Source of the DNA: an uncultured Thermotogae bacterium
GTDB taxonomy: Bacteria > Thermotogota > Thermotogae > MWEM01
NCBI GenBank assembly: GCA_963667315.1
Contig: OY763325.1
Span: 363,378 to 427,377 of the forward strand
Direction: 5' to 3'
DNA length: 64,000 bases
The notes below the pieces were generated by a model. The model had not been told where the DNA came from. It made no database searches and saw only the letters and a program-made list of their open reading frames with translations. The position numbers were made by a program, and so were the translations under genes. Below are positions 1-64,000 of this stretch, one piece after another (positions within the stretch are counted from its first letter, which is position 1; the number at the start of each line of letters is the position of its first letter).

Positions 1-775
1 TTTTTGAAATTTTTGTTTTATTCGTTGAATAAAGTTCTATAGAGGCGGTAAGAAACCATGAGGCGAGAAATCCCGCGCTTACGGTTAATTTCCTGAGGAT
101 GAGAAAAAAATCAATCGTTCCGGTAGATATTCTAAATCGATCGTCGTATAAAAAAATAGCCGTCAGTAACATACAAAATCCAAGATACAAAAAAAGTTTT
201 CTTGTTTTTTTATCTGAGATTCCAAGTATGATCAGTATAATACCAAGTATCAATGCGGCCCCCATAGAAATAAAAGGAATATAAGTTCTGAAGAGGTTCT
301 GCACATAGACTTTTGTATAAGTATTATCGAAATTTGTAAGAATGGGTGCTTTATCAATACCATGAGTATACATTGAATAGAGTTCAATAATGAGCTCGTT
401 TTTTTGAGTATTGAGTAAATGCTTATCAAGTGCGATCAAGTGAACATGATTCCAGACGTTTGCAGTCCCATGATCAATATCGCCGGTTTGATTGATCAAT
501 GTACCATTCAAATATATCCTAAATCCGCTTGAAGAAAGAAAGGGGAGTACAAGATACTTATAGTCACCGTCAAAGTAATATTGACAGTTGATAAATAAAC
601 TACGTTCAGTGATTTTATGAAAAGGGATATTAGTTTTAAAAGTTGGAAGCTTTGTATTTAAGGGATCAGATTTTTCACTTTCTGATACAACCCAGGTACC
701 ATCCAATTCCGTACCCGGGATGTTTAATGCCCATATTTCCGTTGAATAAAAAATAAAAAATAGTATCAAAGACAT
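1..775 (-). CDS. membrane sensor-like protein, N-terminal ~258 codons only (3' end lies beyond window start)
   Basis: Own translation of the minus strand: ATG at 775-773 preceded by GGAGG; the frame stays open to position 1, so it is absent from the ORF track. Product starts MSLILFFIFYSTEIWALN (signal/anchor), then ~190 aa of extracytoplasmic-looking sequence, then hydrophobic helices (YIPFISMGAALILGIILIILGI, LFLYLGFCMLLTAIFLY). Function not assignable. Confidence 0.45.
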   Translation of the reverse strand, partial: MSLILFFIFYSTEIWALNIPGTELDGTWVVSESEKSDPLNTKLPTFKTNIPFHKITERSLFINCQYYFDGDYKYLVLPFLSSSGFRIYLNGTLINQTGDIDHGTANVWNHVHLIALDKHLLNTQKNELIIELYSMYTHGIDKAPILTNFDNTYTKVYVQNLFRTYIPFISMGAALILGIILIILGISDKKTRKLFLYLGFCMLLTAIFLYDDRFRISTGTIDFFLILRKLTVSAGFLASWFLTASIELYSTNKTKISK

Positions 776-818
776 TAATCCTCCGAAGAGGATTGCTTTT
801 AGATTAATAACTAATTTT

Positions 819-1055
819 TTATTCCCAATCACTTTTTTTGTAACCTGAATAGATTTTAGAATCAAGTATCACAGGCAAATCAATACGATCAACACCAAAG
901 GCTTTTCTGATTGCAACGATCGATTGTTTCGCCTCTTTTGAAAGGGATTCTATCGGAATCTCGATAATATTGTGTCCCTTTTCTGTCAGGTCTTTTTTCG
1001 CCTGTTCACATTTGCTGCAATTCTCTTTACTCAATATAAATATGGCTTTTTTCAT
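819..1055 (-). CDS. glutaredoxin-like small redox protein (thioredoxin fold, CxxC)
   Basis: 78 aa with a CSKC motif near the N-terminus (ENCSKCEQAKKDL), the size and pattern of NrdH/glutaredoxin-like proteins; AAGGAG about 8 nt upstream of the ATG. Confidence 0.7.
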   Translation of the reverse strand: MKKAIFILSKENCSKCEQAKKDLTEKGHNIIEIPIESLSKEAKQSIVAIRKAFGVDRIDLPVILDSKIYSGYKKSDWE

Positions 1056-1118
1056 TCTTCATCTCCTTTATGAAATCCAGTCCAAAGTATTATACAGAAA
1101 AAAGCCTCTTTATAAAAA

Positions 1119-4100
1119 TTATTCTACATTTTCTCGCTTTATTTCTTTTTTTACGATGGCCCATTCTTCATCTAATTGCAGAATTAAATTTTTAATGTCT
1201 GATTTCTTTTCTTTAGATGCGATTTCTACTTCTCTTGCCATTTCTCCGAATTTGTTCAGACATATTTCAAGGGAACTGCCTTTGATTGCATGTGCTTCAA
1301 TTCTGATTATTTCATAATCCTTGATCTCGGCGGCTTCTTTTAGTTTTTTGATCCTTTCTTCAATATCATTTTCTGCTGCGTCAAGTAAAAGCATTAAAGT
1401 GTCTTTATCGTTTTCCAGTTTCTGCAATAGTTGTTCTTTGTCGAAATGTTTGAAGTTTTTTTCCTGTGAAATGATTTTTATTTCCTGTTGAATCATATCC
1501 GACGGGGATAAAAATTTTAACAAGGTTTTTTCAAGTATTGTCCTGTTGATAGGCTTGGTCAAAAAGTCATCCATCCCTGCATTCAGGCATTTTTCCCTTT
1601 CACCCGCCACAGCACCTGCTGTTAATGCAATGATCGGCGTTCTGATTTCTTTTTCGCTTTCCAGCTTTCTGATCAGCTTAGTTGCTTCAATACCATCTAC
1701 CTCAGGCATTTGAATGTCCATCAATATAATGTCGAATTTCTCATTAGCAACAGCCTCAAATGCCAACTTACCGTTTTCAGCGCTATAAATTCTCGGAGAA
1801 TTCAGAATCTGCTTAATAATTGTACTAATTAAAAGCATATTAATTCTGACATCTTCAACGATTAAAATCTTAGGAGACTTTTTCAAAGTGATCGGTTTGT
1901 GTATGCCATCGATATTATTTGGGAGTTGATTCTCAGCCCTTCTGAACAGATTTAAAAGTTCGTCTGTTTTAAATGGTTTAATGAGTGAATGGTCGAAAAC
2001 AGTTTTGCTAAAATTATTACGGTCTTCAGCGTTTATTAATAGAATAGTTTTTGGCTGATGATTTTTTTGCTTTAATTCAAGACTAAAAGCTGTAAGCTGT
2101 TCATGATCTTTTTGATGATAATCAATTATTAAGAAATCAAAAGGGATATCCCCTTTCTGTACTGACTTGAATTTTTCAATTGTATCAATTTGACTGGAGA
2201 CTACACCTACTTCTGAAAACACTTTATTGAGCATATTGAATAATGTAGTATTTTTTCCAATCAGAAGCGCGTTTTGTTTTGATTCAATAGATTTGTCAGA
2301 TAACCATGTTCTTTCATCGTATTTCGTTTCAACCTTGAAACTAAACGTAGACCCGGCACCTTCCGTGCTTTCGACCGATATCGTTCCGCCCATTTTATTG
2401 ACAAAATTCTTAGAGATAAACAATCCCAGTCCGGTTCCGCCATATTTCCTTGTCGTTGATGCATCAGCCTGCGAAAAAGACTTGAAGAGTCTTTTTTGTT
2501 TTTCTTCTGATATGCCAATCCCGGTATCTCTAATTGAAAAACTGAAAATTCCGGTATGAGAATCTGATGAAGCAAAATCAACAGCTAATTCCACTTCTCC
2601 TTCGTGTGTGAATTTTATGGCATTATTTAATAAGTTCAGAAGAATTTGTTTTAATCTTACCGGATCAAAATAAGCGTGTTCAGGCACTTCTGGAGATATG
2701 TTCAAAACAAGCTCTATCCCTTTTACTGAAGATTGATATTTTACCATATCAATACTTTGTTCCAATAATTTCGGGAGGTTTATCCTGATGATTTCCATTT
2801 CAATCTTTCCTGCTTCAATCTTTGAAATATCCAGGATGTCGTTGATGATTGCTAGCAGACTATGGGCTGAGTTTTTTAAAGTCGAAAGATACTGTTGTTG
2901 AAGATCATTGACTTCTGTCTCACTGAGTAAGGTGCTGAAACCGATAATACTGTTCAAAGGTGTTCTGACTTCATGACTGATATTTGCGAGGAATTCTGAT
3001 TTTGCTTTGTTCGAATTTTCAGCACTTTCTTTCTTTAATTTTAAATTCATACCCATAAGAATAAAATAAATAAGAACAAAAGCTATAATGATGTATAGTA
3101 AATATGCCCACCAGGTTTGCCAAGGCGGAGATGCGATGATTAATTTTATAGATGTACCGGTATCATTCCATATCCCATCATTATTTGCAGCTTTTATTCT
3201 GAAAGTGTAATTTCCGGGTTGAAGATTTGAGTAACTCATATAATTTCTGTTTCCACTGTAAATCCATTCTGAATCAACCCCTTCAAGTTTGTACGCATAT
3301 TGATTTTTTTCCGGTGAGAAGTAATCAATACCAATAAATTCAAAAGAAATGAAATTTCTGTTGTAAGGCAGGGTGATTTCATCGAGATTATAATAAGGGA
3401 TCTTTGTTTTAAAATTTTCATTCATTACTTTTATATCAATAATATGAATCTGCGGCTCATGAAAATTGATCATCTCAGGTGTTTGTTTGAAAACATATAT
3501 GCCATGCATGGCCCCAAAGTAAAGTGAACCGTCTTTTGCCTTTTCGTGCCCCTGATTGAATTCCATACCCCAAAGTCCGTCTTGTTCAGTGATATGCTTG
3601 AATTGATCAAGCTTATAATCATATATGTTTATTCCGTATGAGGTGGCGATCCAAATATTTCCCTTATCATCTTCCAAAATAGAGGAGATCGCATTATCGG
3701 ACAATCCGTCTTTTTTTGAGTAATGTGTGATCTTTCCCGTTTTTTCGTTCATTATGGTAATACCACCGCTTGACGTTCCAATCCAGATATTGCCTCTACT
3801 GTCTTCAAAGAGTGTTCTTACCGTATTGTTACTGATTGTATTTTTATCTTGTGGATCGTTGAAATACCTGACAAAATTATCGTTTTGTTCATCGTATCGA
3901 TTTAATCCATTATTGGTGCCAATCCATATATTGCCTTCAACATCTTCAATTAAATAATATACAAGGTTATCACTAAGTGTAGTTGAATCCTTTTCATCTG
4001 ATTTATAATTAACAAAACGGTTTTCTTCAAGGTTCCAAATATCAACACCATTTTTGTAATATCCGATCCAGAGATTGTTATGCTTATCTTCAAGCATTTG

Positions 4101-5486
4101 ATATACGATTGAACCCGTTGGATTTTTATCAGTGCCATCCGGAAGAAAACGTTTGAAACTATCAGTTTCAGGAAGGTATTTGTTGAAACCTTCGTTTGTG
4201 CCGATCCACAAATTATCCTGGTTGTCTTCGTAAATAAAAGTAACAATATTATTACTTAATGAAGAATCGTCATCTGGGATATTCACATATTTAAAGATCT
4301 TTTGTTCCTTTACATCGAATTTATTAAGACCTCCGTTATAGATTCCAAACCAAAGATTTCCCTCTGAATCTTCAAGAATAGAGTTAACTTTTCCCCTTGA
4401 TATCCCAAGTTCATCTTCAGCGCTGCTACTGAACTTTCTATAATCAATTTTTCGGCGGTTTAATTTATTCAGACCATTGCCATTGGTGCCAATCCAAATG
4501 AGACCGGAATCATCAATAAAGATTGAATAAACGGTATCATGACTGAGTGAACCGGGGTTTCTCTCATCATATCTGAACTCAAGGACGCTATCACTGTTAA
4601 AATCATATTCGTAAAGACCGCCTCCCCATGTCCCTGCCCAGATTGAACGATCTTTTTCAACTTTCAATGTATATATCGTATTATCAGCAATTTTGATTAA
4701 ATCGAATTGAAATGTTTTCGGATTAAATTTTAAGAGGCCATTTCCCCAGTTTCCGATCCAAATAATACCATCTTCATCCTGGTCAAGGGCCATGATGTAA
4801 TCAGTTTTAAAAATGGGATATTGTTTTGATGAAAAGAGCTGGAAAGAATCATTCTCTTTGTTATAGAGGTTTAACCCGGTTAACGTTCCCACCCAGATAT
4901 TGCCATCATTGTCCTTTAGCAAAGATCTTATCGTATTTCCACTGATTGATTTACTCTCATCATCTGATGCCGGGTATTTTTTTATCACACCGGTTTCCGG
5001 GTTCAGTACGTTTAACCCATTTAATGTTCCGACCCAGATATTGCCATCATTATCCTTTGTGATTGCTGTAACAACTTCATTGCTCAATGATGTGTCATCA
5101 TTGGGTATATGTTTGTAATGCGTAAAAGTTTCTGAATCAATGTCGAAACGTGCTAACCCATTATAGGTCCCAATCCAGAGGACATTGTTGTCATAGTCAA
5201 GATACATTGTTTGAATCAATCTGTGGGGTAATGATGTTTTATCGTAGGGATCATGTTCATAAGTTTTAAAATTTATACCATCAAAACGGTTAAGTCCTCC
5301 CTGGGTTCCAAACCACAGAAAACCATTTTTGTCTTGTATGATCGAAGAAACGGAAGAATTTGATAATCCTTCTTTTCTCCCGAGTCTTTCGAATATATAA
5401 TTTCCTGTTGCTGAGAAATAAGCAGAAACCAAAACAATGAAAATAATAAATATAAAATATAAGCGTCTATTCAAGATATCGATCAC
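1119..5486 (-). CDS. hybrid sensor histidine kinase/response regulator with periplasmic beta-propeller repeats and C-terminal HPt
   Basis: 1455 aa. N-terminal TM, then many repeats of the type NGxLWxGTxxGLNRFD (two-component regulator propeller / Y_Y_Y-like), second TM (WWAYLLYIIIAFVLIYFILMG), HisKA H-box SHEVRTPLNSIIGF, HATPase G-boxes (DTGIGI, GGTGLGLFISK), receiver domain (ILIVEDVRINML ... DIILMDIQMPEVDG), C-terminal HPt-like AHAIKGSS. Confidence 0.9.
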   Translation of the reverse strand: MIDILNRRLYFIFIIFIVLVSAYFSATGNYIFERLGRKEGLSNSSVSSIIQDKNGFLWFGTQGGLNRFDGINFKTYEHDPYDKTSLPHRLIQTMYLDYDNNVLWIGTYNGLARFDIDSETFTHYKHIPNDDTSLSNEVVTAITKDNDGNIWVGTLNGLNVLNPETGVIKKYPASDDESKSISGNTIRSLLKDNDGNIWVGTLTGLNLYNKENDSFQLFSSKQYPIFKTDYIMALDQDEDGIIWIGNWGNGLLKFNPKTFQFDLIKIADNTIYTLKVEKDRSIWAGTWGGGLYEYDFNSDSVLEFRYDERNPGSLSHDTVYSIFIDDSGLIWIGTNGNGLNKLNRRKIDYRKFSSSAEDELGISRGKVNSILEDSEGNLWFGIYNGGLNKFDVKEQKIFKYVNIPDDDSSLSNNIVTFIYEDNQDNLWIGTNEGFNKYLPETDSFKRFLPDGTDKNPTGSIVYQMLEDKHNNLWIGYYKNGVDIWNLEENRFVNYKSDEKDSTTLSDNLVYYLIEDVEGNIWIGTNNGLNRYDEQNDNFVRYFNDPQDKNTISNNTVRTLFEDSRGNIWIGTSSGGITIMNEKTGKITHYSKKDGLSDNAISSILEDDKGNIWIATSYGINIYDYKLDQFKHITEQDGLWGMEFNQGHEKAKDGSLYFGAMHGIYVFKQTPEMINFHEPQIHIIDIKVMNENFKTKIPYYNLDEITLPYNRNFISFEFIGIDYFSPEKNQYAYKLEGVDSEWIYSGNRNYMSYSNLQPGNYTFRIKAANNDGIWNDTGTSIKLIIASPPWQTWWAYLLYIIIAFVLIYFILMGMNLKLKKESAENSNKAKSEFLANISHEVRTPLNSIIGFSTLLSETEVNDLQQQYLSTLKNSAHSLLAIINDILDISKIEAGKIEMEIIRINLPKLLEQSIDMVKYQSSVKGIELVLNISPEVPEHAYFDPVRLKQILLNLLNNAIKFTHEGEVELAVDFASSDSHTGIFSFSIRDTGIGISEEKQKRLFKSFSQADASTTRKYGGTGLGLFISKNFVNKMGGTISVESTEGAGSTFSFKVETKYDERTWLSDKSIESKQNALLIGKNTTLFNMLNKVFSEVGVVSSQIDTIEKFKSVQKGDIPFDFLIIDYHQKDHEQLTAFSLELKQKNHQPKTILLINAEDRNNFSKTVFDHSLIKPFKTDELLNLFRRAENQLPNNIDGIHKPITLKKSPKILIVEDVRINMLLISTIIKQILNSPRIYSAENGKLAFEAVANEKFDIILMDIQMPEVDGIEATKLIRKLESEKEIRTPIIALTAGAVAGEREKCLNAGMDDFLTKPINRTILEKTLLKFLSPSDMIQQEIKIISQEKNFKHFDKEQLLQKLENDKDTLMLLLDAAENDIEERIKKLKEAAEIKDYEIIRIEAHAIKGSSLEICLNKFGEMAREVEIASKEKKSDIKNLILQLDEEWAIVKKEIKRENVE

Positions 5487-5745
5487 TTCTTTCTTTTTTT
5501 AAATCCTCTCATAATGATAGCATATTTTTTGTTCTCTATACCAGACATCGACTTTATTTGGGGGAAAAAGCAAATATGTTGGGAAATTTCAATTTATATT
5601 TACGATACAGACATATTATAAGCCTTTTCTTATGAGATTCTGATTTAAAAAATGATATTATATTAGTATGGTTTGAAAAATATCGGACTATTAGGTAACG
5701 TTGGTGGATTTGTGTCAAATCAATTGTTTTTGTGGAGGTGTAAGC

Positions 5746-6333
5746 ATGAAAAAGATTCTTTTGCTGTTATTGCTGATTGTTATTTTATTCACAGGTTGTA
5801 TCAGGTACATACCGTTCCGAGAGGATTTCTTTACTCTGGAAATCATTAAAGAAGCAAGAGATAGAATTCTTGCCGAAAACCCGGGTGTGGCATTGCAGTT
5901 CTATGAGTTTACTGGTGGGATCAGACCTGAAGATGGAACCGAATATGATGGTATGGTAGCTAGAGGTGCAAAAACAATAGAAGATCTCATTTGGTGGGAA
6001 TTTGTTTTTGCGGCTGATGTAGGCGATACAGCCGTTATCACGAAGATGAATGGAGAATGGGGAACTTCCGAGATTGTAGCTGAACCATGGCTTGAAGATC
6101 AGGTCTATAATCCGGAATATCTCAGAATAGACCTTGATGATGCTGTTGAAATTCTGAAAATCTACCTCTGGGGGGATACGGCACCCTTGGATATCTTTGA
6201 CTTTGTTGTATTCAGACAACCTTTAAATCCAGAAGTAACAGAGCCCTATTACATCTTTACCGTTGCGCCCGGAGAATATGTTTTTGTTGGTGCAATAACC
6301 GGTGGGATAAAAACGGAAAATGATAATCCATAA
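5746..6333 (+). CDS. lipoprotein, unknown function
   Basis: ATG at 5746 with GGAGGTG 7 nt upstream; MKKILLLLLLIVILFTGC signal peptide with lipobox Cys. The ORF-track start at 5701 is probably an N-terminal over-extension. Confidence 0.7.
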   Translation: MKKILLLLLLIVILFTGCIRYIPFREDFFTLEIIKEARDRILAENPGVALQFYEFTGGIRPEDGTEYDGMVARGAKTIEDLIWWEFVFAADVGDTAVITKMNGEWGTSEIVAEPWLEDQVYNPEYLRIDLDDAVEILKIYLWGDTAPLDIFDFVVFRQPLNPEVTEPYYIFTVAPGEYVFVGAITGGIKTENDNP

Positions 6334-6362
6334 AAAAAAGACAGGGTTTTTTACCCTGTCTT
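6331..6362. terminator. intrinsic terminator hairpin (mainly for the minus-strand lysine operon)
   Basis: gacagggt-ttttt-accctgtc stem-loop at 6340-6360, flanked by an A-run at 6332-6339 that gives a U-tract on the minus strand. Confidence 0.6.
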
Positions 6363-7497
6363 ACTTCAACAATTCGTTTAATTTTTCTGTTATTATCCGG
6401 ATCTCTTCAAAAGTGATATTTAAAGCCGGTAATAATCGTATTGTCTTATCTTTGATAACGTTTATCAACAGTCCTGCTTCCAATGCTTTGTCACGTAAAT
6501 GAGGATCTTCGTTAAAAAGTTCTATGGCTATCATTAAACCTTTATGCCGAATTTCTTTAATCTTTGGCACCGGGATTATTGCATCAGCAAAAAACGCACC
6601 TTTTTCAACAATATCGCCTAATAATTGATCAATATGGGTTACAACGACTTCCCCCCCTGCGAGGGAAACGGGGTTCGGCGCAAAAGTAGAACCATGATCG
6701 CCTTGCTGGAATATCTCTTCCGAACCGTTTAAAAAGATCGTTGCTCCCAGAGGCAATCCACCGCCAATAGCTTTTCCGAGTGTTATGATATCCGGGTTGA
6801 GATGATAATGCTGATAAGCATAGAATCTTCCGGTTCTACCGATTCCGGATTGTATTTCATCGATTACGAGTAATATTTCCCTGTCTGATGTTAATCTGTT
6901 GATCGATTCGGAGAGTGCTTCACAGAGGGGGACAACACCACCGGAGCCAAGAATCGGTTCCAGAAAAACTGCGATAATATCATTTTCGTTTTCGGAAAAA
7001 ACGGTTTCAAATGCCGTTCGATCATTAAAGGGTATCCTGATGATATTTTCCAGTAGTGGTTCAAAAGGTTGTCTGAGTTTTTCGAAACCGTTTAATGATA
7101 GAGAACCAAGTGTTCTCCCGTGGAAGGCACTTTCAAATGTAATGATTTTTTTCTTATCTGAAATAGCCATTTTTTTCTTCACAGCTTTTAAAGCCGCTTC
7201 AATTGCTTCAGTTCCCGAATTTGTGAAAAATACCTGTCCCGTTCTGCCTGTGTTTTCAACCAGAATTTTTGCAATGGATTCTGCCTTATCCTGAAAGAAG
7301 AAATTTGATATATGTTCGAATCTTGTCATCTGTAGCTTTTGAGCGGTAAGCACCTCATCGTTTGAATGACCGAGAGCAAGCACACCTATTCCGCTGAATG
7401 TGTCCATATATTTGTTTCCTTTGTCATCCCAGATATAAATGCCCTTAGTTTTTTTTACATTGAAGTCATATTCGTTGTACATTTTCATTCTATACAT
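6361..7497 (-). CDS. class-III PLP aminotransferase (ArgD/DapC-like); by context the N-acyl-diaminopimelate aminotransferase
   Basis: 378 aa with an acetylornithine-aminotransferase-like sequence (GIGVLALGHSNDEV, FFTNSGTEAIEAALK, DEIQSGIGRTGRF, the Lys-containing TLGKAIGGG). Last gene of the asd-dapA-dapB-dapH-lysC cluster. Confidence 0.8.
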   Translation of the reverse strand: MYRMKMYNEYDFNVKKTKGIYIWDDKGNKYMDTFSGIGVLALGHSNDEVLTAQKLQMTRFEHISNFFFQDKAESIAKILVENTGRTGQVFFTNSGTEAIEAALKAVKKKMAISDKKKIITFESAFHGRTLGSLSLNGFEKLRQPFEPLLENIIRIPFNDRTAFETVFSENENDIIAVFLEPILGSGGVVPLCEALSESINRLTSDREILLVIDEIQSGIGRTGRFYAYQHYHLNPDIITLGKAIGGGLPLGATIFLNGSEEIFQQGDHGSTFAPNPVSLAGGEVVVTHIDQLLGDIVEKGAFFADAIIPVPKIKEIRHKGLMIAIELFNEDPHLRDKALEAGLLINVIKDKTIRLLPALNITFEEIRIITEKLNELLK

Positions 7498-8690
7498 AGA
7501 TCGAACTCCTCTGCTAAAAAATCAACCGCGTCTTTGAGATAATTTTCAGCAATCAGTGCAGAAATCTTTATCTCAGAGGTAGTTACCATCCGTATAATGA
7601 TCTCCTTTTTTGAAAGTGCTCTAAAGAACCTTGAGGCAACACCGGATTCAGTTCTCATCCCCAGACCCACAACTGAAATTTTAACATATCCGGGTTGAGT
7701 TTTGATCTGTACACCATCGTATTTCTCAAGCAGTTCCTTATATGTCATTTTAACATCTTTTATCTTATTTTTTATAACGGTAAAAGAAACATCAAATTTA
7801 TCATTGACTTGAATGACAGAAATCATATCAATGTTCATATGATTTTTTGAGGCAATTTCAAAGATGTCATTATGCATCATAGTATTCATTGGCAGACCTG
7901 AAAGCGTTATCTGCGTCTGATCTTTCATGATACTTAATCCCGTTACGACCGGTGCTTCAATATTTTCATCCGTCACAATAGTCCCCCCTTTATCTTCAAA
8001 AGTAGAAGCGCATCGAAGTTTTACGGAAAATTTCTTTGCAATTTCAACGGATCGGCTGTGAAGTACATTTGCCCCGAGTTTTGCCATCTCAAGCATCTCA
8101 TCATAGGTAACAATCTCAAGTTTTCTAGCACTTTTTTTAACCCTTGGATCAAGCGTGAATATTCCGTCATAATCGCTGAATATTTCACAGTCACATTTCA
8201 GAACTGCGGCAAGTGCAACTGCTGATGTATCTGAGCCACCTCTTCCCAATGTTGTAATTTCATTATCTTCGGTTATTCCCTGAAACCCGGTGACAACAAT
8301 AACATCTTTGGAAGACAGGAGGGTTTTGATTTTAAGGCTGTTAATACTCTTTATTTTAGCTGATGAAAAAATAGAATTTGTCTTGATCCCTATTTGAAAA
8401 GCATTTACGGATACGGCAGAAATTCCCATTTTATGTAAAGCCATAGTGACAAGAGAAGCTGAAATCTGTTCGCCAGTCGATACGAGCATATCGAGTTCTC
8501 TTGACACCGGATTTGAATCTATTTCTCTTGCCTTGTCGAGCAGCTCATTCGTGGTATTACCATTTGCCGATACAACAACAGCGAGCTTATACCCGCTTGA
8601 AACTCTTTCAGCGATTCTTTCTGCAACCCGTTTGATTTTTCCGGTATCTGAAAGTGAACTACCACCGTATTTCTGAACGCACAACATCAT
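7485..8690 (-). CDS. lysC: aspartate kinase
   Basis: 401 aa; N-terminal VQKYGGSSL kinase motif and C-terminal ACT-like region; overlaps the neighbouring genes in operon fashion. Confidence 0.9.
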   Translation of the reverse strand: MMLCVQKYGGSSLSDTGKIKRVAERIAERVSSGYKLAVVVSANGNTTNELLDKAREIDSNPVSRELDMLVSTGEQISASLVTMALHKMGISAVSVNAFQIGIKTNSIFSSAKIKSINSLKIKTLLSSKDVIVVTGFQGITEDNEITTLGRGGSDTSAVALAAVLKCDCEIFSDYDGIFTLDPRVKKSARKLEIVTYDEMLEMAKLGANVLHSRSVEIAKKFSVKLRCASTFEDKGGTIVTDENIEAPVVTGLSIMKDQTQITLSGLPMNTMMHNDIFEIASKNHMNIDMISVIQVNDKFDVSFTVIKNKIKDVKMTYKELLEKYDGVQIKTQPGYVKISVVGLGMRTESGVASRFFRALSKKEIIIRMVTTSEIKISALIAENYLKDAVDFLAEEFDLCIE

Positions 8691-8692
8691 TC

Positions 8693-9391
8693 TTATAAGT
8701 CCCTCAACGCCTGAATGACTTGCGTTTTGGATGCGGTTTTATCATCTACATCTTTTATTTTCTTTGCTGGGACCCCCGCATAAACTGTATTTCCCGGTAC
8801 ATCTTCGAGTACGATAGCACCCGCTGCGATTACAGAATTTCTTCCAACCCTTACACCTTCTGCAACAACCGCATTTGCTCCAATCAACACGTTATTTTCT
8901 ATGATAACCGGGTCCGCACTCGGTGGTTCGATGACCCCTGCTAATACACTTCCAGCACCAATATGGCAATTATCTCCAACCTTTGCACGTCCCCCGACGA
9001 CCACATTCATATCAATCATGGTTTTTTCCCCGATTTCCGCTCCAAGGTTAATGACCGCTCCCATCATTATGACTGCACCATCCCCGATTGAAACATACTC
9101 CCTGATGATTGCACCCGGTTCAATTCTGGCGTTATATTGAGTCAGATCTGAAAGTGGGATAGCTGAGTTTCTTCTGTCGTTTTCTACTTTATAGCTGATA
9201 ATCTCGGAAGTATATTCCTCTTTGATCTGATTCCATTCATCAAGTGAGCAGAAGAGGATGCCTGAATCTTCATTACCGAAATAGCCATTTTTTTCAATGA
9301 TCTTTTCATTTATCATTCCTTTGAGAAAAACTTTCACCGGTGTTTGTTTTTCTGATTTTGCGATTAAATTTATCAGTTCATAACTATCCAT
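8693..9391 (-). CDS. dapH: 2,3,4,5-tetrahydropyridine-2,6-dicarboxylate N-acetyltransferase (DapH-type)
   Basis: 232 aa; N-terminal domain followed by left-handed beta-helix hexapeptide repeats ([20 protein letters not shown] ... [13 protein letters not shown] ... [14 protein letters not shown]); sits between dapB and lysC. Confidence 0.85.
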
Positions 9392-10052
9392 TGTCGATTT
9401 CCTCCATTTCCATATGACAGATTTGATCGAATGTATAAAAACCCTGATTGAGACGGATTATTCTTTCAGCGGCAAAACAGGCACCTTCTGCAAACGTTCT
9501 GGGAGAGATGGCCTGATGTTTGATCTCAATCATCTCACCCAAACCGGCGATTAATACTGAGTGTTCACCCGGGATACCTCCTGCTCTGATACTTGAAGTA
9601 GGAACATCAAAATCAAAGCACTCTGCCAGCATCTTTGCCGTTCCGGAGGGTTTGTCTTTTTTAAATCTATGATGTTTTTCGATGATTTCTATATCCCAGT
9701 CAGATATTCTTCCCGACAACCCTTTAATGATCTCTTTCATGATCAATACACCTTTTGAAAAATTTCTGGCGTAAACGACACTCTTTTTCGTTCCATAATC
9801 CTTTAAACGCTGAATATCCTCAATATTCAAAGCGGTTGTTCCCACTACAAGAGAACAGTTAAATTTTTCTGCCATAACCATTGTTTTGTTAAAAGCTTCA
9901 GGAAGTGAAAAATCTATGAGTACTTCAGGCATCCCGATTTCGTCTTCCGTGTTCATGTCACATTTATATACAAGTGTATGGCCTCTTTCTGAACAGACTT
10001 CCTGAATCAATTTACCCATTCGTCCGGAATATCCCATCAAACCATATTTCAT
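9384..10052 (-). CDS. dapB: 4-hydroxy-tetrahydrodipicolinate reductase
   Basis: 222 aa; N-terminal Rossmann motif [14 protein letters not shown]; typical short DapB. Confidence 0.9.
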
Positions 10053-10939
10053 TCTTCATCACCTAATCTTTGCATCTCCAGGTCAATTAAATCTTTTAAT
10101 TCATCCGAGGCTTCCGTTAAAGGCAATCTTAAGACATTTTCGCAATATCCGAGTTTTGAAACGGCATATTTTACAGGAATAGGATTAACATCCTTAAAGA
10201 GAAGAGTCATAAAGTTCAGGTACTTTTTCTGTATTTTTCCAGCTGTCTTAAAATCTCCGTTTAATGACAGCATTATCAACTTATGCATAATATCCGGGAA
10301 GACGTTTGAAAAGACCGATATTACACCATCCCCTCCAAGACTGATTAATGGCAGTGCCTGATCATCGTTACCGGAATATAATCTCAACCCTTCCGGTTTC
10401 ATTGATGCGAGTCTTGTCATCTGAGAGATATCACCGCTGGCTTCTTTTATACCAATGATTTTTCGGCAGTCTTTATAGATTTTTATAACGGTTTCCGGAA
10501 GTAAATTAACACCCGTTCTTGATGGAACGTTATAAAGAATGGAAGGGAGGTTGGTCTTATCATCTATCATTTTAAAATGTCTGAAAAGTCCTTCCTGACT
10601 TGATTTATTATAATATGGTGTGACAAGTAACAAACCATCCGCCCCGAGTGTTTCAGCACTGAGGCTCCATTCAATACATTTTTCCGTATCGTTTGTTCCT
10701 GTCCCGGCAATGACCGGAACCCTTCCGTTAACTGTGTCAACAACTGTTTTGATAATCAAGTCCCTTTCTTTTTCTTTAAAAACGGGCGCTTCACCGGTAG
10801 TGCCAAGAACAATGATTGCGTCAACTTTTTGTCCTATCTGGAACTCACAAAATCGGCTTAAAGCGTCATAATCCACTTCGTTTTTTTCATTTATTCTCCG
10901 CATTGGCGTAATTATTGCGGTACCGACACCTTGAAACAT
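10049..10939 (-). CDS. dapA: 4-hydroxy-tetrahydrodipicolinate synthase
   Basis: 296 aa; GVGTAIITPM N-terminus, GTTGE motif and active-site Lys region (IIGIKEASGD) of the DapA/NAL aldolase family. Confidence 0.9.
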   Translation of the reverse strand: MFQGVGTAIITPMRRINEKNEVDYDALSRFCEFQIGQKVDAIIVLGTTGEAPVFKEKERDLIIKTVVDTVNGRVPVIAGTGTNDTEKCIEWSLSAETLGADGLLLVTPYYNKSSQEGLFRHFKMIDDKTNLPSILYNVPSRTGVNLLPETVIKIYKDCRKIIGIKEASGDISQMTRLASMKPEGLRLYSGNDDQALPLISLGGDGVISVFSNVFPDIMHKLIMLSLNGDFKTAGKIQKKYLNFMTLLFKDVNPIPVKYAVSKLGYCENVLRLPLTEASDELKDLIDLEMQRLGDEE

Positions 10940-10941
10940 GT

Positions 10942-11931
10942 TTATCCACCTCCGTTTATCCTGTGATGTTCCAATAATATTCTGACTGCATTTGTAGCAG
11001 CTCCAACTCTTATGTTATCCGCAACGACCCAAATCATAAAGGTATTTTTATCCATCTTTCTGATTCTGGAGATATATGTAGTATCTGTACCGGCTGCATC
11101 TATGGGGGTTATCAACTCTTCAGAACAAATTACACCCGGTGTTTTTGAGACCTTTTTGATAAAGGTTTCCTTATCGATATCTTCCCTCAATTTGATCAAC
11201 ACTGATTCACCATGAGAATATCTCGTCGCGACTCTTGCTGTAAAGGGATAAACTGTTATAGACTCATCCCTGAAAATCTTTCTCGTTTCATTGACCATCT
11301 TATAATCTTCGTTACTGATTCCGCTATCATCTTCTATCGCCCCGATTAACGGGATGACATTTTCTGCTATTTGTTTTGGGAAAACGGCGTTCTCCTGATA
11401 GATTTCTTTTCCTTTTGCCGATAATTCGTTATCATACACATTCAAGGCCTTTTTCCCAGCTCCCGAAATTGATTGATAGGTTGAAACGACAATCTCGTTT
11501 ATTCCGAATTCACGAAGCCCGTTCAATGCAAGAACCATCTGTATCGTTGAGCAGTTTGGATTTGCGACGATTCCACTGTAGTTTTTCAGAAGATCCCCGT
11601 TTATTTCCGGAACAACAAGCGGGATTTCTTTTAAACTTCTGAAGGCAGAAGAATTATCTATTATTGTATTTCCTACCTTTGCAGCAACCGGTGAAAATCT
11701 TTTGGAAGTTCCACCACCTGCAGAAAATAGCAGATAATCGTATTTTTCCTTCATGACATCATCCGTTAGTTCTTCGACTATATATTCTTTTCCGTTAAAT
11801 TTTAATTTTTCTCCTTTCGATCTGGCGGACGCAAATACTCTCAGTTCCTTTACCGGTACCTTGTATTCCTCCATAACCTTTAACATCATTCTACCTACTT
11901 CTCCAGTAGCTCCTGCAACACCAATTTTCAT
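10942..11931 (-). CDS. asd: aspartate-semialdehyde dehydrogenase
   Basis: 329 aa; MKIGVAGATGEVG NAD-binding N-terminus and the catalytic-Cys region (ANPNCSTIQMV); first gene of the operon, GGAGGTG RBS upstream. Confidence 0.9.
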   Translation of the reverse strand: MKIGVAGATGEVGRMMLKVMEEYKVPVKELRVFASARSKGEKLKFNGKEYIVEELTDDVMKEKYDYLLFSAGGGTSKRFSPVAAKVGNTIIDNSSAFRSLKEIPLVVPEINGDLLKNYSGIVANPNCSTIQMVLALNGLREFGINEIVVSTYQSISGAGKKALNVYDNELSAKGKEIYQENAVFPKQIAENVIPLIGAIEDDSGISNEDYKMVNETRKIFRDESITVYPFTARVATRYSHGESVLIKLREDIDKETFIKKVSKTPGVICSEELITPIDAAGTDTTYISRIRKMDKNTFMIWVVADNIRVGAATNAVRILLEHHRINGGG

Positions 11932-11949
11932 CTGTCCACCTCCGAAAAA

Positions 11950-11980
11950 TTTAATAAAAAAAAGACGCTATTAAGCGTCT
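11950..11980 (-). terminator. riboswitch expression-platform terminator (hairpin AGACGCU-UAAU-AGCGUCU plus U8)
   Basis: On the minus strand: AGACGCTTAATAGCGTCTTTTTTTTATT about 20 nt upstream of the asd RBS. The 5' arm GACGCT is also complementary to AGCGTC in the 3' strand of the aptamer closing helix, giving an alternative antiterminator pairing. Confidence 0.6.
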
Positions 11981-12054
11981 CTGTCTATATAGGTTCTCAA
12001 TCAAGAATCTATCCTGCCTCATTAACGGATACAATTAATCAATCCGAATGAACC

Positions 12055-12225
12055 AATACCAACCGACGCTCCACGAATTTCGTGACAGTAATATGAGTAT
12101 TTCTCATATTCCCAGGAATACATTTCTTTTGGGGGAGATTTGTATCCTTCGGTGATCTCGCCTTTCGATCCGAACGTTCCCCGTTTCATGTTCAGACTTA
12201 CTGATCTCGACCACGCCTCCGATTA
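12055..12225 (-). promoter_or_regulatory. lysine riboswitch (L-box) aptamer in the asd operon leader
   Basis: Minus-strand sequence carries the conserved L-box blocks in the correct order: GGAGGCG ... GAAACGGGGAACG ... CACCGAAGG ... CUGUCACG ... UGGAGCGUC (compare B. subtilis lysC leader AGAGGUGC ... GAAAGGGGAGCG ... GCCGAAG ... CUGUCAAG ... UGGAGGGCU). Confidence 0.75.
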
Positions 12226-12253
12226 TTATATTCAATTTTCAAACGCACCATTC
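12225..12253 (-). promoter_or_regulatory. putative promoter of the riboswitch-asd operon (-10 TATAAT)
   Basis: TATAAT on the minus strand at 12230-12225, a few nt upstream of the riboswitch 5' end; no convincing -35 hexamer. Confidence 0.35.
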
Positions 12254-12529
12254 CCATGGCGACGCATCAGTATAACATGAAATTGTAAAAAAACAAAATG
12301 AATAGTTATTTGTTGAAATGTAAGGTATTTGAAAAGAAAAAAATTTATGACTTGTTTGGAAAAAAATTACAAACTTTATTGAATAATAACAGGATATGAT
12401 TGTAAATAATATCCGAATGAAAAGAAACAATGTTATCATTATAGTAGAGGATCTTTTTTTAAAACTCGTGATATCGTTTTATTCGTTCTCGATTTATAAC
12501 ACTTCTAAATCTATTGGAGGTGAATTATA

Positions 12530-13807
12530 ATGAAGAAGAGTCTCTTAGTGTTCTTGTTGTTGATATTGACGGTCTTTTTTGTTTTCATAATCGTATCCTG
12601 TGCCGGAGGGGTAATCGGGTTTAACCTGACTCAGGCAAAAGCAGCCTTTGTTACCTGGATAGGGAACCAGGCGGGGGTCCCACCGGAGGCAGTTGGTGCT
12701 TATGTCGGAGCTTTTAATGCGGGAGATCTCATTTCATCTGAAAATCCGGCACCTGTTGCGGGAATTTCACCGAGACAGTCTCCTCCCATGACGGAAGCGG
12801 GGTGGCTTTTTTACCTTGATGAGCAGCCCGGAGCATTTTACTCTCATCCCGGTAAAATCTTTGCTGTCGGTCAAAGTGGTCAGATTTTATTCAGTGAAAA
12901 TACGCAAGGGTGGCCAACCATTAATGGGACACCGCCTGATTATGTTTTGGAAAAAGCGAGTACGAGAATTGCCAGTGAAACAAATACAATTACAGTCTAC
13001 AATCCTTCGCATGTGTATGTACCGGTAGGGATCATCAGATGGCCAGGTGTTATTGCCCATTTAATCAGAAGCGGTGCTGTGGTCACAAATGGTTTGACAC
13101 CAACTCAGAGTTTGTACTATGAAGCCTCTCAGGCGCATGATATGATGACGAATGCGATGGAGGACCTTATGGGTGTAACATATGTTCAGGCGGTGGATTA
13201 TCCGGATAATACCCCTACAGATGTGGCAAGTGCCGTCAGCTATCTCGTCAACACGATGAAAGTATCCAATATTACGATGTATTTTATCGCGCATGGAAAT
13301 ATTGAACTGATGAACGTTGGCGGCGTGTATTATTACGCATCGACTCTTAAAGCCCTTATCGATACCTATCCGAATGTTCGATTCAATCTGATTTTTGAAA
13401 CCTGTCATGGTGGAAGCTGGACAGATTATTTCCAGACACTTGGAGCGGCTGGGGTACCGAATGTTGATATGAGTATTTCATCCACATCCAGGACGAAGGG
13501 GGCATACCCGGACTGGGACTACAGTAGTGGCCTGACGGATTACAATGCCGCACAGGATGAATTTGTGGAATTTACGAGCGATTTCATCCTTCAGATGGAA
13601 TACTATACAGCGACAGCCAACTGGCCTACAGTAACCGGATTAACGACGCCCGCTTTGGCGAATAATAAACTGAGACTTTATTATTTATGTTTTACAAATG
13701 CGAGAAACAGGAATTATCCCGTTGCCGGTACACCGTCATCGGATTCCTATGTTTTGACTGAACGTACACCTATCAGTATTCAGGAACCACAGATCTACTA
13801 TCAATGA
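12530..13807 (+). CDS. secreted lipoprotein with a clan-CD (legumain/C13-like) cysteine-peptidase His...Cys motif pair
   Basis: 425 aa; signal peptide with lipobox (IIVSCAGG); YFIAHGN (candidate catalytic His-Gly) and IFETCHGGSWTDYF (candidate catalytic Cys), spaced as in legumain (HG ... E-A-C-E-S-G-S) and caspase-like clan CD; GGAGGTG RBS. Confidence 0.65.
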   Translation: MKKSLLVFLLLILTVFFVFIIVSCAGGVIGFNLTQAKAAFVTWIGNQAGVPPEAVGAYVGAFNAGDLISSENPAPVAGISPRQSPPMTEAGWLFYLDEQPGAFYSHPGKIFAVGQSGQILFSENTQGWPTINGTPPDYVLEKASTRIASETNTITVYNPSHVYVPVGIIRWPGVIAHLIRSGAVVTNGLTPTQSLYYEASQAHDMMTNAMEDLMGVTYVQAVDYPDNTPTDVASAVSYLVNTMKVSNITMYFIAHGNIELMNVGGVYYYASTLKALIDTYPNVRFNLIFETCHGGSWTDYFQTLGAAGVPNVDMSISSTSRTKGAYPDWDYSSGLTDYNAAQDEFVEFTSDFILQMEYYTATANWPTVTGLTTPALANNKLRLYYLCFTNARNRNYPVAGTPSSDSYVLTERTPISIQEPQIYYQ

Positions 13808-13828
13808 TCATGCGATAGATTAAAAAAT

Positions 13829-13875
13829 CCTCCGTATTATCTTATGAATGATACTTACATAATTGAATACGGAGG
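13829..13875 (+). promoter_or_regulatory. 10-bp perfect hairpin whose 3' arm contains the Shine-Dalgarno of the second peptidase gene
   Basis: cctccgtatt (13829-13838) pairs with aatacggagg (13866-13875) across a 27-nt loop; GGAGG at 13871-13875 is the RBS for the ATG at 13884. Confidence 0.4.
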
Positions 13876-13883
13876 TGTTTTAG

Positions 13884-15128
13884 ATGAAAGGTTTAAAAGT
13901 AATGATCGTACTTGTTGTTTTTTCATTGGCGGTAATAATGGTTTCTTGTAGTGGTGGACTTGCAGGTGGCGTTAACATACAATTCGAGCTTGCAAAGCAG
14001 ACGTTCCTTGATTGGGCAGAAGCAGAAGCGGATCCCCACAGTGTGGGGATAGTCATCGGAGAGGTAAAAGCCGGTGATACGGTTGGCTCTGAGACGGTTG
14101 GTGTATTACAGTTGTTATCTTCCGAAAGGGGAACTCAGTTAAAGAAGGATGGTTGGGTATTTTACCTTGATGAGGCTCCGGGAGCCTTTTATTCCCATCC
14201 CGGTAGGATATTGGTTATAGACGGATCCGGTGAGATTTTGCACGAATCGGAAACAAATGGCTGGCCAACGGTTAATGGAGAAACACCAGATGTTATGAAA
14301 CTGTCTTTGAATGAAAGATTTTCAGCTGTACATGCTATCTGGAATCCAAGGAAAATCCTGATTCCGGTCTATACAATGATCAACCCCAATATCATCATGT
14401 ATTTAAGAACGCATGGTGCAGTTGTTGTCCAGGGGCTGACACCAAGTCAGAATCTTTATTCTGAAGCTGGTGATGCACATGATGATATGGTGACCGCTAT
14501 GAATGGATTGATGGGGGTATCAAATGTAACAGCGGTGGATTATCCGAATAATTCGCCATCGGATGTTGAATCTGCTGTTGAAGCGCTTCTAGACTCTTCT
14601 GCTATGATGCAAAATATAACACTTTATTTTATCGCACACGGGAATTATCAATACATGAATATCGGAGGGTATGGCTTTACCGCAGGGATGTTAAAAAATA
14701 TGATGGATGAATACCCTGATATTCACTTCTCGGTTATTATTGAAACCTGTCATGGCGGAAGCTGGACGGATTATTTTGCTGCACTCAGTCCGCAGCAGGC
14801 AAATCTGGATATGTTTATTTCCTCTACAAGTGCCGATAAAAGTGCATATCCTGATTATGACAGTTATTATGGGGTTTCAGATCATAACGGGGCAGAAGAT
14901 CAGCATGTAGAGTTTACAAGTGATTTCATTCTTCAGATGGAATACTATACCGATCCGTCAAACTGGCCAACCGTTACCGGGATGACATATCCAACATTCT
15001 CAAATAATTATTTAAAATTATATTATTTGGCATATAAAAAGGTTATTTCGAATAATCCTTCAGCGAATTCATTGGTTATATTTCAGCGAACACCGCTATT
15101 CTTCCAATCCCCTCAGATTCATTTCTGA
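13884..15128 (+). CDS. paralogous clan-CD (legumain/C13-like) peptidase lipoprotein
   Basis: 414 aa; lipobox IMVSCSGG; shares long blocks with the upstream gene: FYLDEAPGAFYSHPGRI, GWPTVNG, YFIAHGN, ETCHGGSWTDYF, EFTSDFILQMEYYT. Confidence 0.65.
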   Translation: MKGLKVMIVLVVFSLAVIMVSCSGGLAGGVNIQFELAKQTFLDWAEAEADPHSVGIVIGEVKAGDTVGSETVGVLQLLSSERGTQLKKDGWVFYLDEAPGAFYSHPGRILVIDGSGEILHESETNGWPTVNGETPDVMKLSLNERFSAVHAIWNPRKILIPVYTMINPNIIMYLRTHGAVVVQGLTPSQNLYSEAGDAHDDMVTAMNGLMGVSNVTAVDYPNNSPSDVESAVEALLDSSAMMQNITLYFIAHGNYQYMNIGGYGFTAGMLKNMMDEYPDIHFSVIIETCHGGSWTDYFAALSPQQANLDMFISSTSADKSAYPDYDSYYGVSDHNGAEDQHVEFTSDFILQMEYYTDPSNWPTVTGMTYPTFSNNYLKLYYLAYKKVISNNPSANSLVIFQRTPLFFQSPQIHF

Positions 15129-15164
15129 AAATAAAAACGGGCGAATTGCCCGTTTTTATTTTTG
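15128..15164. terminator. bidirectional intrinsic terminator
   Basis: aacgggc-gaatt-gcccgtt hairpin (15136-15154) flanked by an A-run on the left and ttttatttt on the right, between convergent genes. Confidence 0.7.
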
Positions 15165-15181
15165 AATCCATTCACTTTCGC

Positions 15182-15910
15182 TTAATAATAAAGTTTTACC
15201 TTTCGATTTTTTATTTCGTGAGAATATGAATTTTCGGCTGTTTTACGCGTATGAACGATGACATGTTCTCCGTATGTGGTTTCTTTTTTATAATACAGTT
15301 TGATATGTTTGACGATATGTGTGTCGGTAAAGTTTAAAGGAAGAGATTCATAGATCCATAAAGGATATATGGCATTATTGACATGATGATAATAATCAAC
15401 ATCGAATTTTCTGATTTCAAACGCCTTTGAAAAATCACTGTTGTCAACATCAAATGCTTGCGGGTTATTAATTTCAAAAGGGGCTTCCGTTGACGTGACC
15501 CCGTAAAGATCATACATATAGCTTCTTGCTGAGGTCGGTCTGCGTTTTTCAACATTAAAAAGAATCCATTTTGATTTTGCCGAGGTGATCAGTTTATTGT
15601 TTTCATCATAGATTAAAAATTCTCTAAAAGCAATAAAACGATCGATTGCATGTGCAATTGTTTGGACATGGATGTGTTCTCCGTATTTCGGATATCTTTT
15701 GACATCTATTTCCCAATTTAATATAACCCATGCAATGGATTCCTCTTTCAGGATATCTTTTTCCTGTTCATAATATTTACCCGCCAGACGAGCCATTTCA
15801 CTGAAATAATTGATGATACTGACAATGTTTGCCTGGTTTTTATAAAATGTGTCTCTGTAACCCACTCTGAACTTCTCACTCACTTTTTGATTTATAATGA
15901 TCACCTGCAT
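15182..15910 (-). CDS. acyl-ACP thioesterase (tandem hotdog fold)
   Basis: 242 aa; two hotdog-like halves, the second with the D-x-x-H-V-N-N-x-x-Y motif (FDVDYYHHVNNAIYPLW) typical of FatA/FatB-type acyl-ACP thioesterases. Confidence 0.65.
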   Translation of the reverse strand: MQVIIINQKVSEKFRVGYRDTFYKNQANIVSIINYFSEMARLAGKYYEQEKDILKEESIAWVILNWEIDVKRYPKYGEHIHVQTIAHAIDRFIAFREFLIYDENNKLITSAKSKWILFNVEKRRPTSARSYMYDLYGVTSTEAPFEINNPQAFDVDNSDFSKAFEIRKFDVDYYHHVNNAIYPLWIYESLPLNFTDTHIVKHIKLYYKKETTYGEHVIVHTRKTAENSYSHEIKNRKVKLYY

Positions 15911-17147
15911 TTTTAAGTTTAAGAAATGGAAAAGTCAACAAAATTAAAATGGCAAAGAGTATCAGACCGATGCCGATACCGAATTGATCTGCCAGGAAAC
16001 CTATCAATGGTGAAAATAAGGCTATTAAAAGGGTTGTTAATTGAGATTCGATAGACAATCCTGTTGACAACTTCTCTTCAGGAATTATATCACTGATCAG
16101 TGATACGTTTAAAGGCCTTCGCAAATTCTGGATGATAAATATGAGAAGAAACATGATAACAGCCCCTATTTCAAATGAAAGAACATTAAAAATTCCAGCG
16201 AAAAGTATAAAAACTATCCCTGCAATCATCGTCAGGTTTAAGGCATGATGAAGGGTCTTCATTCTTTTCTGAATGAGATACGCATATTTTGAAGAGTAGG
16301 AGGTTAAAAGATAAATGAAGAAATACGTTAACCCCAGAATGAACGCAGTTTTCTTTTCTGAGTTGATCGGGATGAAAAAAGGAATTGAAACGGCAAAGAT
16401 TTCTAGTATTGGCTGAAGGAAATCTTTAGAAGATTTAAAAAAAGCACTGAAGACTGAGGAATTTAAATAGACGCGAAGATATTCGGATTTTCTGAGGTCT
16501 GATAATGGCTTTATAATTTCTTTAAGTGTTGCTCTTTTTGTTCTTTTCCGTATCACATCATCCAATTGGCTTGGATAGGTTAAAAGATTGAACAGATTTA
16601 TAATATACGGCACAATTGCCGCGAGAAAAACGATTCTGTAATTTCCTGTAAAAAACACAAGTGAAGCGGCGATTAAGGAATTTATTGCCGATCCTTTCTG
16701 TGAAAAACTCCTGGTTAATCCATAATATTGGACTTTTGCCGATTCCTTTTTAGTGAGTTTTAAATAACTCAGGATTAACGATTTATGAGTACCTGATCGT
16801 AAGGCTTCTCCAAAACCAAAGAAAATCATTGCAAAGATGTAAAGAACCATGTTCTGTGTAGTGAAGAAAATAATGAAAGAAACGATATAAGCGATCATAG
16901 AGAAAACCATGGTTATTTTTCTTCCAACATAATCCGCTAAAATACCGGTTGGGATTTCTGTCAGATTAGTCGATAATTCTCGGATCATGTATAGGATACC
17001 AATATTTAGAAATGAAAAACCCTGGTCACGGAAGAATAATATCATGAACGGTTCGAAGAACCTCAAATTTTTCAGAAATCCATACAGGGCAAATTTATAA
17101 AACTGTTTATCACGTTCAAATGATTCATTTTTCAAATTTATCACCAC
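15876..17147 (-). CDS. MFS transporter
   Basis: 423 aa, about 12 predicted TM helices; MFS signature in loop 2-3 (GILADYVGRK). Confidence 0.85.
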   Translation of the reverse strand: MVINLKNESFERDKQFYKFALYGFLKNLRFFEPFMILFFRDQGFSFLNIGILYMIRELSTNLTEIPTGILADYVGRKITMVFSMIAYIVSFIIFFTTQNMVLYIFAMIFFGFGEALRSGTHKSLILSYLKLTKKESAKVQYYGLTRSFSQKGSAINSLIAASLVFFTGNYRIVFLAAIVPYIINLFNLLTYPSQLDDVIRKRTKRATLKEIIKPLSDLRKSEYLRVYLNSSVFSAFFKSSKDFLQPILEIFAVSIPFFIPINSEKKTAFILGLTYFFIYLLTSYSSKYAYLIQKRMKTLHHALNLTMIAGIVFILFAGIFNVLSFEIGAVIMFLLIFIIQNLRRPLNVSLISDIIPEEKLSTGLSIESQLTTLLIALFSPLIGFLADQFGIGIGLILFAILILLTFPFLKLKNAGDHYKSKSE

Positions 17148-17256
17148 CTGAAATCAGCAGATGATTATAACATGTTGTGCCCTTATGTTGACAATCCATC
17201 TTGTTTATGATACCATCATATTAATCGATAGTATTCGTATCGAAATTTCTATTTTT

Positions 17257-17466
17257 AAGGAGGGCGATCCCGATATGATTATAATATGTGTGTTTGGACA
17301 TGTTATGTCAGGAATAGATGAAAACTGTATTGGGATAATGCCGTCTGTTTTCATGTAGAAACCGATTTGTTTTAATTATAAATTGTACATAAGGACCACG
17401 GTGTTAAAAATCAGACGACAGTCTGAATTTTTTTTGCGATTATATCGTATACGCCGTGGTCTTTTT
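17257..17466 (+). promoter_or_regulatory. putative leader peptide (27 codons, 17275-17358) plus terminator-like hairpins in the 5' leader of the MFS gene
   Basis: AAGGAGG (17257-17263), then ATG at 17275 encoding MIIICVFGHVMSGIDENCIGIMPSVFM and a stop at 17356. Downstream: tcagac-gaca-gtctga hairpin plus T8 (17411-17436), nested inside an 8-bp outer stem gaccacgg/ccgtggtc (17394-17401 / 17454-17461) followed by a T-run, then the GGAGG RBS of the transporter. Confidence 0.35.
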
Positions 17467-17480
17467 AATTGGAGGAAATA

Positions 17481-18728
17481 ATGAACACGATAAAGAAAAA
17501 GTTAAAGCATAATATTGGGAAAAATTATTTATTCACATTTGTGAAGAGTATTGACTTTACGAGGGGGCTTTGGATGCTTTATCTCGCATTCAGAGGAATG
17601 AGTCTGCTGGAAATTGGGGCACTTGAAGGAATATTTCATATTACATCACTGTTGATGGAAGTGCCGACGGGTGCTGTAGCCGATCTTATGGGGAGGAAAT
17701 TAAGCCGGGTTATGGGAATGATCATCAGTCTTTGTTCCCTTTTCATCCTGATGTTTTCTGATTCATTCTGGCTATTTGCACTTTCTTTTGTTTTTTCAGC
17801 CTTGTCCTATAATTTGGATTCGGGTTCAGGTGAAGCACTGGTTTATGATTCGATGAAGTCTTTGGGGGAAGAGAAAGGGTATACAAAAGTGCTTGGGAGA
17901 AATGAAGCGATCTTCAATATTGCATCCATTTTATCATTATTTATTGGTGGAATGCTTGGAGAAGAAAGTTTTATGCTGGCGTATACATGTTCTGCAGTGG
18001 TTGGGATCATTTCCCTGATTATTTCAACGACTTTCTATGAACCGCCTATTGAAAAAATAGTCAATTCTGAACACTCTTTAAAGAATTTTTTTATTCATAC
18101 CTATAAAAGTTTTAAGACACTCTTCTCGAATGGGGAAGTAGCTTTTCTAACCGTCTTTACAACGATATTTTCCGCTTTTGCGACGGTTATCTTCTTTTAT
18201 ATTCAGAATTATTGGAGAAGCGAAGGTATTAGTGTTTCTCAGGTTGGTATATTTCTGGCCATTGGATCCGGTGTATGTGCATTGAGTACGATAAATATGG
18301 AGAGAATCGAGTCTTTTCTCAGAAAGAGGAAGTGGTCGGTAATTTCAGAATATCCGTTCTTATTCTTCGGCCTGATGATATTTTCAGGGATATTTGGCTT
18401 GGCAATACTTGGGATTTTCAGGAATATCACACTATTATCCTTGATTTTTCTGGTCTTTACAATGGTTGGGGAATCAGGTATGTATGTTATGTTTAACAGT
18501 TTTTTAAATAAGCATATTCCTTCTCATCAGAGAGCAACGATTATCTCGATAGACAGTATGTTGTTTAGTATTTCAATGATCGGTGTTTTTCCCTTTTTTG
18601 GATGGATTGCAGATGCGTTTTCCTTTTATCACGCCTTTATCGTTTTGATTTTTATATCACTTGCATTATTAATTCCATCAGGATTTATCATCAGGAAGTT
18701 TTTGAGAAAAAGAGTTGTCAATGTATAA
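17481..18728 (+). CDS. MFS transporter (paralogue of the divergent upstream MFS gene)
   Basis: ATG at 17481 with GGAGG at 17471-17475 (the ORF-track start at 17469 is TTG); about 12 TM helices; GAVADLMGRK signature. Confidence 0.85.
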   Translation: MNTIKKKLKHNIGKNYLFTFVKSIDFTRGLWMLYLAFRGMSLLEIGALEGIFHITSLLMEVPTGAVADLMGRKLSRVMGMIISLCSLFILMFSDSFWLFALSFVFSALSYNLDSGSGEALVYDSMKSLGEEKGYTKVLGRNEAIFNIASILSLFIGGMLGEESFMLAYTCSAVVGIISLIISTTFYEPPIEKIVNSEHSLKNFFIHTYKSFKTLFSNGEVAFLTVFTTIFSAFATVIFFYIQNYWRSEGISVSQVGIFLAIGSGVCALSTINMERIESFLRKRKWSVISEYPFLFFGLMIFSGIFGLAILGIFRNITLLSLIFLVFTMVGESGMYVMFNSFLNKHIPSHQRATIISIDSMLFSISMIGVFPFFGWIADAFSFYHAFIVLIFISLALLIPSGFIIRKFLRKRVVNV

Positions 18729-18755
18729 TAATATAAACAAATGGAGGTGTAAGGT

Positions 18756-19580
18756 ATGGGGATTAAGATATTTCAGGTTGATGCATTTACGAATGAGTTT
18801 TTCAAAGGGAATCCGGCTGCGGTCTGCGTTCTTGAGAAGGCTTTATCGGAAGAACTTTATCAGAAAATTGCAATGGAGATGAATCTGTCAGAAACAGCTT
18901 TTGTTATTGAAACAGCTGATGAAAACAAATTTAAGTTAAGGTGGTTTACATCGGAATGTGAAGTTGATTTATGCGGTCATGCAACACTATCCGCAGCACA
19001 TTGTCTTTTTGAGAAATTTGGTTTTCAGGGTGAACTCTGTTTTGAAACGAAGAGTGGTGTGCTGAAAGCTCAGGAGCATTATGGCAATATTCAGTTGGAT
19101 TTCCCTGCAAATAAACCGGAGAGCGTTGAACGACCGATTGAGGATATACAGGATGCCTTGAATTGTTCTGATTATTTTGAAGTTTATTACTCAAAGACGA
19201 GTGATTTTCTTTTGCTGCTGTTTGAAAGCGAAGAACAAATAGTCATGTTGAAGCCTGATTTTATGAAGATGAAAGCTCTGGAATTTGATTTAAATGTACA
19301 TGGTCTGATCGTAACGGCAAAAAATAACAGGGAAGCTGAAAATTACGATTTTTGTTCCAGGGTCTTTGTACCGTGGGAAGGAATCAACGAAGATCCGGTA
19401 ACCGGCTCTTCGCATACGCTTCTTGGACCTTTTTGGTCAGAAAGGTTGGGGAAGACTCTTGTTAGAGGTTATCAGGCTTCCTCAAGAGGCGGATATGTTA
19501 ATGTAGAGCATATGGAGAAAGGCAGAGTCACCCTAACCGGTGAAGCTGTAATAATACTGGAGGGAATTTTAAATGTTTAG
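18756..19580 (+). CDS. PhzF-family isomerase-like protein
   Basis: 274 aa; N-terminus IFQVDAFT ... GNPAAV and internal SETAF are hallmarks of the PhzF/YddE family. Confidence 0.8.
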   Translation: MGIKIFQVDAFTNEFFKGNPAAVCVLEKALSEELYQKIAMEMNLSETAFVIETADENKFKLRWFTSECEVDLCGHATLSAAHCLFEKFGFQGELCFETKSGVLKAQEHYGNIQLDFPANKPESVERPIEDIQDALNCSDYFEVYYSKTSDFLLLLFESEEQIVMLKPDFMKMKALEFDLNVHGLIVTAKNNREAENYDFCSRVFVPWEGINEDPVTGSSHTLLGPFWSERLGKTLVRGYQASSRGGYVNVEHMEKGRVTLTGEAVIILEGILNV

Positions 19581-19929
19581 CAATTTGACAATTAATGAGA
19601 AGCACGGTTATGCGATTTTTCCCGCGGATTACGAAATAAAATCCGTCAACGAATTGAATGATCTGTTGGGAAATTGTTATTATAATCATATTGAGAAAGT
19701 TCTAATCAATGAAAATAATCTCAGTGATACGTTCTTTGATCTTAAAACGAAAATTGCGGGAGATTATCTGCAGAAACTGGTTCTTTATCAATTTAAAGCT
19801 GCATTTGTGATTTCAGCGGAGAAAAACACGGGAAGGTTTTCGGAAATGGTACTGGAATCAAACAAAGGTAATCGCATCAATTTCTTTTATACATTTCAAG
19901 ATGCGGTGAATTGGCTGGAAACTATTTAG
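19573..19929 (+). CDS. hypothetical protein (possibly a DUF4180-type small protein, tentative)
   Basis: 118-aa ORF overlapping the PhzF stop by 8 nt (translational coupling); no motif I can name with confidence. Confidence 0.55.
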   Translation: MFSNLTINEKHGYAIFPADYEIKSVNELNDLLGNCYYNHIEKVLINENNLSDTFFDLKTKIAGDYLQKLVLYQFKAAFVISAEKNTGRFSEMVLESNKGNRINFFYTFQDAVNWLETI

Positions 19930-19933
19930 TGAA

Positions 19934-19969
19934 TAAAAAAAGGATGAATCTTATGATTCATCCTTTTTT
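19934..19969. terminator. bidirectional intrinsic terminator
   Basis: aggatgaatc-ttat-gattcatcct hairpin with an A7 run on the left and T7 on the right, between the + strand gene and the minus-strand tRNA cluster. Confidence 0.75.
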
Positions 19970-20044
19970 TGGAGCGGAAGACGGGATTCGAACCCGCGAC
20001 CCTCTGCTTGGCAAGCAGATGCTCTACCACTGAGCCACATCCGC
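19970..20044 (-). tRNA. tRNA-Gly (anticodon GCC), CCA encoded
   Basis: Minus-strand sequence GCGGATGTGGCTCAGTGGTAGAGCATCTGCTTGCCAAGCAGAGGGTCGCGGGTTCGAATCCCGTCTTCCGCTCCA; cloverleaf foldable by hand; anticodon loop UUGCCAA. Confidence 0.9.
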
Positions 20045-20053
20045 AGAAAACTG

Positions 20054-20137
20054 TGCGAGTGATGGGAGTTGAACCCATACGAGATCATTCTCACTGAATT
20101 CTAAGTCCAGCGCGTCTGCCAATTCCGCCACACTCGC
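20054..20137 (-). tRNA. tRNA-Leu (anticodon UAG), CCA not encoded
   Basis: 84-nt minus-strand sequence GCGAGTGTGGCGGAATTGGCAGACGCGCTGGACTTAGAATTCAG ... TGGGTTCAACTCCCATCACTCGCA; long variable arm; anticodon loop CUUAGAA; perfect 7-bp acceptor stem. Confidence 0.85.
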
Positions 20138-20155
20138 GCTTCCCAAAACTCTGAA

Positions 20156-20231
20156 TGGTGAGCCGCGAGGGACTTGAACCCTCGGCCCCATGATTAAAAG
20201 TCATGTGCTCTACCGACTGAGCTAGCAGCTC
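20156..20231 (-). tRNA. tRNA-Lys (anticodon UUU), CCA encoded
   Basis: Minus-strand sequence GAGCTGCTAGCTCAGTCGGTAGAGCACATGACTTTTAATCATGGGGCCGAGGGTTCAAGTCCCTCGCGGCTCACCA; anticodon loop CUUUUAA. Confidence 0.9.
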
Positions 20232-20338
20232 TCCCGCTTCGGAAACTCTCTTCCCTCCCGAAGCGAAATGATTCTAACATACTTTTTCAGAAAATGCAAG
20301 TCTAAATAAGACAATTATGAAAACAAATCTATATAATT

Positions 20339-21151
20339 TTATGAAAATGGAATGGTTTTCTCCATAATGACCTTTATATTCTCCACAAGAAGCGATTGCA
20401 TCTTACGATCTCTGAAATTTTTATCCTGACCAAGTGCTTCAACGATGTTTTCGGGATGGTTTACAAATTCCTTTATAGCGATTGTTTTCTGAAGATATGA
20501 CAGCATCCTATCGATTTCAAGTTTGTTGCAAACTTTACCATGTCCGGTTATGAACCATTTTGCCTTTTCTCTCTTTAACTGCTTTAATATTTTTATCCAT
20601 TTTTCAATATTGCTGTCTACGACAATTTCCGGGTGATATTCGCTGACCAGTAAATCGCCAAGAATGACAATCTTTCTTTCAGGTATTCTTACAATTGTAG
20701 AATCCGGTGTATGTCCACCAACCAATTCAAATTCAATTTTCAGATTACCGAGTATGAGAGTGTGTTCCTTTTTAAAAGTCATGGCAGGGTGTACGATCTT
20801 TATATCTTCTTCAATTAATGCCCCATCTTTCATGATGACCTGGTCGATATAATCATGATTCATCATGGAAAGATAATTTTCTGTTTTTTCTGATGCGATT
20901 AAAGGGGCATTGATTCCTGAATTACCGAATGAATGATCGGGATGATAATGTGTGTTTGTCATCATGATCACTTCAGATTTCATTAACCGCTTGATATATA
21001 ATACGATTTCGGATGCTTTTGAAGGAAAAAGCGAACTGTCTACCACTAAAGTCCCTTCAGCTGTCGTGATAGTCGTTATATTTGAACCGCCATATGGGTT
21101 ATCAAATACAATAATACCTTTTTCAAGTTCTCTCAATTTGTTCAACTCCAA
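20339..21151 (-). CDS. MBL-fold metallo-hydrolase
   Basis: 270 aa with an HxHxDH zinc motif (THYHPDHSFG) and downstream His/Asp ligands. Confidence 0.8.
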   Translation of the reverse strand: MELNKLRELEKGIIVFDNPYGGSNITTITTAEGTLVVDSSLFPSKASEIVLYIKRLMKSEVIMMTNTHYHPDHSFGNSGINAPLIASEKTENYLSMMNHDYIDQVIMKDGALIEEDIKIVHPAMTFKKEHTLILGNLKIEFELVGGHTPDSTIVRIPERKIVILGDLLVSEYHPEIVVDSNIEKWIKILKQLKREKAKWFITGHGKVCNKLEIDRMLSYLQKTIAIKEFVNHPENIVEALGQDKNFRDRKMQSLLVENIKVIMEKTIPFS

Positions 21152-21285
21152 TATCCTTTATCAATTTATTATTCTATACATTTCTTTTATTTTCCCTTTA
21201 CCTTTTCATAACGTCTTATGAAAAATATTTCAGATTACGAATCGATAGCCTTGTTTTTTGAAATTGAATATGATAGAATCCTGTC

Positions 21286-22626
21286 ATGAATATATATAAG
21301 AGACTTTTTAAGATTGCTTTACCAATTGCAATACAGCAAATCATCCTAACTAGCATGAACTTCGTAGACATGTTGATGATTGGACAGCTTGGGGAGGTAT
21401 CCATAGCAGCTGTCGGTTTATCCAATCAATTATTTTTTATCTTCAATGTTGTCACATTTGGTCTCGTTTCAGGTGGTGCTATTTTTATCGCACAATTTTG
21501 GGGAACAAAACAGGAGTATAATATTTCACGAACCACTGCTTTAATGTTGATTTGTTCTACACTGATTTCAATTTTCTTTTTTATCTTGGCGTTTTTCTTT
21601 CCTGAACAGACACTTAGAGTCTTTTCACCGGATCAACTTGTTATTAATGAGGGGGCTGGATATCTGAATGCCATAGGCGTTAGTTTTCTTGCCTTTGGTG
21701 TTACCATGACTATTTCATTTGTGTTGAGAAATACAGAGAATGCAGTTATTCCAATGGTCATCAGTATTGTTTCAATTGGTTTGAATGTGTTGCTCAATTA
21801 TTCTCTGATATTTGGAAACTTCGGGTTACCAAAACTGGGTATCAGAGGTGCCGGGATCGGAACACTTATTTCCAGGATTTTTGAAATGATCCTGATTCTG
21901 ATCATCGTCTATCGTAAAAAATTACCTGGCAGAGTTCACCTTGAACATTTTACAGGTCTCTCCAAAGATTTTGTGAAGCGATTTTTAAAATACACTTTTC
22001 CAACCGTTGCAAATGAGCTGTTTTGGTCAACCGGTTATTCCATGTATTCAATCATCTACAGTTATATGGGCACTGGATTGCTTGCGGCGACAAGGATCAT
22101 GAACAGTATTGAGCGATTTTCATTTTCGGTTCTTCTGGCACTGGCAAATGCGGCAGCTGTCGTTATTGGTCAGGAACTTGGCAGATCATCCTATGATAAA
22201 GCGAAACATATGTCAAAGAAGATCATCAAACTTGATCTTGGGATAGCGTTTGTTTTGATTATTCCCATGATAATATTCGCCCCTCAGTTTGTTTCACTTT
22301 TCAGTGTAACACCGGAAGTAAAAAAATTATCAATACTTTTACTGAGGTTATCGATGCTGTATTCTCCGGTAAAGATAATGAATGGACTATTTATCGTTGG
22401 TATTTTAAGAGCCGGAGGCGATACGAAATTTTCCTTTGCAGTTGAAGCAGGGTGTTTATGGCTTGTCGGTATTCCGGTTACTGCACTGGCAGGACTGGTC
22501 CTCAATTGGGATTTTCCAATTGTATATTCTTTGTGCATGGTGGAGGAAGTTTTAAAGTTAATCATATTGATAAGGCGGTATAAGAAAGGCTCCTGGCTTA
22601 AAAATGTCGTCGAAAATATGCAGTAA
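21286..22626 (+). CDS. MATE-family efflux transporter
   Basis: 446 aa, 12 predicted TM helices, duplicated 6-TM halves and conserved MATE N-terminus (LPIAIQQIILTSMNFVDMLMIGQLG). Confidence 0.9.
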   Translation: MNIYKRLFKIALPIAIQQIILTSMNFVDMLMIGQLGEVSIAAVGLSNQLFFIFNVVTFGLVSGGAIFIAQFWGTKQEYNISRTTALMLICSTLISIFFFILAFFFPEQTLRVFSPDQLVINEGAGYLNAIGVSFLAFGVTMTISFVLRNTENAVIPMVISIVSIGLNVLLNYSLIFGNFGLPKLGIRGAGIGTLISRIFEMILILIIVYRKKLPGRVHLEHFTGLSKDFVKRFLKYTFPTVANELFWSTGYSMYSIIYSYMGTGLLAATRIMNSIERFSFSVLLALANAAAVVIGQELGRSSYDKAKHMSKKIIKLDLGIAFVLIIPMIIFAPQFVSLFSVTPEVKKLSILLLRLSMLYSPVKIMNGLFIVGILRAGGDTKFSFAVEAGCLWLVGIPVTALAGLVLNWDFPIVYSLCMVEEVLKLIILIRRYKKGSWLKNVVENMQ

Positions 22627-22656
22627 AAAAAGGGATCCTAAAGGATCCCTTTTTAT
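22624..22656. terminator. bidirectional intrinsic terminator
   Basis: agggatcc-taaa-ggatccct hairpin flanked by an A-run and a T-run, between convergent MATE and GT4 genes. Confidence 0.75.
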
Positions 22657-22673
22657 TGTGAATTAACATATTT

Positions 22674-23705
22674 TTATTCTGAGATGAGATCAGAGTAAAA
22701 ATTCTCCCAGATTTTCATGACATTTTTCTCGGAATAGTAATCTGAAATTTCTATGGACTTTTCTTTAATTTTATTGAACAGTTCTTTGTTTGTATATAAT
22801 TCATTGAGTTTCTTCGTAAAATCATCTGCATTGTTTCCTGACATATATTTTCTAAAGAGTATTTCTTCATATAATTCGATATCCCTGACGAGAAGTGGTA
22901 ACTGGCAGTTACAGGCTTCAAGGATAGTCATAGGGAACAATTCCTGATATGAAGGCAGAAAAAGAACATCAGCGGCATTAAAATAGTCAGCGACTTTTTC
23001 CCTTTCAACAATCCCGGTGAAAATAACATTTTCAGGAGGATTCTCTATCATCTTTTTATATTTTTCATAGCCATCTGTAATTTTACCGAACGAAAAACCA
23101 CCAACCCAGACAAATTTAAATTGGGGGCACTTTTTGGCTGTTTTAATGAAATCGTCAATTCCTTTTCTCTTCTGAACCTGTCCGGCTCCAACGATGACAA
23201 ATTCATCTCCCGATAAACCAAAATCATCTCTCAAATCCTGTTTACGTTGTTCATTAACCGGTTTAAACACCTCTCTGGATACATAATTCGGAATATAATA
23301 AACCTTATTTTCAGGTAACCCGAGTCTTATGAGTTCCTGTTTGTAAAAAGAATTAACAACAACAAGTCTGTCTGCCATAGAGTAAAAGCTGATCATGTAC
23401 TTTACCAGATATTTCAATATAAAACCCGGAATTTTCAAAGAGCCTTCCAGTGAATCGGGCATAACATGACAGGAAATGACCGTTTTTTTACCTCTATTCT
23501 TGTACTTTTTCAGCAACGATCTGGAACCCAGATCAAACGTGTGTGCATGAACAATATCAAATATTCTGTTATCATTAACATGGACATCCAGTACATCGGA
23601 TTTTTTCAGTAATTTTGCCTGTTCTTTAAAAGCGGAGTCTACTCCCTGCCCTTTTGCCATCTCCGATACCGAACGTATGTTCAAACTGATTGACACCAAT
23701 ACCAC
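22674..23705 (-). CDS. glycosyltransferase family 4 (GT-B fold)
   Basis: 343 aa; C-terminal GT4 signature region (GGFSFGKITDGYEKY ... FLPSYQELFPMTILEACNCQLPLLVRD). The true start may be the internal MAKGQG (about 23657). Confidence 0.8.
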   Translation of the reverse strand: MVLVSISLNIRSVSEMAKGQGVDSAFKEQAKLLKKSDVLDVHVNDNRIFDIVHAHTFDLGSRSLLKKYKNRGKKTVISCHVMPDSLEGSLKIPGFILKYLVKYMISFYSMADRLVVVNSFYKQELIRLGLPENKVYYIPNYVSREVFKPVNEQRKQDLRDDFGLSGDEFVIVGAGQVQKRKGIDDFIKTAKKCPQFKFVWVGGFSFGKITDGYEKYKKMIENPPENVIFTGIVEREKVADYFNAADVLFLPSYQELFPMTILEACNCQLPLLVRDIELYEEILFRKYMSGNNADDFTKKLNELYTNKELFNKIKEKSIEISDYYSEKNVMKIWENFYSDLISE

Positions 23706-23727
23706 TCCTTCATTTTAACCTGGCAGA

Positions 23728-24243
23728 TTATAACATAGATGTACCGTTAAAAAAATGATTATTTTCTGCCCATTCTTTGAATAACATCAGTATTCGTCCT
23801 GTTGCTCCCCAAATAAAAAAATCTTTGAAATCCCAGACAGGTAAAGAGATGAACCTGTTGTTATACGGAAATCGTTTCATGGTCATCTTTGTTTTCATGA
23901 AAGTTTTAAAAGGGATTGTATGAATACTCTCAACCTCGTTCGGATTAATAATAAGATCTCCCGTATCAATGATACCTATAAACGGTAAGATGTTGTGGTC
24001 TGATACATAAGTCAAAACAGGTTGAAGAGAATCGATTATTTTCAAAATATCAGCATTGATTTCCTCTTTTGTTTCTCTTTTAACTGCTTCTATAGGACGC
24101 TCATTCGTTTCAATCTTCCCCCCGGGGAAAGATATCTCACCCGGATGATGTTTCAGGGATCGGCTTCTTTGCGTAAAAAGAATCTCGTATTGATCGTCTT
24201 TCAAAAAGATCGAAACGAGTACAGTTGATGTGATCGACTTCAT
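23728..24243 (-). CDS. NUDIX hydrolase (CoA-pyrophosphatase-like)
   Basis: 171 aa; Nudix box GGKIETNERPIEAVKRETKEEINA (G-x5-E-x7-REUxEExGU pattern). Confidence 0.8.
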   Translation of the reverse strand: MKSITSTVLVSIFLKDDQYEILFTQRSRSLKHHPGEISFPGGKIETNERPIEAVKRETKEEINADILKIIDSLQPVLTYVSDHNILPFIGIIDTGDLIINPNEVESIHTIPFKTFMKTKMTMKRFPYNNRFISLPVWDFKDFFIWGATGRILMLFKEWAENNHFFNGTSML

Positions 24244-25472
24244 TTTACCTTTTCTTTATTGTGCTTTGTAAAGATATAATTATAATATTTATTCAGATCT
24301 TCATCATCCATTTCTTCTATATTCTGAAAATAATTCACGTTGAAGCTTTCTTCTTCATCCAGAGAATCGGAGTATTCATCAATAGAAACCCATTGTTCAG
24401 ACGTATCCTCATCAACTTCCTCACTATCCATTGATTCAATAAGTTCATAGGCTTTTGAAATTGCCGAGTTAACGTCGAAATCATCCGGGATATTATCAAG
24501 GTGCTCATATTTAGGTGTGTAAGAAGCGACATTATTCTCTCTTAATTCGCTCTCTTCGGAACTTTCAGATTCATCTTCATCCAAAACAGCGTTTAATATT
24601 GAACTTCTTGCGTCATCAAACTCATCTGTGATATTTTCTTCAAAGTTCACGGATACATCCCGCTCAACTTCAACTGATTCCTCTGTGGGAGTCTCTTCGA
24701 ACAGTGGCTCATCATCTCCGAAAAATTTTGAAAGTTCTCTGATATCTTTTGAAGCCATTTCTTCAATATTTATCTCCTCATCAAAAGGTGTATCAAGTAA
24801 ATCTTTATCGTTTATTTCAATCGCTTCTTTCGTTTCCTCGGCTGAATCTTCCTCAGAAAAACCCGAATCGGCAGGTTTAGTTACATTATGCTGCCCGTTT
24901 AAAATATCTGGAGAAACACCTACCAGTTTAAGGGCGAGTTTACTGAACGTATTTATTTTTATTTCAATGAACAAACCGATTGCAATAATCAATACACTGA
25001 CAGCACTTAAAAGGATTATCGGTGTTAAAGTGTTTCCACTTTCCTCAGTTACGGTTGATGAAGCGGTTTGAAGTGCTGATTTACTCGCTTCATTTGTAAA
25101 TTTCTCCTCCATATCATTGTAATAGAGGAAACCCTCCGGTAGCGTTGCCTCGTGTTCATCAATTTTCTTTAAAAGGTCATCGGCTATAGGATTGCCTGTA
25201 AAAAGGTAAAGATATGTCTTGGCTGTTTTGTAATCATCATTGTTAAAGGCACTGACCCCGAGCATATATTTAATGTTAGGGGCTTTTGCCTCTATATCAG
25301 GGTTTTTGATTAGAGCGGAATGAAAATATCTTTGAGCATCAAAATAGTTACCGGAATTATAGGAATCTTTACCGGAAAAGTAAAGGGACATCGCCTCGTC
25401 CTGGTCAGAACCTGCGAATATTAAAATCGGTAACAGAATAATGCAAATTACAAAGAGTATTTTCTTGTTCAT
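24240..25472 (-). CDS. hypothetical single-pass membrane protein with TPR-like N-domain and a very acidic C-terminal tail
   Basis: 410 aa; signal/anchor MNKKILFVICIILLPILIFAG, TPR-like segment, TM helix LTPIILLSAVSVLIIAIGLFI, then about 200 aa rich in D/E/S. Start overlaps the stop of the upstream 971-aa gene by 4 nt. Confidence 0.65.
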   Translation of the reverse strand: MNKKILFVICIILLPILIFAGSDQDEAMSLYFSGKDSYNSGNYFDAQRYFHSALIKNPDIEAKAPNIKYMLGVSAFNNDDYKTAKTYLYLFTGNPIADDLLKKIDEHEATLPEGFLYYNDMEEKFTNEASKSALQTASSTVTEESGNTLTPIILLSAVSVLIIAIGLFIEIKINTFSKLALKLVGVSPDILNGQHNVTKPADSGFSEEDSAEETKEAIEINDKDLLDTPFDEEINIEEMASKDIRELSKFFGDDEPLFEETPTEESVEVERDVSVNFEENITDEFDDARSSILNAVLDEDESESSEESELRENNVASYTPKYEHLDNIPDDFDVNSAISKAYELIESMDSEEVDEDTSEQWVSIDEYSDSLDEEESFNVNYFQNIEEMDDEDLNKYYNYIFTKHNKEKVK

Positions 25473-28384
25473 TCAAGTATTGCCACCTTTTTAAGGAAAT
25501 AATGTGCATCTTTTTTGGTTAAGACCATCATATTGCCATTCGACATAACGGCATCTTTTATTTTCTCGTCATCCGGTATATCAAAGTAGGTTCCTTTTGG
25601 CTGTTTATACTGATAATCAATGATATTGAATTTATTTTTACCGACCACAATAACCTGCTGTGGGTTTTTCAGAACTTTTATGCCTCCTGTGTTATTAGAC
25701 GTTAAGAGCAGTTCTTTTTTACCGTCAAGGCTTATGACCCTTAAAGAATAATCCGAAGCAATCACATACAGTGAATCCTGTGCTATTATACCCGTTAATA
25801 AATTGATATCATTACTATATGGTCTGTATATCTCATGACATTCCTTTCCGTTAAAGAGATAAACTGCTTCATCCGTAATAATATAAGGATACATGCCATG
25901 CATGATTATTTCTCCGTAATGACCATCAAGTTTGAAGGATGAAAAAGGTGTTTCAAGTGTCAAACCATTATAATGAAGGAGGTAATATTGGACAGAATCG
26001 TTGATACCGATGGATAAAACCGGGGCATCAAACATCAGATATTCCATTTTAACCGGTTCACCATTTATATACTGTGTCAGGATATTGTCATGAACTGAAA
26101 AAAGACTTCCGGAATAGGTTGTATAAGCAAAGCTTTGATTGTCATTGATTCGATTAAAAATTCCGTTGTTAAAATAGACAATCCCCTTGTTGTCAAAAAG
26201 ATATAGCGAACCGTTGACACTTGTCATTCCATACGGCTCTATATCATCAGGTATTTTAAACTGATTATAGTTGTACACAATCATATTATTTATGTTGCTG
26301 AATTTCTGCGGTATTTCAGTACCATTCCACATAGATGAATCCGGTTGATATGTTTTAAGATCTCCGGTGTGATTATTTTTAGAAATTGTGTCTGTAGAAT
26401 TACTGGTGTTATTTATATCGTTGAGAATAGAAACGATAGTGTCAATTCTACTATTGTCAGCTATAGCTGATTCACTTGCCGGAGATGTTGTCCCGGAAGA
26501 ACTGGCAGATATCGTGTTGTCAGTATCCTGATGATTTGAAGTATTATTGTTGTCGGAGGCTGTATTGGATTCAGATGTTTCACTTTCCGTTGTTGTTGAA
26601 GTTACGGTTTGATTATTGTTATTAAAAAACTGATTTCGCCAGCGTTCAAGATCCGAATCAACAGAATCTGTTGCGCTTTTATCAGATATCTGTTCCGTTG
26701 CAGAACCGGTTGTATCGGTACTGTTCAAATCAACAGAACTTTCAGTTGAATTTTGATCAGTATCGGGTAATCGGATGTCTTCGTTCGCCGTTAAAGTTGA
26801 CCCTGTATCGAATAACCATTCTTTAAAAGTATCATCCTTAAATTCAGGAACTTCTACAACTTCTATTCCCTGTTCAAGGAATGCAAATATATACTGCAAG
26901 GTCTGTTGCTGCATGAATATATCAAAGAAAGAGAAAGGGAAAGTCTTGAACGTGATATTTTCCATATTATTTGTTGCTTCATCAACTGCAGGGGCAATAG
27001 CACTGTAAACCGAAACGATTCCGTCACCTTTTTCAAGAGTGTTTTCAGGGTAAAATTTCGCAAATTGTGAATCCTGAAGATCGGCATTAAAATCAGGTTT
27101 GCTACCTGCAACGAAGAAATATTCTATATCTTCTCTAATCGAAGTTTGTAAAGTGTTAATTGTTTCGGAATATGGCAGTATATCGATATAAAATGTGTTG
27201 ACCTTTTCAAGATAACTTAAATTATTCCTTTCAAGGTATCGAATTGTATCTGATGTCAGACCATATATTTTCGAAAGAATTTCCGGATCCTTTCCATAGA
27301 TTAAATTTAAAAAAGAAGGGTTTACGATGTTTGAACCTGAATTTGGAACAGAAACCAAAACCATCTTTCTGACATTGGTAATTGGATAATTTTCTACGGC
27401 ATATCTCGCAATGATTCCACCGATACCGTGTGCGATAATGTCAAAGGTTTTATTTGATGAAAGTAGTTTTTGAGCGAGTTTATCTGCTTCAAAACGAACA
27501 TAACTTTTCATCGATATTGTATTGAAAAAGGTTTTAGCTTCGGTAACATAATCCATTGTACGGGTTTCAGTCAAGGGATACTGATAGACCCATATACTTC
27601 TATCGGGGAAAGTAACTTCCCATAAATTATTTCCTTGCGGGTTTGAATTTGAAATCGTATTTGGGAGAAAACCTTTGAAATTTGAATCAATTCCCGGAAT
27701 TAGCATAAGATCAGGCTTAAGTGTATCTTCTTTTTCGATTATTTCCTTTAAACCAAGTTCGGGTTTTACCGGATTGCTGATTCTCAGTCCAATTAAGGAG
27801 CCATGAAACCCTTTTGCCCGGAGGACCGGCTGACTATTGCTGTTTTCATAAATCTCTCCACCCGAAAAGACTCTAACGACGGGGTTCTCTTTATCCTCAA
27901 TGTAGATGAGTTCCGCATTGTTAAATTCTTTTCCAAAATAGAACTCACCGGGAATTAAATAGTCGTACGTCATAGGTTCCAGGGCAAGATCGGTTCTCCC
28001 GTCGACTGGTGTTAATTCATAAATATCTCCATAAAAATTTCCGAGCTGCTTGAAGTTGTCATACGCTGCATTCCTTGGGATTTCTTCTATCCTGAATTTT
28101 TTAGGGTATGGGAAAGCATTTTCAGGTATGGTAATTGAAAGATCTTTTATATCGGTTTTTACCTGCGTTTGATCTTCTCCGGTACTTTCTATTTCAGCTT
28201 CAGCATCTTTCATAGATAGAGTGAGTACGATTATTATAACGACTACGGCCCCAACAGCTGAAAGATAAATAATACTCATCAAGCGATGTGTTTTAAAATA
28301 TTGGATCAGATTTTTTATACTAAATTTTTTGAATGCTTTTGGGATATCCTTTACTTTATTCAGGAGACTTTTAAAAAAAGACAA
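25469..28384 (-). CDS. large membrane-anchored protein with a degenerate lipase-like (PGAP1/DUF676-type) alpha/beta-hydrolase domain, S/T/N-rich linker and C-terminal beta-rich domain
   Basis: 971 aa; N-terminal TM (IIYLSAVGAVVVIIIVLTL); FDIIAHGIGGIIARYAV sits where lipases have GHSMGG (nucleophile Ser replaced by Gly) and LMLIPGIDSN where the oxyanion-hole HG motif is expected; low-complexity S/T/N linker; paralogous to the 629-aa ORF at 55839-57545. Confidence 0.65.
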   Translation of the reverse strand: MSFFKSLLNKVKDIPKAFKKFSIKNLIQYFKTHRLMSIIYLSAVGAVVVIIIVLTLSMKDAEAEIESTGEDQTQVKTDIKDLSITIPENAFPYPKKFRIEEIPRNAAYDNFKQLGNFYGDIYELTPVDGRTDLALEPMTYDYLIPGEFYFGKEFNNAELIYIEDKENPVVRVFSGGEIYENSNSQPVLRAKGFHGSLIGLRISNPVKPELGLKEIIEKEDTLKPDLMLIPGIDSNFKGFLPNTISNSNPQGNNLWEVTFPDRSIWVYQYPLTETRTMDYVTEAKTFFNTISMKSYVRFEADKLAQKLLSSNKTFDIIAHGIGGIIARYAVENYPITNVRKMVLVSVPNSGSNIVNPSFLNLIYGKDPEILSKIYGLTSDTIRYLERNNLSYLEKVNTFYIDILPYSETINTLQTSIREDIEYFFVAGSKPDFNADLQDSQFAKFYPENTLEKGDGIVSVYSAIAPAVDEATNNMENITFKTFPFSFFDIFMQQQTLQYIFAFLEQGIEVVEVPEFKDDTFKEWLFDTGSTLTANEDIRLPDTDQNSTESSVDLNSTDTTGSATEQISDKSATDSVDSDLERWRNQFFNNNNQTVTSTTTESETSESNTASDNNNTSNHQDTDNTISASSSGTTSPASESAIADNSRIDTIVSILNDINNTSNSTDTISKNNHTGDLKTYQPDSSMWNGTEIPQKFSNINNMIVYNYNQFKIPDDIEPYGMTSVNGSLYLFDNKGIVYFNNGIFNRINDNQSFAYTTYSGSLFSVHDNILTQYINGEPVKMEYLMFDAPVLSIGINDSVQYYLLHYNGLTLETPFSSFKLDGHYGEIIMHGMYPYIITDEAVYLFNGKECHEIYRPYSNDINLLTGIIAQDSLYVIASDYSLRVISLDGKKELLLTSNNTGGIKVLKNPQQVIVVGKNKFNIIDYQYKQPKGTYFDIPDDEKIKDAVMSNGNMMVLTKKDAHYFLKKVAILE

Positions 28385-28401
28385 TGTATATCATCCTTTC
28401 G

Positions 28402-29289
28402 TTATTTTTTTTCCAGTGTTTTCCATGTCTGAGAGATATATTGACAAAGGTTTGAATAATCAGTTCCATCAAATGCTTTTATTTCTTCAAGGATTTCAAA
28501 GAATTTTTCTTTACCTTTCTGTATTTTCTTTTTTGCTTTTTCTGTCCCCAGAATTGAAGTCATCGTGTTTTTATTACCTTCAATATCCTTACCCGGCGTT
28601 TTTCCGATATCCTCAAATTTGCCTTCAATTCCTTTAAGATCATCCATTATTTGAAATGTGATGCCGAGTATTTCTCCGGCTTTAGACAATTTTTCAATGT
28701 GTTCTGATTTTCTGCCGGATATGATTGCCGGTGAAATAATCGGGAATTGAACAAGTCTTGCCGTTTTTAATCGGTACATATTTTCTATGAGTGAAAGATC
28801 ATTATTTTCACTCTTTTCATATTGAATGTCAAGATACTCGCCATAAACAAGGTCCATTGCAATTTCTGAAAAATAAGTATTCAAGGTTGTGTTTTTAATC
28901 TGTGAAATGTATTTAAATGCGAGAAAGAAAATATAATCAGCTGCGATAACGGCATTTCCCTGCCCATATTTTTTGTGATGAGATGGAATGCCTCTTCTGA
29001 AATCATCATTGTCTATCTCGGGAAGATCATCATGAATAAGCGAAGCAGTATGTATTAGTTCAACAGCAGTTCCGATTTTGTAAAGCAATTTATGATCAAT
29101 CTCAAGATCAATCCCTGTGTTATAACACAGAGCCGGTCTGAATCTCTTCCCACCGGCTTTGATAGAATATAAAATCTCATCTTTCCAGTTTTTATCTTTT
29201 GTGATTCCTAAATTTAAGTCCAGGGAGTTGTAAAGATATTCCTCAAAATCTGTTTTAGACCATTTCTTCACACATAAAACCCCTTTCAA
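28402..29289 (-). CDS. polyprenyl diphosphate synthase (trans-isoprenyl diphosphate synthase family)
   Basis: 295 aa; first Asp-rich motif IHDDLPEIDNDDFRRG and second motif FQIMDDLKG. Confidence 0.85.
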   Translation of the reverse strand: MKGVLCVKKWSKTDFEEYLYNSLDLNLGITKDKNWKDEILYSIKAGGKRFRPALCYNTGIDLEIDHKLLYKIGTAVELIHTASLIHDDLPEIDNDDFRRGIPSHHKKYGQGNAVIAADYIFFLAFKYISQIKNTTLNTYFSEIAMDLVYGEYLDIQYEKSENNDLSLIENMYRLKTARLVQFPIISPAIISGRKSEHIEKLSKAGEILGITFQIMDDLKGIEGKFEDIGKTPGKDIEGNKNTMTSILGTEKAKKKIQKGKEKFFEILEEIKAFDGTDYSNLCQYISQTWKTLEKK

Positions 29290-29329
29290 TTATGAGCTCT
29301 TTTCTATTTTAACATGTATCTAAACAATT

Positions 29330-30682
29330 TTATAAATAATTTTCCTGTATGATCTTTTTTAAATACCCGATAACATATAACGAACCTGTAATAAGTATCG
29401 GTGCATCGAGTTTTCTTGATAGCTCAACAGCTTTTTCACAAGCCTTTATATGTTCCGGTTCATAATGTACATCATGAGCGTCCCTAATCTTTTTATAGGC
29501 ATCAACAATTAATCTGGTATCCGTTTCCCTTGGTGCATTGGGTTCTGTTACGATTACTTCCTTTGAAATGGATGATAGCTGTGATGTCATAAAAGCGTAA
29601 TCCTTTCCACTGAGCATTCCTGTTAGAAGGACAGCTTTTTTTTCTGGGAAATAAATGTTCCAGTTTTTGATCAATGCTTTAATTCCTTCCGGATTATGCG
29701 CGCCATCAACGATAACAGGGTTTTTCTCAGTTTCGTTCAGTACCTCAAATCGTCCGGGCCAGTATGCCTTCTTTAATCCTTTTCTCAATGCGTCAATATC
29801 CGGATCTATGGTATTTTTCTCACAATAGGCAAGATAAGCCATGATGGCTGTTGATGCATTCTGGAATTGATGAATACCGTTCATTGTTAATTCTATATTA
29901 TCTAAAGTTAAATTTTCAGAATGGAAAGTGAAGCGATTTGAATTGATCTGATTGCTGAGCGCTTCGAAAGAATAATCCCTGTTCACGAGATACATTTTTG
30001 CGTTTTTTTCATTAGCAACATGCGCAATGATTTCAACGGCATCCTTTTTGGTTGTTCCGCAAACCAGTGGCACTTCTTCTTTGATAATGCCTGCTTTTTC
30101 AGCTGCAATCAAAGGTATCGTATCCCCAAGAGTTTTGGTATGATCGAGACCTATTGAGGTGATGATGGTTACATCGGGTGTGAGTGCTGTTGTGGCATCC
30201 AGTCTTCCACCGAGTCCAACTTCCACTGCTGCCACATCTACTCTCTTGTTTTTAAAATATTTAAATGCCATTGCGGTTGTACATTCAAAAAAGCTGGGCT
30301 TCATTTCATCGGATTGAGCATCCATTATGGCAACTGCTTCACTAAGTTGATTGGCTACGGTTACAATATCTTCATCACTGATCATTTCGTTGTTGAATGT
30401 AATTCTTTCATTGAATTTTACCAAATGCGGTGAGAAATTTGCCCCTGTTCTGAGCCCAAGTGTAGTGAAGATGGTAGATAATATTCTTGTGACAGACCCT
30501 TTTCCGTTTGTTCCCGCAACCTGAATGGCTTTGAAAGAATTTTCGGGATTTCCGGCATTTCTCAACAAGGTTTTAATTCTTTGAAGACCAAGCTTAATTG
30601 TTCCATGTGGTCTGGATTTAAAAAAATACTGTAATGTATCATCAATGTTTTCAAATTTTATGATTTCAATTTCTTTTTTCAT
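29330..30682 (-). CDS. folC: folylpolyglutamate synthase / dihydrofolate synthase
   Basis: 450 aa; Mur-ligase P-loop VAGTNGKGSV, folC-type overall pattern. Confidence 0.85.
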   Translation of the reverse strand: MKKEIEIIKFENIDDTLQYFFKSRPHGTIKLGLQRIKTLLRNAGNPENSFKAIQVAGTNGKGSVTRILSTIFTTLGLRTGANFSPHLVKFNERITFNNEMISDEDIVTVANQLSEAVAIMDAQSDEMKPSFFECTTAMAFKYFKNKRVDVAAVEVGLGGRLDATTALTPDVTIITSIGLDHTKTLGDTIPLIAAEKAGIIKEEVPLVCGTTKKDAVEIIAHVANEKNAKMYLVNRDYSFEALSNQINSNRFTFHSENLTLDNIELTMNGIHQFQNASTAIMAYLAYCEKNTIDPDIDALRKGLKKAYWPGRFEVLNETEKNPVIVDGAHNPEGIKALIKNWNIYFPEKKAVLLTGMLSGKDYAFMTSQLSSISKEVIVTEPNAPRETDTRLIVDAYKKIRDAHDVHYEPEHIKACEKAVELSRKLDAPILITGSLYVIGYLKKIIQENYL

Positions 30683-30984
30683 TTATTTTTGAACCCTCCA
30701 AGTTGATATACGTAAACTATTACCTCCGCAACTGCTTTATAAAGTTCAGGAGGTATTTCAGAATAATAATCCAGTTCAAGAAGCTTTTCCACGAGCTTTT
30801 CATCAGAGTAAATAGGAATATCATTTTCAATGGCAATCTCAACAATACGCCGTGCAAGTTCTCCTTTTGCCTGTGCAATCAGTCGAGGGACAGGCCCTGC
30901 CTCAGGGTCATATTTTAAAGCTGCGGCTTCTGTTATCTCATCTTCAAGTATATTCTTTCCAAATTGATTTTTTTTAGGTGTCAT
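30679..30984 (-). CDS. FlhB C-terminal-domain-like small protein (EscU/YscU/FlhB cytoplasmic-domain homolog, YlqH-like)
   Basis: 101 aa; PVPRLIAQAKGELARRIVEIAIENDIPIYSDEKLVEKL matches the conserved core of FlhB/YscU C-domains; no TM region and no NPTH autocleavage site seen. Confidence 0.65.
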   Translation of the reverse strand: MTPKKNQFGKNILEDEITEAAALKYDPEAGPVPRLIAQAKGELARRIVEIAIENDIPIYSDEKLVEKLLELDYYSEIPPELYKAVAEVIVYVYQLGGFKNK

Positions 30985-33584
30985 GCCAGTTTAATAAACC
31001 CTCCATCTCTTTTGTTATCGGTATACAGCTTCACTTTATGTTTAAGGATATCATTTTGATTAGCTTTTTCGCGGATTAAAAGACTTCTTAGCTTATAATC
31101 GGTTTCTTTTATTCTTTTAGAAAGAACCGACGAGTGATTGGTAAATTCACCGGTATGTTCCTGCCCGGCATATATATAGATATCAAGATTTTCACCGCTG
31201 ACAATCGTATCAATAAATACATTTCCAAACCGCTGAGTATCTGTTTCAATATAAACCCTGTACATTTCGGTTTTATCATAACCGCTTTTATTGACACTCT
31301 GCTTTTGAAAATCAACGGCAAACGGTTGCCCGTTAAAGTTCAATAATGCAGAGTATACATGATTGAACTCGTTTTTATCTGAAGTGATGTTTAACATTTT
31401 TAAAAGTTTTTCGGAATTGATTTCATTTTTTTCGGATAAACCCGACTGCAAAGGTTTATCTTCTGTTGTTTTTAACTTTGAATCTAAAGTAGTTTCTTGC
31501 GTTGTTCGATCATCTTTTATTACCGGTGATTTTTCCTGATCAGCGGCTGCTATATTATTTTTAAGTGTAATGGCTTCTTTTCCTCTTGCATTTAGGGATT
31601 TTGATTCTTCAAGTGTATTGACTATCTGTTTCTTTTCTGATGATGAAAGATTGGCAGCTATTTCTTTTGGCAGCTTTGTTAATTGTTTGGTTTCTTGATA
31701 TGGATCATTCTTGATTTGGGAGTTCTTTTCCAAGCCCGCGCTTTTAGAGGTCGTTTCCTGTTTCATTTCCGCTTGCGTATTGGTGTCCATTTTTCTTTGA
31801 CTCTGTGAAGGAGAATTTCTATTTGAATCCGTATCATCCGGTGATGAAATTAATTTTTGAACGAAATCTTTAACAATAATATACGCTTTCTGTGAAAAAG
31901 ACTGTATTCTTGAAATTAAAGATCTTTCATCTGATTGGGCAACTTTGTTGTCAATAATCAACTGAGGAAGTTTAAGTTTAAGGTAGTTTTTTAAAGAATT
32001 GGGGAAAATATTCTGAGCCGTATCCGGTTCTTTAAATGATCTGACAGCTATATTGACAATATCATTTGCGATTAAGACGGTTTCTTTTGGTGGAATACCG
32101 AGTCCATTCAACTGACGCAGTATATTTTTAATCTCAAACTTCAACATAGGATCATTTTTAATGGTTTCAAAGGAGAATTCCTTTGAGATTAAACGCGAGA
32201 AAACTTCTCGGTTTATCTTGATGGACTCAAAATTAATCTGCTCCTCATTTCCCGCTTTTACAAGTTTATTGAGGACAGTCAAGATATTTTTATCCTCAAG
32301 TGGCAGATTATTCTGTTTAATGGTTTCTTCCAATCTTAAATGGAGAGGATGAGTCACTTTTTCTGTTAATAAAGGAGACGTATTGCCCGATATTTTGAGA
32401 GATTCAAATTTTTCTGAGATATGATTTAAGTTTTCATGATTTTTCTCAAGATTTATAGGCTTGCTGATTAGCTCTTTCAAAAGGCCTTTCAATTCGTTAA
32501 CAGTGTTTTTAATCAACTCTTCTTTTGATGCGGGGTCTGTCTGAGTCGATTGATATTTTACATTGAATATGTGTTTGGAAACTGTGCCGGTAATTTGTTT
32601 TTGAATACGGTTCTTTTCCGTATTCACTGTATTTGATGTCTGATTTTCCTCTTGAATCACTGCCTTACCCGTAAAGGTAGAAGGCGGTTGTTCTTTGTTT
32701 TCAACCATTCCTTTGTTTGATGATGTTTTATTTAAAGAGAATGATGGTTTCAAAAGGGTTTCAGAGGCATTTTGAGCAGTCTGTTTGATAACGTTTTTAT
32801 GGGGAAAAGGCTTATCAAAAGAGGGTTTATCTTTTGGCTCAATCAACTTGGAGTCTGAAGATTTAATCTTTTTATCAGAATGATTCCCTTTTTCAGATTC
32901 ATCCTGTATATTTTGCAAAAGAACCCCAGATTCCTTTTTACCGGAATCGGATAGGATCTCAGTTTTTTCTGAATCCCCTTTTAATATTTTTTTGAAATCA
33001 AAGAGAACAAATTCCTTGATGATTTCCTTTTTAATCTTGTCAGGTATATAATCCCATGCCTTGCCCATTGCCTTTGCCTTCAATGAAATTTCTATCAGGC
33101 GTCTGTTAAACGGAAGACGTGAATCATATAAATCGAAGGCATTTTTTGTGTTTTCTACACTCTCTTTTATTTCAATATTAAAATCCTCTTTCAGAATGGA
33201 TTCAGCAAGGTTGGAAATTTGATTCGAGACATGAGCAAATCTCATTTTTTCCGATTGTGGCATTTTATTGATTAAGGTTTCCAACTCCTGTGAAGTCTTA
33301 AACGGTAACGATAGAGAATAGACGTCTATCAGCTTTGCACCGATTTTCTTTAATACTTCACTTGAAACTTCTTGGGGAAGATCTTTACCAAAAAAAACTT
33401 GTATCATATCACCGGTTTTAATCTTTCCGACATTTCCGGGCTCTATTTTATATACTTTATCCTTTATTAAAACCTGTATTTCCTTCCCGTTTTTGGAAAT
33501 AACTTTACCGAGTTGGGCTTCTCCTTTAGTTTTAGAATCAGCCTTTTTTATGTTAATCGGGATTGATATTTGTGAGATATTCAT
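30981..33584 (-). CDS. large protein with FliK-like (hook-length-control type) C-terminal domain
   Basis: 867 aa; the C-terminal approximately 100 aa (FAVDFQKQS ... RFGNVFIDTIVSGENLDIYIYAGQEH ... LSKRIKE) follow the alternating-hydrophobic pattern of the FliK C-terminal domain; stop overlaps the start of the FlhB-like gene (ATGA). Confidence 0.45.
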   Translation of the reverse strand: MNISQISIPINIKKADSKTKGEAQLGKVISKNGKEIQVLIKDKVYKIEPGNVGKIKTGDMIQVFFGKDLPQEVSSEVLKKIGAKLIDVYSLSLPFKTSQELETLINKMPQSEKMRFAHVSNQISNLAESILKEDFNIEIKESVENTKNAFDLYDSRLPFNRRLIEISLKAKAMGKAWDYIPDKIKKEIIKEFVLFDFKKILKGDSEKTEILSDSGKKESGVLLQNIQDESEKGNHSDKKIKSSDSKLIEPKDKPSFDKPFPHKNVIKQTAQNASETLLKPSFSLNKTSSNKGMVENKEQPPSTFTGKAVIQEENQTSNTVNTEKNRIQKQITGTVSKHIFNVKYQSTQTDPASKEELIKNTVNELKGLLKELISKPINLEKNHENLNHISEKFESLKISGNTSPLLTEKVTHPLHLRLEETIKQNNLPLEDKNILTVLNKLVKAGNEEQINFESIKINREVFSRLISKEFSFETIKNDPMLKFEIKNILRQLNGLGIPPKETVLIANDIVNIAVRSFKEPDTAQNIFPNSLKNYLKLKLPQLIIDNKVAQSDERSLISRIQSFSQKAYIIVKDFVQKLISSPDDTDSNRNSPSQSQRKMDTNTQAEMKQETTSKSAGLEKNSQIKNDPYQETKQLTKLPKEIAANLSSSEKKQIVNTLEESKSLNARGKEAITLKNNIAAADQEKSPVIKDDRTTQETTLDSKLKTTEDKPLQSGLSEKNEINSEKLLKMLNITSDKNEFNHVYSALLNFNGQPFAVDFQKQSVNKSGYDKTEMYRVYIETDTQRFGNVFIDTIVSGENLDIYIYAGQEHTGEFTNHSSVLSKRIKETDYKLRSLLIREKANQNDILKHKVKLYTDNKRDGGFIKLA

Positions 33585-33618
33585 AGTTACACCCCTATAC
33601 TATTCTATTCTATTATCG

Positions 33619-34011
33619 TCATAATGCGGGGTTTCTGAAAATATCTTCCAGGCGTTCCCAGTTTTTACTGAGAAAAAGATACCCGATCAATGTTTCAAAT
33701 GCAGTAGCATATCTGTAGTCAATATCATTGCCTCTTTTTTTTGCACCCTTTGAATTTAATCCCTTTTTTACGATTTCTTTTTCTTCTTTATTTAACCTTT
33801 CCATACAATCTTCCAATAATTGTTTTTGACCGGATGCACGTTTTAATTCAACCCCACGACGGTTTGCCAGGATGGTTTTTGTCCTGCCGTCTTTTATCGA
33901 CAAAAAAGTTGCGATGAGATTAAAAAAGGAGTCCCCAATATACGCATAGATATCCGTAGGGATTTCATTTTTATTTTTTACAATTTTATCGAAATCAAAA
34001 AGACTTTCCAT
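33619..34011 (-). CDS. mrnC: Mini-ribonuclease 3 (Mini-III)
   Basis: About 130 aa from the internal MESLFDF start; RNase III catalytic signature AYIGDSFFNL and conserved C-terminal ATAFETLIGYLFL. The ORF-track N-terminus (to 34083) would overlap pilT and is probably not used. Confidence 0.75.
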   Translation of the reverse strand: MESLFDFDKIVKNKNEIPTDIYAYIGDSFFNLIATFLSIKDGRTKTILANRRGVELKRASGQKQLLEDCMERLNKEEKEIVKKGLNSKGAKKRGNDIDYRYATAFETLIGYLFLSKNWERLEDIFRNPAL

Positions 34012-34018
34012 CGTTGTA

Positions 34019-35092
34019 TTAATATCTGAATGTTCCAAATTTTTTCCCCACTTTTTCGGTATCCCTGCAATATTGCATGACACTTTCTTTTGTTATCAAT
34101 TTGTTTTCATATGCCTCGATTAAAGCATCATCAAAGGACTTCATCCCAAACTTTTTCCCCGTTTCCATCAGCGTTCCTATCTGATGAAGTTTCTGTTCTC
34201 TGATCAGATTTCTGACGCCGGGTGTTGCGAGCATGATTTCAGCAACAGGAAAAAAACCCTCGTCGTCAGCTTTTCGGACTAAACGCTGATATAGAACACC
34301 AATGAGAGAATTAGCGAGCTGTAGTGTAATCTGTTTTTGCTGATGAGCCGGAAAAACATCGATAATTCTTTCCGGTGCTGTTGGCGCGGAATTTGTATGA
34401 ATGGTTCCGAATACAAGATGTCCCGTTTCTGCTGCTGTCAAAGCGAGTGCCATCGTATCAAGATCCCTCATTTCTCCCACGAGTATAACATCCGGATCCT
34501 GCCTCAAGGCGTATTTCAATCCGTCTTTAAAAGAGTCGGTATCCAATCCGAGTTCCCTTTGATGAACAAGTGCTTTCTTGCTTTCAAATATATATTCTAT
34601 CGGGTCTTCTACGGTGAGGATATGAACATTTTTGATCATGTTGATATGTTCAAGCATCGCTGCCATAGAAGTTGATTTACCACTTCCGGTGGGACCTGCA
34701 ACGAGGATCAGTCCGCTTTTTTTCTCGCTCCATTCTTTTAATACAGCGGGTAGTTTTAGCTCCTCAAGTGTTCTGACTTTCTTTGTGATAATTCTGAAAG
34801 CGGCAGCTGGATTTCTTCTTTCGTAATAAATGTTCGCTCTGACACGAATGACATCCTTAATTCCGAATGAAAAATCAAGTTCTTTCTGTTCACCTTTTTT
34901 AAGATTAATTTTTTCATAAAGGTATTCAAGGCTTTTTTCCAATTCCTCTTTGCTAAAGATCGGAACATCCTGAAGGCGCTGTAATTCACCAAAGACCCTG
35001 TAAACAGGGTGCTCGCCAACAGAAAGATGCACATCTGATGCATTAAGTCTGTGTGCATGATAAATAAGTTTTGGTATATCAATAATTGCCAT
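34019..35092 (-). CDS. pilT: type IV pilus retraction ATPase PilT
   Basis: 357 aa; PilT N-terminal signature ASDVHLSVGEHPVYRV, Walker A GPTGSGKST, Asp box, Walker B DPDVILVGEMRD, His box GHLVFGTIHT. Confidence 0.9.
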   Translation of the reverse strand: MAIIDIPKLIYHAHRLNASDVHLSVGEHPVYRVFGELQRLQDVPIFSKEELEKSLEYLYEKINLKKGEQKELDFSFGIKDVIRVRANIYYERRNPAAAFRIITKKVRTLEELKLPAVLKEWSEKKSGLILVAGPTGSGKSTSMAAMLEHINMIKNVHILTVEDPIEYIFESKKALVHQRELGLDTDSFKDGLKYALRQDPDVILVGEMRDLDTMALALTAAETGHLVFGTIHTNSAPTAPERIIDVFPAHQQKQITLQLANSLIGVLYQRLVRKADDEGFFPVAEIMLATPGVRNLIREQKLHQIGTLMETGKKFGMKSFDDALIEAYENKLITKESVMQYCRDTEKVGKKFGTFRY

Positions 35093-35096
35093 ATAA

Positions 35097-35960
35097 TCAC
35101 CTCAAGATTGTTAGAATTTCACCTGATTTTAATCCGCTAACCAGAATTAAATCATCTTTTCTCTCGATTATTTCGACAGTTATAAGTGTCCCATCAGCTA
35201 ATCGAACGGTAGAATCAATCAGGTATTCAATCGGAATCCACGCCAAATCGTCGCTATGATAACTGATCTGAACTTTTCCATAAAGAAAATCTAAATTAGC
35301 ACTGTTGATTTCTTCAAGTTTCAGAGGAATTTTAATGAGTAAATCACTTTGCTGTTCTTTTATATCATCAGGGTTAATCATCATTTTGATGTTCTCAGGC
35401 TTAATTTCAAGGCTGAGATATTCAGCTCTTTGAATAAAATTTCTGTCATTTTGAGTATAGACTAAATACATTTCACTGTCAGCTTCAATCAGAGAAAACA
35501 AAGTTGTTCCTTTTTCAGTAAACAGATTTTCACGCGCCTTCATTCCAACAATATATCCATCAACGGGAGAGATCACTTTGGTATTCGAAAGTTTCTTTTC
35601 GGCAAGGGCGATCGCCTTTTTCTTTTCGTCCTGAATAGCACTTCCGGAATTCAAAACGGCCATTGCATATTCATTTCTTGCTTTTGACAAAAGGAATTCT
35701 TCTTCATCACTTTCGAAGTTCATCAGAATGGAACCTTTATGTACAAAATCTCCTCTTTTCACATATGTTCTTTCAATGAAATCATCGTTAGCTGCTTTAA
35801 TCTCAACGGTTTTGTTGAATTTTATCTTTTCCTCAAAAGAATAGACTTCCAATTTCTTAAAAGTAGATACTTCGAATTGAGAATCCTGATTAAAATAGAC
35901 GATGGAGATGATAATGGATACGATGATGAAGATACCAAAAAATACCGGGATTTTTTTCAA
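35097..35960 (-). CDS. single-pass membrane protein with HlyD/membrane-fusion-protein-like fold (tentative)
   Basis: 287 aa; N-terminal TM (IPVFFGIFIIVSIIISIVYF), biotinyl/lipoyl-like hairpin (VKRGDFVHKGSILMNFES), coiled segment, beta-barrel-like VISPVDGYIVGM. No cognate transporter adjacent. Confidence 0.45.
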   Translation of the reverse strand: MKKIPVFFGIFIIVSIIISIVYFNQDSQFEVSTFKKLEVYSFEEKIKFNKTVEIKAANDDFIERTYVKRGDFVHKGSILMNFESDEEEFLLSKARNEYAMAVLNSGSAIQDEKKKAIALAEKKLSNTKVISPVDGYIVGMKARENLFTEKGTTLFSLIEADSEMYLVYTQNDRNFIQRAEYLSLEIKPENIKMMINPDDIKEQQSDLLIKIPLKLEEINSANLDFLYGKVQISYHSDDLAWIPIEYLIDSTVRLADGTLITVEIIERKDDLILVSGLKSGEILTILR

Positions 35961-35971
35961 ATTTACACCTC

Positions 35972-38485
35972 TTAAACGGGAAGACCAATACGCTTCATGA
36001 AATCTTCCAATTGCATAATCATGGCACCGGAATTTCTGGCTATCGGTTCTAAATGTTTATAACTATCATCAAATATAGCGATATCCGGTTTGTATGCCAA
36101 CCCATCCCGGAGTTCAAATCCAAGCATTTTAGACATCATTTCAATTTTTAGCCAGTTTTCCTCATTCTCTGTTAACACCGATATGATCTTTCCCGACAAA
36201 AGATTTTCTTCATCCTGTGCATCATTGCTTTTTGGATCTCCTAGAGTGTCTTGAAGGGTATCTTCTCTTCGTTCTTCATTTCCGGGAAGGTTCGTCGATC
36301 GGTTCACTTCTGTTGAATGGGAATCTAAATCATTGCGTTCAGAAGGCATATCGGAATCCGAGGAAAAATTATTTTTTATTATTTCAAAAATTTCCCGATG
36401 TGCGATATCTTCTTCGGAACTGTCTTTATTTTCAAGCGTTGGTGGCAGCGTTTCATTTATTACAAAGTTTCTATCTTTATCCGTTGCGTCAATATTTGTG
36501 TTCTTATTTAAAGCGAAATTTTCCTCTTCTTGTATATCGGAATCTTCAACGATAAGACCTGCGAGTAAAGAATCTTTCAAATTATCATAGTCGCCACCTG
36601 ATACTGTATCCGCGATATGAGCATCTTTCTGTTCGCTGTCCGCTTTTAACGTTTCTGACAACTCATGTGAACTTTCCTGATTCATTATCAAGGTGTCAAG
36701 CGAATGTATTGCTTCTGCTGCTTTATCACCGGTCTTTGCTACTTCAGCCTTATCACTGTCGGAGTGGGCTTCAGTAGTCTTTATTGCTGTTTCCTCGTTT
36801 TTTACACCATTTTCTTTTTTATTGAGAAGCTTTTCATCTACTTCGGTCAATAATGCTGCATCAATATCCTCCCTTAATCGAGAATATTCTTTATGACTAC
36901 AGACAGGATTTCTTGTAATGATACTGTTTTCACCCTCTGTGTTTATGATAAACAAGTCGGTTTTTTCAATCTTTGTGAGGAAATGACTGAATGCTTCATC
37001 TGTTGAGTGATGTGAATAGTATCCCGAATCGACGATCGTTGAATCAAGAATTCTGATGAGATAATGGATTTCTTTTTTGTTTAAAGTTTTTATATCAATT
37101 ATTCTTAATTTATGAAGCGAATCGTGAGGTATTTTTGGCTTTTCAGTTGAGCTAGTCTGTTTTTGCTGATCTTTATTATTTTCATTAACGATCATGGAAT
37201 CGAGGAATTTTAAAGGTTCGGAGGGTTCTATTTTTTTCTTTTTTCTCTCTTTTTCTATTCGACTGTTGCTTTTTTGGTCAGTAAATTTGTCTGTGTTGGT
37301 TTTCTTGTTCATTTCTATTTCATTTTTAGATGCTGTTATGCTGTCAATCGTTTCATTTTCTTCTTCTTCTTCTTCTTCTTCTGTTTTTTCCGGAATCGGT
37401 GAATCTGCGATTATCTGTGTCTCTTCATCTTGTGGTGGCTTTTTTGGGGCCTTTTTGTTTTTGAGAAATTTGGTATCGTCCGCTTCGTGCTCAGCTTTAA
37501 TTATTTTTTTCAGAGCTTCTATTTCCCCTTCTGATAGGAAAGAATAGTTTTCCCGAACCAAAATGTCAAAACTCATTGCAGGTGACTGTTCCCCTTCTTT
37601 TTCTATTTGCTGCCTGATTATCTTTAGATCAAGCCAATTTTCGGGGTAAAAACTGATAAATTCAGAACCCGTTATCGGTGAGAATTTATAAACTTCCTGC
37701 ATTAATTTCTGAAGAGCTTCAAAATCAATTGAGGAGAAAAAAACTTTATAAGCTCTTGTTTTTTCAATTTCTTCTTTTGTCAGGATTAACTTGCCGGCTT
37801 CTTGCAAAAGAAGAGAAAAAGCGGTTGTAATAATATTTTCTGCCTCTTCTTTTTTTAGTTCTTTAGCAGAATTGGTAAACATCATCTTTTTTACCTTTTT
37901 ACTCTCTGTATCATCAATATTTTGAGAGATCCCGAAAATATTTAGGATTTCATCACTCATAATTACATTTGTTTCTGGAACTAAAAATCTGCAAAGGTTT
38001 AGCATTATCGGCATATTTCTTGAGCCGTCATCAAATCGAACCAGAGGGGACAATTTCCTTTCAATCTCCGATTTTAGGATGCTGAGATTGACCTCACGAG
38101 AACCTGAAATCTCCTGAAGAAATTGATAGGTTTGATTTTCGTTTGAAAGGTATGACATCACGTTTAATTGACTTTTTATCAATCTGTCAAATAGATCACC
38201 ACGCAGAAAAACATAATCACCGTTGCTGTTCGTGCCGGTAAGTATGAGATCCAATTCCGATTTTTCAACGAGTTCTGCGATCCATCTTGACAAAATATGC
38301 TGGAGTTCTTTATCTTTGATACGGAGTTTGTTAATGATGTCTTTGGATGTGAACTTATCTTTTAATGATTCGGTATATCTCCTGACTAATTGTGCGTATT
38401 CTTCATTAAGTGTTAAATTTTCACTTGCATCGAATCTGATGTTTTCAGGTGCTGAATTTTCTTTCTTTTTAAATAAATTCATCAT
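35972..38485 (-). CDS. hypothetical large acidic protein (poly-Glu tract)
   Basis: 837-aa ORF directly upstream of the HlyD-like gene and pilT; D/E/K-rich with an E8 run; no enzymatic motif recognised. Confidence 0.65.
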   Translation of the reverse strand: MMNLFKKKENSAPENIRFDASENLTLNEEYAQLVRRYTESLKDKFTSKDIINKLRIKDKELQHILSRWIAELVEKSELDLILTGTNSNGDYVFLRGDLFDRLIKSQLNVMSYLSNENQTYQFLQEISGSREVNLSILKSEIERKLSPLVRFDDGSRNMPIMLNLCRFLVPETNVIMSDEILNIFGISQNIDDTESKKVKKMMFTNSAKELKKEEAENIITTAFSLLLQEAGKLILTKEEIEKTRAYKVFFSSIDFEALQKLMQEVYKFSPITGSEFISFYPENWLDLKIIRQQIEKEGEQSPAMSFDILVRENYSFLSEGEIEALKKIIKAEHEADDTKFLKNKKAPKKPPQDEETQIIADSPIPEKTEEEEEEEENETIDSITASKNEIEMNKKTNTDKFTDQKSNSRIEKERKKKKIEPSEPLKFLDSMIVNENNKDQQKQTSSTEKPKIPHDSLHKLRIIDIKTLNKKEIHYLIRILDSTIVDSGYYSHHSTDEAFSHFLTKIEKTDLFIINTEGENSIITRNPVCSHKEYSRLREDIDAALLTEVDEKLLNKKENGVKNEETAIKTTEAHSDSDKAEVAKTGDKAAEAIHSLDTLIMNQESSHELSETLKADSEQKDAHIADTVSGGDYDNLKDSLLAGLIVEDSDIQEEENFALNKNTNIDATDKDRNFVINETLPPTLENKDSSEEDIAHREIFEIIKNNFSSDSDMPSERNDLDSHSTEVNRSTNLPGNEERREDTLQDTLGDPKSNDAQDEENLLSGKIISVLTENEENWLKIEMMSKMLGFELRDGLAYKPDIAIFDDSYKHLEPIARNSGAMIMQLEDFMKRIGLPV
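37358..37381. repeat. (TTC)8 / (GAA)8 trinucleotide repeat encoding the E8 run
   Basis: Perfect 24-nt TTC repeat on the + strand, inside the 837-aa coding region. Confidence 0.9.
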
Positions 38486-38498
38486 GAAAAATCCTTTC

Positions 38499-39338
38499 TC
38501 AAAGAGTTAGTAAAGATTTTAATGAATCAATAACGAAATCAGGTGAATAATCATATTTTTGTAGATCACCGATACCGGTTTCTCCGCTTAGAACAAGAAC
38601 AGAAGTGATGGCATTATCAACAGCCATCTTAATATCTGTATACATCCTGTCACCGAAGAATACCGTCTCCTCTTTTTCGCAATTTCCGAGTTTCATTGCA
38701 AAATCCAACACTTCGATTGAAGGTTTACCGAGTGTTTTGTCCGGGTATCTTCCCGTTGAAGCGGCAAACATTTCGATGAACGAACCAACATCGGGTATTC
38801 CGCCAATTTTTGAAGGACAGTTGATGTCCGGATGTGTTGCGATATATGAAATCCCCTTATTAAGAAAATAGGCGAAAACTTTTATTTTTTCATAATTAAT
38901 ACCCGTATCATAGGCGAGCAGCGCAACGGTAGCCTTTTGGTCAAGATTTTTTACATACGAAGGGATTACATTTACGTTAAATTCTTTCATCTCCTGAGAT
39001 GCCTCGAAATTTCCAAGATACAGTACCTTTGCCCCTGTATAGTGTTCATTGATATAATGAGCGGCAATCTGATTTGAACTGATGATGTTTTCTTTTTTGA
39101 TCGCCAATCCGATGCTTTTTAATTTAAAGACATAATCATTTCTGCTTTTAGATGAATTGTTCGTGAAAAAATAGACCTTTTTTTCATCATCATCTAAAAG
39201 ACTTTTTATAAAGTCCACTGCACCATCAATTGGCTGATCATCAATATAAATGGTACCATCCATATCAAACAGAAAAAGCTTCTTCTCTTTAAGAGCCAAC
39301 AGTAATTTTTCATTTTCTTTTGAGGATATCATCAACAT
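38499..39338 (-). CDS. HAD-superfamily hydrolase, subfamily IIA (NagD-like)
   Basis: 279 aa; HAD motif I FLFDMDGTIY, motif II region, C-terminal motif IV FFGDRMYTDI. Confidence 0.8.
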   Translation of the reverse strand: MLMISSKENEKLLLALKEKKLFLFDMDGTIYIDDQPIDGAVDFIKSLLDDDEKKVYFFTNNSSKSRNDYVFKLKSIGLAIKKENIISSNQIAAHYINEHYTGAKVLYLGNFEASQEMKEFNVNVIPSYVKNLDQKATVALLAYDTGINYEKIKVFAYFLNKGISYIATHPDINCPSKIGGIPDVGSFIEMFAASTGRYPDKTLGKPSIEVLDFAMKLGNCEKEETVFFGDRMYTDIKMAVDNAITSVLVLSGETGIGDLQKYDYSPDFVIDSLKSLLTL

Positions 39339-40686
39339 CTCCTTTTTTCAGGATTAAATATTTTTGATTGAATTTTTCCGGTTCAGTAATCCAGTTTTTT
39401 AAGACTTTTGTTGCTCTGCAATCATCTTCATTGTACAGTAATAAAGCCTCAAGGTGTTTGTTGTTACCGGTATTCAACCACCTTCTGTATTCCTGTATTG
39501 AGCTTCTACCGTCGAGCCCGACGCGCCATTTAAATCCCAGCCACTTGGCGATTGATTTTAACGAATAATGTCTTAATGGGGTATAGACTTTTTTTATAAA
39601 TAATTCATAAATGTCTATCATTTGCCTGTCAGCTGTAAAATCAATTTTTACTTCATTTGAGAGTTGTCTCAATATTCTGTTCTCGTATTCACAATAATGA
39701 TAAAGATTGCTTTGAATATTTCGAACATAGGATAAAATATCATTGATCTGATTCGTTCTACTGAATTTTTTCTCAAGTAAATAATATTTATAAGCATCAT
39801 CTTCCAAAAAACCAAACAAATAAGGTGATTCATCAGCCTCTATATCAAAGTATACACCGCTTTTATCATCATCTTTTATCATTTCTTCCGGGGGTAATAA
39901 AAAGAGTGCCGTATTGTTGACAAATGAATAAGCTTGAAGTTTAAATCTGACAATATTCTTAATCTCTTCAGAAAGTTCAGTTGTCAAAGGGATATCCAAA
40001 AGATCTTTCAATGTGAAAACACCAACATTATTTAGCATTTTTTCAACACTTGAACCGATACCTCTGATTTGAACCACCGGGAGGTTTTTTCTGTCATCCG
40101 TTTCCAGATTATGACATTTTTCCCAAAAAGAACAAAAATTACAGATTCTATTTCCGGAAGCAGTAGGGGGACCATCCAGATTCTCAAGATTTCTAAGTTC
40201 GTTAAAGAAAAAATCTAGTTCATTCTCGGTAATTCTCTTTGTTTTTAGACTTTTTTTTCTGAGAAAAAGAACATTTGTAGATACGGGAATATCATTTTGT
40301 TTTGCAATTTTAAGGAAAAGTGACGCCAAAATGAGATGTCTCTTACTAAGTCTTCTGGACAAATGAGAAATGACAAGATGAAATTTGTCTTTTTTCCATA
40401 ATAATGCGTGGATACTGAGTTTGAAATTTTCACCGTCAATCTGACCCTCCAGTAAGGGATTTAACATGTCTCTTCTGTTAAAAATAGCTCTCTCTGTAAT
40501 TTCAGGGTCTTTTTTCGAATCAACCCAGATAATGTTCTTAAAATATTCTCTAATGCTCATTACCCTGTCTTTTTCAAGTGCGTTTTCAACAACTACATCT
40601 TCTCTGTCCGATTTCAGATAAAAGTAAAACATCCTGGGACAAGTAAACAGGTAATATATCTCATTATTTCCAATTAAATTTTCCAT
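39310..40686 (-). CDS. TM0106-family RecB-like nuclease fused to an RNase-H-like (DEDD-type) exonuclease domain
   Basis: 458 aa; Cys cluster CNFCSFWEKC typical of Cas4/RecB-like PD-(D/E)xK nucleases; C-terminal YFDIEADES (exo I-like DIE motif) and YNEDDCRATKVL (exo III-like). Confidence 0.7.
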   Translation of the reverse strand: MENLIGNNEIYYLFTCPRMFYFYLKSDREDVVVENALEKDRVMSIREYFKNIIWVDSKKDPEITERAIFNRRDMLNPLLEGQIDGENFKLSIHALLWKKDKFHLVISHLSRRLSKRHLILASLFLKIAKQNDIPVSTNVLFLRKKSLKTKRITENELDFFFNELRNLENLDGPPTASGNRICNFCSFWEKCHNLETDDRKNLPVVQIRGIGSSVEKMLNNVGVFTLKDLLDIPLTTELSEEIKNIVRFKLQAYSFVNNTALFLLPPEEMIKDDDKSGVYFDIEADESPYLFGFLEDDAYKYYLLEKKFSRTNQINDILSYVRNIQSNLYHYCEYENRILRQLSNEVKIDFTADRQMIDIYELFIKKVYTPLRHYSLKSIAKWLGFKWRVGLDGRSSIQEYRRWLNTGNNKHLEALLLYNEDDCRATKVLKNWITEPEKFNQKYLILKKGDVDDILKRK

Positions 40687-40701
40687 TCAAATGATCATCC
40701 C

Positions 40702-42099
40702 TTATTTTCCAAGACAAAATGTAGAGAAAAGTGTATTGACAAGATCTTCCTCATAATCTCTTCCTGTTAGTCTATTTAAATCCTGTATTATCTCTCTGAT
40801 CTTTATGGCAACGAGATCTAATGTAAACCCCTCTTGAATATCTTCAATAGTGGAATTGGTTAAGCCATATATTTTTTCCAGAGTGTTTTTTTGTAATCTG
40901 TTGAATATCAGATCGTTCTCTTCCAATGATACGAGATCCTTTACCGCATCAAATATGTAGTTTTCAAGTTCTGCAATCCCTCTTTTTCTCAGGGCGGAGA
41001 TCTCATGAACATTGGCATAGGTTTCAAGTTCTTTTTTTATCATTTCATTTTTAGCGGTTTTGTCATCAATATCGTGTAAATCCATCTTGTTCAAAAGGAT
41101 CAAAATACTTTTATTTTCCAATCGCGCTTCTTCTATCAAGTTTCTGCTGTTTTCATCAATACTGCCCGTTATATCAAAGATGAACATGACAAATGGAGCC
41201 TGTCTGAACATATTGAGGCTTCTCTCTATCCCTATCGTTTCAACGGTGTCTTTGGATTCTCTAATACCGGCTGTATCGACCAGATTAAGAAGAATACCGT
41301 TGATATTTAATTCTTCTTTGATATAATCCCTTGTTGTTCCGGGAGTATCCGTGACAATTGCACGATCCTCTTTTAAAAGTGTGTTGAGTAAAGTTGATTT
41401 TCCTGCATTTGGAGGTCCTATAATGACAGTGTCTATACCATCTTTAACGCGAATGGAATTTGCAGCACCATTTAGGACATTTTCAAGTTGAGTTCTTACA
41501 CTGAACAATGCCTGAAGAATCTCGTCCGTTTCACTATGTTCAAATATTTCATCGGGATAATCAATCTGAACTTCAATCATCGCAGCTATTTTCGTAAAAC
41601 CATTTTGTATATTTTCGATAAGGGCAGACAATTTTCCTTCAAGACCTTTGGCGAGCAATTTTGCCCCTTTTCTTGTTTTTACGTTGATTAAATCATTAAT
41701 GGCCTGTGCTTTTATTAAGTCAACTTTACCATTTAAAAAAGCTCTGAAAGTAAATTCGCCGTTTAAAGCCGGTTTACAGTCGTTCATTAAACTTTCCATG
41801 ATCATATTTGTGACAATTTGACCACCGTGACACATGATCTCTAGCATTTCTTCACCTGTATATGAAAAAGGCGCTTTGTAATAGATGATCTGTACTTCAT
41901 CAATCATTTCATTTCTTTCATTGAGCCATTTGCCATAATAAACCTTTCTGGGAGTAAATGCATCTGTACTCCCTGAAAAGTGTTTTTTCAATATGGAAAG
42001 ACTGTCATGTCCCGTAAGTCTTACGATTGATATTGCCCCGTTTCCGAAAGGGGTAGCGATTGCTGCAACAGTATCTGTCCTGTTCATTCCTGTTGGCAT
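40702..42099 (-). CDS. mnmE: tRNA modification GTPase MnmE
   Basis: 465 aa; N-terminal DTVAAIATP, G-domain GPPNAGKSTLLN, DTAGIR, NKMD, C-terminal CLGK. Confidence 0.9.
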   Translation of the reverse strand: MPTGMNRTDTVAAIATPFGNGAISIVRLTGHDSLSILKKHFSGSTDAFTPRKVYYGKWLNERNEMIDEVQIIYYKAPFSYTGEEMLEIMCHGGQIVTNMIMESLMNDCKPALNGEFTFRAFLNGKVDLIKAQAINDLINVKTRKGAKLLAKGLEGKLSALIENIQNGFTKIAAMIEVQIDYPDEIFEHSETDEILQALFSVRTQLENVLNGAANSIRVKDGIDTVIIGPPNAGKSTLLNTLLKEDRAIVTDTPGTTRDYIKEELNINGILLNLVDTAGIRESKDTVETIGIERSLNMFRQAPFVMFIFDITGSIDENSRNLIEEARLENKSILILLNKMDLHDIDDKTAKNEMIKKELETYANVHEISALRKRGIAELENYIFDAVKDLVSLEENDLIFNRLQKNTLEKIYGLTNSTIEDIQEGFTLDLVAIKIREIIQDLNRLTGRDYEEDLVNTLFSTFCLGK

Positions 42100-43778
42100 T
42101 AAATCTGCTCCATCTTCTGTGGTGCATCAACTCCTATAAGAGAAAGTGCATCGGCAATAACGGTTCTGACACCAATGGCAAGGTTCAATCTTGCATTTGA
42201 AGTCTGTGCATCTTCAGGATTGACAAATACGTTCGAGTTGTAGTATTGATGGAACATAGCGGCTATATCATGGATATAATTTGTCAATTTGTGAGGCGAA
42301 TTGGTACTGATCATCTCATATAAGCTGTCGACATAAAGCAGAAGGTCCCTAATCATAAGGTTATCAGCTCTTGAACCAAGTTTTTCAAGATTTTCCCCTC
42401 TTTTGAACGCAATGCCTTTTCTCTCAGCATTTTCAATCAAACTACAGATTCTTGCATGAGCGTACTGAACATAATAAACAGGGTTTTCCATCGACTGACT
42501 CTTGGCAAGATCGATATCAAAAATAAGTTGTGCATCCTTATCTACCATGGCATAGAAATATCTCGTTGCATCTTTCCCTACCATCTCAACGAGTTCGTCA
42601 AGCGTTGTAAAAGTTCCCGCTCTTGTTGACATCTTGACAATTTCGCCACCTTTTTTCAATGATACCATTTGATGAAGAATCACGTTGAAAAAATCATCTT
42701 CAATACCAAGCGCTTTCATGGCGGCTTTCATTCTTGGAATATGCCCGTGATGATCCGCGCCCCATATATCAAAGACTTTTCTGAATCCTCTTTCACGCTT
42801 TTTATAATGATTGGCAATATCTGTAAAGAAATACGTAGGCATACCGTCTGATCTGATTAAGACTTTATCCTTTTCGTCGATAAATTGTGAAACCTTTAGC
42901 CAGAGTGCCCCATCTGATTCATAAACAAGATCGTTATCGGTAAAATATGCTTTAACTTTGTCAACCGTACCGTCCGTGAAAAGAGATCCTTCTGAAAAAT
43001 AAACATCAAAGACGATACCGAGTGTTTTTAACGTGTTTTTAATGTGGTCAAACATTTCATCTTTAGCTTTTGCAAGACAGTCGGCGTCTGCTTGCTCATT
43101 CCATATGTTTTTATACTTTTCTCCAACTTCTTCCCGGAAATCCTTCGCCAGATCAATGATATAATCTCCGTGATAGCCACCTTCAGGAATTTCATTCTCG
43201 ATTCCGAAAAGTTCATTGTAACGAACCCATAATGACCTGGATAGTTTCTTCATCTGTTTTCCCGCATCGTTGAAATAGTATTCCCTGGTAATCTGATAGC
43301 CAAATCTTTTGTATACCGAAGATAGTATATCGCCAATAATTGCCTGTCTCCCGTGACCAACGGTTAATGGTCCCGTTGGATTCGCGCTGACAAATTCTAT
43401 CTGAACTTTTTCGTTTTTTCCGATATTGTATTTAAAATAGTCAGCGCCTTTCTCAGCGTTCAGTATTTCAAGGAGTTTTTGTGTATAAAACTCAGATTTG
43501 AGAAAAATATTAATAAACCCGGGACCGGCAATTTCTGTTTTCTCAACGGCCTGATTTTTTTCAAGTTCTTCGGTTAGTTTTTCTGCAAGTTTTCTCGGAG
43601 CTGTCTTTGCTGACTTTGCACATACCATCGCAGCGTTTGTTGAAAAATCCCCAAAATCTCTGTTAGGCGGAACCTCCACTCTGATTCTTGAAGCAGCATC
43701 TTCAATTCCAATTTTCACAAGACTATCGTTTACGATGTCCGTTAACCAGTTTTTCATCATTTTTGCCAATTCATTCAC
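42099..43778 (-). CDS. argS: arginine--tRNA ligase
   Basis: 559 aa; class-I HIGH-type motif region SANPTGPLTVGHGR and ArgS-type N-terminal and anticodon-binding domains. Confidence 0.9.
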   Translation of the reverse strand: MNELAKMMKNWLTDIVNDSLVKIGIEDAASRIRVEVPPNRDFGDFSTNAAMVCAKSAKTAPRKLAEKLTEELEKNQAVEKTEIAGPGFINIFLKSEFYTQKLLEILNAEKGADYFKYNIGKNEKVQIEFVSANPTGPLTVGHGRQAIIGDILSSVYKRFGYQITREYYFNDAGKQMKKLSRSLWVRYNELFGIENEIPEGGYHGDYIIDLAKDFREEVGEKYKNIWNEQADADCLAKAKDEMFDHIKNTLKTLGIVFDVYFSEGSLFTDGTVDKVKAYFTDNDLVYESDGALWLKVSQFIDEKDKVLIRSDGMPTYFFTDIANHYKKRERGFRKVFDIWGADHHGHIPRMKAAMKALGIEDDFFNVILHQMVSLKKGGEIVKMSTRAGTFTTLDELVEMVGKDATRYFYAMVDKDAQLIFDIDLAKSQSMENPVYYVQYAHARICSLIENAERKGIAFKRGENLEKLGSRADNLMIRDLLLYVDSLYEMISTNSPHKLTNYIHDIAAMFHQYYNSNVFVNPEDAQTSNARLNLAIGVRTVIADALSLIGVDAPQKMEQI

Positions 43779-44112
43779 CTTTCCTTTTACTGATCAATCC
43801 GAATTCTATATTTTTAAACTTATATCTTTCTTTGTACTTTTCATCAACCACTATCTCATAGATCTCAACCGATAGTTCTTCAGATATCCGATAAGTTCTT
43901 ATGGGTAACAGATTGTTGTCGATAACATACAATTCCTTATGCGTAAGTGCACAAGTTATTTTATTTCTTAATTTTATTATATCAGATGAATCCACTCTTC
44001 TGACATTGAGAACTTCTATTCCTTTAAATAAAGTCAGCATACAAATAGAAACTATCAAGACTGATATTATCATATCTACAAGGATAAAAAAAGCCGCTCT
44101 CTTTTTTATCAT
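43771..44112 (-). CDS. hypothetical small membrane-anchored protein
   Basis: 113 aa; one N-terminal TM helix (AAFFILVDMIISVLIVSICMLTLF); overlaps the Hsp70-like stop and the argS start. Confidence 0.55.
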   Translation of the reverse strand: MIKKRAAFFILVDMIISVLIVSICMLTLFKGIEVLNVRRVDSSDIIKLRNKITCALTHKELYVIDNNLLPIRTYRISEELSVEIYEIVVDEKYKERYKFKNIEFGLISKRKGE

Positions 44113-46136
44113 AGGAAATCAATGATGTTGGAATAACTTATTTTTTCAATCTGTTCTTCGATAAGCCTTTCAAGTTTCTTCTTGTTAGAATCCAGTATAT
44201 TGTTAGCTTTTTTTGTCAACTCTTCTCTATTCTGATTTAGAGAAGTCCTTAAAGACTTGTCAGAACGTCTGATAATCGCTTTTTCATTGATCATAAGTGT
44301 TTTTAACAGCCATTTTGGTATCCGCATATTTTTAATTCCCTTTGTCATCTTTTTTTTGAACCCTGCCATTGATGCGAATAATATCGTGATTGATCCGATA
44401 AATACCGTTAACCAGGCGATTGGTCCAAAAAAACTTGGGATTAAAATGGTGGATCCAAACAACGAACTTGTCACAATGCTGACGATCAAAGATGAGAGGG
44501 TGGAGAGTCGAAGGAATAACGTTTCGCTGATAGCTTCAAGATCATTTTCAGAAGAAATTCGATCCGCGCCGGTTAATAAACCTTTCTGTGCAAATTCAAA
44601 TTTGATCATCGATTTATTAAACCATTTACTCAACTCATTTTTTGTTTTATTTTCGATAAGAAAATTAACCTCGCTCATAAAACCGGAAGTTGTGTTCTCA
44701 ACCATCACTTTTTGTTCTTTTACGGCCTCTTTTAGTGATATTTCAAATTCGTTCAACGTACCACTGTTCTCAAAGAAATCGGTGATTGTTTTTGATACAG
44801 CAGGTTTGTAAATATCAAACAGTCTGTCAAAATAATTGTTAAGACTGCTGTTGAATATTTTTTTGTACGCTGTTTGAAGTTTAGTGATGAGTTCACTTTT
44901 TGTTTCTCTGAGTTCATTCCGAACCTTTTCTTCATATTGTCTTGCCGAGTAACAAAGACCCAATCCTCTACTGATCGTTGCTTCAGGATCGGCAGATGAG
45001 ACGATTCGTGTATATGGGAATTCGTCAGAAATCATATCCATAAAGAATTGCCATCGACTGCTTCCCCCCGTCAGTATAATTAATGATACAGAATCTTTTG
45101 TTATATTAAATTCTTTTCCGCTGCGTTGTATCTCGTTTTTAAGCGTTTCTATCAGATTGATCTTCCCTTCTTTGATAAGTCCGGAAAAATCTGATAGTCC
45201 CGCCATATCTCTTATCATCTCATTACTCGGAATATACTCTTTCATCCTGTTAAAAATAAAGTCATCACTTTCTATGAAAAAGGATCCGAATGAAGAGGTG
45301 GCGAAAGTGACGTTTTCGCGGAAAGCGTTTTTCATAGAAGCTGAAAGCAACGAAGAATATTTTTCTTTCAGATTTTTAAAATAAACCGTTCTCAGATAAC
45401 CGTCCAATCCCTCATCTTCTATCTCTTTTCTTATTCCTTTGTTCTGTTCGAGAAAGAGATTATAGAACAAATCGTCAAACAGGACCCCACCAATCACCGG
45501 GGATCCCCATACCTTTTGAATCCTGAAATTCTTCAAATAGGCGAAATCCAGGGTTCCACCTCCAAAATCAACAACGAGAACCCCTTTAGAGGCATCCTCT
45601 TTTGTAATATCTTTACGATTCAGATGATAGAACAATGCACCAAGTGGTTCCTCTATAAGAACCGGATGTGAACCGGTAGATTTCTCAAGAATAGAAGACA
45701 TCAGACTGACATGGTCTTTCACGGTTTTTGACGGAATTCCACAGGTTAATGCGTAGTGTTTTGCGTCGCTGATATCAGAAATCAGTTTTTGTCTGTAGAG
45801 CGTATTGAAGAGCACCGTTAAAAACATCTCCGTTTCAGTCTGTGCACGTTTGTTAAATGCCAACCGCTGTTTAAAGCCGCTGCCAAGCGTGAAGCGCTTC
45901 TTTTCACTTTTATTCATGGAATACCATTCTTCAATTGCCGGTTGTCCGAATCCGATGATTTCAAACGTCCTCTCATCATAAAGTATAACGGATGGGATTG
46001 AGGAATTTGAATTGATCTTGACATCATCGACTATCGGATTACTGTCGCCTGAAGTTGAAAGACTCAGATGGGTATTGGATGTACCGAAATCAAGACCGTA
46101 AATCTGTTTTAAATCTTTATTTAGTGTATGCATCAT
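44109..46136 (-). CDS. Hsp70/actin-fold ATPase lacking a canonical substrate-binding domain, with two C-terminal TM helices
   Basis: 675 aa; phosphate-1 GLDFGTSNT, phosphate-2 VLVVDFGGGTLDF, adenosine motif ILTGGSSR at Hsp70-like spacing; then a coiled region, hydrophobic hairpin LSTLSSLIVSIVTSSLFGSTILIPSFFGPIAWLTVFIGSITILFASMAGF and a basic tail. Confidence 0.7.
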   Translation of the reverse strand: MMHTLNKDLKQIYGLDFGTSNTHLSLSTSGDSNPIVDDVKINSNSSIPSVILYDERTFEIIGFGQPAIEEWYSMNKSEKKRFTLGSGFKQRLAFNKRAQTETEMFLTVLFNTLYRQKLISDISDAKHYALTCGIPSKTVKDHVSLMSSILEKSTGSHPVLIEEPLGALFYHLNRKDITKEDASKGVLVVDFGGGTLDFAYLKNFRIQKVWGSPVIGGVLFDDLFYNLFLEQNKGIRKEIEDEGLDGYLRTVYFKNLKEKYSSLLSASMKNAFRENVTFATSSFGSFFIESDDFIFNRMKEYIPSNEMIRDMAGLSDFSGLIKEGKINLIETLKNEIQRSGKEFNITKDSVSLIILTGGSSRWQFFMDMISDEFPYTRIVSSADPEATISRGLGLCYSARQYEEKVRNELRETKSELITKLQTAYKKIFNSSLNNYFDRLFDIYKPAVSKTITDFFENSGTLNEFEISLKEAVKEQKVMVENTTSGFMSEVNFLIENKTKNELSKWFNKSMIKFEFAQKGLLTGADRISSENDLEAISETLFLRLSTLSSLIVSIVTSSLFGSTILIPSFFGPIAWLTVFIGSITILFASMAGFKKKMTKGIKNMRIPKWLLKTLMINEKAIIRRSDKSLRTSLNQNREELTKKANNILDSNKKKLERLIEEQIEKISYSNIIDFL

Positions 46137-47248
46137 CTTACCTTCCTGACTTTGCCCCTGATGACTGTATTTCCAGCGGAATCTACCCAGGCATGATAAA
46201 GCTGTTGTACTGTATCTCCCTCGGAAATAATACCAAAAGTATCAAAGTATTTTTTTTCGTCTTCAGTGAAAGGGAAGACATCTTCTCTATCTATGGGCTT
46301 TATACCCTGTGATTCCAATGCGTTTATAAAACTCTTTGCCGAGATAAGCGCATCCTGTGCGTTATCGCTTTCTGATGCTGTATATAATTGCTGCATTGAA
46401 GGGATTATCTGTTTCGAAGAGACAAGCGAAACGGGAATTTTATGATCCGCTTTAAACTGATCTTCAGGTATCCTTTTCATGATAAGATTTTCAGAGGGCT
46501 TTTCAAAAAGAATCTCATTGAGTTTTTCACCAAAAAGCCGGATTTTGTTTTCAACAAAAACTGTAATCTGGCTTTCAAGTGCTTTTTTTATTTCAACTCT
46601 GTTTTTTATCTTTACAGGTTTGAATATATGAAGCATCCAGAAAATCATAAAAGTGATGATTGCAGCCAATAGCCATTGAACAAAATTCAACTTATTCTTA
46701 CCAAAAAAAGAACTGCGTATATTCGAAAACACGGTACCGATTGTAAGGGTTGCAAACCCAATAACTGCAGCCCATTTAATCGTTTTGGCAATCTTCGGAT
46801 GTCTGATAGCTTTTGAAAAAAGCCATACAAATAACCAGGCACCTATGGGCATACCGATCAGGGCAGCATGATAGTCACTTTTGAAAAAACCGCCAATCAG
46901 AGAATAAAATAACCAGCCGAAAAGAACGGCACCGATAGCAGCGGGGATCCCCAGGCGTTCGAATTTCCTGAATTCAACCGTATCGGAAGGAAGATACAAA
47001 TAATCCAATTCGGAAATATCGGAAAATTCCCCGGTCGAAATCTCATATTTAATTCTGTTTTTTCTTTCAAAATCAGTTTCGTCAACTTTTTGTTCTATTA
47101 AGTCATCCAGTAGATCTTCAAAGAGTACACGGGTTGAATTCTTTTTTATGGATGCTTTTATTTCATCGAGAGAGCCATTAAAATCAACATCGGTAATACG
47201 ATTTATATATTGATCTTTTAATTCCGTATTTAAAATATTCATTCTCAT
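46133..47248 (-). CDS. polytopic membrane protein with GrpE-like C-terminal domain (tentative)
   Basis: 371 aa; about 100-aa N-domain, four predicted TM helices, then a C-terminal region ending YHAWVDSAGNTVIRGKVRKVR, which resembles the GrpE C-terminal motif GYxLxDRVLRPAMVKV; stop overlaps the Hsp70-like start (ATGA). Confidence 0.4.
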   Translation of the reverse strand: MRMNILNTELKDQYINRITDVDFNGSLDEIKASIKKNSTRVLFEDLLDDLIEQKVDETDFERKNRIKYEISTGEFSDISELDYLYLPSDTVEFRKFERLGIPAAIGAVLFGWLFYSLIGGFFKSDYHAALIGMPIGAWLFVWLFSKAIRHPKIAKTIKWAAVIGFATLTIGTVFSNIRSSFFGKNKLNFVQWLLAAIITFMIFWMLHIFKPVKIKNRVEIKKALESQITVFVENKIRLFGEKLNEILFEKPSENLIMKRIPEDQFKADHKIPVSLVSSKQIIPSMQQLYTASESDNAQDALISAKSFINALESQGIKPIDREDVFPFTEDEKKYFDTFGIISEGDTVQQLYHAWVDSAGNTVIRGKVRKVR

Positions 47249-47360
47249 AAAATCATCTCCAGAATCTTCAGAAACTTGCTATGATGATTATAACCTAAAT
47301 ATGGTAAAATCATGCAGAAAAGTTTACAAAAGAAAGAAAATTTCTGAGGAGATGTTAGAA

Positions 47361-48362
47361 ATGAACGATTTTAACGTAGACATACATTTTGATTTGCTAA
47401 TGCTGGTGGAAGAAGAGAGAAGAAAGGGGAGGCATAATGTTATCAGGGAAGACTTTCTCCCATCAATAAGAGAGGGTGGATTTAGAGTGATCGTTTCCTC
47501 ACTTTTTATCGATGATATTTTTATTCCGGAAATGGCATTGCGTCATGCACTTGATCAAATCAGCAGCCTTTATCAGGAGATAGAAGAATCCGATCATGAA
47601 TTAAAACTCTGCAAAAACTATCAGGATATCGAGTCGTTAAAAGATCATCAGATTGGGATTATGTTAGCTTTTGAGGGAATTGAACCTTTGTACAACGACA
47701 TAAACCTGCTGGATATTTTTTATGAACTTGGTGTCAGAATTGTTGGCATGAACTGGTCCAGAAGAAATTATGCGGCAGATGGCTGTTTTTTCAACGAACA
47801 GCGGGAAGGGAAAAAAGGTGGCCTTACACCATTTGGCGTTCAAATAGTTGAGAGAGCGGAAGCGCTTGGAATGATCATCGATGTTAGTCACTTGAACGAT
47901 GAAGGGTTTTGGGATGTCATCAAATTTTCAAAGAAACCTGTTCTCGCAACACATTCAAATTCCAGATCCCTTACTTCTGTGATGCGGAATCTAACCGATG
48001 AACAGATCAGGGCAATTGCAGAAAAAGATGGGCTAATCGGCATCAATTCAGCGAGTTCATTCGTCAGTGATAAAGATGAAACTTCTAATATCACAGCGTA
48101 TGTTAATCATATAGAAAAAATGAAAGAACTCGTCGGTATCGATTATGTGGCTCTTGGATTTGATTTCTGCGATTCAAGTATATCGGATAAATTTGAACCG
48201 ATTAAATTTAATAACGGCAGAACTTTTTTCAACGTTGTCAGAGGTCATTCGGATGCACAAAATGTTAAAAAAGAAATGTTGGAAAGAGGTTTTACAAAAG
48301 TGGAAACAGAAAAAGTATTCTCTGAAAATTTCTTGAGACTTGTGAAGAATCATATCAAATAA
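47361..48362 (+). CDS. membrane dipeptidase (peptidase family M19)
   Basis: About 333 aa from ATG 47361 (GAGGAG 9 nt upstream); zinc-ligand pattern VDIHFDL ... AFEG ... DVSHLN ... THSNSR as in renal-dipeptidase-like enzymes. Confidence 0.8.
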   Translation: MNDFNVDIHFDLLMLVEEERRKGRHNVIREDFLPSIREGGFRVIVSSLFIDDIFIPEMALRHALDQISSLYQEIEESDHELKLCKNYQDIESLKDHQIGIMLAFEGIEPLYNDINLLDIFYELGVRIVGMNWSRRNYAADGCFFNEQREGKKGGLTPFGVQIVERAEALGMIIDVSHLNDEGFWDVIKFSKKPVLATHSNSRSLTSVMRNLTDEQIRAIAEKDGLIGINSASSFVSDKDETSNITAYVNHIEKMKELVGIDYVALGFDFCDSSISDKFEPIKFNNGRTFFNVVRGHSDAQNVKKEMLERGFTKVETEKVFSENFLRLVKNHIK

Positions 48363-48368
48363 TGGATA

Positions 48369-48409
48369 ATCAGCATATGGGCAGGTCTTGCACCTTCCCA
48401 TATGCTGAT
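48369..48409. terminator. long near-perfect hairpin between convergent genes (terminator-like, no strong U-tract)
   Basis: atcagcatatggg (48369-48381) pairs with cccatatgctgat (48397-48409); the 15-nt loop itself contains aggt/acct. Confidence 0.5.
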
Positions 48410-48417
48410 TTTAAGAT

Positions 48418-48729
48418 TTACGCCAGAATCTTCCACCCGAAAATCTTCAAATCGATTTTGTCATTATGAAAAACGACTCCTTCGGCTTCAAGCATATTCC
48501 TCTGAAGGATTTTTGATTCTTCGTCTCCCAGGCTTATCTTCCCCTGAGAATTTATCACGCGATGCCAGGGAAGTTTCATATCAGAAGAGGATTTTGAGAG
48601 TGCATAACCGACCATCCTTGCTGTACATCCTCCGTGAATGGATGCAATCATACCATACGATGCAACCTTGCCGGCAGGTATATTTCGAATTATTGAATAA
48701 ATTTCCGAGTAAATCCCTTCTTTTGTCAT
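48418..48729 (-). CDS. alkyltransferase-like protein (ATL; MGMT-fold DNA-binding protein without the active-site Cys)
   Basis: 103 aa; MGMT C-domain helix-turn-helix (AGKVASYGMIA) and PWHRV in place of the catalytic PCHRV. Confidence 0.8.
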   Translation of the reverse strand: MTKEGIYSEIYSIIRNIPAGKVASYGMIASIHGGCTARMVGYALSKSSSDMKLPWHRVINSQGKISLGDEESKILQRNMLEAEGVVFHNDKIDLKIFGWKILA

Positions 48730-48733
48730 TAAA

Positions 48734-49213
48734 TTACCTCACCGGTGCCTGTTTACCGGTTAATTCCCCCGGTATTATCTTCAAGATACAAGTCTTTTTC
48801 AGGGTAGAAGCGGGAAGGGGCTCAAGCTCCCGGTTGATGGTGTGCTTCAAGATGATCTTTAAGCCCTCATACCGTTCTTCCAGATCATCTATGATGAAAA
48901 TCTTACCGTTTCCCATTACACTCCTGAAATACGTCGTACATTCGCTGCTGTCTTCTACGATATGCAATTTCACGGAGTCCACGATTTCAAAAAAACAGGG
49001 TGTTCCCTTTTCCGCCTTATTCCGTCGGATGATATCCAATTTTTTACCCTCTACTGCGCAATGGAGAAAGAGATTTTCGCCGTCGAAACCGTAATTCATC
49101 GGAACAACATAGGGGATATTGTTATCCGCTAAACCCAGATGCAGTAAATTATTTTCCCTGATAATAGCTTTAACGGCAGTTATTTCGTGGATTTGCTTAT
49201 CTTTTCTTCGCAT
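48734..49213 (-). CDS. pyridoxamine 5'-phosphate oxidase-family FMN-binding protein (NimA-like split barrel)
   Basis: 159 aa; N-terminal pattern MRRKDKQI ... HLGL ... PYVVPMNY characteristic of PNPOx-like/general stress protein 26 family. Confidence 0.75.
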   Translation of the reverse strand: MRRKDKQIHEITAVKAIIRENNLLHLGLADNNIPYVVPMNYGFDGENLFLHCAVEGKKLDIIRRNKAEKGTPCFFEIVDSVKLHIVEDSSECTTYFRSVMGNGKIFIIDDLEERYEGLKIILKHTINRELEPLPASTLKKTCILKIIPGELTGKQAPVR

Positions 49214-49222
49214 AAGATCTCC

Positions 49223-50050
49223 TTAAACGTTCATGCCATTTCTGAAGGTTTCGTAATACCAGTCGAGTGCTTCAGCAGACATGGAATTTTTATGGATTTC
49301 CGGGATGTTTTTAAGATATTCTTCCTTCGAAGGGGTGTTTTCGATCAAGGCAGTCAATTCTGAGAATTTTGTATACATCTTTTCCATATCATTATGCTTT
49401 AGAACACCGCTGTGAGAGTCAATATAATATTCTGCACCATAACTCATCAACTTTTTCAAAAGATTCAAATAAACTTCCCTATGATAATAAAATCCTTTTT
49501 TATCATCTGAACCGACATAAAGACAATCTCCAAAGAAGAGGACTTTTTCGTTTACACTAAATACCACACAGCAATCATCCGTATGATCAGCCTGTACTTT
49601 TTCTATTATGAGGGTATCCGCTCCCGTTTCGATGGTCATTTTCTTTTCAAAGGTGATAGTCGGTAATCGGATTCCAATGTCGAAAACTCCATCTTCAAAT
49701 TCATTTTTTATCGGATAATCTTTTTCTGTTATCGTATTTTCCCAATCCGTATTTTCCATTTCTTTCATGATGTTTTTTGTGTTTTCATGGGCAATGATTG
49801 GACCATTCAGTTCTGATAACCCGAAGATATGATCCCAATGCCAATGCGTTAGCACACAATAATCGGGATGACTTAGATGATTTTCCTTCAGATGGTCCAG
49901 AAATTGCCTGATGTGTTTTATTGAAGTCCCGCCATCTATCATAACAGAACCGGTTTTGCCTTTAAAGTAACCCAACGCAGGTCTGTCTCTGTATTCTTCC
50001 TCTTCAAGATAATAAAAGTTTTCAGTTAGTTGTATAAATTTTTGTTCCAT
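49223..50050 (-). CDS. MBL-fold metallo-hydrolase
   Basis: 275 aa; zinc motif VLTHWHWDH. Confidence 0.8.
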   Translation of the reverse strand: MEQKFIQLTENFYYLEEEEYRDRPALGYFKGKTGSVMIDGGTSIKHIRQFLDHLKENHLSHPDYCVLTHWHWDHIFGLSELNGPIIAHENTKNIMKEMENTDWENTITEKDYPIKNEFEDGVFDIGIRLPTITFEKKMTIETGADTLIIEKVQADHTDDCCVVFSVNEKVLFFGDCLYVGSDDKKGFYYHREVYLNLLKKLMSYGAEYYIDSHSGVLKHNDMEKMYTKFSELTALIENTPSKEEYLKNIPEIHKNSMSAEALDWYYETFRNGMNV

Positions 50051-50090
50051 AGAATGCCTCCTGTTATTTCATGTGCATGATTATATCATG

Positions 50091-50133
50091 TAAAAAAACA
50101 AAAAAACCGCGGAACATTTCGCACCGCGGCTTT
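50091..50133 (-). terminator. intrinsic terminator downstream of the ABC ATPase gene
   Basis: ccgcgg-N11-ccgcgg hairpin (50107-50129) followed on the minus strand by TTTTTTTGTTTTTTT. Confidence 0.7.
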
Positions 50134-50150
50134 TAATAGATGTGAATCGC

Positions 50151-51263
50151 TTAAATCAATGCTTCTTCAGTGTTTGGATCAAACAATCTCATCTTCTTGA
50201 GATCAAATACAAGGTCCATCTTCATATCCGGTTTTGCACCTGTTTCAGGTAATACCGTTGCAACGAATTTTCCGTCTCCAACTTCAGCATGAATAAGCGT
50301 TTCGCTTCCGAGCGGTTCGATAACTTCAACCTTGACACTTACAACATTTTCGCCATCTACAGCATTCTTTGAGAATACCTTGTCGTAGATGTTTTCAGGT
50401 CTGATACCGAATACAATATCTTTATCAACAAAAGCTGATACCTTTTCTTCATAATCTGCGGGAACTTTAACCTTGAAGGCATTTGATTTTTCAACAACCC
50501 ACATACCCTTTCCGTCTTTTGTAATCTTACAGTCGGCAAAGTTCATTGGAGGTGTTCCGATAAATCCTGCGACGAAGATGTTTGCAGGATGGTTGTAAAT
50601 GGTGTATGGATCGCCAACCTGCTGTACGAGACCGTCTCTCATGATAACGATCTTGTCGGCCATTGTCATCGCTTCGATCTGGTCATGTGTAACATATGCG
50701 ATTGTTGCATCCAGCCTGTGATGAAGCTTCTTAAGTTCTGATCTCATCTGAACTCTGAGTTTTGCGTCGAGGTTTGAAAGGGGTTCGTCGAACAAGAAGA
50801 CCTTTGGGTTTCTAACGATAGCTCGACCAACGGCAACTCTCTGTCTCTGTCCACCTGAAAGTTGTTTTGGTTTTCTGTCGAGCAATGGTTCGATACTGAG
50901 AATCTGTGCCGCATTCTTAACTCTTTCTTCAATTTCTGCCTTTGGGAACTTTCTGAGTTTCAGTCCGAAAGCCATGTTATCGTATACGGTCATATGTGGA
51001 TAAAGAGCGTAATTCTGGAAAACCATTGCGATGTCTCTGTCTTTTGGTTCAACATCGTTTACAACTCTATCGTCAATCTTGATTTCTCCCTTTGTAATCT
51101 CTTCCAATCCGGCAATCATTCTAAGCGTAGTTGTTTTTCCACAACCGGACGGTCCAAGCAATACAACAAATTCCTTATCTCCAATAACAAAATCATGATC
51201 TTTAACGGCTTCTACGTTTCCGTCAAATATCTTCCATACATGTTCAAGTTTTACTTCTGCCAC
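50151..51263 (-). CDS. sugar ABC transporter ATP-binding protein (MalK/MsmX/UgpC type)
   Basis: 370 aa; Walker A GPSGCGKTT, Q-loop, signature LSGGQRQRVAVGRA, Walker B VFLFDEPLSNLD, H-loop, plus a C-terminal MalK-like regulatory domain; no permease or binding protein adjacent. Confidence 0.9.
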   Translation of the reverse strand: MAEVKLEHVWKIFDGNVEAVKDHDFVIGDKEFVVLLGPSGCGKTTTLRMIAGLEEITKGEIKIDDRVVNDVEPKDRDIAMVFQNYALYPHMTVYDNMAFGLKLRKFPKAEIEERVKNAAQILSIEPLLDRKPKQLSGGQRQRVAVGRAIVRNPKVFLFDEPLSNLDAKLRVQMRSELKKLHHRLDATIAYVTHDQIEAMTMADKIVIMRDGLVQQVGDPYTIYNHPANIFVAGFIGTPPMNFADCKITKDGKGMWVVEKSNAFKVKVPADYEEKVSAFVDKDIVFGIRPENIYDKVFSKNAVDGENVVSVKVEVIEPLGSETLIHAEVGDGKFVATVLPETGAKPDMKMDLVFDLKKMRLFDPNTEEALI

Positions 51264-51268
51264 TTAAA

Positions 51269-51529
51269 TCACACCTCCTGATTATTCTCATCAATAAAAT
51301 AGTCCAAATTCAATTTTTTGATTAAATTGATATCCTCATCGTCGCTGAGTTCCATGAGATATAGATCCTTGACTTTTGAAAGAAAATCCATTAATTTCAT
51401 ATATCTTTCATAATCCATCATCACCGAAACAGGCTTACCGTTTTTCGTTATGATGATCTCCTTTTCCTTACAGTCGTTGACGACGCTGGAAAACTTCTTC
51501 TTCGCATCTGCCAAACTGTAAAACGCCAT
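51269..51529 (-). CDS. Phd/YefM-family antitoxin-like small protein
   Basis: About 86 aa from the internal ATG (51529); LADAKKKFSSVVNDCKEKEIIITKNGKPVSVMMDYERYMKL matches the Phd/YefM N-terminal fold pattern; acidic C-terminal tail. No toxin gene downstream. Confidence 0.55.
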   Translation of the reverse strand: MAFYSLADAKKKFSSVVNDCKEKEIIITKNGKPVSVMMDYERYMKLMDFLSKVKDLYLMELSDDEDINLIKKLNLDYFIDENNQEV

Positions 51530-51854
51530 TTCGGAAAACTTTCTCAAAAACCTCACCTCTTGACCATAATTATAGTCATATTTTTATTGTAAATCAAGGG
51601 GGTTATGTAAAGATTTTGTAAATATATTTGAAGAGTAAAATAACACATCTGTTTTTTGAATTTGATTGAGATAAGTGGTTGTAAAATAGCCATATTTATT
51701 GGCTCTTTACAGAGCCAGATAGAATTGCTATCATTAAGACAAAGAGAGGATGCCTTGGAAGGGATTATTTAACTCATTTGAGCGATTGAAGTAAAACTTA
51801 CAGGGTATTCGTGTTAGCATATTCTGAAAATAGCCTTTTCATGAAGGAGTCTTT

Positions 51855-53240
51855 ATGTTTATCGAAATCAACAGGAACAAATCTGTTCCGATAAAAAAAC
51901 AATTATATGATGCGCTTACGTTAAAATTTCTGAACGGTGAGGTTGAAGGTGGGGTGAAAATGCCTTCTACACGTCGTCTTGCCGAGGATTTGAATCTTTC
52001 TCGCAATACTGTTCTGGAGATTTATGAACAGTTAATCGCTGAGGGATATTTGTATGCCGCAAGAGGGAGCGGGACTTTTGTTGCTGAGAATATTGCAAAG
52101 CGTAATGTGAGAAAGGAGATAAAAGATAAAACGGAAAAGAAGAACAGTTCCGTTTCCGGGATCAGCCTTGTAGCGGGAACACCTGATCTTGAAAACTTTC
52201 CTGTGAAAGCCTGGGAAAAAGCCCTTCATTCACTTTTATTACGAAATGAAACAGTTTTATTTGATTATGGTTCTTATGAAGGGTATCAACCTCTGAGGGA
52301 AAGTTTGTGTCAATACCTGGCTAATCATAAGGGGATTATCTGTGAATCCGATCAGATTATTATCACTTCCGGTGCAAAGGACGCCATGCGAATTCTCGCT
52401 TCGGCATTAAAGCCGTATTTTCAATCATTATTAATGGAATCACCCTGCATCGATTTCATAGAAGGTGTTTTTGGATATTACAGCTATCGTTTGCTGCCAT
52501 GTCGTGTGGATAATGAGGGACTTGTTGTTGACGAGATCAAAGAAAAGACCCCTTCGTTAATCTATACGTCTCCTTCGCATCAGTTTCCGCTTGGTGGAAC
52601 GCTTTCCGTTTCACGCCGTCAACAGCTTGTGACGATTGCTGACGAATTCAATCATGTCATTCTTGAAGATGATTATGATAGTGAATTTCGTTATAAGGGA
52701 GCCCCTTTGAATTCTATCTTTCAGTTAAACCCTGAGCGGGTTATTCATATCGGAACGTTCAGTAAAACACTGTCTCCGTCCTTGCGTATTGGGTATATGG
52801 TTGTACCGTATCATTTCTTGAAGAATATAAGAGGGTACTTTGAAAGGATTGGGAATTTCCCCTGCACTTTAAATCAGGCAGTAATGAATGAGCTGATCAT
52901 CAATGGAAGTTATGAGAAACATGTTTACAAGATGACAAGATTGTATAAGGCAAAGATGAGTTTGCTTGTCAAACGATTAAGGGAAATTTTCGGCAAAAGG
53001 ATAATCATTAACGGTGAGTACAGTGGATTGCATCTTGCAGTAATTTTCAAAGATGTTTTATTTTCCGAATTGGATCTGCCTTGTTTTAGATCAGGCGGCG
53101 TTGAGGTAGAGTTGTTAAGCTGCTATGATTATGGGAAAAAGATTTCAGAGACGAATATACTCATCATTGGGTTTGACATCTTGGGTTTGAAGAGATCGAG
53201 AATGCCGTACGTCGTTTGTTTTTTATCGTTGAGAAATTAG
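51855..53240 (+). CDS. MocR/PdxR-family transcriptional regulator (GntR wHTH fused to a fold-type-I aminotransferase-like domain)
   Basis: 461 aa; N-terminal GntR HTH (LPSTRRLAEDLNLSRNTVLEIYEQLIAEGYLYAARGSGTFV), long linker, PLP-domain with SKTLSPSLRIGY (Lys region). Confidence 0.85.
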   Translation: MFIEINRNKSVPIKKQLYDALTLKFLNGEVEGGVKMPSTRRLAEDLNLSRNTVLEIYEQLIAEGYLYAARGSGTFVAENIAKRNVRKEIKDKTEKKNSSVSGISLVAGTPDLENFPVKAWEKALHSLLLRNETVLFDYGSYEGYQPLRESLCQYLANHKGIICESDQIIITSGAKDAMRILASALKPYFQSLLMESPCIDFIEGVFGYYSYRLLPCRVDNEGLVVDEIKEKTPSLIYTSPSHQFPLGGTLSVSRRQQLVTIADEFNHVILEDDYDSEFRYKGAPLNSIFQLNPERVIHIGTFSKTLSPSLRIGYMVVPYHFLKNIRGYFERIGNFPCTLNQAVMNELIINGSYEKHVYKMTRLYKAKMSLLVKRLREIFGKRIIINGEYSGLHLAVIFKDVLFSELDLPCFRSGGVEVELLSCYDYGKKISETNILIIGFDILGLKRSRMPYVVCFLSLRN

Positions 53241-53331
53241 CCAATTGATAAGAGGTGTTCAAGAAATATTTCACTTGACATAGAGTGTCCTCTAATGTTT
53301 ATACTCACAGATAAGAAAGGAAGTGGTATTC

Positions 53332-54480
53332 ATGCAATATCGAAAGTTTGGGAAGACAAATGAAATGATCAGCATCCTCGGATTTGGAGCGATGCGGCTA
53401 CCGGTTATTGATCAGGATGATTCACAGATTGATATGGTAAAGGCAACGCAGATGGTGCGTTATGCCATAGATAAGGGGGTTAATTATCTTGATACAGCTT
53501 ATCCTTATCATGGGGGGAATAGTGAATCGTTCTGTGCTCAGGTGATGAAAGATGGCTATAGAGAAAAGATCAATATTGCAACTAAACTCCCCGTTTGGGA
53601 CGTAAAAACGCACGAGGATATGGAAAGGCTTCTTGATGAACAGCTGGAGAAACTGGAGGTAGATGTAATAGATTTTTATCTTCTTCATGCCTTGAGTAAG
53701 AAGTTTTGGGGTAATATCTGTGAAAATGACTACAAATCATTTCTCAATAAGGCAAAAGCGGATGGGAAGATTCGGTATGCCGGCTTTTCTTTTCATGATG
53801 ATTTTGATTTGTTCAGGGAAATAACAGATGATTATGATTGGGATTTCTGTCAGATTCAGCTGAATTATCTCGACGATAATTATCAGGCCGGGTTAAAAGG
53901 GATGCGATATGCAGCAGAAAAGAATCTCGGTACTGTCGTTATGGAACCTTTGAGAGGCGGTATGCTTGCCAAGACGGAACTTCCGGATGATGTTCAGGCT
54001 ATTTGGGACTCCTGTTCAATCAAGAGGAAACCAGCTCAATGGGCGTTGAAGTATCTTTGGAATTTTAAAGAAATTTCTCTTGTTCTCAGCGGAATGTCCA
54101 ATATGGAACAAGTTGTTGAGAATGTTGAGACAGCTTCAGATTCAAAACCCGATTCTTTATCTGCAGAAGAGAATAAGGCAATTGAAGAGGTCAAGAAGAT
54201 CTTTAACGAAAGAATGATCGTGAATTGTACGAACTGCAAATACTGTATGCCTTGTCCGGCAGGAGTCAATATTCCTGAAGTGTTCTGGGCATACAATCAT
54301 GCTTCAATTTTCAATGATCATGAGAAGGCGAAATTCTGGCTCAACAATTGGCTGACTGAGGAACAGAAAGCATCAAATTGTGTAAAATGCGGTCAATGTG
54401 AGTCTAAGTGTCCTCAAAATATCGAGATCATGAAACACCTTGAGATTGCGAAAGAAAAATATGAGCTTTCTGATGAGTGA
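53332..54480 (+). CDS. aldo/keto reductase with C-terminal 4Fe-4S ferredoxin-type domain
   Basis: ATG at 53332 (the ORF-track start at 53323 is GTG); AKR N-terminus ILGFGAMRLP ... YLDTAYPY; C-terminal Cys clusters CTNCKYCMPCP and CVKCGQCESKCP. Confidence 0.85.
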   Translation: MQYRKFGKTNEMISILGFGAMRLPVIDQDDSQIDMVKATQMVRYAIDKGVNYLDTAYPYHGGNSESFCAQVMKDGYREKINIATKLPVWDVKTHEDMERLLDEQLEKLEVDVIDFYLLHALSKKFWGNICENDYKSFLNKAKADGKIRYAGFSFHDDFDLFREITDDYDWDFCQIQLNYLDDNYQAGLKGMRYAAEKNLGTVVMEPLRGGMLAKTELPDDVQAIWDSCSIKRKPAQWALKYLWNFKEISLVLSGMSNMEQVVENVETASDSKPDSLSAEENKAIEEVKKIFNERMIVNCTNCKYCMPCPAGVNIPEVFWAYNHASIFNDHEKAKFWLNNWLTEEQKASNCVKCGQCESKCPQNIEIMKHLEIAKEKYELSDE

Positions 54481-54598
54481 TGTATTCCATCAAATGAAAT
54501 GAAATAACTTAAAAAATGAGTGGCATGTTGATTTGTAGTTGTTATTAAAGGTATAATAAACTGGGTGAAAAATAGTATGAAAAGGAATTTTATTTAAG

Positions 54599-55822
54599 AT
54601 GACTTCTACAAAAAGCATTAAAGGCAGGTCTTTTATTCAGCTTATCATAATTGTTTTAACTTTAGTCTGCTTGAACATTTTTGTCATAAACGGAACGGTA
54701 AAGGTTTCAATCTTCCTTTTTTTTATAATGCTGCCACTCTCATTTCTGTTTACTTCTGTCAGGATCAGATCGGTTAAAAAATACGAAAGAGAAAGTTATG
54801 CAAATAGACCTTATGATGTTTCACAAGAAATCTGTATCATAACAGCCTGTAAGAATGAAGGCGATACGATTATCAACACCGTTAAGCATTATCTGAGTTT
54901 TCCGGAAAATGTGAAATTTGTCCTTTATGATGATGGTTCAACGGACGGGAGTTATGAAGAACTGATAACAATCTCTGAAATTTATCCGGAAAGATTTATC
55001 CTCAAACCATTGAAACGCAGGGAAATTCATATTCATCCCAAGGCTTTTGCCCTTGAAGATGCCTTTGAAACGGTTAACTGCGATTATTTTCTTGTTATTG
55101 ATGCAGACAGTATGATTTCGAGGAGCGATTTTGAAAACGCAGTAGCTGCAATACAAAGCAGGGATATTGATGTCCTTCATATTACAAGAAGGAATACTGC
55201 GAAGAATAATTTAACCTATGGAATGAGCGATGTTGAGGAATTGATGTTTGGTGTCTTTAGATTGTTGAAGATTCAATCAACCATTTTCGAAGGGTCGGGT
55301 TTTTTTGTCAAATCAGATCTCGTCTCAAATTTTCGCTTTGAAGAAGACAGTTTTAGTGAGGATAATTATTTTTACAGTCAGATGAAAAAAAAGACAAATA
55401 AGATCGAATTTTTCTACACCCTTTATTCAGAAGAACGGGCAGCGGATACCTTGAAGCAATTTATCAGGCAGCGAATAAACTGGTTCAATATGTGTATCCC
55501 TTTTTTTATAACGCATGAATTCCTGAATTTGATCTTCTGGAATATCTTAATCACGGCGATTGCTTTAACCGTTTACAATCCTTTCAGTATGGGGTTGGTT
55601 TTAATTTCCATCGTAGCGGGGATAATCTTTGGGTTAGTTTCAGCTGTTTCACTGTTCTTAACCCCAACAAATATCTTTTTAACCCTGCTATACAGTTTAT
55701 GTCACACGCTCATGACTCAAATTATACTCATGCCGATATTTTTAGGTATTCAGATAAAAATATTGTTTGGAAAGAATAGAACGGAAATTGATAAAAATCA
55801 TATGGGCAAACATTCTGATTAA
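54599..55822 (+). CDS. membrane glycosyltransferase family 2 (GT-A fold plus C-terminal TM helices)
   Basis: 407 aa; N-terminal TMs, GT2 motifs ICIITACKNEG, YDDGSTDGS, VIDADS, then several C-terminal TM helices. Confidence 0.75.
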   Translation: MTSTKSIKGRSFIQLIIIVLTLVCLNIFVINGTVKVSIFLFFIMLPLSFLFTSVRIRSVKKYERESYANRPYDVSQEICIITACKNEGDTIINTVKHYLSFPENVKFVLYDDGSTDGSYEELITISEIYPERFILKPLKRREIHIHPKAFALEDAFETVNCDYFLVIDADSMISRSDFENAVAAIQSRDIDVLHITRRNTAKNNLTYGMSDVEELMFGVFRLLKIQSTIFEGSGFFVKSDLVSNFRFEEDSFSEDNYFYSQMKKKTNKIEFFYTLYSEERAADTLKQFIRQRINWFNMCIPFFITHEFLNLIFWNILITAIALTVYNPFSMGLVLISIVAGIIFGLVSAVSLFLTPTNIFLTLLYSLCHTLMTQIILMPIFLGIQIKILFGKNRTEIDKNHMGKHSD

Positions 55823-55838
55823 ACAGAAATAGCCTGAA

Positions 55839-57545
55839 TTAATCTATTCTCTCTCTTATCACTTGAAGGACAAGAGGGGCGTTTTTTATTTGTGCGTGAT
55901 CCAAATCATCAAAAATATATAGATTTTCTTTCCGAATACCTTCCTGATGGGGAGTTAAGTTCTGACTCCATTGTGTGACAAATCCATCGTTCAGAGTATG
56001 GTCACTTTCCGAGATGACTGCCGCAAAATTCTGAATAATAGTTGAAAGAACCCTTTGTATCATGTACTGAATAAAGGGGATATTTAAGAGTTGTGTGTCA
56101 CTCATCAAATTCTCCGAACCCGGTGTGAAGTTCATGAACTTCATCAATGCGGATGTTTTTTTCAGGAATTCCTCAGAATTTGAAGCATAAGATGTGATCA
56201 GGATGATTTTGTCTTTGTAGTGATGGGTCTTATTTAAAAGATTCAATTCTTCGTTGATGACGTAAGTGGTTCTGTTAAACGCAAATTCTTTTTCCAATTT
56301 TGTTAGAAATTCGGAAGACGTGTAACGCATTGACTTAACGCCTGCATAGGGAACAATTTGACCCCCGGTAACAGGAACATCATCAAAACTTGTTAGAAGC
56401 AGACATGAAAGAACGGGATTGTTGCGATAGAATTCAACAAACTGATCAAGAAAATACTGGACTTTTTCGGGATTAAGTAACAATTCAAAATAATTATTGA
56501 GCATTGAAAGAACTTCATACAGGAATGTATCCCTTTCATCATTGTAATTGGTATTAATCGCTTTTAACGAAGCTTCCCGTGTTATATACTCAAAAAGATA
56601 ATCGGTCAGATTAACAAAATACGTGCCTTCGAGAACACCGCCAATTAAGAAGAGATTTTTTACTTCGTCCCCTAGATATCCTGAATGATACGATAATTCT
56701 GAATTTAGAGCGTATTGACCAACCAGCGTCCCCATACTGTATGAAATGATATAGATTTCATCGTATGAATCGATTATTCCCGCTTTTTCTATCAATTCCG
56801 TCAACCTTTCCCCATAAAACTTTGAATCGTAAAAGTATGTATCATAATGATATTCAAAATAGTCAGTATTCTCAAATTGATAATACATTTTCCAGTAATC
56901 TCTTAACTCTTCACTTCTCCAACCGTCAAAATCATTTCCTTTTAAATTTGAGAGAATATTTTTATAGACGGCGTTTTGTAAACCATGAAGGAATATGACG
57001 GCTTTTTTATTCCCATTGTTTTTAAGACTTGGTGAGTTGTTTTCAGGTGTCCATATTGTTTCTATGACTCTCTTATTTTTCTCTTGATCAAATGATACTT
57101 TCATCAGTTCATAATATGATTCGAGCGGTTGATCATAATCAATAGCGATCTCGACTTTTTTTGGAAAGGTTTGTAGAAATCTGTTTTTCTCTTCCTGCGT
57201 CATCTCTTCAACGACTGACAATTGTGTTTCTTCGATCATCCACATAAAATGAATTAACGAAAAAAATTCTTCTTTGCTGTTGGTTAAGATGGGATAATAG
57301 GCTGAATGAGATTGAATGAATTGTTTGTTATCATTGTTACCGAAAAGTTTTATCTCGGCTTTTATCGCATAAACATTTTCAGGAACATCATGAAAGAAAA
57401 CAGGTATTACTGTAAATGGTGTTATGGCTTCTTGATATTCCAGTGAATATTCAAAGTCACTGGCGATGAGGAATGAAGTTGAGAGCAACAAAAAAAACAG
57501 TATAAATAATAGACTTATTCGAGAATGACAAAGAAAAAGACGCAT
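55839..57545 (-). CDS. secreted/membrane-anchored lipase-like alpha/beta hydrolase (PGAP1/DUF676-type)
   Basis: Preferred start is the internal ATG at 57545 (signal-like MRLFLCHSRISLLFILFFLLLSTSFLIAS); oxyanion motif AVIFLHGL and nucleophile-elbow-like IISYSMGTLVG. The first 61 codons of the ORF-track version overlap the hemolysin-III gene. Confidence 0.6.
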   Translation of the reverse strand: MRLFLCHSRISLLFILFFLLLSTSFLIASDFEYSLEYQEAITPFTVIPVFFHDVPENVYAIKAEIKLFGNNDNKQFIQSHSAYYPILTNSKEEFFSLIHFMWMIEETQLSVVEEMTQEEKNRFLQTFPKKVEIAIDYDQPLESYYELMKVSFDQEKNKRVIETIWTPENNSPSLKNNGNKKAVIFLHGLQNAVYKNILSNLKGNDFDGWRSEELRDYWKMYYQFENTDYFEYHYDTYFYDSKFYGERLTELIEKAGIIDSYDEIYIISYSMGTLVGQYALNSELSYHSGYLGDEVKNLFLIGGVLEGTYFVNLTDYLFEYITREASLKAINTNYNDERDTFLYEVLSMLNNYFELLLNPEKVQYFLDQFVEFYRNNPVLSCLLLTSFDDVPVTGGQIVPYAGVKSMRYTSSEFLTKLEKEFAFNRTTYVINEELNLLNKTHHYKDKIILITSYASNSEEFLKKTSALMKFMNFTPGSENLMSDTQLLNIPFIQYMIQRVLSTIIQNFAAVISESDHTLNDGFVTQWSQNLTPHQEGIRKENLYIFDDLDHAQIKNAPLVLQVIRERID

Positions 57546-58168
57546 ATAAAATGCGCAAAACTCCCGGCCAATACGAAAAGATGCCAGATAGCGTGATGAT
57601 ACGGTATTTTTCTTATGATGTAAAACGGTGTTCCCGCGGTGTATAAAATTCCTCCCAAAACCAGCCAAAATAAACCTCCTGAAGAAAGTGTTTCTGATAA
57701 TGGTCCGATTGCAAAGACAATCAACCAACCCATTGCTATATATAACAGTGTGGAAAAAACGACGAATTTCCTGATGAAAAAGATTTTAAAGATAATCCCA
57801 ATGAGTGTTAATCCCCAGACAATACCAAAAATTGACCACCCAACCGCTCCTCTTAAATTGACAAGTGTAAACGGTGTGTATGTACCGGCAATCAAGATAA
57901 AGATTGCAGAATGATCCATTATTTCAAAGATATTTTTGGTCTTTCCGGGTCTGAAACCGTGATAGAGGGTAGAAGCCAAAAAAAGTGCTATCAAACTGAC
58001 GCCGTAAATAACAGACCCGACTATTTTCCAGGCATCTCCTGTTAAACCTGAAAATACCGAAAGTAACACGAGTGCAGTGATTGCAAATACTGTTCCAGCA
58101 CCATGAGAAATACTGTTGAACAATTCTTCTTTTTTAGTAAAATGCTGTATATTTTCTATTTCCATCAC
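57515..58168 (-). CDS. hemolysin-III family (PAQR-type) membrane protein
   Basis: 217 aa, 7 TM helices; N-terminal EELFNSISHGAG and C-terminal HAIWHLFVL His motifs. Confidence 0.85.
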   Translation of the reverse strand: MMEIENIQHFTKKEELFNSISHGAGTVFAITALVLLSVFSGLTGDAWKIVGSVIYGVSLIALFLASTLYHGFRPGKTKNIFEIMDHSAIFILIAGTYTPFTLVNLRGAVGWSIFGIVWGLTLIGIIFKIFFIRKFVVFSTLLYIAMGWLIVFAIGPLSETLSSGGLFWLVLGGILYTAGTPFYIIRKIPYHHAIWHLFVLAGSFAHFICVFFFVILE

Positions 58169-58173
58169 CTCAA

Positions 58174-58911
58174 CTATCCTTTCAATTTGTTCAATCCTTT
58201 TTCCATTTGATCTCTTACATATGCTTCGTATTCTTCATATACCTTAAATTCTCCTGCATCAACGGGGTCCATGATAATAGCCTTAACCTTTGCAGGCCTT
58301 ACAACCCAACTCCCCTTTGGCATGGCATCACCTGATCCATTTATCAGAACAGGAACAATTTTCTTTCGGCTTTTGTGAGCTATCTTTAAGCTACCTTCAG
58401 CAAATTTTCCAAGTGAACTGTCTTTTGATCTTGTTCCCTCGGGGAATATGCCAATATTTTTACCGTTTTTAAGAAATTCCAGTATTTTTCTGAGTGATTT
58501 CACTGCTTTTGACGGATTGTGTCTGTCAATTGTGATACAGAAAAGTTGCATCGCTTCCTTGTAAAATGGGATTTTTTCCAGTTCTTCCTTTGCAAGGAGA
58601 AAAAGATCTTCTGCGATAAAACCGAGTAAAAGCATCGGATCAAGAAAACTCTGATGATTCATCACAATAATATAATTTTCATCTTTTGGAAGCTTATCTT
58701 TTCCAATAATTTCAGGTCGACACCCAAAATTTGAAAATATTTTTCTTGAAAAAGATGGTGATTTTGTTCGTATAAATGCCTGAGCTGCATCAAATCCTTC
58801 TTTTTCCTGTATCTTAAGTGCTTTCCTCATTTGAACGAGACCGTAAAGCAACATAATTATTGCAGCCGGAAAAAAGTAAAAGCTGTAAAAGAAAAGTAGT
58901 ATTTTTTTCAT
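58174..58911 (-). CDS. plsC: 1-acyl-sn-glycerol-3-phosphate acyltransferase
   Basis: 245 aa; N-terminal TM, acyltransferase motif I VMNHQSFLD (HxxxxD) and motif III FPEGTRS. Confidence 0.85.
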   Translation of the reverse strand: MKKILLFFYSFYFFPAAIIMLLYGLVQMRKALKIQEKEGFDAAQAFIRTKSPSFSRKIFSNFGCRPEIIGKDKLPKDENYIIVMNHQSFLDPMLLLGFIAEDLFLLAKEELEKIPFYKEAMQLFCITIDRHNPSKAVKSLRKILEFLKNGKNIGIFPEGTRSKDSSLGKFAEGSLKIAHKSRKKIVPVLINGSGDAMPKGSWVVRPAKVKAIIMDPVDAGEFKVYEEYEAYVRDQMEKGLNKLKG

Positions 58912-58931
58912 TTATCACCTCATAATTACAA

Positions 58932-58953
58932 GGCCTTCCCGAAAGGGAAGGCC
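58932..58953. terminator. stable GAAA-tetraloop hairpin between argF and plsC
   Basis: ggccttccc-gaaa-gggaaggcc; 9-bp GC-rich stem but weak U-tract, so terminator function is uncertain. Confidence 0.45.
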
Positions 58954-58986
58954 GGAATTAAAATTTATTCTAATAATTCTGAATCC

Positions 58987-59928
58987 TTACGGTGTAACGA
59001 GTGCAAGGATGGATTTGATTGAATGCATTCTGTTTGCAGCCTGATCAAAGATAACGCTTCTCGGGCAATGTGCCACTTCATGCGTACATTCTTCGCCATA
59101 ATGTGCAGGAAGGCAGTGCATAAAGATTGCTGTTGATTTTGCCTTGTTGAAGACATCAAGTGTAACCTGATAAGGCATGAAAGTCTTTTTCTTTTCATCC
59201 GCTTCGGCTTCCTGTCCCATGCTTGCCCAAACATCCGTATAAACGATATCGGCATCTTTGATACCATCTTCTATACTGTTTGTAACTTCAATGATTGAAC
59301 CTGTATCGTATCTTTCAGCAATTGCCTTTGCGCTGTTGATGACTTCTTCGGTGGGTTCGAATCCGGGTGCCGTGACAGCTGTGATGTGTGTGCCCATGAG
59401 AGCGGCTGAGAATATTGTTGAATTGCATACATTGTTTCCGTCTCCGATGTAACAGATCTTTAGCCCTTCAAATTTTCTGTATTTTTCATAGATGGTGAGG
59501 AAATCACCAAGTGCCTGAGTCGGATGTTCATAATCACAAAGTCCGTTAATGACAGGGATTGAAGCATATTCAGCCAGGTCCTGAACTGTTTTGTTTTCAA
59601 ATACTCTTGCCATGATAACATCTGCCATTCCTGAAAGAACCTTTGCAATATCTTCAGTTGTTTCTCTCTGACCGAGTTTGATGTCATCCGGTCCGAGGTA
59701 TATTCCATGTCCACCAAGATGAGTCATTGATGATTCAAATGATACCCTTGTTCTGAGTGATGGTTTCTGGAAAATTTCCGCGAGTGTCTTGTTTTTTAAG
59801 ATGTCCGGTCTCTGACCCATATTGAGTCCTGTTTTTAATGATATTGCTGTCTCAATAAACTGGAAGAATTCCTCTGGCGTAAGATCCTTAATACTGATTA
59901 GGTCTCTTCCTTTAAGATTTACTGACAT
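58987..59928 (-). CDS. argF: ornithine carbamoyltransferase
   Basis: 313 aa; carbamoyl-phosphate motif SLRTR, ornithine-binding region DVWASMG, HCLPA motif. Confidence 0.85.
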   Translation of the reverse strand: MSVNLKGRDLISIKDLTPEEFFQFIETAISLKTGLNMGQRPDILKNKTLAEIFQKPSLRTRVSFESSMTHLGGHGIYLGPDDIKLGQRETTEDIAKVLSGMADVIMARVFENKTVQDLAEYASIPVINGLCDYEHPTQALGDFLTIYEKYRKFEGLKICYIGDGNNVCNSTIFSAALMGTHITAVTAPGFEPTEEVINSAKAIAERYDTGSIIEVTNSIEDGIKDADIVYTDVWASMGQEAEADEKKKTFMPYQVTLDVFNKAKSTAIFMHCLPAHYGEECTHEVAHCPRSVIFDQAANRMHSIKSILALVTP

Positions 59929-59971
59929 GCCACACCTCCGTAGTGAAATTAGTTAATTTTTTTCTATATTG

Positions 59972-60907
59972 TTATTTTGTGCGTTCAAGGGCAACAGAAG
60001 CAGCTCCAAGAATTGCTCCCTTTTCCTTCAAATCACTCACAATTATATCATAAGAATTCACCAAAGAACCATACGTATGTTCATGAGCAACCTGCTTCAC
60101 TTCGTCAAGAAAAACATCTCCGGCTCTTGAGATACCGCCGGTCAGGATGATGATATCCGGATTGAAAATGTTGACAAGTGAACCGATTCCGATACCCAGA
60201 CCCCAACAGAACTTTCTTACGACAAGTTCTGCCATTCTATCCCCTTCTTTATAGGCATCGAAGATATATTTCGCCTGAACGGGTCCACCTTCAGCATATT
60301 TCAAAACCAGTGATTCAGGATAACGGGATTTGAAGATCTTCACCCATTCTCTCATCCCGCTGATGGATGAGAACGTTTCTAAACAACCTTTGTTACCACA
60401 GCTGCATATTGGTCCGGAAGGATCAACAATCATATGCCCGAGCTCGCCGCCATGGCCATGGCCGCCTACGATCATATGCCCTTCGGTATAAGCCGCCCCA
60501 CCAACACCTGTTCCGAGTGTAATCACGATGAAATTGTCAGATCCTTTTGCTCCGCCAAACCATCTCTCTCCATATCCTGCAGCTTTGGCATCATTTTCAA
60601 GGAATGTTTCAAAACCGGTTGCTGATTCAATTTCCTTAACGAGCTCAACTCCGTTGAGTGTCATGAGATTATTGGCATATATAATGATACCGTTTTCTCT
60701 GTCTATTGAACCGGGTGAACCGATCCCTACTTTTACCTGTTCACCGTCTGCAACATCTCTGATCAATTCAATCATCCTTGAACAGACGTTTTCTTTTCCT
60801 TCCTCAATAAGGGTCTTGATCGATTTTTGATTGGTTATATTACCATTTTCATCGACAAGTCCCCCTTTAATGTTTGTGCCGCCCAGATCAATTCCAACAG
60901 TTTTCAA
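59972..60907 (-). CDS. glcK: ROK-family glucokinase
   Basis: 311 aa; N-terminal GIDLGGTNIKGGLV, ROK zinc motif CSCGNKGCLE. Sugar specificity is inferred. Confidence 0.8.
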   Translation of the reverse strand: MKTVGIDLGGTNIKGGLVDENGNITNQKSIKTLIEEGKENVCSRMIELIRDVADGEQVKVGIGSPGSIDRENGIIIYANNLMTLNGVELVKEIESATGFETFLENDAKAAGYGERWFGGAKGSDNFIVITLGTGVGGAAYTEGHMIVGGHGHGGELGHMIVDPSGPICSCGNKGCLETFSSISGMREWVKIFKSRYPESLVLKYAEGGPVQAKYIFDAYKEGDRMAELVVRKFCWGLGIGIGSLVNIFNPDIIILTGGISRAGDVFLDEVKQVAHEHTYGSLVNSYDIIVSDLKEKGAILGAASVALERTK

Positions 60908-61497
60908 TGCTTTTCCTCCTCTTTAAACTGTTCTTTATGTTTATACATATCGATTCTTATCGTACCGTATTCATGTGATTTTATCAAGTCATACATTTTT
61001 GATTCTACTGATTCAAATCGTTTTTGTGTTTCTACTATCAAAAGCCCATTCTGATGAATAATATCATTTTTACATAATAAAGCGGACACCATTTTTTTAT
61101 ATAAACTTTCTATAAAGGGGGTATCGATAAAAACAATGTCAAATCTTTTGTCTGTTTTTCTCAGGAATCTGATCATGTCCTGTTTGATAATTTTGATCTG
61201 ATTTGATATCTCCAAAGCGTTAACGTTGTTTTTGAGCGTCTTGATAGAGAGGGGGGAAATATCGACAAAAGTACAGGTTCCGGCTCCACGGCTGATAGCT
61301 TCTATTCCGATTTGACCACTGGCCGCACACAATTCCAGGAAATCTGCTCCTTCGATCTCTATGTTTGAACTGATGATCGAAAAAAGAGAATTTTTTACTT
61401 TTGAGGGTGTATATCTCGTTCTTTTATCATCGACACCTTGAATCTTTTTTCCCTTTAAGTTACCGGAACTAATCGTAAATTTTTCCAAATTGATCAC
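60904..61497 (-). CDS. rsmD: 16S rRNA (guanine966-N2)-methyltransferase RsmD-like
   Basis: 197 aa; SAM-MTase motif I LELCAASGQIGIEAISRGA and DPPF-like FIDTPF motif with RsmD-type N-terminus. Confidence 0.75.
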   Translation of the reverse strand: MINLEKFTISSGNLKGKKIQGVDDKRTRYTPSKVKNSLFSIISSNIEIEGADFLELCAASGQIGIEAISRGAGTCTFVDISPLSIKTLKNNVNALEISNQIKIIKQDMIRFLRKTDKRFDIVFIDTPFIESLYKKMVSALLCKNDIIHQNGLLIVETQKRFESVESKMYDLIKSHEYGTIRIDMYKHKEQFKEEEKH

Positions 61498-62376
61498 CTA
61501 TTTTAAAAATTTCATCTGAGGAAAGATTATTTCATCCAGAACTCTGTCAACTTCCGATAGAGAGTTTTCAAATCTTACAAGGAAAACATCTATCATATGT
61601 AGCCATTTGGGAAGCATGGGAAACTTTATTTGAAAAGTGGTTAATATCATAGGAATCCCACTAATGGCGTCCGGATCGGAAAGTTTCTCAAAAATATTCG
61701 AATAAGATTCACTGACTACGGTCTTGACCATCGCGGCTACCGCACGACATTCAGATTCTGTATTGATGGCTTCCTTTTTTAATTTTAGTGAAAAAAACAC
61801 TTTTCCGCCGTTAAAATCGATCCTGTAATTCTTTTCATTCCATCGTTCATATGCTTTTAATAAATAGAGGAGTTTGTCTTCTGTAAATAGGCTTGAAACT
61901 GAAATTTTCTTTATTCCCAGTACATTTTCTTCTTTTAATAATTTGGCTGTTTCGTTTTTTTTCCCAAATACGGCAAACGATGAGACAGAAGTCGTTTTTT
62001 GATGGATATTGATAAACATCTTAATCTCTTTTTTTTCAGGAGGAACTGCGTTTATTTTTTGATAGAAGTTTCTGTAAAAATCAGAGAAATCTGACGGAGC
62101 TGTTACTATTTGCTGTTTTGTTGTTGAGTTGAATATTCCCCTTTCCGGAGACAGACCAATTAAATAAGGGCCTGTTTTGGAAATCAGGACGTATAGCGAG
62201 GGATATCCTTTTGCAAACATAAAAAGACTGATATTTTCACAAATATCATCTCGATAAGCATTAAAAAAAGATTTAAAAGAGAAAGTGCTTATGATATTAT
62301 AATAAAAGTATTCCAACTCTTCTACAAGCGTCCTGGTACCAAGACGAATGAAATTGTCAATCATTTGTTCCCTCAT
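61498..62376 (-). CDS. hypothetical protein
   Basis: ORF of about 290 codons between rsmD and recQ; no recognisable motif; start taken at internal MREQ to limit overlap with recQ. Confidence 0.5.
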   Translation of the reverse strand: MREQMIDNFIRLGTRTLVEELEYFYYNIISTFSFKSFFNAYRDDICENISLFMFAKGYPSLYVLISKTGPYLIGLSPERGIFNSTTKQQIVTAPSDFSDFYRNFYQKINAVPPEKKEIKMFINIHQKTTSVSSFAVFGKKNETAKLLKEENVLGIKKISVSSLFTEDKLLYLLKAYERWNEKNYRIDFNGGKVFFSLKLKKEAINTESECRAVAAMVKTVVSESYSNIFEKLSDPDAISGIPMILTTFQIKFPMLPKWLHMIDVFLVRFENSLSEVDRVLDEIIFPQMKFLK

Positions 62377-64000
62377 ATTCTTTAATTTCGCTGATAAAAA
62401 GTGCACCATATTTTTCCAGTTTCTTTTCTCCTACCCCTTTTATACGCAACATTTCTACTTCGTTTGCCGGTTTAATTGAACTCATTTCCTTGAGTGTATA
62501 ATCCGGAAAAACGACATATGGCGGGACATTTTGTGATTCTGAAATGGTTTTTCTTAATTTTCTCAGTCGATGGAATAACTCTTCATTCGGTTCTTTATCA
62601 GTGGTAATAATCATACTTGTCTTTCTAAGTACCTTTTTTTCACCACGAAGAACCATCCATGAATCTTTATTTAACCCGAGTAATGGAAACCTTCCGGGTG
62701 AAACATTTAAAAGTCTTTCAGCCGTCAGAAAATTGATCAGATCTTTTATTTCTTTTTCTTTAAATTCACTCATAATACCAAATGTTGAGAGTTTATCAAA
62801 TCCCTTCTGTTTTATCTTTGAAGAATTTGACCCCATTAAAACTTTAGCAACCATCAATGAACCATAAGACTGCTTTAATCTGTAGACACAGGACAATATC
62901 TTCTGAGCCTCAACGGTTATATCATATTGTTTGATAGCCGTATTCAGACAATTAAAACAGTTCTCACATTTTTCTTCGTTTTCCTCGTTGAAATATGTCG
63001 AGATATAATTCCAAAGACAATCATGTGTGTGACAAAAATTGATCATATCCTGAAGTTTCTTGCCGGCTACCAAAGTTCTTTCTTCCGATAAATCGGATTT
63101 CTCTATAAGAAATCTCTGAATATTTTTATCAGCTTCTGAAAAAAGCATATATGCCTGAGAATTCTCGCCATCTCTTCCCGCTCTTCCGATTTCCTGGTAA
63201 TAAGCTTCTATCGTTTTCGGCATATTCAGATGAACAATATATCTGATATTTGGTTTATCAATGCCCATACCAAAGGCGTTTGTTGCAATCATCAGATTGA
63301 TATCCTCAAGGATAAAAGCATCCTGCATTTCCTTTCTTTCAAGCGGTTCCATGCCACCGTGATATTTTCCAATATTATAGCCTTTTTTAAGAAGAAAATC
63401 ATAATATTCTTCAACGCTTTTTCTGGTGGCACAATAGATAATTCCGGCATCATCAGGACGTTTTTGTAAAAGATTTAATATAAAATTCTTTCGGTTTTCG
63501 CCTTTTAGGATTTCTATGTATATGTTTGATCTTCTGAGTCCAAGATTAAAAATTTCAGGTTTTTCAAGTTCGAGAAGCTTCTCAATATCTTTCCTGACAT
63601 TTTTGGTGGCTGTAGCCGTAAAAGCACTGACAACCGGGCGTTTTCTAAAACGTTTCACGAATTCGCTGATATTCTGATAACTGGGTCTGAAATCGTGACC
63701 CCACTCAGAAACACAATGCGCTTCGTCGACAGCTATTTGAGAGATATTAGAATTATAAATATCTTCCGAAAAATAAAAACTTCCAAGTCTTTCAGGTGCA
63801 ACATAGAGTATTTTATATTTATCGTTGATGAAATCTTCAGTTCTTTTGTATATTTCTTCATAAGACAGACTACTGTTGATAAAACTAGCCTCTATATCCA
63901 TGGCTTTTAAGCTGTCTACCTGATCCTTCATGAGAGAAATCAAAGGGGAAACAACGATGCTCTTTCCATCTAACAAAAGAGCGGGTATCTGAAAACATAA
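62357..64000 (-). CDS. recQ: ATP-dependent DNA helicase RecQ (5' end beyond window)
   Basis: Frame is open to the window edge (upstream codons read ...LCFQIPALLLDGKS, as in RecQ motif I/Ia); DEAH box VDEAHCVSEWGHDFRPSY; Zn-finger Cys cluster (CENCFNC); C-terminal HRDC-like region. Confidence 0.9.
   Translation of the reverse strand, partial: LCFQIPALLLDGKSIVVSPLISLMKDQVDSLKAMDIEASFINSSLSYEEIYKRTEDFINDKYKILYVAPERLGSFYFSEDIYNSNISQIAVDEAHCVSEWGHDFRPSYQNISEFVKRFRKRPVVSAFTATATKNVRKDIEKLLELEKPEIFNLGLRRSNIYIEILKGENRKNFILNLLQKRPDDAGIIYCATRKSVEEYYDFLLKKGYNIGKYHGGMEPLERKEMQDAFILEDINLMIATNAFGMGIDKPNIRYIVHLNMPKTIEAYYQEIGRAGRDGENSQAYMLFSEADKNIQRFLIEKSDLSEERTLVAGKKLQDMINFCHTHDCLWNYISTYFNEENEEKCENCFNCLNTAIKQYDITVEAQKILSCVYRLKQSYGSLMVAKVLMGSNSSKIKQKGFDKLSTFGIMSEFKEKEIKDLINFLTAERLLNVSPGRFPLLGLNKDSWMVLRGEKKVLRKTSMIITTDKEPNEELFHRLRKLRKTISESQNVPPYVVFPDYTLKEMSSIKPANEVEMLRIKGVGEKKLEKYGALFISEIKEYEGTND

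Follow-up and report, generated by a model that had tools for sequence, protein, structure and literature searches.

A canonical, solitary pilT gene and its probably lineage-specific neighbours in a Thermotogae bacterium

We analysed a stretch of 64,000 nucleotides from an uncultured Thermotogae bacterium (contig OY763325.1; hereafter the window). It contains a tight row of four genes around a pilT gene, which in transcription order are:

35972-38485, minus strand: gene for an 837-aa acidic protein
35097-35960, minus strand: gene for a 287-aa adaptor-like protein, TTG start
34019-35092, minus strand: pilT, 357 aa
33619-34011, minus strand: gene for a Mini-III-type RNase, 130 aa from ATG

ORF coordinates and direct reading of the junctions confirmed the positions, the strand and the gaps of 11, 4 and 7 nt that an earlier note on this DNA had given. 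The 837-aa gene ends with TAA, followed by 11 nt (gaggtgtaaat) and the TTG of the 287-aa gene. The latter terminates with a TGA that is separated by 4 nt (ttat) from the ATG of pilT, while 7 nt lie between the TAA of pilT and the ATG of the Mini-III gene. The Shine-Dalgarno sequence of pilT contains the stop codon of the 287-aa gene. This junction, AGAGGTGA + 4 nt + ATG, is kept in 12 of 13 relatives. For Mini-III an alternative GTG start at 34083 would give a protein of 154 aa and an overlap with pilT; its relatives have about 130 aa.

The four genes are genes 9-12 of a much longer run, delimited by ORF coordinates and family assignments, with two further members that are considered below:

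22674-47248, minus strand: same-strand run of 19 genes, 24.6 kb
44109-46136: 675-aa actin/Hsp70-like protein with a C-terminal transmembrane (TM) region
43771-44112: 113-aa protein with a hydrophobic N-terminus

In transcription order the run starts with a 371-aa TM protein, the Hsp70-like 675-aa protein, the 113-aa protein, argS and mnmE. It continues with a TM0106-type nuclease, a HAD-IIA phosphatase, the 837-aa protein, the adaptor-like protein, pilT and Mini-III, followed by an 867-aa protein, an FlhB-related protein, folC, an ispA-like gene and a 971-aa protein. A 410-aa protein, a NUDIX protein and a glycosyltransferase are the last members. Gaps do not exceed 40 nt throughout, and many genes overlap by 1-8 nt, in one case by 29 nt. 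A scan for promoters and terminators found no convincing minus-strand intergenic terminators across the run and yielded no operon boundaries that could be used. The run is probably polycistronic, a compact string of mostly housekeeping, functionally unrelated genes. The description of the four genes as an embedded and co-transcribed-looking set holds as far as their tight gaps are concerned but understates the context, since the tight packing is common to all 19 genes.

Three products of the run were considered as pilus or flagellar components and rejected. The idea of the 113-aa protein being a pseudopilin was dropped because it has neither a motif of the G-F-T-L-x-E type nor a family match. 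The 675-aa protein, considered as PilM, matches only the Hsp70/HscA/ParM nucleotide-binding fold and carries its TM region at the C-terminus. The 867-aa protein was weighed as FliK because an FlhB-related gene comes after it; the Pfam search was empty, also for its C-terminal 143 aa.

The product of pilT matches the family model TIGR01420 with 450.2 bits (cut-off 319.1), whereby its residues 6-345 cover positions 2-341 of the 343 of the profile. It also matches Pfam T2SSE (4e-46), and the closest solved structure is that of Aquifex PilT (2ewv, E 6e-93). The expected motifs are present as Walker A (GPTGSGKST, 133-141) and Walker B (DVILVGEMRD, 201-210), together with the Asp box (TVEDPIEY, 160-167), the His box (TGHLVFGTIHT, 223-233) and a PilT-specific motif of the AIRNLIRE type (GVRNLIRE, 292-299). 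These five motifs bear out the earlier view that all canonical motifs are in place. Judged from its sequence, the protein belongs to the PilT/PilU family and is a canonical retraction ATPase of type IVa pili. It shares the full-length TIGR01420 match as well as the catalytic and PilT-specific motifs with Aquifex aeolicus PilT (2ewv/2gsz) and Thermotoga maritima TM1362, and is 59-62% identical to the PilT proteins of Thermotoga and Pseudothermotoga.

No second ATPase of the T2SSE type was found in the 64-kb window beyond PilT, nor was a prepilin-like N-terminus, and Pfam searches of most other large ORFs of the window returned no pilus families. This agrees with the previously noted absence of pilB, pilC, pilin and prepilin peptidase genes from the window. 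A canonical pilB-pilT-pilC cluster was also looked for, and no assembly ATPase or platform gene adjoins pilT in the window. Of 42 Thermotogota loci, sampled by peptide patterns that missed Petrotoga, Kosmotoga, Mesotoga and Marinitoga, none carries a further T2SSE ATPase within 10 kb of pilT, compared with 29 of 37 outgroup loci that do. At 23 of these 29 a long pilB-like gene lies upstream of pilT and ends at a distance of less than 400 nt from it. Across the sampled Thermotogota a solitary pilT is the rule. In T. maritima, too, pilT (TM1362) stands alone amid housekeeping genes. For Thermotoga pilB, pilC, pilD, pilQ, pilE, pilT and competence genes have been tabulated at dispersed loci, PilT being counted among the competence genes (PMC5637354), and type IV pilus-like machines have been observed on Thermotoga cells (PMC12024867).

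The 287-aa protein has a single N-terminal hydrophobic TM segment (residues ~4-23), in line with the single-pass topology proposed earlier. By its predicted topology only about 4 residues lie in the cytoplasm, and almost all of the remainder is in the periplasm. Its scores against the curated models stay below the cut-offs (Pfam HlyD_D23, 29.7 bits with a cut-off of 30; TIGR01730, 49.5 bits with a cut-off of 94.9). A profile of the protein searched against the PDB matched LipC, EmrA, MacA and AcrA at 1e-6 to 1e-4 with both halves of the lipoyl-type domain. The AF2 model, built from a 4-sequence alignment, is poor (pLDDT 57) and predicts helices at 86-104 and 108-124. In a Foldseek search with this model the top 25 PDB matches were all adaptors, with E values from 1e-6 to 8.5e-3 and of 1e-3 or less in 21 cases, which given TM-scores of only 0.2-0.3 and the low pLDDT lends weak support. 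In the predicted architecture the TM anchor is followed by a barrel-sandwich/lipoyl-type domain, which a short helical hairpin (~86-124) interrupts, and then by a beta domain at the C-terminus, as in adaptors of the CusB, MexA/AcrA, MacA, EmrA, LipC and BesA type and, in monoderms, of the YknX type. Since profile and fold matches fall exclusively into the periplasmic adaptor class, the membrane-fusion-like assignment of the earlier note is upheld. Sequence and model together support a product that would be a membrane-anchored, periplasmic-adaptor (membrane-fusion-protein)-like protein.

The protein also differs from known adaptors. It is short, its predicted hairpin measures only about 2 x 18 residues and its scores lie under the curated cut-offs. 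It has no RND, ABC or MFS pump gene next to it, which sets it apart from the adaptors that serve in tripartite efflux or type I secretion. Family scans found no transporter genes among the 19 genes of the run. The closest MATE and MFS genes lie beyond the run at a distance of more than 12 kb, while past its other end the closest ABC ATPase gene follows after about 3 kb. Neither the 287-aa nor the 837-aa protein resembles PilM, PilN, PilO, PilP, PilC or GspC in sequence or fold, and PADLOC and PHROGs scans of both proteins gave nothing meaningful. A literature search on pilT together with HlyD returned nothing relevant.

The 837-aa protein is acidic as described before, with a pI of 4.83, 20% D+E and an E8 run at residue 369 encoded by (GAA)8; a KKKK stretch follows at 415. 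Its family comprises 18 representatives (sequence clusters) among 1.84 billion and is a narrow ORFan family, whose profile gave no match below E 0.6 against PDB sequences. In the predicted model residues ~22-335 form tandem winged-helix-like units, followed by a disordered acidic/basic linker that contains the E8 run (~337-460), a winged helix with a long helix (~465-555), a disordered acidic stretch (~556-761) and a BRCT-like alpha/beta domain (~762-835). Predicted tandem winged-helix units are a feature shared with the scaffolds UFL1, ESCRT-II, ScpB and TFIIIC tauB. The C-terminal domain of the model, with a predicted beta-alpha-beta-beta-alpha-beta-alpha order of elements, superposes with 2.2-3.5 Å over 72-78 residues on BRCT domains such as those of LigA, XRCC1, PARP4 and TopBP1. 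Against Pfam BRCT the last 77 residues reach E 0.03 and 15 bits, below the cut-off of 21.3. The model suggests a cytoplasmic winged-helix/BRCT-like scaffold that may serve nucleic-acid or protein docking rather than pilus mechanics.

The gene 7 nt downstream of pilT encodes an RNase III catalytic domain only, as expected for the Mini-III assigned to this position before. The match to Pfam Ribonuclease_3 scores 45.5 bits (cut-off 27) and, counted on the 154-aa reading, spans residues 46-140. There is no second domain, and the protein contains AYIGDSF and ETLIGYL. The NCBIfam models gave no match at E ≤ 0.01. A lone catalytic domain of about 130 aa without a dsRNA-binding domain is also found in Bacillus subtilis Mini-III (MrnC), which acts in 23S rRNA maturation. 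Wherever the downstream sequence is readable in the clade, Mini-III comes after pilT, and in Mesoaciditoga it comes after pilT-prfA, with prfA in between. Its link to pilT is positional only.

The 837-aa and 287-aa genes adjoin pilT in one clade of the Thermotogota only, in which PilT is at least 66% identical. Wherever these neighbours occur they are part of a collinear block of about 20 kb (argS-mnmE-nuclease-HAD-837-287-pilT-MiniIII-867-flhB-like-folC-ispA). The collinearity still holds where identity has dropped to 66% for PilT and to about 22% for the 837-aa protein. Members of the 287-aa family, which unlike known adaptors is limited to this clade, lie directly upstream of pilT at about 15 loci. 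These are all loci with readable context and include members that are 26-30% identical. Because of this adjacency and the retained stop-in-Shine-Dalgarno junction, co-expression of the adaptor-like gene with pilT appears to be maintained. However, since the adjacency is seen only where the whole 20-kb block is collinear, it does not constitute independent evidence for a functional link.

The set is also not invariant. At one locus (L013, PilT 80% identical) rsmG and gdh lie upstream of pilT, and the contig carries pilT-MiniIII without the adaptor or the 837-aa gene. At three other loci (L015-L017) a chemoreceptor gene is located directly 5' of the adaptor gene, in L017 between the 837-aa and the adaptor genes, while the adaptor-pilT pair stays intact. 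In Thermotoga, Pseudothermotoga, Fervidobacterium and Thermosipho pilT has ileS or dnaX on its 5' side and prfA on its 3' side, unlike here where the adaptor-like gene precedes it and Mini-III follows. No homologues of the 287-aa or 837-aa proteins were found at the pilT loci of these genera (hmmsearch, E ≤ 1). Of the two possibilities raised in the earlier note, a non-canonical PilT-powered module is disfavoured: the neighbours are confined to one collinear clade and the set is broken at the loci mentioned. At the protein level the 287-aa product, with its short predicted stub, would face away from the cytoplasmic PilT, and the 837-aa model has no pilus-related fold. Simply an orphan pilT is favoured instead, given the lack of a second ATPase at all 42 sampled Thermotogota loci, the scatter of pilus genes in Thermotoga (PMC5637354) and the variation of the neighbours by family.

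We therefore consider it likely, with a probability of roughly three in four, that the locus holds an ordinary canonical pilT apart from other pilus genes, whose neighbours are lineage-specific additions and whose adjacency to them reflects descent and not a shared machine. As a member of its family, PilT would act as elsewhere: as a cytoplasmic hexameric ATPase it would dock on a platform of the PilC type, whose gene would lie in another part of the 3.98-Mb genome, and depolymerise pilins in the service of twitching, DNA uptake or the turnover of adhesion. The 837-aa and 287-aa genes would be lineage-specific additions to the gene string that are co-expressed with pilT. The 287-aa protein would face the periplasm with its partner, if any, encoded elsewhere, and the adjacency of the neighbours to pilT would stem from descent inside the collinear clade.

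An unlikely alternative is a true functional pairing of the 287-aa protein with PilT, in which the former would be a lineage-specific component of a pilus or DNA-uptake envelope complex. In detail, the adaptor-like protein might act as a PilP/GspC-like bridge from the inner-membrane platform to a secretin in the toga, its proportion to PilT being fixed by translational coupling. A pairing would account for the position of every family member with known context directly upstream of pilT, and for a junction that 12 of 13 relatives have kept despite a divergence of the protein to 26-30% identity. The absence of transporter genes nearby and the joint retention of the two genes in L015-L017 despite the chemoreceptor gene directly upstream point the same way. 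However, the adjacency is confined to genomes with the collinear block, L013 lacks the adaptor gene but has pilT-MiniIII, and Thermotogota outside the clade have pilT with no 287-aa homologue nearby. Furthermore, there is no likeness to PilN, PilO, PilP or GspC, the fold matches being efflux adaptors only, and PilT is cytoplasmic, so that its link to the 287-aa protein could only be indirect. It is quite doubtful that in this clade a truncated adaptor-like protein was recruited to the type IV pilus or DNA-uptake machine as an accessory that spans the periplasm and is translationally coupled to PilT, possibly with the 837-aa scaffold as a partner for docking or DNA handling in the cytoplasm.

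Very improbable is a module for DNA uptake or DNA handling made up of the 837-aa protein, the 287-aa protein and PilT, in which the scaffold would take up or organise, in the cytoplasm, the DNA drawn in by PilT-driven retraction. Such a module would fit PilT being a Thermotoga competence gene (PMC5637354), the winged-helix arrays and the BRCT-like fold that are typical of DNA- or phosphoprotein-binding scaffolds, and the co-oriented, tightly packed genes. The TM0106 RecB-like nuclease encoded two genes upstream might join in. We know of no case in which PilT acts without a pilus platform. That PilT was recruited outside the pilus, e.g. to power another envelope process in a lineage that lost its pilus machinery, is highly improbable, since against the lack of visible pilus partners in 64 kb and the phylum-wide position of pilT amid housekeeping genes stand the intact PilT-specific motifs including GVRNLIRE, the 59-62% identity to Thermotoga PilT, and the pilB, pilC, pilD, pilQ and pilin genes that Thermotoga genomes carry elsewhere (PMC5637354).

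The locus thus calls for caution: the compact same-strand strings of the Thermotogota mix unrelated functions and their pilus genes are scattered, such that a lone pilT with abutting neighbours should not be read as a new machine. Worth keeping on record are the ORFan family of large acidic, predicted winged-helix/BRCT-like proteins as well as the adaptor-like protein without an adjacent transporter gene, whose stop codon is built into the ribosome-binding site of pilT. If the coupling between the adaptor-like protein and PilT were functional, it would represent a new periplasmic pilus accessory in toga-bearing bacteria, of moderate specialist interest. A co-opted adaptor together with the scaffold, if true, would give these bacteria a set of pilus-retraction accessories of a new kind.

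The four genes, whose coordinates and spacings were correct in the earlier note, are arranged as follows:

35972-38485, minus strand: ORF of the 837-aa acidic protein
35097-35960, minus strand: ORF of the 287-aa adaptor-like protein, with a TTG start
34019-35092, minus strand: pilT ORF, 357 aa
33619-34011, minus strand: Mini-III ORF, 130 aa

Read directly, the junctions show 11 nt (gaggtgtaaat) between the TAA of the 837-aa gene and the TTG at which the 287-aa gene starts, 4 nt between the end of the 287-aa gene (...TTG AGG TGA) and the pilT ATG, and 7 nt between the TAA of pilT and the Mini-III ATG. The 287-aa gene thus has its stop codon within the GAGGTGA Shine-Dalgarno sequence of pilT.

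Its sequence makes the 357-aa product a canonical PilT, as had been proposed. It scores 450 bits against TIGR01420 (cut-off 319), among solved structures it matches Aquifex aeolicus PilT best (2ewv, E 6e-93), and it carries the Walker A, Asp box, Walker B, His box and PilT-type GVRNLIRE motifs. The Mini-III call held as well: the 130-aa protein has, by its domain content, the Mini-III architecture with an RNase III catalytic domain (45.5 bits) as sole domain.

For the 287-aa protein a HlyD-like, membrane-fusion fold had been suggested. Its scores against curated families were just under the cut-off for HlyD_D23 (29.7 vs 30) and well under it for TIGR01730 (49.5 vs 94.9). A profile of its 11-member family searched against solved structures matched LipC, EmrA, MacA and AcrA at 1e-6 to 1e-4, the matches covering both halves of the lipoyl-type domain. 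The AF2 model, obtained from a shallow alignment, was poor (pLDDT 57), with a short two-helix hairpin at residues 86-124; the top 25 Foldseek matches of this low-confidence model were all periplasmic adaptor proteins (CusB, MexA, AcrA, ZneB, MacA, BesA). Both searches match adaptors alone. We accept the protein as membrane-fusion-like at the level of the fold, not as a member of a curated family. Just MKK precedes its single N-terminal hydrophobic segment, such that the protein should face the periplasm almost wholly.

The 837-aa protein had no match in Pfam, NCBIfam, PHROGs or PDB sequences, and its family is very small (18 proteins at E<=1e-3 for a profile run against 1.84 billion representatives). 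The acidic character and the E8 run described before were confirmed: the pI is 4.83, and the run lies at residue 369. This run is encoded by a perfect (GAA)8 microsatellite (37358-37382; TTC on the plus strand) and is replaced by E4 in P0014, the 833-aa homologue from a 97%-identical metagenomic strain; it is therefore length-polymorphic within a disordered linker. The AF2 model, based on 20 sequences, contains three confident regions separated by long disordered stretches. Residues 22-335 and 465-555 are modelled as helix-strand-helix-helix-strand-strand units, which is a winged-helix pattern, and residues 762-835 as a small alpha/beta domain. Foldseek matches included UFL1, a tandem-winged-helix protein (2.8e-4), and many BRCT domains, the latter with a probability of 0.97-1.0 (2.2-3.5 A over 72-78 residues); Pfam BRCT reached an E of 0.03 at best. 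The protein is best described as a putative cytoplasmic winged-helix/BRCT-like scaffold with disordered acidic linkers, for which the BRCT call rests on predicted structure. Neither sequence searches nor predicted folds revealed any resemblance to a pilus component.

In agreement with the earlier note, pilT has no pilus partners in the window: no second T2SSE-type ATPase or prepilin-like N-terminus was found, and Pfam scans of most other large ORFs gave no pilus family. According to Pfam these other large ORFs serve lysine biosynthesis or encode transporters, a large hybrid histidine kinase, and sugar and amino-acid enzymes. An asd-dapA-dapB-dapH-aspartokinase-aminotransferase operon (6361-11931) is preceded by a lysine riboswitch (12056-12229, minus strand; Rfam RF00168, 81.7 bits). 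The very large 1455-aa hybrid sensor kinase (1119-5486, minus strand) combines 12 Reg_prop propeller repeats with Y_Y_Y, HisKA, HATPase, receiver and Hpt domains. The four genes form numbers 9-12, along the coordinates, of a 19-gene run:

22674-47248, minus strand, in transcription order: 371-aa TM protein, Hsp70-like 675-aa protein, 113-aa protein, argS, mnmE, TM0106-type nuclease, HAD-IIA phosphatase, 837-aa protein, adaptor-like protein, pilT, Mini-III, 867-aa protein, FlhB-related protein, folC, ispA-like gene, 971-aa protein, 410-aa protein, NUDIX gene, glycosyltransferase

All gaps in this run are <=40 nt, many genes overlap by 1-8 nt and one pair by 29 nt, and no convincing intergenic terminator emerged from a consensus scan. 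The tight spacing behind the proposed co-transcribed set is thus real, but since all 19 genes are packed alike it does not single out these four.

Three overlapping genes (43771-47248) precede argS. Their products are a multi-TM protein of 371 aa, an Hsp70/actin-fold protein of 675 aa that has a TM region at its C-terminus and gives a weak PADLOC LeoBC match (1e-6), and a protein of 113 aa whose N-terminus is hydrophobic; among relatives the Hsp70-like gene was seen in the closest ones only (L001-L007). The gene of the 867-aa protein (30679-33584), which has no family match, overlaps by 4 nt with that of the 101-aa FlhB-related protein (TIGR00789 83 bits, under the cut-off of 117; Pfam Bac_export_2 62 bits). 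A FliK-like role suspected for the 867-aa protein found no support in Pfam. The order Mini-III, 867-aa gene, FlhB-related gene recurs wherever the contig reaches far enough.

PilT relatives, taken from one genome per species, provided 80 loci: 42 from Thermotogota (a sample that rested on peptide patterns and left out several orders), 1 Thermotogota-like locus from an archaeon bin and 37 from outgroups. At all of them ORFs were called and searched with the window proteins and family HMMs. The archaeon-bin locus (L049, WUQU01000267.1), a contig of 1.7 kb assigned to 'Candidatus Bathyarchaeota archaeon', carries a PilT that shares 62% identity with the window PilT and is probably bin contamination. 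Another T2SSE ATPase lay less than 10 kb away from pilT at 0 of the 42 Thermotogota loci vs 29 of the 37 outgroup loci; at 23 of these 29 a long pilB-like gene ended <400 nt upstream of pilT. This agrees with a curated table for Thermotoga, in which pilB (TM0837), pilC (TM0094), pilQ (TM0088, TM1117), pilD (TM1696), pilE (TM1271) and pilT (TM1362) are dispersed (PMC5637354). According to a review, Thermotoga possesses type IV pilus genes and envelope structures that resemble type IV pili (PMC12024867). Orphan pilT, the alternative offered in the earlier note, is thus the rule in the phylum within the loci sampled. Its neighbours vary by family: in Thermotoga, Pseudothermotoga, Fervidobacterium and Thermosipho pilT lies between ileS or dnaX on one side and prfA on the other, and in Mesoaciditoga it is followed by prfA and then Mini-III. 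In these groups hmmsearch (E<=1) found no 287-aa or 837-aa homologues within 10 kb of pilT.

Both neighbours occur at loci L007-L012, L014-L017 and L087-L089 (PilT 66-96% identical), always within a collinear block, argS-mnmE-nuclease-HAD-837-287-pilT-MiniIII-867-flhB-like-folC-ispA-971. Within such a block of unrelated genes, conserved adjacency does not count as evidence for a common function. The visible rearrangements cut through the proposed module. At L013 (CAZVWW01; PilT 80% identical) pilT-MiniIII-867 is kept with rsmG and glutamate dehydrogenase upstream, and the contig carries neither the 287-aa nor the 837-aa gene. At L015-L017 the 287-aa gene is directly preceded by a gene for a methyl-accepting chemotaxis protein, which in L017 stands between the 837-aa and 287-aa genes. 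Block-wide collinearity in one clade and these internal breaks argue against the non-canonical PilT-powered module. In the distant clade member L089 (1-6434) a few kb separate the argS...pilT block from dnaA, yidC and jag, which places the block near the replication origin; the window has other genes upstream of argS.

We therefore favour, at a probability of about 0.75, that PilT acts as elsewhere beside unrelated neighbours, with a shared transcript as a consequence of the long strings in which Thermotogota genomes arrange unrelated genes. From its family membership PilT would form a hexamer and power retraction as an ATPase on a pilus platform whose genes lie elsewhere in the genome; the 287-aa protein would be a periplasmic adaptor-like protein with its partner elsewhere, the 837-aa protein a lineage-specific cytoplasmic scaffold, and Mini-III an rRNA-maturation RNase.

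That the adaptor and PilT form a true accessory pair is unlikely, though it is the best of the rivals. All 287-aa family members with readable context lie directly upstream of pilT, even at 26-30% identity, and the junction AGAGGTGA + 4 nt + ATG is kept in 12 of 13 relatives (window 35090-35105; L007-L017, L087-L089), which accounts for the family's invariant C-terminal Arg. L013, without the 287-aa gene, has a different Shine-Dalgarno sequence. Constant position and conserved junction mean that co-expression with pilT, and probably translational coupling, is maintained. Together with the lack of a transporter gene near the 287-aa gene that would fit as the adaptor's usual partner, they leave room for a functional link. 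All of this evidence comes from one collinear clade, and direct contact is disfavoured because the 287-aa protein has about four cytoplasmic residues and PilT is a cytoplasmic ATPase. A DNA-uptake module including the winged-helix/BRCT-like 837-aa protein and a PilT role outside the pilus are both very improbable.

The reading of an ordinary PilT among unrelated neighbours concerns a lone pilT arrangement that is already documented for Thermotogota, and the 287-aa and 837-aa families are uncharacterised, clade-restricted and made of known folds. Recruitment of the efflux-adaptor-like 287-aa protein as an accessory of the pilus, coupled to PilT, which we consider unlikely, would be of moderate interest if true.
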